Source of the DNA: Squalus acanthias | Taxonomy: Eukaryota | NCBI GenBank assembly: GCA_030390025.1 | Contig: CM059431.1 | Location: forward strand, 110,920,001 to 110,984,000 | Length of the DNA: 64,000 nt | Direction: 5' to 3' | Shown here: positions 1-64,000 of the stretch, in pieces | Layout: every line of letters begins with the position of its first letter | Position numbering within the stretch: position 1 is the stretch's first letter | Position numbers and translations under genes: made by a program | The notes under the pieces: generated by a model | What the model was told of the DNA's origin: nothing | Databases searched by the model: none | What the model saw: the letters and a program-made list of their open reading frames with translations, nothing else

Positions 1-300
1 CCAGACGGCAAGCTTTCCAAAAGTGCAGGGCCTCACTAATGGCACACATGTAGCCATCAAGAATGCTGACAATATTCCATTCCATTCATAGCAGGTGGGG
101 TCAGACCACAGGAACAGAATAATGCAAGTTAATGCGTCCATGATGCCTTCATTTTAGAGCAGTCCACCGTCCCACCACTTTTTTTGAAGTAGTAGGCAGA
201 TTGGATGGCTGGCTGCTAGGGGAACAGGATCCTTGACCTTGGCTACAATTGAGAAGTCACTGAACAGAAGCCAAACAGAAGTACAACAAAGCTCACGGTC
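1..300 (+). pseudogene. Degenerate Harbinger transposase fragment (catalytic core), begins before the window
   Basis: Hand translation gives ASFPKVQGLTNGTHVAIK, QVGSDHRNRIMQVNA, HDAFILEQSTVPPLF and GWLLG with frameshifts. These match GFPMVQGAIDCTHVAL, HDAFILRQ and GWLLGDKG of the transposase at 16091. Confidence 0.8.
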
Positions 301-305
301 CAGAA

Positions 306-755
306 TTTTTTTTTTATATTCATTCACAGGTTTTGGGTGTCACTGGCAAGGCTGGCATTTATTGCCCATCGCTAATTGCCCTTGAGAAGGTGGTGGTGAG
401 CCGCCTTCTTGAACCGCTGCAGTCCATGTGGTTTGTCGTGGTGGTTTGGTACAACTGAGTGGCTCCAGAGGGCAGTTTAGAGTCAACCACATTGCTGTGG
501 GTCTGGAGTGACATATAGGCCAGACCGGGTAAGGACGGCAGATTTCCTTCCCTGAAGGACATTAGTGAACCAGATGGGTTTTTATGACAATCCGGTAGTT
601 ACATGGTCACCATTACTGATACAAGTTATTTATTCAATTAACTGAATTTAAATTCCCCAGCTACCATGGTGGGATTTGAACTCATGTCTCCAGATTATTA
701 GTCCAGGCCTCTGGATTACTAGTCCAACAACATAAGCACTATGCTCCTGTTCCCT
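306..755 (-). mobile_element. tRNA-derived SINE (family B) whose 3' tail is shared with a LINE
   Basis: The minus strand has a tRNA-like head with a B box (GAGTTCAAATCC). The tail ...GGCTCACCACCACCTTCTCAAGGGCAATTAG...ATGGGCAATAAATGC also ends the LINE fragment at 59685-59937. Paralogues at 12455 and 13970. Confidence 0.8.
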
Positions 756-769
756 GGGCTACAGATTAT

Positions 770-1386
770 CTTGTAAAATTGAGCTACTTACTGCCACGAG
801 TTACTGCCGCAATCCTGAACAAAATGGCGGCAGCCACTCTAACGCCCTTCTCTGGCATGGGACTCAGCGGCCGCCATTTTGGTGAGGGCCTTAGCGCTGT
901 CGATAGCAGTGCTGGCCATGGAGATGCAAATATGGAGCACTTTTCCCATTTTTTTAGGTGCGGAAGGCAATTCAGCTTTAAGAGTTGAAGACTCCCATTT
1001 GGAAAATCTTTTTAATGTTCATTTGTTTTTCAGAAGGCAGTTGAGCTGTAAGGGCTAAAAGCTGCCTATTTTTTAAATGATTTTTACTTTTTTCATTTTA
1101 GAAGGCAGTACCCCTTTAAGAGATCGCACTGCTTTCTGAAATGGCAGCCTTGCTTTAAGAGAAGGCTGTTCTTGCTGCAATGACGCTACGGCCACGCTAC
1201 ATTGGGCTTCCTGTTGGGACTACCGCCACATAAACGGCCTTGCACGGTGAGTTTAGCACTGGGCTAATGTTAATTAGCAACCAGCAGGGATATCCTGGTC
1301 CTACCAGCGCCATCAATTTCGGCAGCCGTTAACTCCGTCTCGCGGTGGCACCGGCAGGTTTTTAGCGCTCTCGAATTTCTAGGCCC
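770..1386. mobile_element. Non-autonomous Harbinger-type element (MITE/relic)
   Basis: Ends in GAATTTCTAGGCCC (Harbinger-type TIR). Segment 935-1020 is homologous to 23832-23915. Contains AAAATGGCGGC/GCCGCCATTTT motifs. Left end uncertain. Confidence 0.55.
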
Positions 1387-2429
1387 GCGTCTCCACCCAA
1401 ATTTTGGTAGAACATATAATTGCCACACGAAAGGAGCTTCAGCTGCATGGCCATATCCATCAGATGGGGGAGGTGGGGATACTCCTCTAATACTCTTACA
1501 GGGTAGCAAAAGTGATCTTCATCTGTTGTATCTTGCATACCTTTGCTCTCCAGAGAGGGTCGACACGCCTCTATCCCACTGCATTGATTTATTCCCAATA
1601 AAGATATACACTACATACCAAAGAAGCTACAAGCCCTTTATTTCCATCATATAGTTTAGCGCGTGTTCTCAATATTTATTCCCTGTTGCTTGATTTTGGT
1701 AAGAATGAATGATGTGTGTCATCTCCTACCTAAGCAAGCGCTCCTTCTAAGTACCAGCTCAGTGAGAGAGGCAAGTGTGGTGGCAACCTACTGGTCCTCA
1801 TTGGGGCCCCGTGATACAGCTATGGGACTGCGCCTTTTGCTGATGTGTTGTGAGATGGCTGCTCAACTACTGACAACACTTTGGCCCCTACTTTTGCTGC
1901 GTGCTCCTATCCAGTACCTGCCGTCACAGTCCTCTGGGGCACGTAGCTCGGATGGGCAGACGTGGCACCACCCTGAGTGGGAGCTGCCTCATTTAGCCTC
2001 CTCCTCCCTAAGTGCTGGCAATGAACCCCTCTCCAGCCAGTCCTCTCGACTCTTCAAGCCAAAAATGAGAGCCTGCTGTAAATTCGAGCCCCAATTCTCA
2101 ATAACCACGATTACAGTACTGGCAAGGCAAATGGTGTGTACACTTTGGGTTTATGCTCTTGGAAGCATCCTTTGCAGATTCCCGTGGAGAGGCCACTAGC
2201 CCTGTGGTGGACTGTAGGTTTCCCAAACCCTCTCACATGATTGCACAGATGCTGGAGCAGCGCTTCTACAGAGTTTCTGGCATGCAATTCAGGGAACTCT
2301 GAATATGCTCAAAGGACTGCAGGAAGATTCTGCTCCTTTGATGTATTCTCTTCTATATCCCGTCAATATTACTAGCAGAGCTCACCTAAATATCTCACTC
2401 GACCTACTGTAACAATCACTACAGAAGTA

Positions 2430-2618
2430 TCAAGATGCCCAACTATCGTTTATTTTTTTCTGGCTAAAGCATTGAAACCGCTTGTTCCACTTCTGTGGTA
2501 ATGTCCCACAATTTCTTGATAGCTTCCTTTTTGTGTGGTCCAACTCATGTTTGACTCTCCACTTTAGCTCATTCATCATCACTTGATGGCACCCACGTTT
2601 CTCTTCACATGGAAACAT
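2430..2618 (-). pseudogene. Probable highly decayed Myb/SANT partner gene of the Harbinger relic at 1-300
   Basis: ORF MFPCEEKR...W...FQCFSQKKINDSW loosely resembles LFP...W...QCRKKFNDL. It is convergent to the transposase relic, as in the intact element. Confidence 0.35.
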
Positions 2619-4714
2619 TCGTGTAACTTGTTGGTAATACTGGCTACACTCTGAACTCTGACCTTGTAATCCTAAATATCACCTTTGTTTTAGCAAGACA
2701 TCAAAAAGCTCTCATTACTGACATGGTAGAAAATTAATGTGCAGCAATATTAATTTCTAACCATATAATAGGTAGATGGGTTTCTCAAGGTCACCATTAT
2801 GGCTACACTAGCTATTTACAATCTTCTTTCCATCCTGTTTATGGGCTCAGTTTTATTTATTTAGCATTATGGCCAAAATAAACTTCCTCTACATTTGATG
2901 AGGCAAACATGTGCTCGATGAGATTTTGTGCAATATTCTGCCAATCCATTTGTCACAGAGCATTTAATATATTCTGTGCTTCAAAGGTCAGGACAAGGCA
3001 ACATAGGTACATGACCTAATGCTTTGCCATCAGTGCTTTGTTACACCTTTGGTGCTACAACATCATGAAGAAAAGTGCGAAGTGCTAGAGTGGAGGACCT
3101 GGCAACAAATGTGTATATTAAAATAAAAGTCAAAGTTACAGTAGTTGCAAAATGGTAAGTTGTTCAAACTTAAATACTTGTGCCACCATCCTATGGTAGA
3201 TAAGGACTCCATATTCTACGCTATTTCCTCTTTTACAGGCCATGTTCTGTCATGTCAAAAATACATTTAAATTGTCTATTTAATGTTTACTAACAGAATC
3301 TCCTGCGCTGCTAGTCATGGTGAGATTGAGGATTAGAATGACGGCACAAACTAAAGGTAAAGAGGCGAGGCAAAAACTCCTGAGGAGAAGGGTAGGGAAG
3401 GAGGAAATCTCCGGAGTCTTTGAAGAGGAATGCTTGAATGGAGGGATTGTAGGTTTCTATGGAAGGTTGAGCTAAACAGGCCAAATGGCCTCTCTCACCC
3501 ATGTTTATCTGTGTGTTCTTCCTGATCAGCTGTTTTATAATGACAGGAACATTATACTGTTGGATGCTTAAGGTATCACAAATACCCCGAAAATGCAGTG
3601 AAGGAAACAGATACTAAATAAAGCAGCCAGAAGGCTTCAAAACTGCCAGATATTCCCACTATTTTCTCAGGCCTGCTGTGGCAGCTGTAGTCCTGCCCAA
3701 GTTTCTATGTGCAAGGCCCTGCAAGGGGAAGGGCCTGCCTGAGCAGCATGTCGGGTACAAGATAATACCCTGATCCCAAAAATACAGGCAGGTTCAGGTC
3801 ATTACAAATAGAGAGCACTTTGGAATCACTCAGCCAGCCTGTACTCAGGTGCGGGAAGGACAGGCAAATCAGCCTCCATATCTCCTGGTCCTACCGTTGA
3901 GTTTTGCAATTGAAAGTCGAAGCAGGAAGAGGTGGTGATACAAGCCAAAAAGTGTTCCCCCTGTGTTATGATTACAATCACAAAAGAATAATGATTCAAA
4001 GTTATCTTGCAGATGTTGCCAAGTTTGTTCCCGCCCATTTTCTTCGTTTGGCCTTTTCCCTGATGGATAACGGTTATTTGAGGTCAGATATTTTACTTAC
4101 AGATGGTGCACTAAACCCCATGGGTTCCTCAGAAGCTTACAGCATCTTGTACGACCAATCAGCAGGGAATGTTCTTCAATGCTATTTTTGTGTTCGGACG
4201 AAAGCAATTCTAGAGCAAATCATTTTTCCGTTTGGAAGCATTTTTCTTGCAAGCCTTTTGGTGTGCAGCATTATTTTTCTTTTGAAGAAAGCTAATTCTT
4301 CAACAGAGATGCGACTGTAAAATGCTTCTCAACTTGGAAGAAAATAAAATTGAGATGGCCTAGGTCCTGTTCCTCCTGTTTGAGCTGTGTCTCCCGAGGC
4401 CATTCACAGAGGGAAACCACTCAATCTTATTCATCTCAGTTTTTGCATAAGTTTGTTCATTTTTCAGACAGATTGCTGGACAGAGCATTACACAGAGCTA
4501 AGGCATTGCACCTAGGGAGGAAAGAAAAGTTGATATTTTCTGATTAACCCACGCACACACGGCTCAGACTATCCTCCCTTCTCTGTCTGGAGGTGGGTGT
4601 GTGGTAGTAAGAGGCCTGACAAAGGGAAAGAGTACACATTTATATTCCATTTGTTTATTAATTGTCTTCTTATTTATTCTTACATAAAGTCTAGGTCATG
4701 AATATAAAGACTGA

Positions 4715-5479
4715 GGCCCAGAAATTGGACTTCGATGGTTGCCGCGGGGGTAAGGATCGTGCGCGATCTTACCTACCGCGCCTGCCTTTATGGTTTTGGC
4801 CCACACGAACTTCAGTTCCTGGGCCTCTCCCTGGTGCCAGCGCACAGTGTGTGCGTGTCCCAGAGGCGCAGTTAGTTCGATGCGACCTCTGGGATCACGT
4901 GGGCCATGGAGAGCCAATGGCAGCACACCATCTTTCATTCATAGTTTTGACAGGAAGAGCTGTCAAAACTATGAATACAACTTGCCCCCAAAAGAACAGC
5001 TAAACCTCAATTAAATTTAAAAAAAAACCCATCACATTAATAAAATAACTATAGTTAAATAAATTAACCACTATAAACAAAAATTTAAATTTTTGAAAAA
5101 ATTTAAATTCTTTTTAAAAGTTATAAAAATAAACTTACCTTTCTTTAAAGTCTCTAAAAAAGATAAACCTGTTGAAAAAAATTTAAAATAATACTTAATT
5201 AACTACTTACCTTGTTAAAAGGGGGTCTTACACCTCCTTTCTTCATGTGTAAAATCTTCAACACTTACCTTCGCGTTCAAACCTGAAAAAAAAACTAAGT
5301 GTGCTGCGTGCGCACAGCCTGTAGTGCGCACGCGGTTCACTTAGGAACCGCCCCTTCGCCATATCGGAAGTGCCAGTTTCCTGCGCATACGCAGTGCATG
5401 CAGGAAACCGGCACTTCGGGACCGAATATGGGTGAATACACAGTGCGTACTCTCCCGTATTCGGACGAATTTCTGGGCC
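4715..5479. mobile_element. MITE family A, copy 1 (Harbinger-type termini)
   Basis: Perfect 12-bp TIR GGCCCAGAAATT...AATTTCTGGGCC. Colinear with 12937-13680 and, inverted, with 15394-15578 + 19746-20326. Confidence 0.9.
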
Positions 5480-5654
5480 TATAGGAACAGAATGGAGAAC
5501 AAGCAATAACTGTATATCCTACCGACAGAATGTCAAAATATTCCATGTCAGCCTATAGATCCATGTTATAGATTTGTGTATTCTTTAAATAAAAGTCATT
5601 CAGCCATTTATTTATCCAGCAATGCAATTGAAATGACATATCATGAAAACTGTT

Positions 5655-5985
5655 CCGTCTTTCGGAAGAGACGTTAAACCGAGGCCCCGTCTGCTCTCTC
5701 AGGTGGACGTAAAAGATCCCATGACACTATTTTGAAGAAGAGCAGGGGAGTTATCCCCGGTGTCCTGGCCAATATTTATCCCTCAATCAACATCACTAAA
5801 ACAGAATATCTGGGCATTATCACATTGCTGTTTGTGGGAGCTTGCTGTGTGCAAATTGGCTGCCGCGTTTCCTACATTACAACGGTGACTACACTCCAAA
5901 AAGTACTTAATTGGCTGTAAAGCGCTTTGGGACACCCGGTGGTTGTAAAAGGCGCTATATAAATACAAGTCTTTCTTTTTTCTTT
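5655..5985 (+). mobile_element. Deu-domain SINE (SacSINE1/AmnSINE1-like), 5' truncated
   Basis: Contains TTAAACCGAGGCCCCGTCTGCTCTCTCAGGTGGACGTAAAAGATCCCATG...GAAGAAGAGCAGGGGAG, recognised as the Deu core, and an L2-type tail AAAGGCGCTATATAAAT.CAAGTCTTTCTTT. Confidence 0.85.
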
Positions 5986-7106
5986 AGTTCTGAGAAAACT
6001 CCGATACAGCATTCGGCTTTTTGATATCTCAATATTGCATGAAAAAGCAGGTAATATTTAATTCAGATTCTCCCTGGTTTGTAAGCAAGAGATTCTTGCC
6101 TATAGTACCAGGCAGCTGACTGCAAACATCCCCTTGGCCTCTGCCAATGTTGCTTTGTGAACAGCTGGCAGGGGTGCTGAGGTGTGACTGCTGGTCTAAA
6201 CTATGCCAATTTCCTCTCTAGTCACAAAGGCTGGGCACCTTGCCTGGGCTCAGTGACTGCATCTGATGAGTTGGCCGAGATTGGCAACATGTGGAGGGAA
6301 TGCCTGCGAGCAAATTCTCAGTCAAGGCTGGGAATTGAACCCAGGTCTGTCTGTCTGTGGAGTAGCTCATTAGCACAGTGCATCACAATTCTACTGCACT
6401 TATATATATATATCTCCCCTGATTGTAACTGAGGATTAATATCAGCTGTACAAGCATACAGTGAGACCGTTTACATATTTATTTCATGTACAGTTTGTTA
6501 TTCTTCACTTAAACAAGTTTTAACTTACTTTTCATTTTGGATGTTTTATTAGGTCGTGAGTATGGAGGGCCATTTGTTTATTTTCAAAATATACATGTTT
6601 TCTCTCATGCGACAGCTGTAAAAGTAATTTTCATCACATTTCTAATGTCGAAAATTACAAACTAGGGCCATATTAAAGAGCTCCAGGCATGTAACACATT
6701 GGTGCTCGAATCAGCCGTGCCACAGAGTAATAGAACAGGGGGTCACCCCAGGGAGATTACAAAGAGTCAGTCGGAGCTTCAGGGATAGGGGTGGTGAGTG
6801 AAGTTCAGCTGCTGCCACAGGCCAAACAGAGCAATCCTGGGTGTTATCATGGATGCTTCATTGATATCTGAGAGTCAGTTCGAAAGCAGAGGCATCTGAG
6901 CTTTATCTCTCAGATGGGGAGTGGTGGGCAATATAGAGAGGAGCGGGAAAACTATATTTTGAAGGAGGCAAACAAGTTAGTAAAGGGTAAAATCACAGAA
7001 GTATGGCATCGAGAATTGTGGGTGTTCCTCAGTTCACGATATTTTCTGCATTAGTAAAAAATATGGGGTGGCCTGGCAGCTATAACAATACAGCATCAGA
7101 GTGCTT

Positions 7107-7730
7107 GGCCTAGAAATCGGATTATTGGACGATAAACGGGCACTGCCGGGCCCAATATGGCGTGTGGCTCAGTCCGCACAGGAAGTGCGCCGCCCGTAGT
7201 CTTCCAGGGCGCTCGGCTGAAGCTGATGCCAGGCCGATTGCTGACGTGATTCGAGGGCCTAATGCACGTTTCAGGTCCATTTGTGAAATCGGTTGGCGGC
7301 TGACCGCAGTACGTGCCGCGCATTCACGTGGTCGGTTTTCTCAGGCGCGCAGCAGCCAAACCAACGGCCCCTACAGAGATCGCTGGAGACTGCCACCCCA
7401 AAAGGCCAGTTAAAAGTTACATTAAAACTGCGGGCCAACGCCGCCAGCGCTCGTCCTTCCCATCCCCCGACCCCAACTCTGGAATTACCTTAGGCCCTCA
7501 CTGGCGTCCCAGCCGATTGGTCTGGCTCCCACACACCCCCCCTCGATTCCACCCCCGCCCCCACCCCCGTGACCAATGAGCTGCCTCTGGGGCCGCGACT
7601 GCCAACCGCAGCTCGCCGGCCACGTACAAATGAGGCCGCTGGACCAATTTGCCATGATCCCACAATGGCAGTGTGCGCTTCACCTGAAACGTGCCCCACT
7701 TCAGCCGCCAGCCAATGACGAGGCCCTCTA
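7107..7730. mobile_element. GC/CpG-rich non-autonomous Harbinger-type element
   Basis: Starts GGCCTAGAAATC (same terminal class as family A), with an abrupt rise in CpG. Right end unclear. Confidence 0.5.
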
Positions 7731-8783
7731 GTCTCAGTCCAAATATATGCCGAATATTTGTACTTGGACTTCGTTCTGAAAGCAATCAATAGGAATCTCA
7801 GACACAGTGACTATGTGAGGGATCATGGGAAACCTGGACGGCAGGTTGCTGTATTGACAACCCTTGTACTGTCGGCAGGTCAGACAGTTTTATCCTTTCA
7901 ACCAATTAAGATGCTTGTGGGTTGCTAAATTGAGGAAACAAAATGTGAAGCGATGCCATTGCAGCACTGAAGAGGTTAACCAAACGTCTGTACTACTGGC
8001 CAGTGGTCATGGTGTGAGTAAAAAAAATTCTGACCACTGTCCTCATGCTCAATCTGAAACTAGATGCAGCATGCTGGGAATTTGCTGTTAATACATCAGT
8101 CATACGTAACACATGCATGGAGCGATACAAATACTTGTGGATAATGACACAATTGCCAGGCCGCAAGCTAAACTAAAAATAATGAACACAATAGCAGTGG
8201 CAATTAAAATGCAGGTCTTGCTTTGTTAGTTCCTGGTTGCGTGACTCAGAGCCAAGGTATTGTGTAGCCTAGGTAGTTCATTTTGGATTGATTTTCCATC
8301 AGGTTTTGCTTATGGCCCCCATTTCTCCCCCTTCCACTTACAACACAGTAAATACTTCAGGAAGTTGCCTCAGCGAAACAGACTGTCTGGAGCATGAAGG
8401 AATGCAGCAAAGGATAATCACAATATTATCAACTCCCTATCCTCCAAGGTAGCTGGTCAATAATGCAGTTCTAATTGAATAACTTATCTGCAGCTATTTC
8501 CCCTGGGAGAGGCGTAGATGCAGCATTTTCAGCGACGGCAGATGGTGCAGCATATACAATGGAAAAATACTGTGGTTTTCCTCGTTCCTGGAGCCCAGAG
8601 CTGAAGGGAATTCCCTTTCACTGTTCAGTCCACAGAGGAAAAAAAATCAAAGAAAGCCTCGTAATACATTGATTCAAAAGGAAAAAAGAATTATGATTCC
8701 GTCTCAAAATTCCATCTAAATAAGGCTTCAATGTATTTATATTGCAACTGAGTGCCTTTATCAAGCAGTTACTACAAGACATA

Positions 8784-8972
8784 GGGAGTCATTTTAACTT
8801 AACTCGCCGGGCAGGAATCCCACGGGATCGGGTGGAACGCCGGCTTTACGTCCCGCCCAATATTGCTCCCCGCTGTCTTCAACGGAGAGTAAAATCGGGC
8901 GGGGGTGTAAAACCAGCGTTGCGCCCAATCCCACCAGTTTCCCGACGGGCTGATTAGGTTAAAATTGTTCCC
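8784..8972. mobile_element. Short MITE
   Basis: Imperfect TIR GGGAGTCATTTTAAC ... GTTAAAATTGTTCCC with a CpG-rich interior. Confidence 0.65.
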
Positions 8973-9751
8973 TCGAGGCAGTTTCCTTACTCTAACAGTC
9001 AATCAAGTCTGAAGAGCAGTGAGAAGAAGGTAGCCTTGTTGGCCAAAGAGTAACTTCAGAAAGTTCCTTTCATCTCTGGAGATCAGGGCCTGGATTTCCC
9101 TCCCACTGGCGGGTTAGCGGTGGAACAGGAACACCATTCTCCAGTGCGAATCCCCTGCTAACCCACTGCAATTTCCTCCAGGTATCTCATCTGCTGCACA
9201 AGGCGGGTTTGGAGCAATAACACCGTTGCTGATAGGTTCACCGCTGCGGAGAAGGAGGGAAACTCAGTTAAAGAACGGCATCACTTTTCTGCAAGAATGG
9301 CTAAAGCATCGGCAGCCTCTTTGGTGTCAGCATCTGGAAGGGTTCTGAGATTTTTTTGAACAAATCCCTGGCTTCCAAGGGTATTTTTTTGGGGCTGTAC
9401 GGACACAGACCAGCAGCTCCTCTGAACCTCTGCCTGTTGGCATTGGGCCTACTGCTTGAAGGCCCCCTCCAGTGCCTACACACGAGGCGGCGAGAAGCCT
9501 AGCACCTCTTGCCACTGTAAGAGAAAGGCTGCTGGAAACTGCTCCCCTGAGACGAGAGTTACCTTAGGGCTCTAAAGCTCCAGGAGGCACCATCCCAGCC
9601 ACCCACCTCTCGATCCCATCTCACTCAGACTTGGAATAGTAGATTAGGATCACAGACGATTAAGTTAGCTGGCACAAAGAGTAGACATGGCATTGAAAAG
9701 TGGTTGTCCCTAGAGTGGTTCCAATTTATTGCCCTTTTTGAAAAGTCTGTC

Positions 9752-9875
9752 GGGATAATTTTGACTTCTGGTGATCGTGTAAAACGTCAACAGAAACAAA
9801 AATCGAGATGTATAATGAGAGGCCAATCGATATTTGCCTGTTTTACACTAATGGCGAAAGTCAAAAATTAACCCC
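9752..9875. mobile_element. Tiny hairpin-like MITE (~124 bp)
   Basis: GGGATAATTTTGACTT..GTGTAAAAC is inverted relative to GTTTTACAC..AAGTCAAAAATTAACCCC. Confidence 0.65.
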
Positions 9876-10009
9876 AGTGTGTGAAGTAAACACAGCAAGT
9901 GCACGAAGAGTTTGGAGCTCATTTCTGTGTATGCGTTCAGCTTTTGGAGGTTGGTATGATGGCAGGGGAAATGTAGACTTTTGTCTTACGAAGGAACTCG
10001 GCAGAAGTT

Positions 10010-10520
10010 ATTGACAGGCACATTGCGAGAGCGTGGGGACATGGTGGACTGCTGGAAAAGAAAGGCATCATGACCCTTGCTGGGCAAGTGGACATTCACC
10101 TACGTTATCCTGTGCAGATAGTCACAGGGCTGCTGCTCATTGAGTAGAAGCCCTTCCGGCTCATGGATGGGCCTCATGGATGGAGTACTCCTCTGTGCTG
10201 GGAAGAAAAATCCTAGGATTCTCTTGTCCATGGGGAAAATGATGCGATTACTTACTCTTGTAAACAAGGCCCCAGTAACCTGCCTGATGCATCTGACTGC
10301 ACTGCAGACAGACTGATGTTAATGATGCCCATGCCGACAGCCTGGAAGGAGCCCGAGGCAATAATGTTCAAGGTGGCTGTGACCTTCAGGGCCAAGGAAG
10401 TGCCTGCCTGCCTTGAAGCTTGGCTGGAGGTCTTCCTGCAGGATATTGCACAAGTCTCTCACCATCTCCTTTGTGCCTGTGCATGCGTTGCTTTTTTGCC
10501 CAGTCACGATAATTGCACTG
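10010..10520 (-). pseudogene. Degenerate Harbinger transposase
   Basis: Across frameshifts the minus strand reads KEMVRDLCNILQEDLQP, LKVTATLNIIASGSFQA, CIRQVTGALF, RKGFYS and GHDAFLFQQST. Confidence 0.8.
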
Positions 10521-10954
10521 TGCTGTTTGCACAGTGATGGAATGTGAGAAGCCTCCTTTTGCAAAGTAGCTTTGCTTCCCCTGGCATCCGAACATTCCTC
10601 CTCAAGCTCCTCCTCTTCCTTCACTTTGACTAACACAGGAGAACACAAGTGCAGCAAAGACGGTTTTAAATCACTGGGAAAGAAAACTATCATTATATCC
10701 AAAGTCAAAGCAGCTGGTTACCCCTTTAAAAATCTTTCGACCCAAAGTTGCAGCCTAGCAACTCAGAACGCCCCATATATGTTAGCATTCTTTGCACCCT
10801 CATACATCCAGCTTGATGGCAGGAAAATGATGCAGAAGGCGTTGTTACATCACCCCTGCATCTTTTCCATTTCAGGCAAGAGTTACCTTCGCCTGCCCCT
10901 TTGCTCGCTGCAGGTCATGTATAGGAACATTTTCCCCACATAATTAAAAAACGG

Positions 10955-11305
10955 ACTCTATGGCGCCTTCCACGATCGCAGGACGTCCCAAAGCACTTTA
11001 CAGCCACTGAAGTACTTTTGAAGTGCAGTCACTGTTGCAATGTAGGAAACGCAGCAGCCAATTTGGTGCACAGCAAGCTCCCACAAACAGCCATGAAATA
11101 AATGACCATGATCATCTGTTTTTAGGTGTTAGTTGAGGGATAAATGTTGGCCGGGACACTGGGGAGGACACCCCTGCTCTTCTTCGAAATAGTACCATGC
11201 GATCTTTCACGCCCACATGAGAAGGCAGACGGGGCATCGGTTTACCGTCTCATCTGAAAGACAACACCCCACGACAGTGCAGCATTCCCTCAGTACTGCA
11301 CCGAA
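10955..11305 (-). mobile_element. Deu-domain SINE
   Basis: Reverse complement of the element at 5655-5985. Confidence 0.85.
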
Positions 11306-12739
11306 TTACCAGCCTAGTCAACTCTGAGGGAGCTGAAGTTTCATTAGAGAAGATACAAGGCCTGCTTTGCCCTACCAGGCACTTTAACAGAGGAGCAGCG
11401 CTCACAGGAAGTGCTGGTTGGGAAACTGTGAGCCCAAAGTCCCTCATTTTCCATTCAGTCATTTAAATGGATGGAAAATCACGGGCTGTGGCCCTACAAT
11501 TTCCTGACCGACACTCCCTGCAAACGTCACCTTTCACCACTGGGCACAGTCGTAGCCTCAGCTCCGCATCGGCTGTACATTATAATTTAGTTCCCTCATA
11601 TTTTCAGGCTCACTGACTCTTCCAAGCCATTACCCACAACGTTGCCATCAGCACACACTGTTTAAACAAAATTATTCAGGAAAACAAACCACAATGGACA
11701 GAACACAGGGAAATGTGGACGGTTATCTTAATTCGTTGTAACTATTTTGATTTTTAAATGGTGTCCTCATTAAGGTTTGAACTGCAAATCATTACAGAAA
11801 CTAAATGGATTTAAGATAAAAATTAGACATATTCCATGGTGATATTAAAAGAAATCTGTTGTCACAACATCCATAGAAAACCATGTTTGTGATTTTCTGT
11901 TAGCCCTGTCAATGCCTGGAGGCATGTTTGTGTCTAACAAACTTGCTTGTAATTTCCCTGGCAATTAGATTTCTAAACTTAAATGCTGAAAAAAACAACA
12001 AATTATGAACTACTCCGGAAAATTTTAATTTTGCAGTAAATAAATATGCTTTGTAGTATAAAAGACAATTGAGAGCTTTAAATGGCTGCAGCACAGAACT
12101 GAAATAACCTCTTAAGTCTAGTTTCCCCATTTTACCATCCTTGCACTGTGTTAGAAGCTCTTGTGCTCTTTTGATGCCAGGGTTGAAGCTGCATTGCCGA
12201 TGAAATTCCAGGGGCGTGTGCCAGCCTTACCATGAGCCTGCGCCACTCCTAACCTTGAAGCAACATCATGAGATAGATTGTGTGGGATGGTGAAAAATGA
12301 CGTCATGCTCAACACACCTCCTGTCTGTAGCTGTTATCTATGGCTAAGGGTTACAGCGCACTATCGAGTACATAATACCGGGGGCATCTTTTAAAGGACG
12401 GATGCCAGAGTTATAATAATAAAAGCACCTTTACGTCTGATTTGCCCGACTTTTTAAAAATTCATTCTTGAGCTGTGAGCGTAGCTGGCAAGGCTAACAT
12501 TTATTACCCATCCCTTAGTACCCTGCGAAGGTGGTGGTGGGTTTTTTTCTTGAACCGCTGTAGTGGTTTGATCCAACTGAGTGGCCTGCTCGGCCACTTC
12601 ACAAGGCAGTTAAGAGTCAATCACATCGGTGTGGGACTGAAGTCACATATAAGCCAGACTAGGTAAGGGCGACAGGCTTCCTTCCCTAATGTGAGAAGTC
12701 GCACAACACCAGGTTATAGTCCAACAGCTTTATTTGAAA

Positions 12740-12776
12740 TCACAAGCTTTCGGAGCGCTGCTCCTTCGTCAGGTGA
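12740..12776 (-). ncRNA. Minimal type I hammerhead ribozyme motif of a Penelope LTR
   Basis: UCAC CUGACGA A GGAGC agc GCUCC GAA AGCU U GUGA: core boxes, 5-bp stem II, palindromic AGCU in place of stem III, 4-bp stem I. Confidence 0.75.
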
Positions 12777-12936
12777 AGTGAAGAGATGCATATAGGCACA
12801 GCATATATAGTCAGAGAACACTGCCAGATGATTACAGTTCATCTTTCTAACTGCCCTTTATCACACCTCGGCAGAGAGATAATCACGGCAATCATAGGTG
12901 TGGATGGTGTCCAAACAGGTCAGTCAGGAAAACAAT

Positions 12937-13680
12937 GGCCCAGAAATTGATCTCGCTCTGTTCCCGCGGGGGTAAGCCTTTCCCGCGATGTCTCACCTCG
13001 CTTATGCTTTTTCAGATCCAGCTCGCACGAACTTGATGTTCCAGACATCAGCTGTGCTGGGCTTGCGTATCCCAGCGGCGTAGTGAATTCGTGCGAGCTG
13101 TGGGATCACGTGACTCAGTTAGAGCCAATGGCAGCACACCATCTTCCATTCATAAGTCTCACAGCATGGCTGTGAAATCTATGAATCTTACACCCCCCCA
13201 AAATAACAGCTAAACCTCAATTAAATTTAAAAAAAAAAACATCACATTAATAAAATAAGTATAGTTAATTAAATTAACCATTTTAAATAAAAAATTAAAT
13301 TTTTGAAAAAATTTAAAATCTTTTAAAAAGTTATAAAAATAAACTTACCTGTCTTTAAAGTCTCTAAAAAAGATATACCTGTAAAAAAAAATTCAAAAAA
13401 ATACTTAATTCACTACTTACCTTCTTAAAAGCGGGTCTTACTCCTCCTTTTTACATTTCCAAAATCTTCCCTACTTACCTGCGCGTCCAAAGCATGAAGT
13501 GCACAGCGTGCGCGCAGCCTGTAGCGCGCACGCGATGCACCCAGGCCCCGCCCCCTTTTCAGAAGAGCAATTGCCGGTTTTCAGCGCATGCGCAGGGCAT
13601 GCAGAAAACCGGCAATTGGAGTGGGAATACGCGAGAGTACGCACTGCGTACTCTCGCGTCCCGGGATCAATTTTCGGCCC
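12937..13680. mobile_element. MITE family A, copy 2
   Basis: Termini GGCCCAGAAATTGA / TCAATTTTCGGCCC, flanked by AAT/ATT. Colinear with 4715-5479. Confidence 0.9.
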
Positions 13681-13892
13681 ATTACATCAAAGACAATGAG
13701 GTGGGGTCACAAGGGGTCAAATGTGGCAGATCCTTCCCTAAAGGAAGCGAAGGAACCAATTGGGTTTTATATGACAATCTGACAGCTTCATGCTCCCTTT
13801 TATTGATACAATTTTTTTTATTTTTTTTAATTCCAGATATATTTAAACCAAATTCAAATTCCCAAACTGCTGTGGTGGGATTTGAACTCATT

Positions 13893-15309
13893 GGGGGTGA
13901 TTTTCGGCAGCGTGTTCAGGTGCTAATGATCCTCCGAGATGAGAGTCTTGAGCTGAAATGTTGGATTATTTTTTTTTAATTTGTTCATGGGATATGGGTG
14001 CCACTGGCCAGCATTTATTGCCCATCCCTAATTGCCCTTGAACAACTGTGTGGCTTGCTAGGCCATTTCAGAGGGCAGTTAAGATTCACCACATTGCTGT
14101 GGGTGGAGTCACATATAGACCAGACCAGGGAAGGACAGCAGGTTTCCTTCCCTAAAGGACATTAGTGAACCAGATGGGTTTTTACAGTTACCATTTTTAT
14201 GGTCACCATTACTGATACTGGCTTTTTATTCCTGATTTATTTAATTAACTGAATTTAAATTCCCCAGCTGTCGTGGTGGGATTTGAACTCATGTCTCTTG
14301 GATTATTAGTCCAGGCCTCTGGATTATTAGCCCAGTAACATAACTACTATGCTACCATTCCCCCATGGTTTAGCCCCGTGTTTAGTGCACAACGCCATCT
14401 TGGTAAAGGAGTTGAAGGCAGTGCTAGGAACGGTCGACCGGAGGTTCATTAAGGGGCTGATTGCCACTTAAAATGCCTGCTAGCACTCATTAAAGAGGCT
14501 GCACAGCATTTTGGTGACTAGAGCTTGCCTTAACGCTCTCTTCTAACAGCGACCAGCTGTATGGGAGTAAACACGGCGTTGATGTTGATTTCAAGCACTA
14601 TTTAAAGGGATACTCATCATGCTCACTAGCTGCTGGAGCTGTGAAGAGGACCTCTGAAACACGTCGGGAGACTTTCTGGGACACTTTGTCAAGACTTCAC
14701 CAACACTAGAGCAACATTTATTCTGCAAATTCTCTGAGGAATTCCCCCCCAAAATTGTAAGAGCTGTGCTACTCCACCCTACTGGACACCTTATAGGAGT
14801 CACCTGGAGAAAGGGAGTGTTTGGTCATGGGCATCGTGCTAGGGGTCCCGCTTAGTCTGCAGGAGGAATGGGAGGAGGAGATGAGGCCAGGCAGAGCAGC
14901 ACCAGCTGCTGCAGGAGAGAGGGACAGGAGCGCGAGGTGGCGTTCTTCCCCCCTGCGGTACAGGACATCCCTCCTCCTCTGTACCTCCTCCACCAGGACC
15001 TCCAGTGCCGTATCCGAGAACCTGTGCACCCTCTCCCTCGGTCCCTGAGCTATCCCGCGACATGTCAGTGTGTGCCAGCCAGCGCACTCCACACCTTCAG
15101 TGGAAGTGGGTGCGAGGAGCCCACATATAACCGCTCCACAAAACTTGAGTGCTTAACCTGCAGGTTTCTGGTTTAGCAAATTCAAATGATAATAAACAGC
15201 AATTAGGACCAAAATTATGAGCTAAATCCAGACTTTCAAACAGGCATGTCTTATTAGCATTGCACCCATTTTGCACCTGTTTTCACACTTGGGCCAAAAA
15301 AAAAACATA
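13893..15309. mobile_element. Internally deleted Harbinger: transposase 5' end (+) fused to Myb gene 5' end (-)
   Basis: Starts GGGGGTGATTTT with ATT on both flanks. Plus strand from 14828 reads MGIVLGVPLSLQEEWEEE. Minus strand 14940-15060 reads PRERVHRFSDTALEVLVEEVQRRRDVLY (Myb/SANT N-terminus). Confidence 0.75.
13970..14365 (-). mobile_element. Family-B tRNA-derived SINE, near full length
   Basis: Colinear with 306-755. A/B-box head lies at the right end on the minus strand. Confidence 0.8.
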
Positions 15310-16090
15310 TTCTCTGGATTATTAGTCCAAGGCTCTGGATTAATAATCCAGAGAATGTGAGGTTGAATCATATTATTACCAGTAATCAGTCTTGGGCCAA
15401 AAATTCGGCCCTTGCCAGGTGAGTACGCACTGTGTACTCACCTGTAAGGCATCCTGAAGTGCCGGTTTCCTGCATGCACTGCGCATGCGCGGGAAACCGG
15501 AACTTCCGGTCTGGTGAAGGGAGCGGTTCAGAGGTGAACCGCGTGCACGGTAGAGGCTGCGCGTACGCAGCAAACTTAGGGGTAAAAATTCAGTTGGTTG
15601 CGCCTCCCGTTAGCGCCTTAAGAGGGCGCTAATGGGGTGCAAAGCCGCTAGCGCCTGGGCGCAGCGATGTTTGCGCCGCTCGGGAACTTAACTAGACATT
15701 GTGCGGCGGCGCTAAACTTTACCGCCGCGACCACCTGCGCGCGCAGATTGTGACGTCATTCCATGGTGCAACGCCCTTGTGGCGCCCCGGAGCGGAAATT
15801 GAGTGGCGCCCCCTGCCTTACCGCCTGGCGCATCCAACGACCGGAAGACTGGAACGCTATCAATCGATGTGGGGCTGGGGGGGGGGGGGCGCTATTTAAA
15901 GGGGGCCTCTTCCTGTCTTTTTCTGTGGTTGACATTTTTGCACCACTCGTTCTGAGAGAGAGAGATTCGGAGAGAGAGAAAGAGAGACTTCTGCATTGAG
16001 TCAACGCTTTGTGAGGTAGTTTTGCCTACTGATCCTAACTTCGCTGCTACTTTGGTTGCTGTCCTTCATAACTTTGCTTGCAAAGAGACT

Positions 16091-17251
16091 ATGGGGGCTG
16101 CACTGATTGGGGGCGTCGTCCTGCTCCAGCTGAATCGGAGGACACAGAGATGCAGAGAGAGAGTGGCAATGATGGCCAGACGGAGGAGGGCCAACAGGCG
16201 TATGTACAGGAGAGCTTACCCTCCCAGGGTATATCGTGAACAGCTCTCCTACATTCATATGTCTGAGGAGCTGTGTTTGCGAAGGCTGCGATTCAGCAAG
16301 GAGGTGGTCACTGAGCTCTGCCACCTGCTGCAGCCAGATCTGCAGCCTCAACTGAGGTCCAGGACGTCTCTGTCGGTGGCAGTGAAGGTCACAGTGGCTC
16401 TCAACTTCTATGCTACTGGCTCATTTCAAGCTGCTGCTGGGGACCTCGCCAATATCTCCCAGTTCGCGGTGCATTGCTGCATCCGGCAGGTCACAAATGC
16501 CCTCTTTAAAAGGAGACGAGAGTTCATCTCTTTCCCCATGACCCTAGACAAGCAGCGTGACCGCGCTCTGGGCTTTGCGAGGATAGCGGGCTTCCCCATG
16601 GTGCAGGGCGCCATTGACTGCACGCATGTGGCTTTGCGTGCTCCACATGAGAATGCCGAGGAATTCCAGAACAGAAAGGGGTTCCATTCCTTGAATGTTC
16701 AGTTGGTCTGTGACCACAGACAGCTGATACTCGCTGTCAATGCCCACTATCCTGGCAGCTGCCACGATGCTTTCATCCTGCGTCAGACTACTGTGGCAGA
16801 ACTTTTCGAGGCACCGCATCAGCCAGTTGGTTGGCTTCTCGGGGACAAGGGGTATCCATTGAGCACCTGGCTGATGACACCGCTCCGTACGCCCAACACC
16901 CCTGCTGAGCTGCGGTACAACGAGAGCCATCAAGCTACCAGGAACATCATTGAGCGCACAATCGGCGTGCTGAAGCAACGGTTCTGCTGTCTCGACCATT
17001 CTGGAGGAGCCCTGCAGTACTCGCCTGAGCGAGTATCCAACTTTGTAGTTGTGTGCTGCATGTTGCATAACATGGCAATCGTCAGGACCCAGCCAATGCC
17101 ACCAGGTCTTGGAGCACCACCAGAGGAGGAGGAGGAAGAGGAGGAAGAGGACGAGGAGGATGATCATCAGCAGCACCAAGGCGGGAGGGCGGCCCACAAT
17201 GGTGAAACTGAAAGGGCCGTCCGTCAACGGCTGATAGCAAGCCGCTTCTAG
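16091..17251 (+). CDS. Harbinger DDE transposase (HARBI1-family), 386 aa from the first ATG
   Basis: Motifs VTVALNFYATGSFQ, GAIDCTH, NRKGFHSLNVQLVCD, HDAFI, LLGDKGY, IERTIGVLKQRF, CCMLHN and an acidic tail. D-D-E residues present. No stops or frameshifts. Confidence 0.95.
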   Translation: MGAALIGGVVLLQLNRRTQRCRERVAMMARRRRANRRMYRRAYPPRVYREQLSYIHMSEELCLRRLRFSKEVVTELCHLLQPDLQPQLRSRTSLSVAVKVTVALNFYATGSFQAAAGDLANISQFAVHCCIRQVTNALFKRRREFISFPMTLDKQRDRALGFARIAGFPMVQGAIDCTHVALRAPHENAEEFQNRKGFHSLNVQLVCDHRQLILAVNAHYPGSCHDAFILRQTTVAELFEAPHQPVGWLLGDKGYPLSTWLMTPLRTPNTPAELRYNESHQATRNIIERTIGVLKQRFCCLDHSGGALQYSPERVSNFVVVCCMLHNMAIVRTQPMPPGLGAPPEEEEEEEEEDEEDDHQQHQGGRAAHNGETERAVRQRLIASRF

Positions 17252-17563
17252 GGCCCCTGCTGTGGAAATGGCTTCTGCCATTGCTAACAACATCAATCAA
17301 CCCAGCACGCAACCCCTAAGCCGGCCAAGGCACCAATGATTCCAAACACCAAACATGTATATTTTGAATACAAAAACTTATTTATTTTACAAACTCTGTG
17401 TGTGTCATTTCCTCATGACAAACTGATAGAAATAAACACAAAAAAACAGTCATTAACATAACTGGTTCTCACAACCTGGAGATAATGTCCAAAACACTCG
17501 ACAAAAGTTGGACCACGAACCTCGGCCTTTAATAAAAAAATGACCAGCATTTTGTCACACCTC

Positions 17564-19383
17564 CTACTTTTTGCCCTTCGAGGGTGATCTCCTTCCCTTG
17601 CGCACTTCCCCCCTTCTAACCCTACTGCTCCTCCGTAATGGGACCTCAGTGGCTGCAGCAAGGCTGGTGGAAGGCTGCTGATCGTCAGACCCTGACACTG
17701 CAGATGCCCCTGAAGGACGGCCTCGACCAGTTCTGGGCCTGGAGGGCCCGGCTGCAGACTGCACCAACTCTGCATGGGCGGCAGCAGTCTGTCCTACAGG
17801 CGGTGGCAAGTGCAGTGGAGAAGTGACAGTGTTGGCAGCAGGAATGCTGTCATCGTGAGAGAGGACAGCAACTCCCTGCTCGCCCGACACACTGGCACTC
17901 CCACGGGGCAGCACTTCAGCATCCGGAGCAATCTGCTGGAGCACAGATTGCTGGCCTGCTGCGGCGCGGTGAGAGCCCCGGGGACATGTGAATGAACCAT
18001 CGAGGTTGGCAGCAGTCAGTGCTCGCGTGGCCTCAATCTGAGTCTGCATGAGAGCAGTCAGAGATGGGATCACGGCAGTCAGTGACTGAATTGCAGCACT
18101 AAGCCTTAGTGTGGCATCCGCCTGTGCTACAGCGAAGTGCTCCACACTCCTTGCCAGTGACTCAATGCATTCGGGCACCCTTCCCACTGCACCCATGAGC
18201 TCAGTGTGCATGCCCACCGCCTGGGTGTTCATTTCTGCGATCAGCCGCTCCTCCTCTGCGTCCATTGCAGTAGGAGTCTCTGGCATACTCTCCCTCTGGG
18301 GAGAAGGCCCCCGTTCTTCCCTACCCCCATGGCGTTGCTGCAGCCCGCTGGGTCCTGGAGCTTCACCCTCATCAGACCCTTCCCCCCTGCTCCCCTCCAG
18401 GGAAGGCGTGTTCCCAGTGTGGGCATGGGCTTCCTCGGGAGAGGGTGGCACTGATGCTCCAGCTTCCTCTTCCTCCTCGGCTGCAGCTTCACTCCCACTG
18501 GCAGCTTCAGGGCCCGTCTCCTCAGTTGGTGAATCACCATCTGAAAGCAGGGAGGTACAAGAGTGGCTTTAGCGTGAGAACAGGGTGGCAGTAAGGGAGG
18601 AATAAGTGCAGCGAGTTAGCAAGTTATATTGAAAGTGTCAAAGGCTGGTGTTGTGAGGGACAAGTGGAAGGACAGAGGACAAAAAGGTGATGACCTTACC
18701 ATTGCTGTCCAGAACGGGGTCGGCGTCTCCAGTGGCGACGGGACCGATCACCCGGCTTGCCACAATCCTGTGGACGCGCTCCTCAAGATCGCTGAGGGGT
18801 TGCAGCTGAGGCCGCCCTCCACCTGTCCGTTGCTGCTGTCTCCGATTATGCGCCAGCTTGGCCTGCAAGAAAAAGGACAGCATCTGAGTAAATATACAGC
18901 CATGGTCTTGCCTGATGTGCCTCCCATAGGTGAATAGCCCTTACTCTATGCAGCCATGGTCTTGCCTGATGTGCCTCCCATAGGTGAATAGCCCTTACTG
19001 TATACAAAGTGTGGAATGTGTGTGTGTGTTTCATGAAAGGGCCATAGGTGTTGGATGAGTGTTGTGCATTGGGGTTTTAAGACCCTCTGGCCATAGAGTG
19101 AGGTTGAGATGGAGGGATGGAGAGGTATTGAGAAAAAGCCACTCACCCTGACGACCCGAGTGAGGTCATTGAACTTTTTGCGGCATTGAACATGGGTCCT
19201 GGGCACCATGCTCCTGGAGGAGACGCTCTGAGCCACCTCCCTCCACACTCTTCTGTACTCGCGTGGCAAAGGCCTCCTGCCACTCTCAGGGAAGAGCATA
19301 CATCTTCTGCGCTCCACCGCGCCAACCAGAGCATCCAAGGCCCGCTCGGTGAAGCGCTGAGCTCGTTCTCTCACCCTCTCCAT
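17564..19383 (-). CDS. Harbinger Myb/SANT-like DNA-binding protein; join of 19383-19147, 18862-18700, 18540-17564; 458 aa
   Basis: Exon 1 encodes RFTERALDALV...LFP...W.EVA..V....RTHVQCRKKFNDL. Introns GTGAGT..TTTTTCTTGCAG (phase 0) and GTAAGG..CTGCTTTCAG (phase 1). Exons sum to 237+163+977 = 1377 nt in frame. The same exon 2 length and acceptors occur in copy 2. Confidence 0.9.
18897..19004. repeat. 54-bp tandem duplication in intron 1 of the Myb gene
   Basis: CAGCCATGGTCTTGCCTGATGTGCCTCCCATAGGTGAATAGCCCTTACT begins at both 18897 and 18951. Confidence 0.9.
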
Positions 19384-20944
19384 CCTTGGCAGCAAAATGG
19401 ATTCACAGGTCTCTCCAGGCCGAGATTCAAGGCTGCAATGAGCAGGGTGTGGCTGGGGAGCAAGTTGCCCCCCCCCGCTTTAAGAACTGGCCGGCGCCAG
19501 TGTGTTTGTGTTCCCTCGCTAACTGGCAGCACCTGCGCTGCGCTCGCGCGCTGAGTTAGCGCCTCACTGCTCGGCCTTTGCGCCTTAAGACAGGTGTGCA
19601 GCGCCTGATTTAGTGCTCCACTCACCTCCCGGGGCGGTAAAAGTGAAGTTTCCAGTCAGTGGCGATAATTAGCGCCAGGCGCTAATATTTGCGTCCAGAC
19701 GATATTTGCGCCCCAAACGGGGCGCGACCTAATTTTTCCCCCTTATGGTTTTTTTTCAGGTTTCTACGGGAAGGTAAGTATTGAAGAACCTACGCTTTTA
19801 AAAAGGAGGCGCAGGACCCGTTTTCAATAAGGTAAGTGGTTAATTAAGTATAATTTAAAATTTTTTTCAACAGGTTTATCTTTTTTAGATACTTTAAAGA
19901 AAGGTAAGTTTATTTTTAGCACTGTTGAAAAGTATTTTAATTTTTTCAAAAATTTAAATTTTTGTTTAAAGTAGTTAATTTATTTAACTTATAGTTATTT
20001 TATAAATGTGATGGGTTTTTTAAAATTTATTTGAAGTTTAGCTGTTCTTTTGGGGCCGATTTCAATTCATAGATTTGATTGGTCTTCCTGTCAAATCTAT
20101 GAATGAAAGATGGTCTGCTGCCATTGGCTCTCCATGGCCCACGTGATCCCAGGGGACGCATCGCACTAACTGCGCCCCTCAGACACGCAAGCACTGCACG
20201 CCGGCACTTGGAGCAGGCCCAGGAGCTGAAGTTCCCGTGGGCCCAGAGGTCAACGGCAGGCGCGGTAAGTAAGTGCGCGCGCGATCCTTACCCCCGCGGC
20301 AAGCCGGAGAGGCGAATTTCAGGGCCATTATACATAAAAAGAAAGCTAAAAAGCAGCATTTTATATATCGGTACAATCAGCATTTAGATCTAGCAGCTGG
20401 TTCTGTTAAATCCAGAGGTCAGAAGAACCTTAGCTCATTATTAGCTGCATTTATGATGTCACTTTTGTAAATGGCTTCAGTATGTGCTGTTAATTCACTC
20501 CAAGTGACTGTGCATGCAGACAAGGTCTGATGGTGTTTCATCTGAAGAAGGTGGTGGTGGTTGAGGAATGTGGCAAAATCAATGGAATTTAGTTTTGGAG
20601 CTGCACTTTCTGCTGCTTCTTTGATTCTAGATTTCAGAGTAATGCACTTGAATAGCAGTAAATTATTGAGCTACTAATTTGGAAAGCGCAGAAAGGGCGC
20701 AACCAGTGAAATTGTGCTTTTAAGTGTAAGAGCAACATTAATTTTTTTTTAAATAACCTAGAATTTCGATAGCTATATCCGTAAGGCACCATTTTAAACT
20801 CCCGATATAATACTTTTGCGATCGACACATGTTCTGATTCACGCAATCCTCGGGCCGAAATAGTGCACAGTGTCATTCACCTGTGTATGGTCATTCCTAT
20901 TTGAACTTATGGGCTTGGGATAATTAGGAATGCTGGGGGTTAAA

Positions 20945-22895
20945 AATGCACTGCAAACTGCGAGATGTTGCTTATATCTCCAGCAGCAGCCTGGAAGGAG
21001 CCAGGCGCATAAAAGTTAAAATCCGCAGTCACCTTGACAGCCGCAGGCAATGCTGTCCTTGCCCTGCTTTGAGGTTGCAATTATGGTTGCAGTAGTTGGC
21101 AGATATTTTGTAAAGTGAAGACGTCACATGCATTGGCCCTCGCTGAGGTTGAGGTAAGACAATTGCTCCCTATAGACGCTCGGTGGATATGGCCTCCTGC
21201 TGAGAGCCCTTCTCCCCTCCTCCTCCTCCTCCATCATCCAGCAGCATGTCCTGCTCTGCGTGGCCTCTCATCATTCTCCCAGTCATGCTCAATTCCCAGA
21301 GGGAGCCTTACCAGGCCACACCTGTCTGGAAGCAACTTGTTTCAGCACAAGCTTTTAAATGAACAGAAAAGTCCTTCAGCGCCAGCCAGATCACTCCCTG
21401 CAGACGATTCAAACTTTAGCCAAGTATAGGAAAGCTCCAAAAACACGTACAATTGTACCAGCAGTCAGAAGAAATAATCCAGCAACTAACCTGTAAGTAG
21501 TTCATGATCCCTGTAAATAGTGCTGGTGGGGGTGTCCTTCATTCCATTTAACATTGTGTTGAGCTGTGCGAGGTTAAGACTGGAGTGTGGAGCTCAAAAA
21601 TGGCAGCACGAGTGTCAAATCTGTAAAGTTTCCAAAATTTGCAGATCCCCAAAAATCTAAGGAAAAAGACTTTGGAACTACCCCAGAGTGATAAAAATGC
21701 ATTTGGGCCTAACAGAAGGAATTTAAGACCAAAACCAAGCTTTGGCATTTTAAAAGGCTGGAATTCAAGCCCCAGCAAACATTAACATTTGGACAATAGG
21801 CCCTGGGAGAAGGCAGCCCCACCCAAAACACAGAACCCATTAAAGAGACGCATAAAGATAGGAGTGCTAGGCCCAGCAAGAAACCCAAAACACGAGGACA
21901 ATGCAAACTCCGATTAAACAACAGATCGACAGGACGCAAGCCATTTGACACTCAGTAAAAAGCCGTTACTGGTAACGAGGTCTTTCAATGACCAGGATTT
22001 GATTTGGTTTAGCATAATTGAAGGCCCATCAAGCAGTTACAACAGTTCAGTAAGAAGAGAGTTCAGAACATTTTAACACCAAGTTAAACCCATCAAAACT
22101 TAACAAGCCTGCAAAACCAAGACAATGGAATGAACAGGCCTCAACTGAAACCAAATCACTTCAGCACGAAACCATTTTTAGTAAGGGGTTCTGGGAGCGA
22201 AAAAAAGAACAAGGAGCTGAACAAGTATAAAAGGGGGGCCTAATTCCCCAAGAGGCCCTCTCTCCGGACTCTCCCTCTCGGCTCTGTTCCAGAAGCAGCA
22301 CGTTCCAGGAAGACACTCGACGACCAGATCACCATCAACTTACCTGGCTGGATTTCGCACTGTTAAAACCCTTGTTTGGTGAGCATTATCCCTGATCTCC
22401 TGAAACCGAAACCTAGCTAGATAGTGGGATCTTTGGGAGGGATAAGGGTTTTTGTATATTATCATTCTCCCTCACCTGTACCGTGTGTTCCCCAACCTGT
22501 TTAAGTGTGAAGTGTGTTTTAAGTTTGTTACCTTTTTCTTTTAATAAAAGTCAAAATTCTTTCATCGGAACCTGTTGTCTACTGCATCTTTATTCACAAC
22601 CCCTAAATAAGTCCAAGTTTTGAACCTGGGGCGTGGGAGCGATTCGAACCGCTCACTGAGTCAGGGGTAAGGCTGACCCCTACCACCACCACCCCCTACA
22701 AATCAGCGTTGTACACTGGTTGACGTCATAATCTGCCTGCTCTGCATGCTGCCAGCAGTCCTTAGGTGCGCCGGCGCAAACTCCTTTACCAAATCCTGTT
22801 GGAAGTGTGCGCATTCATCTTGGACCCTATTTTTGACTGTTAGATGGGCATGTAGCACCTAAAAGACGGGCACTACACAACCCAATTTAGCCCCT
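20945..22895 (-). mobile_element. Harbinger relic (transposase N-terminal part 20945-21330 plus 5' end), interrupted by a solo LTR
   Basis: Minus strand reads RRPYPPSVYREQLSYLNLSEGQCM*RLHF..LQPQSRARTALPAAVKVTADFNFYAPGSFQAAAGDISNISQFAVH. Terminus AATTTAGCCCC near 22895. Confidence 0.8.
21622..22700 (+). mobile_element. Solo LTR (1079 bp) of an LTR retrotransposon or ERV
   Basis: TGTA...TACA termini, 4-bp TSD AATC (21618-21621, 22701-22704), TATAAAA at 22226, AATAAA at 22543. Confidence 0.88.
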
Positions 22896-23649
22896 GCTAT
22901 ATAAAATATTCCGCCACCGCACCACCCCCCCCCCCACCACCCCCACCGCCCCCCCCCCCCAAATCTCCATGCCCAACAGGCAGCCTCTGGGAGCTTGCAT
23001 GCACTGGGTCAGAATTTATGAGTGCTATTGCACATTAAAGGGCTGCAGCAACCTTTAAAGCAAATAGAACTGGTATTGAGAAAATTACTTTGGAAGGAAG
23101 CTGAGTTTCCTGATTAGTGCTTTAGCAGAACAATTGATGTAGCAGCGAAAGATGCATCATGAATTGAGTGCAAGTCCTGTTCTGGAGACACAGAAGTCTT
23201 GGCTATCAATGCACAAGAAGATGGCAGACCAGAGGAAAGGTGCCAAGATAATGCTACCTCACAGATTCCTAGCGCAAGTTTCTACCTCAAGTATCCATAT
23301 CAAAAATTGTGCCCTCAGAAACTGTTATCTTTCAGCTGCTCACTCCTCCAAAACTTACATGCAACTTTGCAGCTCTTAGAATGCATGCATGGCCGTATAG
23401 CGGAATGACACATATAGAGGCTGCCACTTACATCTGAAACCACTGTCAAATTTAAATCTTGGTGGGGCTTTACACGGCAAATCCTTTTAGCATGTCCTAG
23501 TTAATGACACATAAGACGGGCTGCAGGATGAGAATATGTCTGCCACTGAATGTGATCATTAAACTTACAACATCTCAAAGCAAAATGCTTTGCTTTCAAG
23601 ACAAGATGTCATATAATAAAAGGAGAACAGACACGAACTGAAGGGGGGA

Positions 23650-24272
23650 AAACCAGAAAGTTAAAGGCCTTGCCTCCCTTTGAGTGACATCGTTCTTTCT
23701 GGAGGGCCTCCAGGCCCTTGGGGGTAGAGGGCTTGTCTTGCAGTGTTGACCCCCTGCATAAAGCTGGAGTGCTGCGTGCGAGACCCTGGGTGCCCCTTCC
23801 CTGGCTTGCTGAGCCATTTGTGTTAGTGCTGAGGCACTTTTCCCATTTTTTGAGGTTAGGAAGGGAATTCAGCTTTAAGAGCTGAATATTCACATTTGGA
23901 ACTTCTTTTTAATGTTAAATATTTTTTAATAGCCAGAAAGGTCTGAAAATTGCATTGTTTCACTTCATTTTAATTTGTATTGCTTCAGTGTGCATGGCCC
24001 CTTTAATTCTCAGGCCTCTTCATTGCCCACAATTCCTTGCGAGCTCCACAGCCTCGCTTCCAGAGGTTGTGCGAGGCTCAAACGTCACACCTGCACACAA
24101 ACTTTGGGTCAGATTCCTCCAGCAACGCCACCAGGACGACATTGCATGGCAGGTAAGCACTGCGCCAACAATCTCCATCCCCCCCAGATGAATTTTGCTC
24201 CGTTAGCATTGCGGCCATTTTCAGCGGCTGTTAACTCCGGCAACTTTACTGGCTAACACGAATTTCTCCCCC
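23650..24272 (-). mobile_element. Harbinger end relic with start of the Myb gene
   Basis: MAQQAREGAPRVSHAALQL resembles the Myb N-termini of the other copies. Terminus GAATTTCTCCCC. Confidence 0.6.
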
Positions 24273-24552
24273 TAATTCCCTCCACCACCGGCGCACCGTG
24301 GCTGCAGTGTGTACCATCTACAAGATGCATGACAGCAACTCAGCAAGGCTTCTTCGGCATCACCTCCCAAACCCACGACAGCTACCACCTAGAAGGACAA
24401 GGACAGCAGGTGCATGGGAACACCACCACCTTCAAATTCCTCTCCAAGTTACACATCACCCTGACTTGGACATGTATTGCCGTTCCTTCAGTGTCTCTGG
24501 GTCAAAATCCTTGAACCCCCTACCTAACAGTATTGTGAGAGTACCTTCACCA
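24273..24552 (+). mobile_element. LINE 3' fragment (ORF2 C-terminus; partner family of SINE B)
   Basis: Reads LHHRRTVAAVCTIYKMH...SFSVSGSKSLNPLPNS. Overlaps in sequence with the reverse complement of 59685-59937. Confidence 0.7.
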
Positions 24553-24689
24553 ATCCATTACAAAAATCTGTATTGAAAAAAATGTCCAGTTATTTCAGAG
24601 ACAAATGGATACATGCAAATATTAATAACCTGGGTACATCACACTTAGATGAGGATTTTGCTCAGCTGCTAAACTCATGTTGCATAATG

Positions 24690-24805
24690 TTCAACAACAA
24701 CAACTTGCATTTATATAGCGCATTTAACGTAGTAAAAATGTCCCAAGGTGCTTCACAGGAACGCTATCAAACAAAATTTGGCACCGAGCCACATGCGGAG
24801 ATATT
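24690..24805 (-). mobile_element. L2 LINE 3' tail
   Basis: Matches 55483-55600, including the (CAA)n tail. Confidence 0.75.
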
Positions 24806-24814
24806 ACGCATTGC

Positions 24815-26430
24815 CGGATCGAGAGCCGATTTAGGTCAACAGTGTCGCCCCCACCACCTGGCTCCAGTATCGAAAGAAGCTTCATGATCTCAGACCACTG
24901 GTCATGGTCAGTGAATGCATCTTCAAAAGCCGTCTCCTACCAACTGCACCACTAGCCTCACACACTGCTCACTGCACGACCCCCGCCCCCAATCACTCAC
25001 CTACCAGCAATCTGCACCAATCGCGAGGCACTTCTCCCATTCCTAGCCTCACCTTACCTCCTTGGAGGAGATGGTGCAGGCCATTCTTGGCAGGAGCATG
25101 GCTAAGCCCTTGGCCCTCATCTTCATACATTATCCTCCTTCTGGCATGCACCTCTTGCTTTCCTGCCCTCCCCTCACCACAACTCCACCCTTGTGCCTTC
25201 CTCATTTCACACACCCAAGAAATGCAGCCTGCCCAGCCAGTGGTTGGCCAAGAAGAGGGAGAGGAGAGTGAAGAAGAAGAAGAAGAAGAAGAAGAAGAAG
25301 AAGCACCGTCACTCGATTTGACACTCCCAGCCACCAGCTGCTCAAGATCGACCAGCAAGGCCATTTGAAGTCCCCCACTGAAAGTAAGCAGCCTTCCACC
25401 AGCCATGCTACAGCCACTGGGGTAGCACTGCGTGACCTCACTAGGATAGGCAAAGGCACACACAAGACAGTCATTAAGAGAATTCATAAGGGTGATGTGT
25501 TGATTTCTGATGTCACATTGGATGGATAGACGTATATAGGCAGATTGGAAAATTTGCTTTGTGGTGGCTTTTATTTCAGCATTGTGGCCAAGAGGACGTT
25601 GTGATGGTCAGTAACAGAGGGAAGGTAAGGTGTGGGACTAATGCTGAAAGGGGAATTGGGGCTGTGGTCACTGGGACCACAGGCGGATGATTCCATCCCG
25701 GATATCCCGGCCACAAATGGGCAGTCTGGGATGCATCCTTCCGTACGATTCCTCCTCTTCGGCGTCCTCCTCTTCCCTCTGCAAGCGGGGATGTTGTAAA
25801 TGTGAAATGACAGCGTGAAATGACAATGTAAAATGCTGGAAATACTCAGCTGGTGAAACAGCACCTCAACCTGAGACGTGGACTCTTTTTCTCTCCACGG
25901 ATGTTGCGTGACCTGCTGAGTATTTACAGCATGTCCTGTCTTCTCAAAGGCCTTCAATTACCTTCCGAGCTCTTGAAAATATCCAGCAGCACTCCCTACA
26001 TACTTAAAAAAAACTTTCCACATCGATTGCAGCAGGCCACCACTTCAATAAAATAAAAATAAAAAATCCAAAACCATAAATCCAAACTTACATGAATGAG
26101 GTGTGTGTCCCTTTAGGAGGTGCAGATTTCGCCTCTGTCAGCCTGCTTGCACGCCAGGTTAACATGGCATGTTTAGGTCCCAACGCTGAATTCAGCGCTA
26201 GGGTCGAAGTTAGCGCTTGCGACGTAAAGTCGGCGTTGAACTTCGATTTACGTCACAACGGCGCCATTTTGCTGGAGATGGCACTGCCAGTTACCGGCAA
26301 CGCAAAGATAGGGACCAAAATGGTGGCTGCCGCGAGGCCCGACAGCAACTGGCGATAGAGCAGCGGCCGCCGTTTTAGCGCCAATTAGTGGTGCTATGGA
26401 GTGGCGCTAAGGCCACGAATTTCTCGCCCT
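24815..26430. mobile_element. Harbinger relic: Myb gene exons on +, transposase 5' region on -
   Basis: Plus strand reads TWLQYRKKLHDL followed by a GT donor, then LTSLEEMVQAILGRS, then an acidic exon with (GAA)n. Terminus GAATTTCTCGCCC at 26430 with TAGCGCC/GGCGCTA motifs. Confidence 0.7.
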
Positions 26431-27274
26431 CAATGTTTAAGGTGGTGGATGGGCTGCTGATCAGGCGGACTGCTTTGCCCTGAATGGTGTTGAGCTTATG
26501 AGTGTTGCTGCAGCTGCACCCATCAAGGCAAGTATTCCATCACACTCCTGACTTGTGCTATGTAGGTGGTGGAAAGGCTTTAGGGAGTCAGGAGGTGAGC
26601 CACACAGCGCAGAATACCCAGCCTCTGACCTGCTCTAGTTGCCATGGTATTTTTGTGGCTGGTCCAGTTGAGTTTTTGGCCAATGTTGATGGTCGGGGAT
26701 TCGGCGATGCTGATGCCATTGAATGTCAAGGCGAGGTGGTTTGTGTACTGATTTCTGCTCAGTGGTGGAAGCGGGTGCCTGTGGCTTAATTGCTGGCGAA
26801 TTGGGGCTGGGTGTTGGTCGGTAGCTGGAGGTTGTTGTGTGTATCCCTGCTCAGTTTGGGGAGATGGGTGTTGGTGCCAGGATTTCTGCTCAGTAGGGTG
26901 AGGGTTGAGGGTAATGCCTGTTTTTTCTGCATGGTGGGGGGCATGGATTGAGATTGATATTTAGCTGGCTGGTGTTTTGCCATGGCTTGTGATGAGTGGG
27001 AGGGGGGAGTTGCCACAGTATCTGCTCTGGGGAGGGATGGGTTTCACGATTCTTTCTGACGTGGAGTTGGAATGGGGTGGGTGTTTGCTTTAGGGACTGT
27101 GTTGGCTTATCTTCGCATACTTCCTTTCTCATGCAGATAAATATTTACAACTTTCTTGGCCACACTGTTTCACTGCTATTGTTCGGCAGTGAGGCCACCT
27201 TCAGTAGATTTGGCAACAGACTCTGACAACCCAGGGATCATTTTTAGGAGATTCATATCATTGGCATGTAAGAA

Positions 27275-27835
27275 AGAAAGTAAGACTTGCATTTATATAG
27301 CGCCTTTCATGACCTCAGAATGTCCCAAAGTGCAGATAATTAGGTACTTTTGAAGTGTTGTAATGTAGGAAACACAGCAGCCAATTTGCGCACAGCAAGC
27401 TCCCACAAACAGCAATGTGATAAATGACCAGATCATCTGCTTTAGTGATGTTGGTTGAGGGATAAATATCGGCCAGGACACCAGGGAGAACTCTTCTTCT
27501 TCGAAATAGTGCCACAGGATGTTTTACCAGAGAGGGCAGAAGGGGCCTCAGTTTAACCACTCATCCGAAAGACTGGCACCTCTGATAGTGCAGCACTCCC
27601 TCAGTTCTGCACTGGAGCGTCAGCTTAGATAACATGCTAAAAGTCTCTGAAGCGGGACTTTAAAAAAAAATAATTTATGGGATGTGGGCGTCGCTGGCAA
27701 GGCCAGCATTTATTGCCCTTGAGAAGGTGGTGGTGAGCCGCCGTCTATGAACCGCTGCAGTCCGTGTGGTAGTTGAACCCTCAACCTTCGGACTCAGAGG
27801 CAAGAGTGCTACCAACTGAGCCACAGCTGACATGT
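27275..27835 (-). mobile_element. Near full-length Deu-domain SINE with a LINE/SINE-B tail inserted in its tRNA head (27661-27770)
   Basis: Deu core and tail at 27275-27660. The head resumes at GAACCCTCAACCTTC...ACTGAGCCACAGC. Confidence 0.8.
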
Positions 27836-29040
27836 GAGCGCTAATGAATTCTAGCCACACAGGTTGCTTTACGCTATTATCTCTTCAACTAGGCTGGTTA
27901 CTGGAAGGCCACGATCATGAGGTTTCTTTTGTGGAAAGGACTACCTGGGGGGTTATTAAGTGTGGAAGATGGATCTGTAACGTAAGTGGGTGTCCCATGG
28001 TAATCTATTGGTCTTGTAACATTCTAGTCACAGTGCCGCCTACAGGAACAGTACCTTTGGAATCCTGAGACCACTACTCACCGGCGGAGAAGTTCAACTC
28101 ATGGTTGCTTGTTGTTTACTGAAAAATATGCAGTCAGAAGTTGAAAATTGGCAGCGAGGGGGACTTGGCCACCCATTGACACCTAAGGCCCATCTGATAC
28201 AATATTCAGACATGCCTGTAAATGGGCGGGCAGCCGAACTGCCTGAAACTGGCCGACGGCCCTTAAATGTGCAAATAAGAGTTGTTGGACCCCGATTGCA
28301 AAATTCAGGTACAAACGCGTGCAGAGTGCGTCACGCATGCACGCTCTTGCCTAGTTGTACCAGGCGGTGAAGAGGAAGAGGCCCCAAAAAGGTAAACAAT
28401 CAATTATTTTTGAGGGGCCAGGAGGAGGGGAAATGGGCCACTGCTACCCCAGGTTCCTGCCCGCCTCTCAGACTGACCTCAACGGTCAGCTGGGTCGAAC
28501 TCTGGGCCACCTGATATTACACTGCCCGGAGCCGATAAGCTGCACTGAGACACAGCTTGGCACCTGGAGCTAACCAGCGGCAAGGAATGGGACCCGAACC
28601 CAAACTGGGTTCATAGTCCCACACCCGCATGTGTTAATATTCAATAGATTGATTCACTTGTGGCAATAAATGGTGCCACTACAAAATTAGAGATTTCAAA
28701 ACACAGAAGCCTGCCTGGGACACAAGTGAGGAATAAAAGAAAGAGAAGAGGAAAAATGCCTCTTGGAATGTCAGCGTTCCCACTTATAAGTTAAAAATTC
28801 ATTATCATGGACAGGTTTCCTCCCATTTTTTATCAGCCTAATTCTGCACCAAATCACAAGTAAATCCATTTGAAACATGGAGAACATTTTTGACGCTCCA
28901 CACATATCCAATTACATTTCCCAATGGGATCAATATTAATGACACCTTAGATGATTAACAAAAATATGATTATAGGTGTGTTGGTGATGTTTACAGTAGA
29001 TTACAGTGATAATAGAAGTCAAGTCTGTTTCAGAGACTAT

Positions 29041-29316
29041 GGCCGGAATTCGGAGACCCGCTGGGAGCAGGGGGGGTGGTTCCCGGTAGAGCATGGGAGA
29101 CCCGGATGTCCGGGTTTCCCTGCACGCTGTGGAGTTTTAACTCCAAGTGCGCGTGTGACGTCACGGATAGGTTCCCCGCCCGAAAGTCAGTCTGATTGAA
29201 AGGCTGGCTTCCAGTCGGGCGGGCAACATGGGACAAGAGGCCGCAATCGCAGGTAGGTGCAACCCCAAATCTGAAGGAATGGGACTCCACACTTGTAATA
29301 GTTAATTTTCAGGGCC
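29041..29316. mobile_element. Short Harbinger-type MITE
   Basis: GGCCGGAATT ... AATTTTCAGGGCC termini with a CpG-rich interior. Confidence 0.5.
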
Positions 29317-31627
29317 AGAGAGATTGTCTGGTCGCAATTAACACTTATCACATCGTTATAAGGATACTTAGACTGGCATGGACAAGACTTAACTTTCTGT
29401 GCCAAGTTTAGTTCATATCTACCGTGCAAATACAGCAACCTCACGGCGTGCAATGCAATGGTGAGCCAAACAGTGAGATGCCGTTTTCGTGAAGCTAACA
29501 GCAGAGTGGCACATCTGGGGCAGCAACTTTTGGATTTCTGCATTTAACCTCGCCTGAAGTTGCTGTAGCATGTGTGCATAAATAACAGTGTTATACAGAC
29601 TCGCCATTAGCTTGACAGCAAATTATGACCCATGCAAATTTTTGCATAAATATGGGTTTGGACAAGGCAAAGATTTGATGGAATGGTTACGACAGTGCTA
29701 TAAACAATGAGAATGAAATGAGTAATTTAGAAACCAGAACGCAAGAACTGAATTACTATCTTAAACTTACTGCCGGAGGGTTTATACTTTGTTTTAATTA
29801 TATTTTGGTTAGGTTTATGTGGCTGGCACTACACTACACTAATACTAGTTTATTTGTTGCAGAATACAACAAAATATGCTATGTATTCTAAAGTTAATTT
29901 ATAGTGCTCTACGCCAAGGCTCAACATTGATTTCATCCAGTGGGAGATGACTTGATGCTTTAGAGGACTGTTCTTAATAAGCATCATTTGAAATTCTGGC
30001 AGGGCTTCTACAGTTTTGGAGAACGATACTTCCTACTCATTCCCCAAGTTATGCGATAGTACTCAGCATTTGCAGCAGGTCTGGCTTAATGGGATTGTGC
30101 CCGAATTAGCTAAACAATTTAATCACAATTAGTACCCCACTGCAACGCCCAATATAGCAAACAGGAAGAGTGTAAGTTTACCCAGCAGACACATGATAGG
30201 AGTTAGCCAACAGGAAATGCAGGAATAGAATCCTCTGATCATTGGGCATTCTCAGCAGATGAGAGGGGAGATAGAAACCGCTTGGGGTGGCCGTTCTAAC
30301 TTACAGAAACATAGCCAGAATATATGATGTCGAAATTTACGACCAAAAAACTAATTGCTAAAGAGCTAATTAAAAAAGAAAATGTGAAGACTGTCTCGTA
30401 TTTGCTGAGAGTTGTTTACTGTAACTATCCATTATTTGTAGGTGTACGTTAAAGCTTGTAGTGTCACTTTTGTTAATCTACAAAGTTGAATATAAAATTT
30501 ATCTTCCTGCAAATCAGTAGATCGACTAGTTAAATCAATGTTTGCAACTTTACTGAGGCTCCTCTGATGGTTCAGCTGGTTCAGGCAGTGACTAGCTGAA
30601 CCATATGGATCAGGAAGGTTCCAGGTTTGTGCTGAGTTAGTTGATCTCAGCCAGGCAACAGTAGGAGTGCTTTAAGTCCCCTCTGTGTCGCTGGACTACA
30701 GAGGAGATAATCAGCTAGCGTCCCCATTCTTGCTTGCCATCCAGCAACCCCCTGCAGGAAATGGAGGTTGTGTGAGGCCAGAATCGGGATCAGCTGTGAA
30801 GAGCCCACTGTCAAATCTTCACTGTTTTTTGGCTTCAGACCTGAAGAATGGCCATTTGGATAAGGTACTTGAGGGTGACAGTTGCCCAAGAAACTATACC
30901 CCAGCAAGGAGCCAATGCCTTCAGAGGAGGAGGAGGGCCTAAAATTGGCAGCGGATAAGAATGAACCATACTGAGAACAGTATCATCTAAGAGTAATCAG
31001 TCTGCACAGTTTCTTGAGGGACTTAGACTGTTCCACAAAAATTGTAACTTAGAATGTGTGAAAAACTCCAGTTAGAAAAAAAATTCCTTTGAAACAAAAT
31101 AGCAGTGGCAATTAAGATTGTAAATTGGTTTATTTTAAATAGTTTTGAAATATAGGATAAAGCGTTTTGGTCTTAAATAACTGTAGATTTTGCTGTGTGG
31201 TGTATTTATTCACTATTGCAGACACAAAGCTCCAGCCCATTTATTCATTATGGTCCAGTTTATGTGTTCAAGGCATCCATTTCTCTGCTGGTCTACAGGG
31301 AGATGAGCGTTCCATCCATCCAAATTGTTTGTTTCCTTGGTAACCTGGGGAAAAGAATATGAATCCAAGGCATCTATTACTCTGGGGATCTCGAGAGGAT
31401 ATCCATTCAAGCCACCTGCGTCTCTGGCACGCTGTCAGTCCAAAGTTCCCATTATCCTGACTGGGGGTTGGGTAGGATTCTTTTCACCAGCCTCTTGTGT
31501 ATTAGTGGTGTTTATTTAAAGTTTGGATTCCAAGACAGACCACTAACATTTCAAAATTTGAAAAATATGAACGCTTATATCTAGATTCTAATCCAGCTTT
31601 GGGTCCAAGGTTCTTCCTCTGGTAACT

Positions 31628-31775
31628 TCTTAGAATCATAGAATGAAACAGCACAGAAGGAGGCCATTCGGCCCATCGTGCCTGTGCTGGGTCTTTGAAA
31701 GAGCGATCCAATTAGTCCCACTCCCCTGCACTTTCCCCATACCTCCGGGAAATTATTCCCCTTCAAATATTTATT
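31628..31775 (-). mobile_element. CR1 3' end fragment
   Basis: The minus strand carries the CR1 terminal motif GATGGGCCGAATGGCCTCCTTCTGTGCTG..TTCTATGATTCTA. Confidence 0.75.
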
Positions 31776-34532
31776 CTTAATCAGATTTACTGTAGATTTA
31801 TCCTATTTTTTTAAAAGCCACAGATATATTCTCCATCTGTATGTTTTATCTCTGAACAGATTATCCAAAACTAGCTTCCATCTGTAACTTGCTCTACCGC
31901 TAGCCATACCTTCCTTATCTGGCTTCCTTTTGATCATGAGCTCTTTAGTTAACCTCTAATTACTGAATCCCATTCCTGACCTTCTTCAAGATTAGGAAGG
32001 CTTATGATAAGGGAAATAGTAATGGGTTATCTCCACTGGTCAGCAAGATGGTAAAGAGAGGACACACATTTATGACTATTAAAAAAAAGAGTTTACAAAA
32101 TATTTCTTGACATGGAAGATGGTTAGAATATGGAATTCTCAGGCACAAACCACTGCTGAATAAGTGTCTGTAACTTCTATAAGCGAGTTAAATAGTTGTT
32201 TGTAAAAGAGGAATATTAAAGAGTATGGGGAGCGAGCAAGAGAGTGGAATTCTATGACTTGCTATATCCCTGTTCCCAATAATATCAGATGATTAAATGT
32301 GGCAGAAAAATGCAGCCTTACAAGATTGGATTTCAAAGCACATAGAACCAAGCATTTAAAAGCAAAATCTGGTATCACTAAACCAGTTGTTCAATGTTGC
32401 CGCGATTTCAAACCCAGGCACATTCCCATCCCTGAACTGGTGCAGTCGATCTTGTTTTCATACAGATATGCAACCATCCTGTACCACTGAAACTCCTGGA
32501 TTATAATAATGACTTCAATGTGGCAAAGCCTACTCAGAATCGGATAAGAGTTCAGTGTAATAAAGCACTGGTAGGTGTCAATCCTTTGCCCCAGTATCAA
32601 ATATTTAACCACCTTTGCAAGAAAAGGATGTTCTTTCTTTGTTGTGTAACCTTTCATTGTGTTTGAGATGGTCTGAAGCAGTATCACATGTAATGGATTT
32701 CAGAGTCCACTCAAATCAAATGGCATAATGGAGGAGCCCATTCAGCCCTGAGTATACAACATTACAGAGCAAAGTTTCACTTGCAACCTTCTACTTTCTG
32801 ACTTATCAATCACAACTATATTGCTTTAGGTAGACAGTCCAGCGGAGAGCAGTCCAGATTATTCCTGAGAACTTCCTAGTGCTACACTTCAGAATGCCAT
32901 TGACAATGGCCTGGGAGCAAGTCAGACGTTTAGAGATATAGAAGGGGATAATTACTTAAAAAAAACAAATCTTACACTCACTAAAACAACATACTTTGGA
33001 ACAATAGTAACAAAGTTCTGTGCCTCTCAATTTTAAACAAAGATATGCATTCTGAATTAACCATCATGAGTGTAAACATATTTGGAATCGTAAAGTTTGC
33101 CTACAATTGCTGAATTACTGATCAGCTTATCTTTTTTTGTTCCATAATTTAATAATTATGGGGAATCTCCAGGAAAAGTAACCTTAGGAGCACCCTATAG
33201 ATTTTTTTTCTGCTCAACTAACTGATGAATTATCAACTTAGGAAATAATTGAATAAACACCATAAAAGACAGCTAAAGGCAAATCACTGTCAAAAGGCTT
33301 GTTTCTAAAGCGGGCGTGCCATTTAAATATGATGAGGAAAATCTTATTGTCAATTATTACTTCTCAGAAAATGACTCAAATATCTCTCAAACTGGCTGAC
33401 GTTCATTGAATAATTCAAACAAATGTTGTAGTCTATCTATAATATATCAAAAATCTTACATCTGTGTGCACTTCCCATCAGCTTTTCCATTATAAATTCC
33501 TATGTCTGCAGTTAGAATGGAAACTGTCTATGTAAACTTGTTAGGCTGTAGTTATATCCTCCTGCCAGTGGTGGCACTACAGCACCTGTGTTTTGCACCT
33601 TCCAACTCCTCAGCTTGCATTGCAGAGAAACTCTTAGGCACCAACAAACTCTACTTCTCTGCTTCCCAAGTTGCCGGATATTTTGCTATTTAGTTGTAAA
33701 TATTAAATTAAAATATTGTGCATATGACTTTAAAATGGGGACTAAGTTATGTTTGCATGCTCCGGTTCAATAATCTCCTGCCATCTACCCTTACTTCACC
33801 TGAAGGCTACACTTGGTCTTGAATCTCTATGATGCAGCACCACGGCTAGTATTTTACATTTTATTTTCAATGTGTTTTCTGTGTTCTTATTTTAGGGACA
33901 AACCCTCACAACTAACACTTGCAGTAGAACGTGTGTGGCACTCAGACCCATGCACCAAGCATAACACAGCCCACATAAGGTTCACAGATAGCACCTCGCT
34001 CTCTGCTGCTTGATCTCTGGAGAGGATGTGGCCAAGCTGGCATGTCCTGCACGGCATCTGTGCGTGACCCTAGATTCAATCATATTGGGCAATGAACAGA
34101 GATAACACAAAAATTGTGACCAATAGTGTGATTCCCACACATTCACTCCCTTTTCTGTCAAGCTCACCTAAGGTGTAAAGCTGTATTCGCCCCCCGCTTC
34201 CCTGCGAGCCCCCCTCCCCGCCATGCCACCAGCAGCATAAATATCTGTGGGATATTTTTTTGTTCTGAACATGTAATATATGGCTTCTGCCTAGAACTGG
34301 CAAATGAGCAAGCAGCTGGGACATCTTCTTGCCATTTGCCATTTAAAATACCGCGCATGCGTGGATTTTCTATTGAAAAGCCGGCTGCACGGGTTCCTTG
34401 GGGCGCTGCACGGCTGTGTGGCTGTGCAGCTTACAGGGATCATCGTACCTGGTCATTCATTTCATTGCTATTTGTGGGATCTTGTTGAGCTCAAATTGTC
34501 TGCTGTGTTTCCTACATTATAACAGTGACTAC

Positions 34533-36280
34533 GGCCAAGATTTCGCTGACCTCGGTGGGTGACGTCGGTGGCGGGTCGCGACCCCGCTGCTGTCTCCATC
34601 CAGCTGTTCGAAATGAATTTCCGTTGATTGGGCTTGTTAAACCCGCCCTGCGCATTTCCCGGCCAATTAGAGGAAGTGGGTCTGGTGACATCATTTGATG
34701 ACGTGTCATCAGCCGGTTTCCTTAAAGGGACCATGGTCAAATTTATTTTGACATGTGTGCTGTCAGTGTTCTACAGCATTGAGGTTCTGCAAACACTGAC
34801 AGTCACTGCACAGAGGCAGAGGGCTGCACCCAGGCTCTCCCATGACTCCCTCCATATGCTTATGAGGGAGTCACAGCACGCAAGGAGGTCCTCTTCCCTT
34901 CCCATGGGTGGAAGAGACCTCCCCAGGAGATCAACACAGCCTGCTTGCACATTGCAGAGGAGGGCACAAGCAGGGATGTGGTCAGGAGAACCTGGGTGCA
35001 GTGCTGCAAACGTTTCAATGATCTCAGTAGATCACAAAACGTTAGTACAAAGCCACACTCGACCTCATCCTTCTGTGCCTCTCATCACATCCCCATCACT
35101 CTGCCTTCCCTACCCTACTTCTGCACATCCTTACTCACACCAACTTACCTTGCACCTCCACCCATCCCTCTCTCTCTATCTATATTATCACAACCCCATC
35201 TTACTAGCCACCCCTCACACTCACCCTCACCATCATACCAATTAACAACACACAAGGGTAGGCACTTGAGTGATTTATGCAATGTTCATGTAAAGTTTCT
35301 GTTAATGTGGTGTCAAACTTTGAAACCTTTATTTTCAACACTTTCCATTCTTGGACTGATTTGTGTGCACCTTTGGAAGTGGCTTAGTGAGTTGCAGTGA
35401 ATGGTGAGACATAACGGTATCCCCCGCAATGGTGATGAGTGTGAAAGGAATGGCTTGGACATTGTAGGGATGCTTTATGGTGCTGGTGTGGGGTGGTGCC
35501 AACCTGGTGCATCATGTGGCAGCCAGGGTGTACAGCATCAGGTGAAGTAAATTTGGCCATGCTGAGGCCATCCCTGGCCTCCCAGGCAGCAATGTGGTCG
35601 GGTGCTGATGCCCTCTGTCCTGTGCAATATCAGTTGATTGCGGAGAAGGTTGGTGTTGATGTTGGTGCTGCTGGTGTTCCTGGTGATGCTGGTGTTGGGG
35701 CTGATCGTGGTGGGATTCTGAGGACCAAGGTGAGAGAGTATAAAGGGCAACCATGCTGATAGAATAGATGGCAGGTGAAGTAGAGATGACAGAAGTGATC
35801 TGTCAATGGTGAGAGAGGTAATGAGGTCAGACTGGATGGAGACTTGTGTAAAGACTTGCATCATGGTTGTGGAAATGCAGTGAGGAAGGGCTTGTGGCTG
35901 AGGGAACATGTCTCACTCAGCTGGGAGCTTTTACTTGACATTTGAAGCTGTCAACTCATCAGCTGATTCAATGGCCACTGACCTCCCGCCTCAGCTTCAC
36001 AGACGTGGTCTGGCAACAGCGTGAAACCCGTGGGTGACCTGTCAAATTCAAAAGGTCAGTTTAAAACTATTGTTAAGTGGCTGTAAACAAGCCACTAATC
36101 ATTTAAATTGGCTCCCCCGCCGCTGTGTGTCGGGTCTGCTCAGCGCTGGCAGACCCGACATTTGGTAAAGGCGCGTAGCGGTAGGTTCACAGCTGGGCCC
36201 CGAACCGTTGGGGAAAATAATCACTTTCCCACCCAACCCACCACCGATTGCGCCCGCTGACCCCCCGGAAAATCTTGGCC
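34533..36280. mobile_element. Non-autonomous Harbinger (1748 bp) with a Myb/SANT exon-1 remnant, inserted in a Deu-SINE
   Basis: Perfect 11-bp TIR GGCCAAGATTT/AAATCTTGGCC and TAC TSD (34530-34532, 36281-36283). Plus strand ~34810-35040 reads RAAPRLSHDSLHML..RKEVLFP..RRTWVQCCKRFNDL with one frameshift. The SINE sequence GTGACTAC|ACTTCA is split at the site. Confidence 0.9.
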
Positions 36281-36874
36281 TACACTTCATAGCTTGAGGT
36301 TGTGAAAGGCACTATATAAATGCAAGTTCTTTTTTTCAATGTTTTTCCTGTAAAAAAATTATAGCTTGTTTAGTTAAAGTTTGTCAGTTTCTTGTTTGGA
36401 TTTGTAATGAAATAAAGTTTTTATATCTCATTGTTTTTCTGATAGTTTCTGAGAAGTCTCTGGCAAAGTTCTTTCTTAAAGGCAGTGGCCCAATTATTTC
36501 CCTAGTGGTCTTTCATCGCAGGTGTGCGAACAAATTTAGGGCTTTTACTTTGCTCCATTACTTTTTGAATATTATTCTAGGCCTAGCGCTTTGCCAGTAT
36601 TGAGAGAGGCGACTTGGCAGGAGTTTTGCTGTTCGTCTAGACAATGGTGACCACACAGATAAGACCAGTTCCTGTGTGGTGTAGCTTTGCTACTTTTTGT
36701 TTTAAGAGCGAAGTATTAGTGAAAAGTCGCTACTCACGGCTTCTTCAGGAAGAATCCGACAATCGTCGATGATGTTTTATACTGTTTGTTACATAACTTA
36801 CCTGTTTTTTTCGTATCACCATTCTTTCCAGGCACGCAGTCCTACGCGGTCACATCTGCATAACATTTTTAGCA

Positions 36875-37136
36875 TCACTCATCGCTCCACCACTGGCACT
36901 CGTGCCTTCAGCTGCCAAGGCCCTAATCTCTGGGACTACCTCCATAAACCTCTCCGCCTCTCGACCTCTATCTGCTCTTTTAAGACGCTCCTTAAAACCT
37001 ACCTCTTTGACCAACCTGTCCTAATATCTCCTTATGTGGCTCGGTGACAAATTTTGTTTGATAATCGCTCCTGTGAAGCGCCTTGGGATGTTTTACTTCT
37101 TTGAAGGCGCTATATAAATGCAAGTTGTTGTTGTTG
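36875..37136 (+). mobile_element. L2 LINE 3' fragment
   Basis: Reads RAFSCQGPNLW..L...FKTLLKTYLFDQ, followed by the GGCGCTATATAAATGCAAG(TTG)n tail. Confidence 0.85.
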
Positions 37137-38009
37137 CTCTGTATTGTTTACATGTCTGGCTGGACAATACATTTTTAGTTTTCAGGCATTGCAGTTCAAT
37201 TTCTTCTTGTCCCCCCAATAAAAGACAATCATATATATTTAACTGTTTTTCCAAACATTCTTTTTTTTAATGTCTATTAATATTGAGATTATTCAGAATC
37301 TATTTTTGCAATAATTATTGAATTAAGAATTGTCGCATGGGATTTCCAACTATTAATGACTTATTTTGATTCATTGTGTCGCTGGCAGTAGTCTTCTATG
37401 AGCCTCCACAGCAACTTATCATGGGTCATTATCACACGGAAATCTTTCATAAAGAAACTGTTTTTGATCAGCTTGCACCCTACAGGGCCTGAGAAAGGAA
37501 ATAGCAGTTGCATTGCGTAAATGACTGCGGGTAGCTAGACATGCGCTTCCTGTGTATCACTGTACCTTTATCCTCATCTCCCAGACACAAACCACATCGA
37601 ACAGACAGCAATGTGACGGCCAGCTCATGGGTTCTCTCAGTTCACAGTGACTTCAACACTGATTCTGAATGAATTGTTCATATCGGCTAGAGTTAAGAAT
37701 AAAAAAAATGGAAAAATAGTCAGATGGAACCTGAAACTCGAACTGATGAGAGAGGCAGCTGGATGGATCAGATTGCCTTCGCAAGTCCCTACATTTTCAC
37801 ATGCTTATCATTGCTCAAATCGGTTTCTAATCTTTTCACACAGTAAAATCTTGATTATGTAAATGCCTCAGCAAAGATGTGCCGCCTACCCAAATCACAC
37901 GATAGATTCAGATGAAGGATCCATTTGAGCTCATCCTTCCAGAATCTAAAGTGCAAATAAATTTCTCCACATGCATGTCCAAGTGGCCATATTTACTGTA
38001 CTCATGTAA

Positions 38010-38425
38010 GTGTTGGCCATGGCTCAGTGGGCAGCACTCTCACCTCTGAGTGAGCATGGTTGTGGGTTCAAAGTCCCGCCCTAGAGATTTGAGCACAAAA
38101 TCTCGGCTGACACTCCATTACAGTATGGAGGGAATCAAGACCAAGGCCCTGCTGCCTTTGGTGGGCATAACAGATCTCATGACCTTATTTGAAGAAAGGC
38201 AGGGCAGTTCTCTCCGGTGTCCTGGCCAACATTTATCCCTCAATCAGCATCACTAAAACAGAGGATCTGGTCATTATCTTATTGCTGTTTGTGCGCAAAT
38301 TGGCTGCTGTGTTTCCTACATTACAACAATGACTACACTTCAAAAGTATATCATTGGCTGTTAAGCGCTTTGGGATGTCCCGGGGCCATAAAAGGTGCAA
38401 TATAAATCCAGGACTTTCTTTATTT
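38010..38425 (+). mobile_element. Deu-domain SINE with tRNA head
   Basis: A box TGGCTCAGTGG and B box GGTTCAAAGTCC, then a degenerate Deu core and tail. Confidence 0.8.
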
Positions 38426-38999
38426 TCTTTTAAGTAAGCTGTACTGGTCGACGAAAGCTAGCATAGGTGGCAATTGTTTTGAATGGAAAAATTCAGCTTC
38501 TGCTGTGATTTTATAATGTATTGTGGTCACCAGAATTTAATTCTAAGGCTTTCTGAATTAAAAAGGAAATCTCAAGTGTACTGGTGCCAGTGTCTGATAG
38601 CACCGACTGGGTTACGCTGGCTTCCACACGGGCTATCAGATACCAGCATCAGTTACAAGCAGCTGTCTTCAAGTTCAGTACTGTACCAACATTTGATAGT
38701 CAGTGCAGCACGAATAAACTGAAACTTTTACATAAGATTCTAATAATGGTGTTCTGACTGAAACATTCCCGTTCACCACAATCTCTAACTGCACCAGGCT
38801 GCATGTTACGATGACTTATTTAGGTATTCCTGTTAATATGGTGGCACATATACACCAAAAAAAAATCATTAACTTTTGCTTCCACAGGTCGTATTTCTGT
38901 TCATTTTCACTCATTCACCGCTCACTGGATGAATGAGGCATTATTCATATTTAAACTGCTCATGTAGACACAATTACAGCCACACTTTGGATAGGATGT

Positions 39000-39348
39000 C
39001 ACAAAGGATTCAATAGGGTAGATGCAGAGAAACTATTTCCTCTGGTGGGTGAATCAAGAACAAGGGGGATGCAATCTTAAAATTGGAGCTAAGGTGTTTT
39101 AGGAATGAAATCAGGAAGCACGTTTTCACACCAAGGGTAGTAGAAATCTGGAGCTCTTTCCCCCCAAAAAGCTGCAGCTGCCGGGGGCAATTGGAGCTTT
39201 CGAGACTGCGACTGATATTTTCTTGTTAGGTAAGGGTATCAAGGGATGTGGAGCTAAGGCGGGTAAACGGAGTTGAGGTACAGATCAGCCATGATCTAAC
39301 TGAATGGCAGAGCAGGCTCGAGGGGCTGAATGGCCTCCTCCTGTTCCT
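39000..39348 (+). mobile_element. CR1 3' fragment
   Basis: Homologous to the reverse complement of 57112-57590. Confidence 0.8.
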
Positions 39349-39821
39349 GGGGTAGAGTTGCCACTTTGGGCTCAGTCGGCAACTCCGGCGCAAATTGCGG
39401 CCAATATTTTGCCCGTTTTGAAAAGTGTTTTCTTCCCCGAATTTCCGCTAAAACTCATCTGCAGATCACCGAACGCAAAATCTGCCATGAACCAGCGCAA
39501 TCTGGCAGTGTTTTAAAACGTAATTTTTTTTTTTTAAATGTTGCTTTTAAAAATATTCCTAGATAAATTTAAGAGTGGTAACTTGGTAAAGTTTGATTAA
39601 TACAGCTGAAAATGTGTTTATCACAAAAAATAAGCATTTTAAATCACAGTGTTTATCCACCGCCTGTGTTAACCCCATTTTAAATCACTAAAAATTACTT
39701 AAAAAAAATATACAAAACTATTTGTTAGTTAGATTGGGGTACAGTAGTCAGTTCCTTAGTAAAAAAAAAATGCATTGGAAACATTTTAAAATGTACCTAT
39801 TAGTGTACTTGCGCCAAAAAC

Positions 39822-40130
39822 TCTAGAACGAGGGGGTCACAGTCTCAGGATAAGGGGTCGGCCATTTAGGACTGAGATGAGGAGGAATTTCTTCACTCAG
39901 GGGGTTGTGAATCTTTGGAATTCTCTACCCCAGAGGGCTGTGGATGCTGAGTCGTTGAATATATCCAAGGCTGAGATAGATAGATTTTTGGACTCTAGGG
40001 AAATCAAGGGATATGGAGATCGGGCAGGAAAGTGGAGTTGAGGTGGATGATCAGCCTTGATCTTATTGAATGGCGGAGCAGGCTCGAGGGGCCATATGGC
40101 CTACTCCTGCTCTTATTTCTTATGTTCTTA
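39822..40130 (+). mobile_element. CR1 3' fragment (young subfamily)
   Basis: Nearly identical to the reverse complement of 57113-57423. Ends TTCTTATGTTCTTA. Confidence 0.88.
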
Positions 40131-40584
40131 AAACAACACAGGAGAGTCGGCTTTGTCAAGCTTTGTGAGGTTAGCCTCTCCTCATTTTAATAGGCTTCTG
40201 GCGCATCAAAGAAAAATGGGCAAAGGCTGCTGAGCCAGGAGAGCAGTTAGATGCGGTGATGTAAGCTGCAGAGTGCAAATGGAGGCGCAAGTTAAAAATG
40301 TTTTCTGGTATCAGAAGGAGCACCAAGGTAAAGTGTACCGAGCTTTGCAAAGATTTTCACTGTTGGGGCACAGCATGAATGTTACAACCTCGAAATGTGA
40401 GCTGCAGGAGGTATTGTGCAACCTTTCCTATACAATCCTTTCTTGCCATACCTTTTGTGGGGCTCACAAAGAGCTAACGCAGTGACTTAAATATCGAAAG
40501 GTTAGCTCAGAACCAACAGTGTCACCAGAGACTGCGCATATCCACCACCTAACCCCCCCCACCTCCCCCCTCCCCCCCACCCCC

Positions 40585-41105
40585 AGATTGTCTGGTCATT
40601 ATCACATTGCTGTTTGTGGGAGCTTGCTGTGCACAAATTGTCGGCCGCATTTCCTACATTACAACAGTGACTACAATTCAAAAGTGCTTCATTGGCTGTA
40701 AAGCACTTTGGGACGTCCTGAGGTCAAGAAAGGTGCCTTGTAAATGCAAGTTCTTTCTTTCTTACTGTCGGAGATGCCGTCTTTCGGATGAGACGTTAAA
40801 CCGAGGCCCTGTCTGCTCTCTCAGGTGGATGTAAAAGATCTCATGGCACTATTTCAATGAAGAGCGGGGGAGTTATCCCCGGTGTCCTGGCCAATAATTA
40901 TCCCTCAACCAACTTCACTAAAAGCAGATTATCTGGTCATTATCACATTGCTGTTTGTGGGAGCTTGCTGTGCGCAAATTGGCTGCCGCGTTTCCCACAT
41001 TACAGCAGTGACTACACTCCAAAAAGTACTTCATCGGCTGTAAAGCGCTTTGAGACGTCCTGTGGCCATGAAAGGTGCTATATAAATGCAAGTCTTTCTT
41101 TTTTT
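40585..41105 (+). mobile_element. Two tandem Deu-domain SINE fragments (40585-40762, 40765-41105)
   Basis: Both match 5655-5985. Confidence 0.85.
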
Positions 41106-42504
41106 TCTTTAAATGGAGTGCTTGCCCGTTTACTTTATAGGGTACATTCTGCAAGGGAACGCTCCCAGCGCGCAGCTTTGCTCAACGGGAGCGTGGATCA
41201 GAGCGTTAGGCATGTAGGGGGGGTGGTCAGCATACCCGATTTGTAGGAACATAGGAACAGGAGCAGGCCATTCAGCCCCTCGAGTCTGTTCCGCCATTCA
41301 ATGAGATAATGGCTGACCGCCACACCTAATCCTCTGATTCCCACTCCTGCTGAACAAGCCTCATAAAATTTACCCTCATATTTTGGAGGAAAATAAAATT
41401 CTTCTTGAATAATAGTGTTATAGAAATTGAGAAGTTGTCTCATTTTATTTTGATTCTTGTTACAATTATCTTTACTTTGGTGGGGCATCCTGATCTTTCC
41501 GTGCTGCTTGTGCGTTACCACATTTTTCTTAAATTATATTCAAACGATGCTTCATTTTTCCCGGTACACAAACTGGAATTCAGTGCAGTTAGGAGAACAG
41601 AATCCTGTGACTAAGGGGTTAAACAAAATGTGACTACAACACTATATGTAATGCTGCCTGCCTGTCTCTCTCTTTATCTCCTGTGTCTAGGCTTCCTGTA
41701 TCTACAAGGATGGCCCAACCTTCAAGCATAGCTGGCTGCAATCCTGACGTCACCGGGACTCCAGTGAGTGACATTCACATCTTGAATGCAAAGTGCGTAG
41801 AGCTGGAAAGATGGTCTTAAAATACTGACCGATACTCTGGAACGTCTCAGATGTAGCAAAGACATATTTTAAGGTGCACAACTGCAGCACAAAGCAAAGC
41901 ATTCAAAGGGAGATATAACAACTGAACACATGGACATCTTTAAAGGGACCAGTGCATTAATCCTTTCCTGGCAGTTTTTTGGAACCTTTGTGATTTAATG
42001 TTTAAATAGTAAATGCCTGATTATGTATTTTGGAAATACTTCAACTCGTTTGATTTGCTAGGATGCAGTAAACAATATTTTCAAGAATGAGCGCTCAGGT
42101 AAATCTTGATGTTCAGTAGCCCTCTCCAAATCAGAAGTTGATGTAAACTGAATGCTGCCCAGTGGTGGAAAGCCCTTCAGTCGACTATTGGTGGTTTTGG
42201 ACACACACCTACTGCTAAGCCATAAGGGGATAGAAACATTGCAGCTGGACACCTAATTGTCAAGGAGAGTAATATATACCGTCTAAAGCACCACAAAAAC
42301 AGGATACAAGCCACCACACTACCATTGAACAATGACAATCAGTGCACTTATTTTTCAGTCACACTGAACCACTGACACATGATGTGGTAGAAGCAAGCAA
42401 CCAAAATATCACGTGCAGTCACATCAGGACATTTATCCTTGCGTGTCGCACACCTTTCTCACTAAGCGTATTCAGATCTAATATGGACTGAATTATCTCA
42501 AATT

Positions 42505-42599
42505 CTGACGAGCGGTGATTGACCTGAAACATTAACGCTGTTTCTCTCTCCGCAGATGCGCCTGGCCTGCTGAGCGTTTCCAGCAATTTTCTGCTTTTG
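42505..42599 (+). mobile_element. 95-bp Penelope-type LTR fragment starting at a degenerate hammerhead core
   Basis: CTGACGA GCGGT GATTG ACCT GAAA CAT. Flanked by a 9-bp direct repeat TCTCAAATT (42496-42504, 42600-42608). Related to 25830-25940. Confidence 0.6.
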
Positions 42600-43904
42600 T
42601 CTCAAATTTAGGTCAGATGCAGCACAAAGAGGACACCTCTTTAATCAGATACAAAGCCAATAATCATTACTAACCTCTTGGATACTGAAGTTCGGGAAAC
42701 ATAGATAATTGATCTTAATGATCCTAATTAATCACCAATCTTAATTAATACTAATTGATTTCCCATGGCAATAGTGTCCTAGCTTTGTGGGTCACTTAGG
42801 TGCATACCATGAAGCTTCAGGCAACATAAAATTTAACTCCATTGTCCCATTACTTTGCATATATCTAAACTTGCTGATACTGACAGATCTTGGTGTCCTA
42901 GTTTAGGATGTACCCACCAGTGAGGCAACAGTGAGGAGAACATCCTTTTCCAACTCTCCAGGCCCACAAAATCCAAGTAACAAAGTAGCAAACCAGAAAT
43001 ATGAGTAGAAATTGGACGGAATTGCCTGGGCTTCATGGGATATATTGCTGGGGCTTGGGGCCACAAGTAAACCACAGGCCATAGTTTAGACATTTCTGTC
43101 CTATCGCATTGCTCTCAGAAAAAAAATCTTTCTTTTCCTACAGCTGTCTCTCTTGTTTTTTCTTACTCTCTAATTCTTTGTGTCAGTCTCTCTCTGTCTT
43201 TCTGTCTGTCTGTCTTCCACTCTTTTGTTCCTCTCTTTGTATGGTCCTCACATACACCTCTCATTGCCTATTTCATTCATTGTCTCTAATTCTTTTTCTC
43301 AATCCTTTTTAGTAAAACTCTAAGTTGCTACCTCTCCACTCACTTTTGTGTGTCACCCAGTCTCTCCATATAGTTTTCATGTACGTCCCTTTGCTGATGT
43401 ACTTAGAGGGAAAAATTCGGTTGGTTAGCGCCGCCCGTTAGCGCCACTGGGGAGGGACGCTGACGGGGCGCTAACGACTTACCGCCCGTGCGCGGTGATT
43501 TTAGCGCTGCCGGCAAAATTGAAATGGCGGTTTGCGGTGGCGCTAAACACTACCGCCACGATTTCCTGCGTCCGGAGATCGTGACGTCATCCAAGCACAC
43601 AGCGCTCCGGTAGCGCCCCAGACTGGAAATTGATTCTCACCCCCTGCCTCAGCGCCTGCCGCTAGGAACGACAGGTAGAGGGGGACGGTTTTCAGTTGTT
43701 TGGGAGCTGGGGGAGCGCTATTTAAAGGCGTGCGCGACCTGTTTTTTCTCGTCGGCAATCAATTCTGCATATGCAGGTTGAGAGAGGGAGAGAGGCATCT
43801 GGAGACATTTAATGCTATCCTACTTAAAGGAGATTTGGTCGTCAGCAAGACTTATCAGGTTCCCATTTCTGTACCTTTTAGTACTACCACATTTAGAAGG
43901 TTTA

Positions 43905-45081
43905 ATGGGGGCTGTACTAGCACGGGGCCTCGTTCTCCAGATTCACTGTCGGAGGCAGTGGAGGCGGAGAGAGAGTGGAAAACGTGGCCAGAGGGAGGAG
44001 GGCCAACAGGCCTCTGCACAGGAGACTTTATCCTCCCAGGCTATTCCGGGAGCAATTCTCATATATCCATCTGTCCGAGGAACAGTGTTTTAGAAGGCTC
44101 CGCTTCAGCAAGGAGGTGGTCACTGAGCTCTGGCACCTCCTGCAGCCAGAGCTCCAGCCTCAGCTCAGGATCAGGACATCTCTGTCGGTGGCAGTGAAGG
44201 TGACGGTGGCTCTCAATTTCTACGCCAGCGGGTCCTTCCAGGCTTCAACGGGGGATATTGCGAACATCTCCCAGTTCGCTGTTCATTGCTGCATCCGGGA
44301 AGTCACAAATGCTCTGTACAAAAGGAGAAGGGAATACATCTCATTCCCCATGACTCGAGACAAACAGTGTGAACACGCATGTGGCTTCGCTAGGATAGCG
44401 GGCTTTCCTATGGATCAGGGCACCATTGACTGCACGCACATGGCATTGCGGGCACCTCATGAAAATGCAGAGTTTTTCCGTAACCGCAAAGGCTACCACT
44501 CTCTGAATGTTCAGTTGGTGTGCGACCACAGACAGCGCATCCTCGTCGTCAATGCCCGCTATCCTGGCAGCAGCCACGATTCATTCATCCTGCGCCAGAC
44601 TGGTGTCCCAGACCTGTTCCAACCACCGCATCAACCTCGTGGATGGCTCCTCGGGAACAAGGGTTATCCACTCTGCACCTGGCTGATGACACCGCTCCGT
44701 AACCCCAACACCCCTGCTGAGCCTGCATACAATGAGAGCCATAGTGCCACTAGGAACCTCATTGAGCAGACGATCGGCATGCTGAAGCAACGGTTCCGGT
44801 GTCTTGACCACTCTGGAGGAGCCCTGCAGTACTCCCCTGATCGGGTGTCGGTTTTCATTGTTGTGTGCTGCATGCTTCACAACCTCGCAATTCTGAGGAC
44901 CCAGCCATTGCCACCAGGGATTGGTGGACTACCTCAGGAGGAGGAAGAGGGAGAGGAGGAGGAGGAGGTGGAGGAGCAGGATTAAGAGGAGGAGGAGCAA
45001 CAACAACGTGAGAGAGAACCGCTCAATGTTGCTTCTGCAAGGGCCGTTCGTGAATGCCTCATAACACAGCGCTTCCAATGA
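43905..45081 (+). pseudogene. Harbinger transposase pseudogene
   Basis: ATG at 43905 (MGAVLARG). Frameshift in a (GA)n run near 43970. Catalytic GDKGY is changed to GNKGY. Premature TAA at 44983-44985 precedes the natural end (QRFQ*). Confidence 0.92.
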
Positions 45082-45696
45082 ATAACAGAGAAGATGGCAC
45101 TTGAGATCAAGAGCTACATCATTATAGCCAGCTCGCAGCCCCTATGACTGGCCAAAGTTCCAATGAGAAACATGAGGAAAATTATAACCTTTAAATAAAT
45201 ATTTTTATTCTCTGAACAACTGTGTCTTACACAACCAATAACAAACAAACACAACAATTTATTTACAAAGACAACTGGTTCTTAGCACATCGAAATAATT
45301 CTTAACAAAGAGAATAAGATATTTACAAACACATCCCATCTTTGGTACAAACACTCCCCCCATCTGTTCGAAAAATGTTAGTTAGTGGGCCTTCTTCAAT
45401 GATCTCCCTCCCCTTCGCACTTCCCCCCCTTCCCCCCTCCCAACCCTACTGCTCCTCCGTAATGTGGCCCCAGTGGCTGCAGCAAGGCTGGTGGAAAGCT
45501 GCTGAATCTGGGAGCCAGAGACTGCAGACGGCCTTGCAGGACCCCCTTGGCCAGCTCTGGGCCTGGAGGGCCCGACTGCAGACTGCACCACCTCAGCATG
45601 GGCGGCAGCAATCTAGGCTGGCTGGGTTACAGGCTGTGGCAAGTGCAATGGCGGAGTGGCAGTGGTGGGAGCAGGAATGCTGTCATCCTGAGAGAA

Positions 45697-46241
45697 AAAT
45701 GAGAAGTCGCACAACACCAGGTTATAGTCCAACAGATTTATTTAATTTTACAAGCTTTCGGAGCTATCGCTCCTTCGTCAGGTAAGTTAGCAATGAGAGA
45801 ATCTCCCAGAATTCACAATTTAAACCCAGACAAAATCTATTCACATTATTCGCTACAACAAAGAGCACAGCCAAGACAATGAGATGTGTCCCAGGGGGTC
45901 CAGCGTGTCAAACCACCTGCTGGCTGCATATCCTGTCAATTTGTGTTCTTGTGTTTTTAAAAAAAAAAAACACCTGGGAAGACCGGCCATGATGTCAAGT
46001 CACGTTCTGTATCGTGACATGAACCCGATATCGCGATTGAGGCCATCCTCATGAGTGCGGAACTTGGCTATCAGTTTCTGCTCTATGATTTTGCGCTGTC
46101 GTGTATCTCGAAGGCCGCCTTGGAGAACGCTTACCCGCAGATCCGAGGCTGAATGCCCCTGGCTGCTGAAGTGTTCCCCGACTGGGAGGCAACCCTCCTG
46201 CCTGGCGATTGTTGCGCGGTGTCCGTTCATACGTTGTCCGT
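45697..46241 (-). mobile_element. 5'-truncated Penelope-like retroelement (GIY-YIG endonuclease C-terminus plus 3' LTR)
   Basis: Reads QRMNGHRATIARQEGCLPVGEHFSSQGHSASDLRVSVLQ...RKIIEQKLIAKFRTHEDGLNRDIGF. 14-bp TSD TCATCCTGAGAGAA (45683-45696, 46242-46255). Confidence 0.92.
45748..45785 (-). ncRNA. Minimal type I hammerhead ribozyme motif of a Penelope LTR
   Basis: UUAC CUGACGA A GGAGC gaua GCUCC GAA AGCU U GUAA. Confidence 0.75.
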
Positions 46242-48719
46242 TCATCCTGAGAGAAGACAGCACTTTCCTGCTCGACTGACACACTGCCACTCCCCCGGGG
46301 CAGAACCTCAGCATCCGGAGCAATCTGCTCGAGCACAGATTGCTGGCCTGCTGCGGCACTGTCAGATCCCCGGTGAACAGTGGTTGCCCCAGCTATGATG
46401 GCAGCAGTCATCGCTTGCGTGGCATCAATCTGAGACTGCATCAGAGCACCAACCAATGACTCGATTCCAGCAATTAAACCATTGCGTTGCCTCGGCCTGT
46501 GCTGCAATAGATGCTGCCACCTCACCCATTACACGTGACATGGGGTCTGGGTCCCCACGGTCTCTCTGCAAGTCAACCATCCTCTGCAACGAGACAAGGA
46601 TGGGTTCAATGGTTTGCGCACAGATGACAGCTGTGCTGGCGGCGGACTCCTCCATGCTCCTAGCCAGTGCATCCATGCTGTCGGGCACCCTTGCCATTGC
46701 ACCCATGAGCTCAGTGTGCATGTTCATCACCTGAGTATTCATTGCCGCCTTATCGAGGTCCTCATCTGAGTCCTGTGCAGCAGAACTCATGCGCGCACTC
46801 ACCCTCCGGGCAGATGGCCCCCGAGCTTCCCTTTCCCCATGGCGTTGCTGCAGCCCACTGGGTCCCGGAGCTTCACCCACATCAGAGCCAATTCCTCTGC
46901 TCCCCTCCAGTGACGGCGTGGCCCCAGTATCTGATGTGTCGCCCTCGGGAGACGCAGGCAGTGAGGCTTCAGCTTGGTGTTGCTGATCCTCTCCCGCGTC
47001 ACTTCCACTGGGAGGCTGAGAGACAGTCTGGTCAGCTGGTTCACTATCTGAAAGCAGGAAGGCACAAGAGTGGCTTTAACGTGAGGGGAGGAGGGCAGGC
47101 AGGGAGCAAGGAATGGCGACAGTATACTTAGATAGAAAGTGGGAAGGGCTTGTGTTGTGAGGGGGAAGTGGTATGAGAGAGGAGGGAGAGATGATGAACA
47201 TACCGTTGCTGTCCCCAAGAGGGTCGACCTCTCCAACTGCCACAGCGCCCATGACATGGCTTGCGATTATTGTGTGCATTCGCTCCTCCAGCTGTGTGAG
47301 GGGGTGCAGCTCTGCCTGACCTCCTCCCGTGCGTTGTTGCTCCCTCTTGTTATGAGAAAGCTTGGCCTGCAAGAAAAAGTACAGCGTGTGAGTGAGTTTG
47401 CAGCCATGTGTTTGGCAGAAGTGTCTACCATAGTTGAATAGCTCTTAATGTCTGCAGGGTGTGAGATGTGGATGTGACTTTTAGTAGATAGGCATAGTTG
47501 TTGGGTGAGTGTTGGGGATTTGTCAGTTTATACCATCTGTGCACAGAGTGAGGTTGAGATGGTGGGACGTAGAGGTATTTCAAGCATGTGAGGTCGTTGA
47601 ACTTATTGCGGCACTGGGTATGAGTCCTTTGGACCAGGCTTCTGGACAAGACGTACTGGGCCACCTCCCGCCACACCCTTGTGAACTCCCGGGGCAATGG
47701 CCTCCTGCCAGTGTCTGGGACAGCACTGCCCATCGGCGTTCCACTGCCACAACCAGAGCCTCCAATGCCTGGTGGCTAAACCAGCGAGCTCTCTCCCTGG
47801 GCCTCTGAGCAGCCATGATATTCGTGTTTCAAGAATTGCACCTCCTTGCAGGCCCAGGTCAAAAGCAGCAATGATCAGAGTGAGGCTGTGCAGCATGATG
47901 GACCCTCCCCTTTAAGAACTGGAAGGCGCCAGTCTGTCTGAGGACTAGGTAATTGACAGCACCTGAGCTTGAGTAGCGCTCTGAGGTAGTGGCCCGTTCC
48001 CCATTGTTAGCGCCCTAAGAGCAGTGTGTAGTACTAAATTTAACGCTCCAATAACATCCAGGGGCGCTGGAGACGAATTTTGCGATAATTTGCGCCAGGC
48101 GCTAAATTTTGCACCCAGCCGATACCGAATTTTTCCCCCTTAATTTCTACCTTTTGCAGTTTTTAAAATCCAGTGTATGCAGCAAGTTTTACTGCAAGAT
48201 AAACGTGTACTGGATTGGCGGTGGCTATCAGGCAGGGTGAGACTGCCCAAGTGTTGCTGGAACACACATTAGTGGAGAAGAGTGTGAGGGAGCTGACAAA
48301 AGAGGCCCGGGATGCAGTGGAGTGGCTGGGACCGGGAGACAGCTGAGGGGGAGGCGTTGGAGTTCAGGATGGCTCATGGGAGGCGGCATGTGGGGGAGCA
48401 ACATCCTGGGGCTGCTTACATTCCTTGATACATTAGTGTTAGGTGTCCATCAGCAATACCACTATGCCCTTATGGTTTAGTAGTAGGTGTGAGCCCACAT
48501 CACAGACGGTCTAGCCATCTTACATCAACTTCTGATTCGGGGGATGTGACCTGGAAGACCTGGGATTTGGAAAGTGTGTGGGGTTGGAGAATTTGGGGGA
48601 TGGGATCTGGGATTACTGGGGAGTTAGAAATCACTTTAGAGGGCTTCGATCTGGGAGTACTGGGGAAGCTATCTCTGGGCTCGGTGTGTGAACTTGGTAC
48701 TGCTGGAGTTTGGTCATGT

Positions 48720-48925
48720 TTGAGGAAGTTTGTGGGGGGGAGTTCTCCCCAGTGTCCTGGGCCGATATTTATCCCTCAACCAACATCACGAAAACAGATG
48801 ATCTGGTCATTATCACATTGCTGTTTGTGGGACCTTGCTGTGCGCAAATTGGCTGCCACGTTGCCTACATCAACACACTTCAAAAAGTACTCCATTGGCT
48901 GTAAAGCTCTTTGAGGCATCCTGAA
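48720..48925 (+). mobile_element. Deu-domain SINE 3' part
   Basis: Matches 5735-5945. Confidence 0.8.
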
Positions 48926-48927
48926 GT

Positions 48928-49330
48928 TATAGAAACATAGAATCCCGTCGAGCCTGCTCCACCATTCAATACGATCATGGCTGATCATCCAAATCCAGTA
49001 CCCTGTCCCTGCTTTAATCCCCACAGTACACACATCCCACCCTACCCCCGTAATCCCACGTATTTAATTCCCCCTAACATATCCCATCCTATCCCCATAA
49101 CCCCACATATTTAATCCCCCCCTAACACTAAGGGTCAATTTTTTTATCATAGCCAAATCAACCTAACCCGCACATTTTTGGACAGTGGGAGGAAACCGGA
49201 GCACCCGGAGGAAACCCACGCAGACACGGGGAGAATGTGCAAACTCCACACAGACAGTCACCCAAGGTCAGATTCGAACCCGGGTCCCTGGCGCTGTGAG
49301 GCACCAGTGCTAACCACTATGCCACCGTGT
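48928..49330 (-). mobile_element. HE1-like V-SINE, full length
   Basis: Minus strand: tRNA head (GGTGGCATAGTGGTTAGCAC...GGTTCGAATC), V-domain GTGTGGAGTTTGCACATTCTCCCCGTGTCTGCGTGGGTTTCCTCCGGGTGCTCCGGTTTCCTCCCAC, and a CR1-derived tail. Confidence 0.88.
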
Positions 49331-50179
49331 TGTGATGGGCACTATAGAAATGTAAGTTTCTTTTGTTTGCCTCTGTTTGTCCTCTACGCTGTAGTCAAGC
49401 TCACCGAGAATTATAAAGCAACATGAGAAGTTGTCTCCATCGATCCATGCAGGTGAATCCCAGCCAGTCTGGCAAGGGCATTTCAGCACTCCTGTATAAT
49501 TCACCGATGCAGCAATTCTTCAACAAAGGTCCCTATCAAATTCTGGGCAATGTGACGAGGCATCAAAAGCTAAAGACAAAAAAAAAAGGCTTCAAGAAAA
49601 ACAAGGGATTATTATACTGCCTGTGACACAAGGGAAATATTTTCTCACTGGAATAGTTTAAGTAATAACTCATATAATCTGAAGAACATTTTATCCAAGC
49701 TTCTATTTAATATTTTTGTAGCAGTTTTCCATCAAGTGCTAACTTAATGACTTCACAGGCGCACAGAAGCTTAAGTGAACTGCAAATAAGATTTAAATAT
49801 GTTATTAAAATGTGTAATATTTCACAGCAGTTTATAAGTGACAGCTTGAAAAATACAGCAGAAAGTGTGAACAATTAAGACTGAAGGAAATGGGTTTTGA
49901 AGAACAGATTTTCATTGATTATTAAGTACACAAATCCTGGTCACAGGAGAACAAAACAACCTTGGTGGCTTAATGTGGATTTTTAAAAGAATACAAAGGA
50001 GATTGCAGTGGAAAAGATAAGTCAGAAAAAGGTATCTGTTTGTCTTCTTGTGAAACTTCATAGACCGGAACAGGATGAAACAGCTTTGCTCAGATCTCCT
50101 CCTCTGATATTAATTATGTAATCTGAGGTGCGGTGTACGGTTTTGTAAATGAAGCTATTATCTGTTTTCAAATATTGCG

Positions 50180-50830
50180 TTGAATTACATCGAATCTACA
50201 GCACAGAAACAGGCCATTCGGCCCAACTGGTCCATGCTCCACACGAGCCTCCTCCCACCCCTCTTCATCTCACCCTATCAGCATAACCTTCGATTCCTTT
50301 TTCCTTCATGTACTTATCTAGCTTCCCCTTCAATGCATCTACCCTATTCGCCTCAAACGCTCCTTGTGGTAGCAAGTTCCACATTCTTACCACTTTTTGG
50401 GTAAAGGAGTTTCTCCTGAATTCCCTACTGGATTTATTGGTGACTATCTTATATTTATGGCCCCTAGTTTTGGTCTCCCCCACAAGTGGAAACATCTTCT
50501 CTACATCAATCCTATCGAACCCCTTCATAATTTTAAAGACCTAGAGAAAAGAGCCTCAGCTTGTTCAGTCTTTCCTAATAAGTATATCCTCTCAGTGCTG
50601 GTACCACCCTTGTGAATATTTTTTGAACCTTCTTCAGTGCCTCTCTATCCTTTTTGTAATATGGAGACCAGAACTGTGCACATAACTCCAAGTGTGGTCA
50701 AACCAAGGTTTGATACAAATTTAACATAACTTCTCTGCTTTTCAGTTCTATCCCTCTAGAAATGAACCCCAGTTTGCTTTTTTTAAGGGCCTTATTAACC
50801 TTTACTTTAGGGATTTGTGTATCTGTTGTG
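50180..50830 (-). mobile_element. CR1 3' fragment (RT C-terminus and 3' UTR)
   Basis: ORF MKGFDRIDVEKMFPLVGETKTRGHKYKI...FTQKVVRMWNLLP. Confidence 0.88.
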
Positions 50831-51577
50831 GCCTTTTTTGGCATGGCATTGAATTTATCCAATGCTGGCCCTTCATGAGGTGTTACTTGCTGCGGCCCTC
50901 AATAGAAGACCCTTCCTCATTCAGTTACTAGTTTTCTTTTAACAGTATCACTATCTGCCCCTGACTAGGCAGAGGCACAGACCCACACACGTATAGCAGA
51001 AGGGGAAACCCTGGCCAGTCTCTTGTATTGCCCTCTTTCCCTTCAGATGCAGTACTGCCGAAACTGTCAGAAAGCCAAGACCATATTTGTCTGGTACTCC
51101 GAAGCAAATTACGCTCGCATGATTTTGTTTCATGGAGTTTTGAGCGGGTTCATAAGGGAAACCTGCACCCAGCTGCAGCATGATAATGGTGAGCAATCCG
51201 AACATGGAAAGTCAGAGTCCAGATTACGACGCATTTCCAATTTAAAATCAATATTTTAGCCCGTGATGTGCACAGATCAGTGTTAAGGCGCTGATCCTTT
51301 ACTTCCAAAAGCTATTCTTGTCACCAGCTTGCTGGCTTACACTGTTACACAATTAATGATAGCTGCCAAACATCCTTTTCTTTCTTATTACAAGTCAATT
51401 CAGGTAACTTTTGGCTCCTATTCTTGCTGTTATATCTTTACAACATGCTGTAACTAAATCCAGGAGAGGGAAATACTACATAGCAAAAACGTATTCATTG
51501 TTAATTATAAGGTAAATTCAGAGATCCTGAACTCACGGCAGCGAGTCGCACTTGAAAGGAGCAGGGGTCGGTGAAAG

Positions 51578-51915
51578 GCCTCTGTCTTTTGGATGAGCCG
51601 TTAAACTGAGGCCCCGTCTGCTCTCTCAGGTAGACGTAAAAGATCCCGTGGCACTATTTCGAAGAAGAGCAGGGGAGTTCTCCCTGGTGTCCTGGCCAAT
51701 ATTTATCCCTCAATCAACATCACAAAAACAGATTATCTGGTCATTATCACATTGCTGTTTGTGGGAGCTTGCTGTGCGCAAATTGGCTGCCGCGTTTCCT
51801 ACATTACAGCAGTGACTACACTCAAAAGTACTTCATTGGCTGTAGAGCGCTTTGGGATGTCCGGAGGTCGTGAAAGGCACTATATAAATGCAAGTCTTTC
51901 TATCTTTCTTCTTTC
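51578..51915 (+). mobile_element. Deu-domain SINE
   Basis: Matches 5655-5985. Confidence 0.85.
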
Positions 51916-52890
51916 TTACAATACTGTTTGCGCCGCTTCTCCAACCTGCATCCCCCTTTGGGGGATGCTCCCCATTGGGAGTGCCGGGTCATTGAATTTT
52001 CTCTTATATCTTTCTCCCAATAAAGAGGCAACAGACATGTTGTACTCCATGGAGCAGAAATGCAAGTTGTCACTGTTAATTTAGGGAGAACCGATACACT
52101 TCTAATATGGCTTCCAGTGGTTACATCCTTAACAACTTACAGTTCACTCCAACCCTGGAGGTGTCACAGAGCTTAAGGCTTTTTCTGTATTCAGATTCTC
52201 GTCACATGCCAAGCCCTCCACGTAGGGTAGACAATGGAGAGAAAGTGACCATCTCCCTGGTGCATCACTGATACCCGTATATCTAAAGGTTCTCTGCTGC
52301 AGAATCATACAGGTCAATGAAAAAAATCTTAAAATCCACCCATGACAAATAAAGCCACTTACTAGATTCAGAACAAAAGGTTGTGATAATTTAACAGTCG
52401 CTATGGAGAAATGCAGGGAAGACATAATAAGGAGGTGACAGTTTGCTACAAGCATATATTACAGTACCAGTTATGGCTCTTAACCGCAATAATTAATGGG
52501 GTCAGGGTGCGGTATTTTATAATGAGTTTCACTAAAGGGTTCTCTTCACGTGCTTTCCTCCATTCAGCAGAGTGATTTGGACTCACCTTGGTGACCTCTC
52601 CTCGTTCAGCCCAGCCTTTGTTTGGGGAAGATGCCACGAGCTGCAAAGCTGCTCTGTTCCTGAATGCTCAATTTGTAGAACAGAGGGGACCATTACCGCA
52701 GTAATTTTTGTCTGACTATACACGTCGAAAGTTCTGCCTTGTGTATCTGTTATGTCTGAAAGCTTATTGAAACTGCACCAAACCTGAGCAAATAGAGATG
52801 CAAAGCCAGCGAACAAAATAATCTTTTTTTTTTCTTTGCTACTCTATTCCTGATGCGTTGATGTGGGCTGAAGTCTGTATTGGATTTTAT

Positions 52891-53073
52891 GGCCCGGATT
52901 TTGCAGTCAGCGGCGAAGGAATGGCCCTCGCCATTCACCTCACTGACAACTGCCCACCGACACTTCACAGGCCTTTGAGCTGCAACTTACTGTCATTGGG
53001 CGTCTGATCTGGCGTGGCGCCCTCTACAGGGCGTCGATGGCCTCACCATTATTCTCAACGCAAAATCTGGCCC
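52891..53073. mobile_element. Short Harbinger-type MITE (183 bp)
   Basis: TIR GGCCCGGATTTTGC / GCAAAATCTGGCCC. Confidence 0.75.
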
Positions 53074-53187
53074 ATCTTATGTAATGTGATGCTGCTAAAA
53101 TTTGAAATGTGGCATTTTGATAAGAGATATCTTTTTCTCAAATTGAATTAAAGGAAACAAAGCAAGGTATTAACAACTGCATGAAGA

Positions 53188-53465
53188 TAAAAATATAAGA
53201 TAGTTGCTAATAAATCTAATAGGAAATTCAGGAGAAACTTCTTTACCCAGAGAGTGGTTAGAATGTGGAACTCGCTACCACAAGGAGTAGTTGAGGAGAA
53301 CAGCATAGATGCATTTAAGGGGAAGCTAGATAAACACATGAGGAAATAGAAGGATACGCTGATAGAGTGAGATGATGAGGGGTGGGAGGAGGCTCATATG
53401 GAGCATAAACACCGGCATGGACCAGTTGGGCCGAATGGCCTGTTTCTGTGCTGTAAATACTATGT
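53188..53465 (+). mobile_element. CR1 3' fragment
   Basis: Reverse complement of 50180-50455. Confidence 0.85.
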
Positions 53466-53632
53466 AATATGTAAAGTGCAGAAGTACGGGATTTTGTTTT
53501 AAATTAGGAATGATCTGCTCGCCCATTATTTATTGCTTAAACCCTGATTTCTCTTTTTCTAACAGAGGTTATTTCTCCTGCCAATGCCATGCTGTAATTG
53601 GTTAATGATGTGTGATTGGAGTGGAGTAGGTC

Positions 53633-54265
53633 ATAGAAACATAGAAACATAGAAAAATAGGAGCAGGAGTAGGCCATTCGGCCCTTCGAGCCTGCTCCGC
53701 CATTCAATATGATCATGGCTGATCCTCTATCTCAATACCATATTCCCGCTCACTCCCCATACCCCTTGATGCCTTTTGTGTCTAGAAATCTATCTATCTC
53801 CTTCTTAAATATATTCAGTGACTTGGCCTCCACAGCCTTCTGTGGTAGAGAATTCCACAGGTTCACCACCCTCTGAGTGAAGAAATTTCTCCTCATCTCA
53901 GTCCTAACTGTCCTACCCCATATCCTGAGACTGTGACCCCTCATTCTCGACCCCCCAGCCAAGGGAAACATCCTCCCTGCATCCAGTCTGTCTAGCCCTG
54001 TCAGAAATGTATACGTTTCAATGAGATCCCCCTCATTCTTCTAAACTCTAGTGAATACAGGCCTAGTTGACCCAATCTCTCCTCATACGACAGTCCTGCC
54101 ATCCCAGGAATCAGTCTGGTGAACTTCGCTGCACTCCCTCAATGGCAAGTATATCCTTTCTTAGGTAAGGAGACCAAAACTGCACACAGTACTCCAGGTG
54201 TGGTCTCACCAAGGCCCTGTATAACTGTAGTAAGACATCCTTGCTCCTGTACTCAAATCCTCATA
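53633..54265 (-). mobile_element. CR1 3' fragment
   Basis: MFPLAGGSRMRGHSLRI...FFTQRVVNLWNSLPQ with a (TTTCTATG)n tail. Confidence 0.9.
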
Positions 54266-55482
54266 TTCTGCCAATCATCTCCCATCCTCCAAGTTGGAAT
54301 AGATTCCAGGGGGAAGTCCAGCTAAGATCTATCAAAAGTCACCGAACCATAGCAAGAGCTTGACGATAGCTATCACTGGGACTCAAAGTTGAAAACTTTC
54401 TGTTGTGTATCAAATCTTAATAGCCACGCCTCTTATTTAGTTTAAACCTACACGAGGACCAGTGAGGAGTAGAAATTACTTTACAACAGGAGTTCTCAAG
54501 TAGTGAACTGTGATCCTCTAGAGGTACTTAGAAAGACTGAGGTGTGGTGCTCAAGGTGACATTATATTTTGTGCAGGATTGTAATATCTGATTAAATTAT
54601 GCTGAAGGTGGTCTCTCACTTAATATTCTTACCCATAAGGAGCACAAGATTCAAAGCGAGTTGAAATCTTCTGTTCAAGAACATCAATTTGACTGTTCTT
54701 TGAAGACATTTTTCCATCCCACAAGCGCACAGGAAAATGTAATTCAGCCCATCCAGCTTATTCAAATTGTTTTCTAGATGCCTTCACCAGTGCCAAGTCT
54801 CTATACTTCCATTCCTTCCCTAATCAGGAACATCCGTTTCCTTCTTAAGTGATTTCACAAATACTGAGCTTCAATGATTTCACAGATTCATACAAAGGAT
54901 CTGGGCTAGGTGTCCAGGGCCTCATTGTTTGACTTATACAGGTGATAACCTAATCCCTCCCTCATTACCAGGTATACAGTAGTCATTGTTGAGGAAGACA
55001 AGAATTTAAGACCCATAAGCAGGTTTGCAGAAAATACATCAGGCTCCAGCCTGCATACAGTAACAGAGCAACTCCCTGGCCAAATAAAATAGTTAAATCA
55101 GAAAATGATTAAGTTTGATATACAATATCATTTTCATCTACTCAAATTAAATAAGTTCTGTGCTTCTTATTCAGTAGCTTCTTTAACCCAGATGTTTTTT
55201 ATAATGGAATATCGCATCATTATATCTGCTAACAGTGTACATTATTTTACTATCTCTACAACTATAAAGAGAGAAAGAGAAAGAAAGATCCAATCTGGAT
55301 GTATACCTCAGGCTGTGCTGCAGGCTGTCAATCAAAATCTACAGGGACAAACCACAAGAGTGTTTCCATCACCTTAGGTCATTGCTGTCAGGATTCATAG
55401 CTACAAGACCTTTGCAACAACCAGTAATGACTCTATTGATAAATGCCCAGATTCTTTTCTTTTAATCATTAAAATTACAATC

Positions 55483-56436
55483 AACAACAACAACAACAAC
55501 TTGTATTTATATAGCGCCTTTAATGTAGTAAAAAGTCCCAAGGCGCTTCACAGGAGTATTATAAGACAAAAAATTCGACACTGAGCCACGTAAGGATAAA
55601 TTAGTGCAGATGACCAAAAGCTTGGTCAAAGAGGTAGGTTTTAAGGAGCGTCTTAAAGGAGGAAAGAGAGGTAGCGAGGCGGGCAGGTTTAGGCAGGGAA
55701 TTCCAGAGCTTAGGGCCCAGGCAACAGAAGGCACGGCCACCAATGGTTGAGCGATTATAATCAGGGATGCTCAAGAGGGCAGAATTAGAGGAGCGCAGAT
55801 ATCTCGGGGGGTTGTGGGGCTGAAGGAGATTACAGAGATAGGAAGGGGCGAGGCCATGGAGGGATTTGAAAACAAGGATGAGAATTTTGAAATCGAGGCG
55901 CTGCTAAACCAGGAGCCAATGTAGGTCAGCAAGCACAGGAGAGATGGGCGAACAGGACTTGGTGCGAGTTAGGACACGAGCAGCCGAGTTTTGGATGACC
56001 TCAAGTTTACATAGGGTAGAATGTGGGAGGCCAGCCAGGAGTGCATTGGAATAGTCAAGTCTAGAGGTAACAAAGGCATGGATGAGGGTTTCAGCAGTGG
56101 ATGAGCTGAGGCAAGGGCGGAGACGGGCGATGTTACAGAGATGGAAATAGGCGGTCTTTGTTATGCTGCGGATATGTGGTCGGAAGCTCATTTCAGGGTC
56201 AAATATGACACCAAGGTTGTGAACAGTGTGTTTCAGCCTCAGACAGGTGTTAAGGAGAGGGATGGAGTCAGTGGCTAGGGAACGGAGTTTGTGGCGGGGG
56301 CCGAAAACAATGGCTTCGGTCTTCCCAATATGTAATTGGAGAAAATTTATGCTCATCCAGAACTGTATGTCGGACAAGCAGTGTGACAATTTAGAGACCG
56401 TGGAGGGGTCGAGAGAAGAGGTGGTGAGGTAGAGCA
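55483..56436 (-). mobile_element. L2-clade LINE, 5' truncated (RT C-terminus)
   Basis: CLSDIQFWMSINFLQLHIGKTE...NLGVIFD...HAFVTSRLDYSNALLAGLP...LHWL with a (TTG)n tail. Confidence 0.92.
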
Positions 56437-56592
56437 GGGAAATCTAATTGTTATTGTTGCTGTTGAATTTACTTCAGAAGCAAACAGATTCCGAAACAAA
56501 CGGAAGGATCGGGACTTTGAATTTGGGGATGAAGATTTATGGCTTTATCCTGACAGAGTCTCTTACCAATTGGAATATCTCTTACAAGCTGA

Positions 56593-56729
56593 GGCCTGAA
56601 GTTTCTGGAAGTCCGGCGATAACTTCAGCAGGAAATCAGTGGAATCCTTGGAAAAATGGCAGAAAATTGCCGTTTACGTCATTGCTCCAGTGGTTCTGCC
56701 AGTCTCCAACAGGAGAGAAATTCAGGGCC
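56593..56729. mobile_element. Short Harbinger-type MITE
   Basis: GGCCTGAAGTTTCT ... AGAAATTCAGGGCC termini. Confidence 0.55.
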
Positions 56730-57112
56730 AGGATGTTTACTGCACATAACACTGTTAAGCTTTAAATTTCATATCTATCCAAGTTTGGCATTTGGCATGC
56801 AATGTCCCCGGAGTAGGGACTGTATGTAGGGCCCAGGAACATTTTGACAGGATTGTAGGGGGCAAAGCATCCTGGTTAGCTCATGTCACCCGCTTGCTAA
56901 CCCATGGAATCAAAATGGGCAGGTGCTACAATGCGCTCTGCTAGATTACCTCCCAGGTATTGCAAACAGAAATTTATCAAGTGTGCGAGGGGCATGGAGA
57001 GAGAGAAAAAGAAGCAGACAGTGTAAAAGACAAAAAGAAAGACTAATTTAGGAGACAGAAAGAATTACAGCATGAAGCAAACAGAGCAACGTTTACAGAA
57101 AGACGGACACTT

Positions 57113-57590
57113 ACATAAGAACATAAGAAATAGGAGCAGGAGTAGGCCATACGGCCCCTCGAGCCTGCTCCGCCATTCAATAAGATCAAGGCTGATCATC
57201 GACCTCAACTCCACTTTCCTGTCCGATCTCCATATCCCTTGATTCCCTTAGAGTCCAAAAATCTATCTATCTCAGCCTTGAATATACTCAAAGACTCAGC
57301 ATTCACAGCCCTCTGGGGCAGAGAATTCCAAAGATTCACAACCCTCTGAGTGAAGAAATTCCTCCTCATCTCAGTCTTAAATGGCCGACCCCTTATCCTG
57401 AGACTATGCCCCCTAGTTCTAGACACTCCAGCCAGGGGAAACAACCTCTCAGCATCTACCCTGTCAATCCCCCTCAGAATCTTGTATGTTTCAATGCGAT
57501 CACCTCTCATTCTTCTAAACTCCAGAGAGTATAGGCCCATTCTACACAATCTCTCATCATAGGACAGCCCTCTCATCCCAGGAATCAATC
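57113..57590 (-). mobile_element. CR1 3' fragment with open RT C-terminal frame (57205-57588)
   Basis: MIPGMRGLSYDERL..LYSLEFRRMRGD.IETYKIL..TRGHSL..FFTQRVVNLWNSLP. Confidence 0.92.
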
Positions 57591-57804
57591 AAACACTTAC
57601 TTTTTACTCATGAGCAATGCCACAAGAGATCAACTAGAATTCCTAACTTTTCCATACAATCAAGGCTGTAACATTCGTCATTATCTTAAGGAAAATGCCA
57701 ACTTACAAAAGAAGATGGCACAATACCTAAATATCAACACTCACTTCACAGCTCAAAGGTCATATCTGTTCAAGTTCTAGCCCTGCTGACACTGACTCCT
57801 TCAC

Positions 57805-58345
57805 ATACGTTATGTTAAACTTATATAAAACCTTGGTTAGACTACATTTGGAGTATTGTGCACAGTTCTGGTCTCCATATTACAAAAAAATATCGAGGCA
57901 CAGCAGAAGGTACAAAAAAGATTAATAAGGCTGGAGGTTTTTTCTCTAGCAAAGAGAAGGCCTAATAGAGGTCTTTAAAATTATCAAGAGGTTTGATAGG
58001 GTAGACATAGAGATGATGGTTGCACTTGTGGGGAGTGCAAAACCAAGGGTCATAAATATAAGATAGTCACTAATAAATACAATAAGGAATTCAGGAGAAA
58101 CTTCTTTATTCAGAGTGGTGAGAATGTGGAACTCGCTACCACAAGGAGTAGTTGAGGCGAATATCATAGATGCATTTCAGGGGAAGCTAGATAAGTACAT
58201 GTGAGAGGAAGGAATAGAAGGATCTGCTGATAGGGTGAGGTGAAGTAGGGTGGGAGGAGGTTCATGCGGAGCATAAACACCGGCATAGACCAGTTGGACC
58301 GAATGGCCGTTTCTGTGCTGTAGATTCTATGTAATTCTATGTAAT
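57805..58345 (+). mobile_element. CR1 3' fragment
   Basis: Homologous to the reverse complement of 50180-50730. Confidence 0.85.
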
Positions 58346-59684
58346 ACAGATACAAGTGGTAACAAGTTCAGGAGAGAGAGTAAAACTTTAAATCTAAAAG
58401 CATGTCATGGGTGGAATCATTATTAGTGAGGAACTTGACAAAATGAATAATAATACTCAAAAGCCAATGGTACTTAGCACAGCTATTGCTTTTACCCTTG
58501 GCTGTCTCGATGTGGTTGCATCAACATGACAGAATGTGTTGGCATAGCAACTAAACATGCTGAGAATTTTATATAAAGTTCTTATTTTCCATTCAAATGC
58601 CTACTTAAATCTCAGGGCGAGTTGCCACTCAGAATCAGAGGCCTAAATTAATCTGGTCATTTCTTGTCCGTACCAGCAGAAAAAGCCCCATATTCTGTCA
58701 GGCTACTCTTCCTCAGGAAAGGGGAAGAATAAAAATGACAGTCGACTTGCCTGAACGTAAGCAATCACAAAATGGCACTGACAGCCGGTATGTAGACTGC
58801 CCTGCCCTGTCACCGAAGGAGAGGCTGCCTGGAGGTTAGCACCCTCCATGAGGAAACTAAAAGTAGAGGATTGAGGTTTTATAAAAGAAAAAGAAAGGCA
58901 GCATTGGCGTCATGATTGAAATAGGTGCAGACTTTGAAAAGGGGTAACTAATATCGAAAGAAATTATTTATTTATTACCTGTTGCTACATCCAGGTAAGT
59001 GCTATAGTTATATGGTAATAGATTGTGCTAACAGGCATATACCTTGAATCCATGTGTGCCTTATTATACAAACATTTTTTTTTTTAGCCAAGCATCTTTT
59101 AAACTTTAAGCTATATTGCTATCTGTTAATATATTGCAGGAAGGCAATTGTCGTGTTTCATGCGGTGGGCATTTTCTCATATCTATTCCTTTTTAAAGTA
59201 TTTATGGAAGATAATTTATACATTTATATTTGTAAATGTGCTTATAATGGACTGCAGTATGAGAAACAAAATGCATTGCTTTATGAGTGATAAGATGAAT
59301 ACAATTCAAATTAAAGTGGCATTATCTTCATGAAAATAAGTGGCCGACAACTGTTTATTTGCTTTGGGGAGTAGACGTGGCACAAGAGTTGTGCATCATT
59401 CTTCCCATTTTATCAAGCACTCTTTTTTTACATGAAGAGCACTATAAACGTATCAGTTGCCACAATAATATCAGGTGCAAGTAGCATGATGGTGTATTCT
59501 GACATGATTTTCATTAACTGGTTGGCATACGAAATAAGGTTATTTTTCCATGAAGCTGATGCTCTTTTAAAGATGCACAGCCCCCCTGTCATTTAAGTTT
59601 TACTTAAGTCACTGTCATAAATCCTAAAAGTATCTCCTTCAGTGAAATGAGTGCTCAAATTTTCACAATACAACGCAGTTACTT

Positions 59685-59937
59685 TTTTATTCGTTCATAG
59701 GATGTGGGCATCTCTGGCAAGGCCAGCATTTATTGCCCATCCCTAATTGCCCTGGAGAAGGTGTTGGTGAGCCGCCTTCTTGAACCGCTGCAGTCTGTGT
59801 GGTGAAGGTACTCCCACAGTGCTGTTAGGGAGGGAGTTCCAGGATTTTGACCCAGCGACGATGAAGGAACGGCGATATACTTCCAAGTCAGGATGGTGTG
59901 TGACTTGGAGGGGTACCTGCAGGTGATGGTGTTCCCA
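59685..59937 (-). mobile_element. LINE 3' end (donor of the SINE-B tail)
   Basis: Minus strand encodes RSFIVAGSKSWNSLPNSTVGVPSPHRLQRFKKAAH, followed by the tail shared with 306-430. Confidence 0.75.
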
Positions 59938-61439
59938 TGGGGCACTGGCACCAGTACTGGGATAAGAGGGAGCTGTTCCGTTTGGATGGGCTTCACTTGA
60001 ACCATGGTGGAACTAGAGTCCTGGCGAATCGAATAACTAGGGCTGTAGAGAGGGCTTTAAACAAAATAGTGGGGGGGAGGATCCAGGTGAGCGGGAATTT
60101 AAAAAGTCAATGATAAATGAGAAAACAATAGAGCTGGACAGAGATGGGGGAAATAATAACCAGAGTGTGACAGGAAGGGACAGAATGTTTAAAAATAAGA
60201 CTGCAAGAGAAAATGGGGCCAAAACAAGGACAAATGGTAAAAAGACAAAGTTAAAGGTTCTATATCTGAATGCACGCAGCATTCGTAACAAGATAGATGA
60301 GTTGACGGCACAAATAGATACAAATGGGTATGATCTGATCGCCATTACAGAGACGTGGTTGCAAGGTGATCAGGGCTGAGAACTGAATAATCCAGGTTAT
60401 TTGACAATTCAGAAGGATAGGCAGAAAGAAAGGGAGGTGGGGTGGCTTTGTTGGTAAAGGATGGGATCAGTGCAGTGGTGAGAAGTGATATTGGCTCAGA
60501 AGATCATGTAGAATCGGTTTGGGTGGAGATAAAAATTATTAAAGGGAAAAAGTCTCTGGTGGGCATAGTCTACAGGCCCCCGAACAATAGCAATACTGTT
60601 GGACAGAGTATAAATCAACAAATAATAGAGGCCTGTAAAAAAGGTATGGTAATAATCATGGGTGATTTTAATCTCCATATTGATTGGAGAAATCAAATTG
60701 GCCATGGTAGCCTTGAGGAGGAGTTCATAGAGTGCATCAGGGATGGTTTCTTAGAACAGTATGTAATGGAACTGACCAGGGAGCAGGCTATCTGTGTAAT
60801 GAGACAGAATTAATAAATGATCTCATAGTAAAGGATCCTCTAGGAAAGAGTGATCATAGCATGGTTGAATTTCAAATTCAGTTGGAGGGTAAGAAAGTTG
60901 TATCTCAAACCAGTGTCCTGATCTTAAAAAAAGGCAATTACAATGGCATGAGGGCAGAACTGGCTAAAGTGGACTGGAAAAACAAATTAAAGGGTAAGAC
61001 AGTTGAAATGCAGTGGCGAACATTTAAGGAGATATTTCATAACTCTCAACAAAAATATATTCCAGTGAGAAAGAAAGATTTTAAGAGAAGGAAGCACCAT
61101 CCGTGGCTAACTAAGGAAGTAAAGGATGGTATCAAATTGAAAATGAAGGCATACAATGTTGCCAAGATTGGTGGGAGACCAGAGGATTGGGAATTTTTAA
61201 AAAACCAGCAAAGGATGACAAAAAAAATGGTAAAGAGAGAGAAGATGAATTATGAGAGTAAACTGGCAAGAAACATTAAAACAGATAGTAAGAGCTTCTA
61301 CAGGTATATAAATAGGAAGAGGGTAGCTAAAGTAAATGTTGGTCCCTTAGAGGATGAGACTGGGGAATTAATAATGGGGAATGGGGAAATGGCAGAGACT
61401 CTGAACAAATATTTTGTATCTGTCTTCAAGGTAGAATGA
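59938..61439 (+). mobile_element. CR1 LINE internal fragment: ORF1 esterase C-terminus and disrupted ORF2 APE endonuclease
   Basis: DGLHLNHGG; LYLNARSIRNK..IAITETWL; VYRPP; MGDFN; LGKSDH. Contains stops and frameshifts. Confidence 0.92.
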
Positions 61440-61514
61440 AGGGATAATTACAAGTCCTAGCCCTTTTCGGACTACCCCAGATCAGACGTATTCCCCAGAC
61501 ATTCACCTTCAACT

Positions 61515-61801
61515 ATGTGCGGGTTAGGTTGATTTGGCTATGATAAATTGACCCTTAGTGTTAGGGGGGGATTAAATATGTGGGGTTACGGGGATAGGAT
61601 GGGATATGTTAGGGGGAATTAAATACGTGGGGTTACGGGGATAGGGTGGGATATGTGTCGGTGCAGGCTCGATGGGGATTCTGTGTGGGAAAGCAGGGAC
61701 AGGGTACTGGATTTGGATGATCAGCCATGATCGTATTGAATGGTGGAGCAGGCTCGATGGGCCGAATGGCCTACTCCTGCTCCTAGTTTCTATGTTTCTA
61801 T
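61515..61801 (+). mobile_element. HE1-like SINE, 5' truncated
   Basis: Reverse complement of 48928-49175 plus the CR1-type terminus. Confidence 0.85.
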
Positions 61802-62247
61802 CTAACTAAAGTTAGCGGTAGCTGAATCCTATAAGATGCTTAATTGAGTCTAAAGGTCAGACTATCTCTCCCTAAAGGAAAGAAACAACCTGAAGATGTT
61901 ACCGTCCTCCGGATAGCACTTTTAACAAGTTTAACTAGAGTGCAATTTGTCACGGAGTGTAGATTGGAACAGAGTGTTAAACTGCGAGTTTGGTGAGTGA
62001 GGGAGTTCGGGGAGGGAGGTGTTCCTTTCTTTTTCCATCTTTGTCAGCTTCCAGGAGAGCAAGAGCTAAAAAGCTGCACAAGAGGGGACAGAGAATCAGC
62101 GGTGAGTATTTCTACAGTATTTCTACATTCTAGTCATTAAAGTAAAAGTAAGGTCTCTCGTTTGGAGTAAGTAGTGTTTAAAGGGAAGTAAGGTCCCGAG
62201 TGTATTTAATATTCTTTAATTTAAAGGGAGTAAATTAAGGGTAGGAC

Positions 62248-63198
62248 ATGGCAGGGCAGCTCAGCAACGTGGAGTGCTCCTCCTGTGCTATGTTGGAAGT
62301 CAGGGACACTTTAGGTGTCCAGGGCGAACACATGTGCAGGAAGTGTCTCCAGCTGCAGCTACTCAAAATCTGCGTTTCGGAGCTGGAGCTGCGGTTGGAG
62401 TCACTGTGGAGCATCCGCGAAGCTGAGATCTTCGTGGATAGCACGTTTAACAAGGTGGTCACACCACAGGTAAAGCGTGCACAGGCAGACAGGGAATGGG
62501 TGACCACCAGACAGAGTAAAAGAACTAGGAAGGTAGTGCAGAAGTCCCCAGGGTCCATCTCCCTCTCCGACAGATTTTCCGTTTTGGATACTGATGGGGG
62601 AGAGGGTTTCTCAGGGGAATGCAGCAAGAGCCAAGTCCGTGGCACTACGACTGGCTCAGCTGCACAGGAGGGGAGGAAAAAGAGTGGGAGAGCAATAGTG
62701 ATAGGGGATTCTATCGTAAGGGGAACAGATAGACGTTTCTGTGGCCGCAGAGGTGACTCCAGGATGCTATGTTGCCTCCCTGGTGCCAGGGTCAATGATG
62801 TCACTGAACGGCTGCAGGGCATTCTGAAGGGGGAGGGCGAACAGTCAGAGGTCGTGGTTCACATTGGTACCAACTACATGGGTAGAAAGAGGGATGAGGT
62901 CCTGCAACAAGAATTTAGGGAGCTAGGTAGCAGATTAAAAAGCAGGACCTCAAAGGTTGTAATCTCTGGATTACTCCCGGTGCCACATGCTAGTGAGTAT
63001 AGGAATAGGAGGATAGAGCAGATGAATGCGTGGCTAAAGAGTTGGTGCAGGAGGGAGGGCTTTAGTTTCCTGGATCACTGGGTCTGCTTCTGGGGAAGGT
63101 GGGACCTGTACAAGTCGGACAGGTTGCACCTGAACCGGAACGGGACCAACATCCTTGCGGGGAGGTTTGCTAGTACTGTTGGGGGGGGTTTAAACTAA
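62248..63198 (+). CDS. CR1 ORF1p: CxxC..CxxC zinc finger, leucine zipper and SGNH esterase domain (316 aa)
   Basis: CSSC...CRKC; VSELELRLESL; IGDSIVR, LPGA, HIGTN, DRLHLN. Frame open, though some consensus positions are substituted. Confidence 0.88.
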   Translation: MAGQLSNVECSSCAMLEVRDTLGVQGEHMCRKCLQLQLLKICVSELELRLESLWSIREAEIFVDSTFNKVVTPQVKRAQADREWVTTRQSKRTRKVVQKSPGSISLSDRFSVLDTDGGEGFSGECSKSQVRGTTTGSAAQEGRKKSGRAIVIGDSIVRGTDRRFCGRRGDSRMLCCLPGARVNDVTERLQGILKGEGEQSEVVVHIGTNYMGRKRDEVLQQEFRELGSRLKSRTSKVVISGLLPVPHASEYRNRRIEQMNAWLKSWCRREGFSFLDHWVCFWGRWDLYKSDRLHLNRNGTNILAGRFASTVGGGLN

Positions 63199-63302
63199 CT
63201 TGGCAGGGGGATGGGATACGGAGTGGAGCTATAGTAGGGGATGATGCACAGCCAAATATAGAGGAAAAAACAAGTCAGCCTGGAAGGCAGAGCAAATATG
63301 TA

Positions 63303-64000
63303 ATGGCACAAAGGAGTATGGCAAGGCTGGATGGCATTTATTTTAATGCAAGGAGTCTTGCGAGTAAGGCAGATGAATTGAAGGTGTTGATGAACACATG
63401 GGAGTATGATAATGTTGCTATCACAGAGACATGGTTGAGGGAGGGGCAGGACTGGCAGCTCAATATTCCGGGGTATAGAATCTTCAGGCGAGACAGAGGG
63501 GAGTGTAAAAGAGGAGGGGGTGTCGCAATATTAATCAAGGAGTCAATTACTGCTGTAAGGAGGGATGATATCTTAGCAGGTTCCTCTAATGTGGCCATGT
63601 GGGTAGAACTTATAAACAAAAAGGGGGCAAGCACTTTGCTGGGAGTATACTATAGGCCCCCAAACAGTCAGGGGGAGATAGAGGAATAGATATGTAGGCA
63701 AATCTCAGAGAGGTGTAGAAATAATAGGGTAATAATAGTAGGGGATTTCAACTTCCCCAATATGAACTGGGATAGTCAGAATGTGAAAGGCTTAGAGGGT
63801 GCAAAATTCTTAAAGTGCATCCAGGAGAGCTTTTTGAGCCAGCATGTAGAAAGTCCTACAAGAGAGGGGTCGGTACTGGATCTAATTCTAGGGAATGTAG
63901 CCAGGCAAGTGGTAGAAGTGTTAGTAGGAGAGCATTTTGGTGACAGTGACCATAATTCGGTGAGATTTAAGGTAGTCATGGAAAAGGACAAAGATGGACC
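63303..64000 (+). pseudogene. CR1 ORF2 APE endonuclease, in-frame stop at 63687-63689
   Basis: YFNARSL, AITETWL, YYRPP, then TAG, then VGDFN and GDSDHN. Confidence 0.88.

Follow-up and report, generated by a model that had tools for sequence, protein, structure and literature searches.

A complete two-gene PIF/Harbinger transposon copy from a high-copy family in Squalus acanthias

Introduction

The Harbinger3_DR work in zebrafish is reportedly that of Sinzelle et al. (2008), and the work on the coelacanth Harbinger is said to be that of Smith et al. (2012). Harbinger3_DR is described as a two-protein system that was reconstructed and assayed and that duplicates CWG within AAACACCWGGTCTTT (PMC2836001, PMC9392472, PMC3016246), and the coelacanth Harbinger as a high-copy transposon of a slowly evolving fish genome, with ongoing accumulation and expression (PMC5381603, PMC9179366). 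Han et al. 2015 listed 88 families as "potential active" on the criterion that both ORFs are intact, and reported a mean element length of about 4124 bp (PMC4482050). Harbinger-Snek of sea kraits has 269 intact copies in L. colubrina and 1 in L. laticaudata, with RNA-seq on both genes; its activity was inferred rather than assayed, and the element was reported as a case of horizontal transfer (PMC8437027). Vertebrate Harbingers that are both intact and transcribed have thus been reported before (PMC8437027, PMC9179366), and the weight that an earlier, sequence-only reading of the present locus gave to a candidate natural vertebrate Harbinger is overstated to that extent. With regard to cartilaginous fish, no Harbinger was found in the elephant shark and a survey of other species was requested (PMC9179366), Tourist/Harbinger elements have been named as the most common DNA transposons in a reef shark (PMC12498223), and no dedicated study of the superfamily in sharks or rays was found in the main texts of the literature searched.

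Here we describe a two-gene PIF/Harbinger copy of 4164 bp at 15579..19742 of a 64,000-nucleotide stretch of Squalus acanthias DNA (the window). The copy shares with PIF/Harbinger (PHIS) elements (PMC4482050) a TWA duplication, two ORFs, a short G-initial terminal inverted repeat and a length near their mean, with no defining difference. It resembles Harbinger3_DR in its two-protein design and palindromic target context, but is a natural copy with a TTA duplication, whereas Harbinger3_DR is reconstructed and duplicates CWG. By its description, Harbinger-Snek is likewise a vertebrate Harbinger of very high abundance, some copies of which keep both genes intact, and horizontal transfer was reported for it, in contrast to the long residence suggested for the shark family; the coelacanth Harbinger is likewise high-copy, in another lineage.

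Results

Structure and insertion site. The features of the locus are given below by position and strand (where applicable), with the evidence in brackets.

15394..15578, left part of host element (repeat comparison, paralogue)
15576..15578, left target-site duplication TTA (sequence; empty site in paralogue)
15579..15594, plus strand, left terminal inverted repeat (13/16 bases match right end)
15598..15714, six subterminal TWGCGCC motifs in both orientations, putatively bound by Myb/SANT (motif search)
16091..17251, plus strand, transposase ORF, 386 aa, D176-D252-E288 (translation, Pfam, alignment, structure model)
17564..18540, minus strand, partner exon 3, 977 bp to stop (translation; junction 18540/18700 in run X10)
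18541..18699, minus strand, partner intron 2, 159 bp, GT-AG (boundary grid; reads in X10)
18700..18862, minus strand, partner exon 2, 163 bp (translation; dN/dS 0.22 against copy 2)
18863..19146, minus strand, partner intron 1, 284 bp, GT-AG (boundary grid; copy 2 and protein homology)
19147..19383, minus strand, partner exon 1, Myb/SANT domain, 79 aa (translation, Pfam)
19557..19706, five subterminal TWGCGCC motifs (motif search)
19727..19742, minus strand, right terminal inverted repeat (sequence)
19743..19745, right target-site duplication TTA (sequence)
19746..20326, right part of host element (repeat comparison, paralogue)
43406..48139, plus strand, copy 2, a related subfamily (69-84% identical by segment)

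The inverted repeats, GGGGTAAAAATTCAGT and GGGGGAAAAATTAGGT, start with GGGG and differ at 3 of 16 positions, in keeping with PHIS repeats (usually <60 bp, A or G first). The element landed inside an older non-autonomous element, 766 bp once rejoined, and a paralogue of this host at 4715-5479 of the window carries a single TTA and no insert at the matching place, as a TWA duplication predicts. Because of this lone TTA, and because copy 2 shares the ends, is likewise flanked by TTA and keeps three of the four splice sites, the structure is more than chance; the repeats and duplication proposed in the sequence-only reading are borne out. Copy 2 and a summed contig depth four orders above that of unique flank mark the element as interspersed and multicopy, and we confirmed it as a complete two-gene PIF/Harbinger DNA transposon copy.

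The target context is AAAC-TTA-(T)GGTT at the element and ACAC-TTA-GTTT at the paralogous empty site. The NuwaI/NuwaII target (CWG, or C-TNA-G) is absent from both insertions, which read C-TTA-T at the element and C-TTA-A at copy 2; the paralogous empty site, C-TTA-G, fits the NuwaII pattern, so that NuwaII, judged by target alone, is less strictly set apart. Empty-site joints were present in 4/4 public runs examined, with joint sides of at most 41 bases that are not assignable to this locus, and were rejected as evidence of insertion polymorphism because paralogous host elements yield an identical joint. A role as mobiliser of local MITEs, which had been suggested, was also rejected: the element has 12 TWGCGCC motifs, as opposed to none in 3/3 copies of the host family, and no deletion derivatives of the Harbinger ends occur in the window.

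Transposase. The frame runs from ATG 16091 to the stop at 17251 with no internal stop, as the sequence-only reading had it, matches Pfam DDE_Tnp_4 (E 2.5e-39), and retains the catalytic residues and the R284-E288-K295 helix. In a structure model (pLDDT 91), D176 is placed in strand 171-182, D252 after strand 248-250 and E288 in helix 271-297, so that Pfam and model both indicate a DDE_Tnp_4-type DDE transposase. The top Foldseek rows were DDE transposases and integrases, none at E 0.001, and a PDB sequence search matched no solved structure, its hits being confined to the acidic tail and attributable to chance. The protein fits 134/137 conserved columns, closer to consensus than any other of the 77 sequences in the comparison (columns drawn from its own best hits, which biases the count in its favour), and 53/56 columns conserved in distant relatives. 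Copy 2, by contrast, has its second catalytic D replaced by N and a frameshifted, interrupted partner gene.

Two substitutions had been flagged as possibly impairing, RFCCL and GSCHD, where copy 2 indeed reads RFRCL and GSSHD. GSCHD was rejected as a lesion, its C occurring in 18/115 close and 6/55 distant relatives; RFCCL is still suspect on comparison with relatives. In distant relatives whose catalytic residues are intact, Q193 occurs in 0/55, C299 in 0/55 and E374 in 1/51, and Q193 and E374, which had been overlooked, appear more suspect than GSCHD.

Of the 120 best homologues, 112 come from cartilaginous fish; the best in the searched collection, P0001 of Pristiophorus japonicus, has 71% identity, with none above. 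Close homologues are spread over many shark and ray genera, a distribution that points to long residence. Runs of organisms C, D and E contained 53-54% of the element's words, and two further runs of organism E contained none, which suggests possible mixing or mislabelling of E; none of these three organisms was counted when distribution or horizontal transfer was weighed.

It is very improbable that the pair was domesticated and kept by the host, like HARBI1/NAIF1. Both genes are intact and chondrichthyan homologues of the same transposase family are labelled "putative nuclease HARBI1," but this name is automatic and does not imply domestication, and most such entries are truncated or decayed gene models. 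The locus is also not a conserved single copy free of inverted repeats and target duplication; both are kept, and the element is nested in a repeat, very high in copy number, matched by a paralogous empty site and marked by neutral-looking private changes.

Myb/SANT partner gene. From ATG 19383 to the stop at 17564, the joined exons encode 458 aa. In a grid of 8 x 9 x 7 x 8 boundary positions, 19147/18862 and 18700/18540 were the sole GT-AG pair for both introns, and exon 1 matches Myb_DNA-bind_5 (PF13873, E 1.1e-09), which upholds the three-exon model of the sequence-only reading and supplies the Myb/SANT second ORF typical of PIF/Harbinger. Two chondrichthyan proteins, P0009 and P0121, bear the Myb region and align ungapped over the exon 1/2 join; exon 1 had 1 match among 227 longer proteins, and exon 3 had none at E 0.001 among 8000 candidates. 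Intron 1 contains a tandem duplication of 54 bp, starting near 18897 and missing from copy 2. A helical region 38 aa shorter than in copy 2 was rejected as a private deletion, since an X10 contig covers 17989-18212 ungapped. A complex prediction of transposase residues 20-340 with the helical exon 3 stretch scored 0.00 with a poorly folded partner and carries no weight either way.

Junction reads, proposed earlier as a check, bore out one of the two joints. Junction 18700/18540 was spliced in X10, a putative RNA run of related organism B (2 contigs, depth 90) and one of two such runs compared, and this spliced joint was absent from both DNA runs (X1, X2); junction 19147/18862 was not among the 15 best-supported of 127 joints. 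The reads show intron-2 splicing for the family and are not assignable to this copy. The gene model is supported, one junction by reads and the other by protein homology. Seven presumed RNA runs contained family sequence (52-55% of words). In the putative RNA runs compared for splicing, unspliced molecules predominate (a contig over the intron-1 donor has depth 383).

Copy number and divergence. Summed contig depth per bin over the element was 250,000-1,800,000 in X1 and 390,000-1,900,000 in X2, against 13 and 9 for unique flank. Even a 31-fold overcount would leave at least several hundred copies (627 in X1, 1,438 in X2), and the family probably numbers hundreds to thousands.

Divergence from consensus had been put forward as a further check; measured against the majority letters of the public DNA runs, the element is about 0.4-1.2% divergent, and its own coding letters are mostly nonsynonymous. 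Among the best 40 of 295 differences, ranked by support, 18 sites have another letter at ≥80% of depth in both runs, two of them in the intron duplication and possibly placement artefacts. The coding differences, a small and selected count, comprise 5 nonsynonymous and 2 silent changes (7 and 2 if two weaker sites are included), which fit neutral change (P 0.30) and not the dN/dS of 0.14 that separates copy 1 from copy 2 (P 0.03 and 0.004). Minority nonsynonymous letters lie at L152, Q193, E374 and within the partner gene. The letters that the window has at 17044 and 18526 reach depths of at most 44 and 0.1 in X1 and 14 and 0 in X2, at or near single-copy level, and no sibling clade is visible at the most diagnostic sites in the contigs of these runs, which drop rare variants. 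Since its letters are in the minority, mostly nonsynonymous and in part at or below single-copy depth, there is no indication that the element gave rise to a burst. In a neutral simulation, both genes stayed open in 22-37% of copies at 0.5% divergence and 5-14% at 1%, so that intactness alone is no proof of activity.

We consider it probable (about 0.7) that this is a genuine full-length copy of an abundant, low-divergence family that has mutated without selection since insertion and whose frames are intact by chance.

The differences might instead mark a small young subfamily, or partly be assembly errors, in which case the copy would be younger than it appears; we regard this as quite unlikely. 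Non-majority letters account for 2-19% of depth at several sites (8-19% at 15638, 15726 and 16047) and could reflect a real subfamily, and the window letter at 18526 is missing in both DNA runs although both contain the unique flank. A transposing subfamily should, however, show purifying selection, whereas the coding differences here are mainly nonsynonymous; CpG-type decay accounts for 3 of the 18 sites, and about 297 bases of unique flank show 0-1 differences. A substitution error rate of 0.4% would be high for a chromosome-scale assembly.

That the element works in its present form and is today an autonomous source of transposition is also unlikely. Both ORFs, the DDE triad and its helix, four canonical splice sites, the terminal repeats and the subterminal motifs are intact, the transposase is close to consensus, and the family occurs in putative RNA runs with intron 2 spliced in X10. 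Against this stand the minority nonsynonymous letters, C299, the mismatched repeats, the missing sibling clade, the mostly unspliced molecules and the divergence itself, which, if converted with the rate reported for the epaulette shark, 7e-10 per generation (PMC10587355), would correspond very roughly to 3-17 million generations, the rate being that of another species and CpG sites mutating faster. Of the earlier proposal of near-autonomy, the complete two-gene element and a transposase near the family norm stand; intact frames, expected by chance at 0.4-1.2% in a family of hundreds to thousands of copies, do not argue for it.

Discussion

In this family, the two convergent genes would yield two proteins, the DDE transposase and, after splicing, the Myb/SANT partner. 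By analogy with zebrafish Harbinger3 (PMC2836001, PMC9392472), the Myb/SANT protein may bind both the TWGCGCC motifs and the transposase and carry the latter into the nucleus; the subterminal clustering of the motifs is observed, and their binding is predicted. The transposase would then excise the element and insert it at TWA, leaving a 3-bp duplication; the duplication and the empty site are observed, and the chemistry is presumed.

Whether or not this copy moves, elasmobranch genomes can carry abundant, well-preserved Harbingers. It is doubtful, though conceivable, that the high-copy family is still mobile and that unmodified copies transpose, which would make it the first vertebrate PIF/Harbinger shown to be active without reconstruction. 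If the unmodified pair does transpose, it would provide a native vertebrate two-component system for studies of the Harbinger mechanism and might also serve as a tool for gene transfer whose target preference is longer.

Structure of the element and of its two genes

Features on which the analysis bears
15579-19742, Harbinger copy 1, with a TTA triplet on each side
16091-17251, plus strand, transposase ORF, 386 aa
Minus strand, Myb/SANT partner gene, exons of 237, 163 and 977 bp, 458 aa when joined
15394-15578 and 19746-20326, halves of the host element interrupted by copy 1
43406-48139, copy 2, a second Harbinger of a related subfamily
8-183, 10037-10474, 14934-15038, 20946-21210, 24835-25368 and 34870-35031, Harbinger fragments

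Copy 1 has all testable defining features of PIF/Harbinger elements, and the inverted repeats, TTA duplication, unbroken D-D-E transposase and three-exon partner gene proposed in the sequence-only reading were confirmed. The left and right ends agree at 13 of 16 positions; the transposase matches Pfam DDE_Tnp_4 (E 2.5e-39) and carries D176, D252 and E288; and for the partner gene, whose exon 1 matches Myb_DNA-bind_5 (E 1.1e-09), a scan over a grid of nearby boundary positions gave no GT-AG solution other than the one proposed. Read-through of intron 1 leads to a stop after 145 aa, and this intron is supported because P0009 and P0121, two chondrichthyan database proteins that include a Myb region, align gap-free across the exon 1/2 join. 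In an AlphaFold model of the transposase (mean pLDDT 91, built on 74 sequences), the predicted positions of the catalytic triad agree with the PHIS transposase as described in PMC4482050; a Foldseek search with this model ranked DDE transposases and integrases best and returned 0 rows at E 0.001.

Insertion site and relationship to the local MITE

With copy 1 excised in silico, the flanks rejoin as a 766-bp non-autonomous element. Two copies without an insert, at 4715-5479 and 12937-13680, are 83% and 75% identical to it, respectively; the former has a single TTA at the point matching the insertion, which confirms the target duplication. Members of this host family measure 744-766 bp and have the ends GG(G/C)CC..AAATT; the family also carries three donor-like AAGGTAAGT motifs (19771, 19829 and 19901; 5141, 5213 and 5271 in the paralogue at 4715-5479). 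Target flanks are near-palindromic in both copy 1 (15572-15578 / 19743-19750, AAAC-TTA-(T)GGTT) and copy 2 (43399-43405 / 48140-48146, GTAC-TTA-ATTT).

The window holds 34 instances of TWGCGCC, a putative binding site of the Myb/SANT partner, with 12 in copy 1, 8 in the copy-2 ends and 14 elsewhere; 11 of the 12 copy-1 motifs lie within 190 bp of the ends and the 3.6-kb interior beyond 15894 is free of them, whereas the three host-family copies contain none. This difference speaks against the earlier suggestion that copy 1 mobilises the local MITE, which appears to belong to another family.

Occurrence of the family and evidence for splicing

Among the best 120 homologues listed, 112 were named from sharks and rays (top identity 71%), and the host appears to be a cartilaginous fish. 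Of the 23 read runs listed, 18 contained at least half of the words sampled from the element; the top runs (organism A) contain 76-82% of them, a share that places at least 0.6% of copy-1 bases outside every copy there. Runs labelled as four other organisms hold near-identical family sequence (53-66% of 31-mers, approximately 1.3-2% divergence). Contigs were compared in detail for four runs, the DNA runs X1 and X2 and the runs X9 and X10, guessed to be RNA. Element depth in X1 and X2 was four orders of magnitude over unique flank, which suggests several hundred copies or more, even assuming 31-fold overcounting.

Of the two splice junctions proposed as a check, 18540/18700 (CT..AC) was found, at family level, in X10 (organism B; two contigs, depth 90) and in none of X1, X2 and X9, while 18862/19147 did not appear in the 15 of 127 joints listed. 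An unspliced contig crosses the intron-1 donor at depth 383, and since coverage of the introns is about as deep as that of the exons, read-through without splicing, or DNA, may account for much of the read signal.

Divergence and age of copy 1

The best 40 of 295 differences from the runs were listed, 32 of them inside the element; at 18 of these 32 the majority letter (at least 80% of depth in both DNA runs) differs from copy 1, two of the 18 falling in a 54-bp intron duplication where artefacts are possible. Long low-difference contigs differed at 6 of 760 bases (X9) and 23 of 1836 bases (X10); those with 12-16 differences were set aside as presumed members of related subfamilies. Copy 1 therefore lies about 0.4-1.2% from the family majority. 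In the transposase the coding differences are L152, Q193, E374 and two silent sites; in the partner they are T139 and T288 and, less clearly, M29 and D420. The resulting 5-7 nonsynonymous versus 2 silent changes, a small and selected sample, fit neutral change and not a dN/dS of 0.14. At 17044 and 18526 the window letter amounts to a few single-copy equivalents at most, and hence no sibling clade is visible in the contigs, which drop rare variants.

In a neutral simulation with CpG bias and indels, scored for intact genes, triad and splice sites, 22-37% of copies remained fully intact at 0.5% divergence and 5-14% at 1%; many open copies are therefore expected without any selection. At the epaulette-shark mutation rate of 7e-10 per generation (PMC10587355), the divergence corresponds to some 3-17 million generations. 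Rough as it is, this age speaks against the insertion being very recent.

Of 133 distant relatives examined, 55 have their catalytic residues intact; Q193 was found in none of these and E374 in 1 of 51. Of the two motifs flagged as possibly damaging, RFCCL is suspect, given that C299 occurs in 0 of 55 (R in 34), while GSCHD is tolerated (C224 in 6 of 55). Pointing the other way, the transposase retains 134/137 and 53/56 conserved columns.

Copy 2 and other remnants

The dN/dS between copies 1 and 2 is 0.14 (transposase core) and 0.22 (partner exon 2), indicating that both lineages were under selection while transposing. Copy 2 has N at the position of catalytic D252, and its partner gene has a frameshifted exon 1, a lost intron-1 donor, an insertion in exon 3 (approximately 540 bp at 45700-46240) and approximately 38 extra residues in the helical region. 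The partner-gene introns (18541-18699 and 18863-19146) align well with copy 2, though exon-2 synonymous sites are near saturation (dS 1.1).

Decayed transposase and Myb fragments represent at least five further remnants in the 64 kb. Additional Harbinger-type ends (GGGGGAGAAATTCG, GGGCGAGAAATTCG) lie at 24272 and 26429 (minus strand) and 1385 (minus strand); that at 26429, with two adjacent TAGCGCC motifs, may be the end of a related family, its matching partner end not being found in the window. ORFs at 60717-61439, 62245-63198, 63174-63689 and 55904-56443 resemble what we take to be CR1/L2-type LINE pieces (esterase-like ORF1, endonuclease and reverse-transcriptase flanks).

Comparison with known Harbingers and state of the copy

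Intact vertebrate Harbingers are already known. Harbinger-Snek, like copy 1 an intact two-gene vertebrate element, is present in Laticauda colubrina as 269 fully intact copies, and in L. laticaudata RNA-seq covers both of its genes (PMC8437027). Teleost Harbingers are transcribed (PMC9179366), those of the coelacanth are cited as still accumulating (PMC5381603), and 88 families with two intact ORFs were already on a 2015 list (PMC4482050). A nematode PIF/Harbinger was reportedly caught inserting (bioRxiv 10.64898/2026.05.26.728016). A literature search, with most subscription journals and Repbase outside its scope, turned up neither a study focused on shark Harbingers nor one demonstrating activity of an unmodified vertebrate Harbinger.

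Two convergent genes encode the transposase and the Myb protein, with intron 2 spliced at family level. By analogy with Harbinger3_DR, as summarised in PMC2836001 and PMC9392472, the Myb protein would bind the element ends and the transposase and import the latter into the nucleus, where the element would be excised and then inserted by the transposase. The convergent genes, family-level splicing of intron 2, TIRs, clustered motifs, TTA duplication with its empty site and past purifying selection are directly supported. Copy 1 is a real, well-formed Harbinger, ordinary in kind; better copies probably exist within its family and the evidence leans towards quiet decay, yet it would make a reasonable candidate for an activity assay.

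Follow-up and report, generated by a model that had tools for sequence, protein, structure and literature searches.

In the 64,000-nucleotide stretch of Squalus acanthias DNA analysed here (hereafter the window), a PIF/Harbinger-type MITE carries three co-oriented splice-donor signals in its interior, a cluster that is real and far above chance. The account that we tentatively prefer is that the left half of the element works as the start of a gene, having probably come from a 5' UTR of which it is a relic, and that selection on the transposing master copies has maintained it. An earlier note on this DNA had proposed a U1-binding or splicing module or a relic 5' UTR; the internal sites and their fixed geometry fit this proposal, whereas the terminal donor-like motifs that it had listed do not belong to such a module.

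As that note had recognised, the window contains three copies of a single MITE family, a Harbinger-type element of about 765 bp. Copy 1 (4715–5479, minus strand) is an uninterrupted 765 bp, and copy 2 (12937–13680, minus strand, 744 bp) belongs to a diverged subfamily that is 73–78% identical to the other copies, the three pairwise identities being 84%, 78% and 73%. Copy 3, on the plus strand, lies in two pieces: a left arm (15394–15578) with a 12-bp TIR, nested GC-rich hairpins and a CpG o/e of 0.94, and a right part (19746–20326) with the splice-signal cassette, the AT-rich core, hairpins and the right TIR. The interruption is a full autonomous Harbinger of another family (15579–19742, plus strand, 4.16 kb), inserted at TTA with a perfect duplication (15576–15578 and 19743–19745). 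This nested element encodes a 386-aa transposase (16091–17251, plus strand; DDE_Tnp_4, E 2.5e-39) and a convergent, intron-containing Myb/SANT gene (17564–19383, minus strand, exon limits approximate; Myb_DNA-bind_5, E 5.4e-09), the first intron of which holds a tandem duplication of ~55 bp (18890–19000). It is apparently intact and is inserted between the left arm and donor 1 with its transposase co-oriented with the arm, possibly by chance.

Harbinger elements are abundant in this window. A second autonomous Harbinger (43406–48139), about 69–74% identical to the first and with TTA-like flanks, has an insertion in its Myb gene at about 45700–46240 and reads LGNKGY where the first reads LGDKGY. 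Harbinger-like derivatives at 14400–15150, 24800–26430 and 34540–36280 are decayed but apparently retain parts of a Myb-like frame, with no Pfam match. A scan of 150 of the 276 unmasked ORFs of at least 60 aa in the window revealed no host gene (three matches, all below the cut-off), nor did a crude exon scan yield a coherent one.

The MITE consists of GC-rich arms of nested hairpins around an AT-rich core, and its palindromic structure is strong (fold z = -12.6). Its 12-bp termini have the form GG[GC]CC..AAATT in all three copies; this short, G-starting TIR pattern is the same as that of the DDE_Tnp_4 and Myb autonomous elements at 15579 and 43406, and is all that these two share with the MITE. 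No parent element with the ends of the MITE was found within the 64-kb window. The copies (744–766 bp) are without coding capacity, the sole frame of at least 150 aa that overlaps any of them being a start-less 203-aa frame that exits copy 2. A snoRNA or another RNA gene was rejected as the identity of the MITE, since a search of Rfam over 4600–20500 gave four matches, all far under the gathering score. The flanking trinucleotides at 4715/5479, 12937/13680 and 15394/20326 are ATA/TCA, AAT/ATT and CTT/ATT, with no perfect repeat. The target-site duplication is given as TWA for PIF/Harbinger and ANT for Pangu in the consulted part of PMC4482050; the flanks fit a decayed site of either kind, ANT (Pangu-type) or TWA, and the family may use the ANT type.

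At three copies per 64 kb, the family is common in the window, and 14,158 contigs of sequencing run X1 were placed on one copy. Its peak summed word depth is 3.0e6, compared to 36–48 for contigs that enter the flanks; as a rough ratio this suggests tens of thousands of copies, although depth is not copy number. Contigs of sequencing runs show that organisms D and E have the family as well, and two exact-pattern scans of metagenomes returned 0 additional copies. Among the sequencing runs that a search listed as containing the family, none is on record as RNA, which says nothing about its expression. By its termini, structure and abundance, the family behaves as a high-copy, non-autonomous PIF/Harbinger-type element. 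It is like the Tourist-like MITEs of the PHIS superfamily (mPing, Xenopus Harbinger-N12A_XT) in TIR pattern, lack of ORF, palindromes and very high abundance, but differs from them in its internal donor-intron-exon-donor cassette and in a target-site duplication that is not a clean TWA.

The three donors of copy 3 were found as the earlier note had described them, AAG/GTAAGT on the plus strand at 19771–19779 (donor 1), 19829–19837 (donor 2, 58 nt after donor 1) and 19901–19909 (donor 3), with GT at 19774, 19832 and 19904. The same 8-mer recurs three times on the minus strand of copy 1 (9-mers at 5263–5271, 5205–5213 and 5133–5141) and of copy 2 (13473–13481, 13415–13423 and 13343–13351), with a shift of one nucleotide relative to the 13474 first given for copy 2, where two of the sites do read CAG/GTAAGT. 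Within the 64-kb window, MAGGTAAGT occurs at 14 sites, nine of them inside the three MITE copies (~2.3 kb), and among 5,000 dinucleotide shuffles of copy 1 one site appeared in 1.9% and two sites in 0. The donors lie at about positions 200–345 of the 765-bp element, i.e. internally. Harbinger MITEs in this window do not share such donors as a rule, since another ten putative elements of Harbinger type, delimited by eye, are not enriched (1.73 donors per kb, or 14 in 8,082 strand-bases, compared to 1.58 for the window, or 202 in 128,000). Three other elements (26091, 28392 and 29253) have a donor-like site at the boundary between GC arm and AT core. An origin of the three donors by tandem triplication is unconvincing, as CAGGTTT, upstream of donors 1 and 3, is all that their flanks have in common, and maintenance through hairpin symmetry was rejected, the complementary 8-mer being absent from the sense strand of the element.

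The inward-facing donor-like motifs near the ends, which had been regarded as part of the same module, turned out to be halves of subterminal palindromes and to be variable. CAG/GTGAGT at 15419 forms half of a palindrome, and copies 1 and 2 read GAGAGT there. At the right end, GGG/GTAAG is present in all three copies as part of a palindrome that, with the right TIR, occupies 20260–20326 of copy 3 (plus strand); six contigs of sequencing run X23 have GGGGTGGG instead.

The internal sites have a constant arrangement in all three copies: donor 1, donor 2, a branch-like motif, a T-tract with CAG/G, a 30-nt exon and donor 3. In copy 3, the putative GT-AG intron (19774–19873, plus strand), exactly 100 nt in every copy, contains donor 2, the branch-like TTAAT at 19840 (TTAAT or GAATTAA across copies) and the pyrimidine tract of acceptor 2 (19861–19874, plus strand). 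It is followed by the putative exon (19874–19903, plus strand), 30 nt in every copy and with a stop in one of its three frames. Acceptor-like tracts had been noted in front of two of the donors: the second is present in all three copies, whereas the first (19749–19760, plus strand in copy 3) is found in copies 1 and 3 and is missing from copy 2, a gap shared by a contig of run X18. The usual minimum for a vertebrate intron is ~65–70 nt. From donor 1 to acceptor 2, the GT-AG ends, the branch motif, the pyrimidine tract and a workable length (100 nt) are all in place, whereas the distance from donor 2 to acceptor 2, at 42 nt, is too short for ordinary vertebrate splicing. As far as sequence can tell, the conserved unit is thus a putative donor 1, 100-nt intron, 30-nt exon and donor 3.

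All three donor 8-mers are invariant across copies that are 73–84% identical, but the statement that neighbouring bases differ applies to donor 1 only. Ungapped flank invariance is 0.47–0.58 around donor 1, which forms an invariant 8-mer inside a variable zone, compared to 0.69–0.77 around donor 2 and 0.83–0.85 around donor 3. At these local rates, the chance of an invariant 8-mer in the three-copy test is 0.002–0.013 for donor 1, 0.05–0.12 for donor 2 and 0.23–0.27 for donor 3. When the donors are excluded, 1 of 78, 12 of 78 and 35 of 161 windows of 8 columns are fully invariant in the three local zones, and 68 of 640 along the whole alignment. For three invariant donors, a joint value of ~4e-4 to 1e-3 results, which is carried by donor 1 and is somewhat inflated because the motif was noticed partly for persisting. 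These statistics rest on the three full copies and on the listed parts of the family variant tables. Donors 2 and 3 are therefore individually unremarkable, and only donor 1 clearly beats its flanks; the comparison of donors with flanks that the earlier note had called for, run on three copies, favours conservation for donor 1 and gives flank-like values for the other two.

The tolerated changes respect splice rules. In two copy 2 donors, A is replaced by C at -3, within the M of the consensus; the copy 2 acceptor reads TTACAG for CAACAG, and an A>C change in the acceptor tract accounts for 93% of the depth in organism D, so that the acceptor varies solely toward more pyrimidine. No donor position is among the 40 listed of 146 variable sites of the family, a weak test (p 0.13–0.24). 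Organism D, a more distant species, shows 12 listed differences in 5118–5232, none of them in donor 2, donor 3 or CAG/G (p about 0.08 by hand, with 31 of 66 sites listed). In run X1, no other bin of the family reaches the depth of the 31-nt bin of donor 3. In organism D, this bin keeps 0.27 of its X1 depth, compared to 0.000–0.089 for other bins of the AT core, including one lost bin that is 0.90 invariant among the window copies. That organism likewise retains the blocks with the E-box, the hairpin, YY1/CCAAT and the NRF1-like motif. The donor-1 bin keeps 0.003, a value that would stay low even with the 8-bp island intact, given its diverged flanks. Judged by their pattern of change, the internal sites resemble genuine splice signals that are constrained to some degree.

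One could argue that a 5' UTR or intron fragment with strong sites from the outset was simply carried over neutrally, the AT core evolving slowly as a whole and donor 1 being lucky. The AT core is indeed 0.76–0.90 invariant per 50 columns among the three copies, donors 2 and 3 match their flanks, and per-copy decay is low and largely of CpG type. Moreover, three full copies were compared, the motif was picked partly for its persistence, and a donor-1 variant may exist: one consensus of loose ends of run X1 reads GGGGTAGT at donor 1 (20 contigs, agreement 0.75, median length 15), so that some subfamily may have lost donor 1. Neutral carry-over leaves unexplained, however, the local p value of donor 1, whose right flank varies without CpG sites, the retention of the donor-3 block in organism D where equally invariant AT blocks are lost, and the splice-consensus character of the tolerated changes. 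We regard this explanation as unlikely.

In a second alternative, AGGTAAGT would be a site for a protein that binds DNA, either a Myb/trihelix protein of the parent element or a host factor, and the match to U1 would be incidental. Selection on a DNA transposon works on its DNA, and trihelix GT-box sites resemble GGTAA. Each of the three copies also has two GGTRAG motifs, arranged as a palindrome, at its right end. The two autonomous Harbingers contain nine and eight repeats of GCG[CG]TAA in their ends (15579–15880, 19480–19742, 43406–43720 and 47900–48139), where it is a candidate Myb/trihelix site, and a Myb-like protein binds element ends according to the consulted part of PMC9179366. Yet the donors lie 200–340 bp from the nearer end, and the family has another candidate site, an invariant GAGTACGCA at position 27 (15421, plus strand, in the left arm of copy 3). 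Sinzelle and colleagues are said to have described, in 2008, the Harbinger3_DR site GCGTACGCA, to which GAGTACGCA is close. In addition, binding to DNA would not account for the acceptor, the branch-like motif, the fixed 100- and 30-nt spacing or the tolerance of A>C at -3. This alternative is rather improbable in our view.

No GT-AG joint at any donor was listed in the two possible-RNA runs, X18 and X23, whose contigs are short and whose RNA label is guessed. The splice joints that the earlier note had proposed to look for were thus absent from these contigs, which constitute a weak test, being short pieces of a high-copy repeat with an uncertain RNA label. No donor was found among the 24 listed of 595 loose ends in four runs, and there was no depth step at the donors, X18 and X23 covering the element about evenly. 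The sole internal skip in X18, from 5083 to 5195, has GT..AA ends on the strand of the element and four extra letters and is therefore read as a deletion variant. Depth in X23 is higher over the left arm and also, more weakly, over the right arm, an excess that GC bias or a species difference explains equally well.

The left half of the element is laid out as a Pol II gene start would be, with a CpG-rich, motif-bearing arm followed by the putative donor-intron-exon-donor series, in which donor 3 is unpaired. The CpG o/e of the left arm is 0.94–1.15, compared to 0.46 for the window. Upstream of the donors, the arm carries NRF1-, ETS- and SP-like motifs (in copy 3, NRF1-like at 15480 and ETS-like at 15502, both on the plus strand), and downstream of them a hairpin is followed by motifs that are YY1-, NFY- and E-box-like (AAGATGG, ATTGG and CACGTG in 20065–20147 of copy 3, plus strand, retained in organism D). 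Promoter-type motifs number 5–6 per copy compared to 0.4 in shuffles, with a motif list drawn up post hoc. The NRF1-like palindrome at position 5389 has the family reading in 96–100% of the depth in four runs. Several of these 'promoter' motifs are palindromes or lie in hairpin stems, which the element forms anyway. The arms of the hairpin at 20065–20103, and of its counterparts in copies 1 and 2, change together, by selection or by template switching. YY1-type motifs also occur in other Harbinger-like non-autonomous elements of the window (821, 872, 24213 and 26262).

U1, YY1, NRF1, ETS, SP and NFY make up six of the ten promoter motifs of the Puffin model, in which the U1 motif acts after initiation (bioRxiv 2023.06.27.546584, as far as consulted). 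The MITE resembles this grammar of vertebrate housekeeping promoters in that its NRF1-, ETS- and SP-like motifs are placed upstream of U1 sites that share one orientation, and in that it contains NFY- and YY1-like motifs; it differs in having the latter two downstream of the donors, in the overlap of several motifs with hairpins, and in a start site that is putative. NRF-type sites are also borne by frog Harbinger MITEs, as stated in the consulted text of PMC12676858.

Splice signals are known from other DNA transposons. Introners are DNA transposons that have splice signals at the element ends and are removed precisely; the MITE shares with them the presence of such signals on a DNA transposon but has them internally, with no precise removal, and identity with an introner was rejected, since the sites are internal only and no host exon was found around any copy. 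Pack-TIR or Pack-TYPE elements carry pieces of host genes. Like these, the MITE has a TIR shell around an exon-intron-like fragment, but no donor gene was identified for it and its 30-nt exon is too short for a protein search. A similar layout is that of maize Ds1/Ds, a hAT element that is likewise non-coding and on one strand of which three donors and two acceptors lie; two of the Ds1 donors are identical to Ds donors whose use was shown by RT-PCR (PMC5432752, consulted in part). The passages of PMC2921059 that were consulted deal with the introns of the Ac transposase.

This likeness leads one to ask whether the MITE, in the manner of Ds1 or of introners, is spliced out of host transcripts, as the earlier note had suggested under the name of masking of intronic insertions. 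The sites of Ds1 are terminal, within 35 bp of the ends in the consulted part of PMC5432752, whereas those of the MITE lie 200–340 bp inside, have perfect consensus and delimit a putative intron and exon. If donor 1 were used, about 210 nt of the element would remain in the spliced RNA, and there is no conserved acceptor near the far end. The internal position largely excludes Ds1-like masking, which we consider extremely unlikely.

In the open-access literature, we found no description of an internal donor-intron-exon-donor cassette in a MITE (subscription journals, Repbase and supplements being outside this scope) and none of a non-autonomous Harbinger with splice sites in a cartilaginous fish. 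The word 'splice' is absent from a study of frog T2-MITEs (PMC6004289), and PMC9179366, in the part consulted, reports no Harbinger in elephant shark and recommends the examination of other cartilaginous fish. That a very abundant non-coding DNA transposon bears a consensus-perfect cassette under some constraint is moderately surprising.

The decay of the copies bears on where selection would act. Among the listed near-fixed differences of copy 1, five of eight are CpG deaminations, so that this copy has decayed like a methylated repeat and any selection is most likely on master lineages; the idea that all copies are unmethylated was accordingly rejected. Most between-copy differences look subfamily-level, which likewise places selection on masters and not on inserts. 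Both observations speak against a benefit to the host, in which sense-oriented copies in very long introns would supply U1 sites that suppress premature polyadenylation, or exon traps made of a promoter and a donor, and would for this reason be retained. In favour of such a benefit, the core has no poly(A) hexamer in sense compared to 4–6 in antisense, the putative 30-nt exon keeps the reading frame, and an enrichment of Harbinger MITEs at open chromatin specific to the liver is described for frogs in the consulted part of PMC12676858. However, zero sense poly(A) sites are expected from T-rich composition (P 0.25–0.32), and the strand asymmetry as a sign of U1 action on polyadenylation was set aside as explained by composition. 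The CpG decay of copy 1, which is that of a silenced repeat, also counts against a host benefit, which is very unlikely.

For the gene-start account, which we tentatively prefer, what has been observed is the motifs, the geometry, the excess conservation of donor 1, the retention of the donor-3 block in another species and the CpG decay of copy 1. The module would likely derive from the promoter and 5' UTR of the parent element, or from a captured host 5' end, and would likely be maintained by selection on a few transposing master copies. In such a master, the left arm would start transcription, U1 snRNP would bind the donors and render transcription productive, putative splicing could follow, and the transcribed copy would stay accessible to the transposase-Myb complex, to the benefit of its mobility; ordinary inserted copies would be methylated and then decay. 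Mobility of mPing, another Harbinger MITE, is altered by internal sequence, according to the consulted part of PMC9921582. Evasion of HUSH through splice sites alone is disfavoured, being contradicted by PMC8770142, in the consulted part of which spliced stuffers with splice sites gave no HUSH protection.

If the constraint were DNA binding, or if the cassette were neutral, what would be left is a newly annotated family of Harbinger MITEs. It is possible, though doubtful, that this DNA transposon, which has no RNA stage, has been selected for RNA-level signals in several related species, keeping a minimal version of the start of a housekeeping gene as a gene mimicry that serves mobility or counters silencing. 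If the constraint is real and acts via U1, selection on splice signals would be operating in an element without an RNA intermediate. This would offer a testable reason for some MITEs outcompeting their parents, and very many portable cassettes of promoter plus donor would be scattered through these genomes, where they could start chimeric transcripts, insert an exon of 30 nt that preserves the frame or, in long introns, influence premature polyadenylation.
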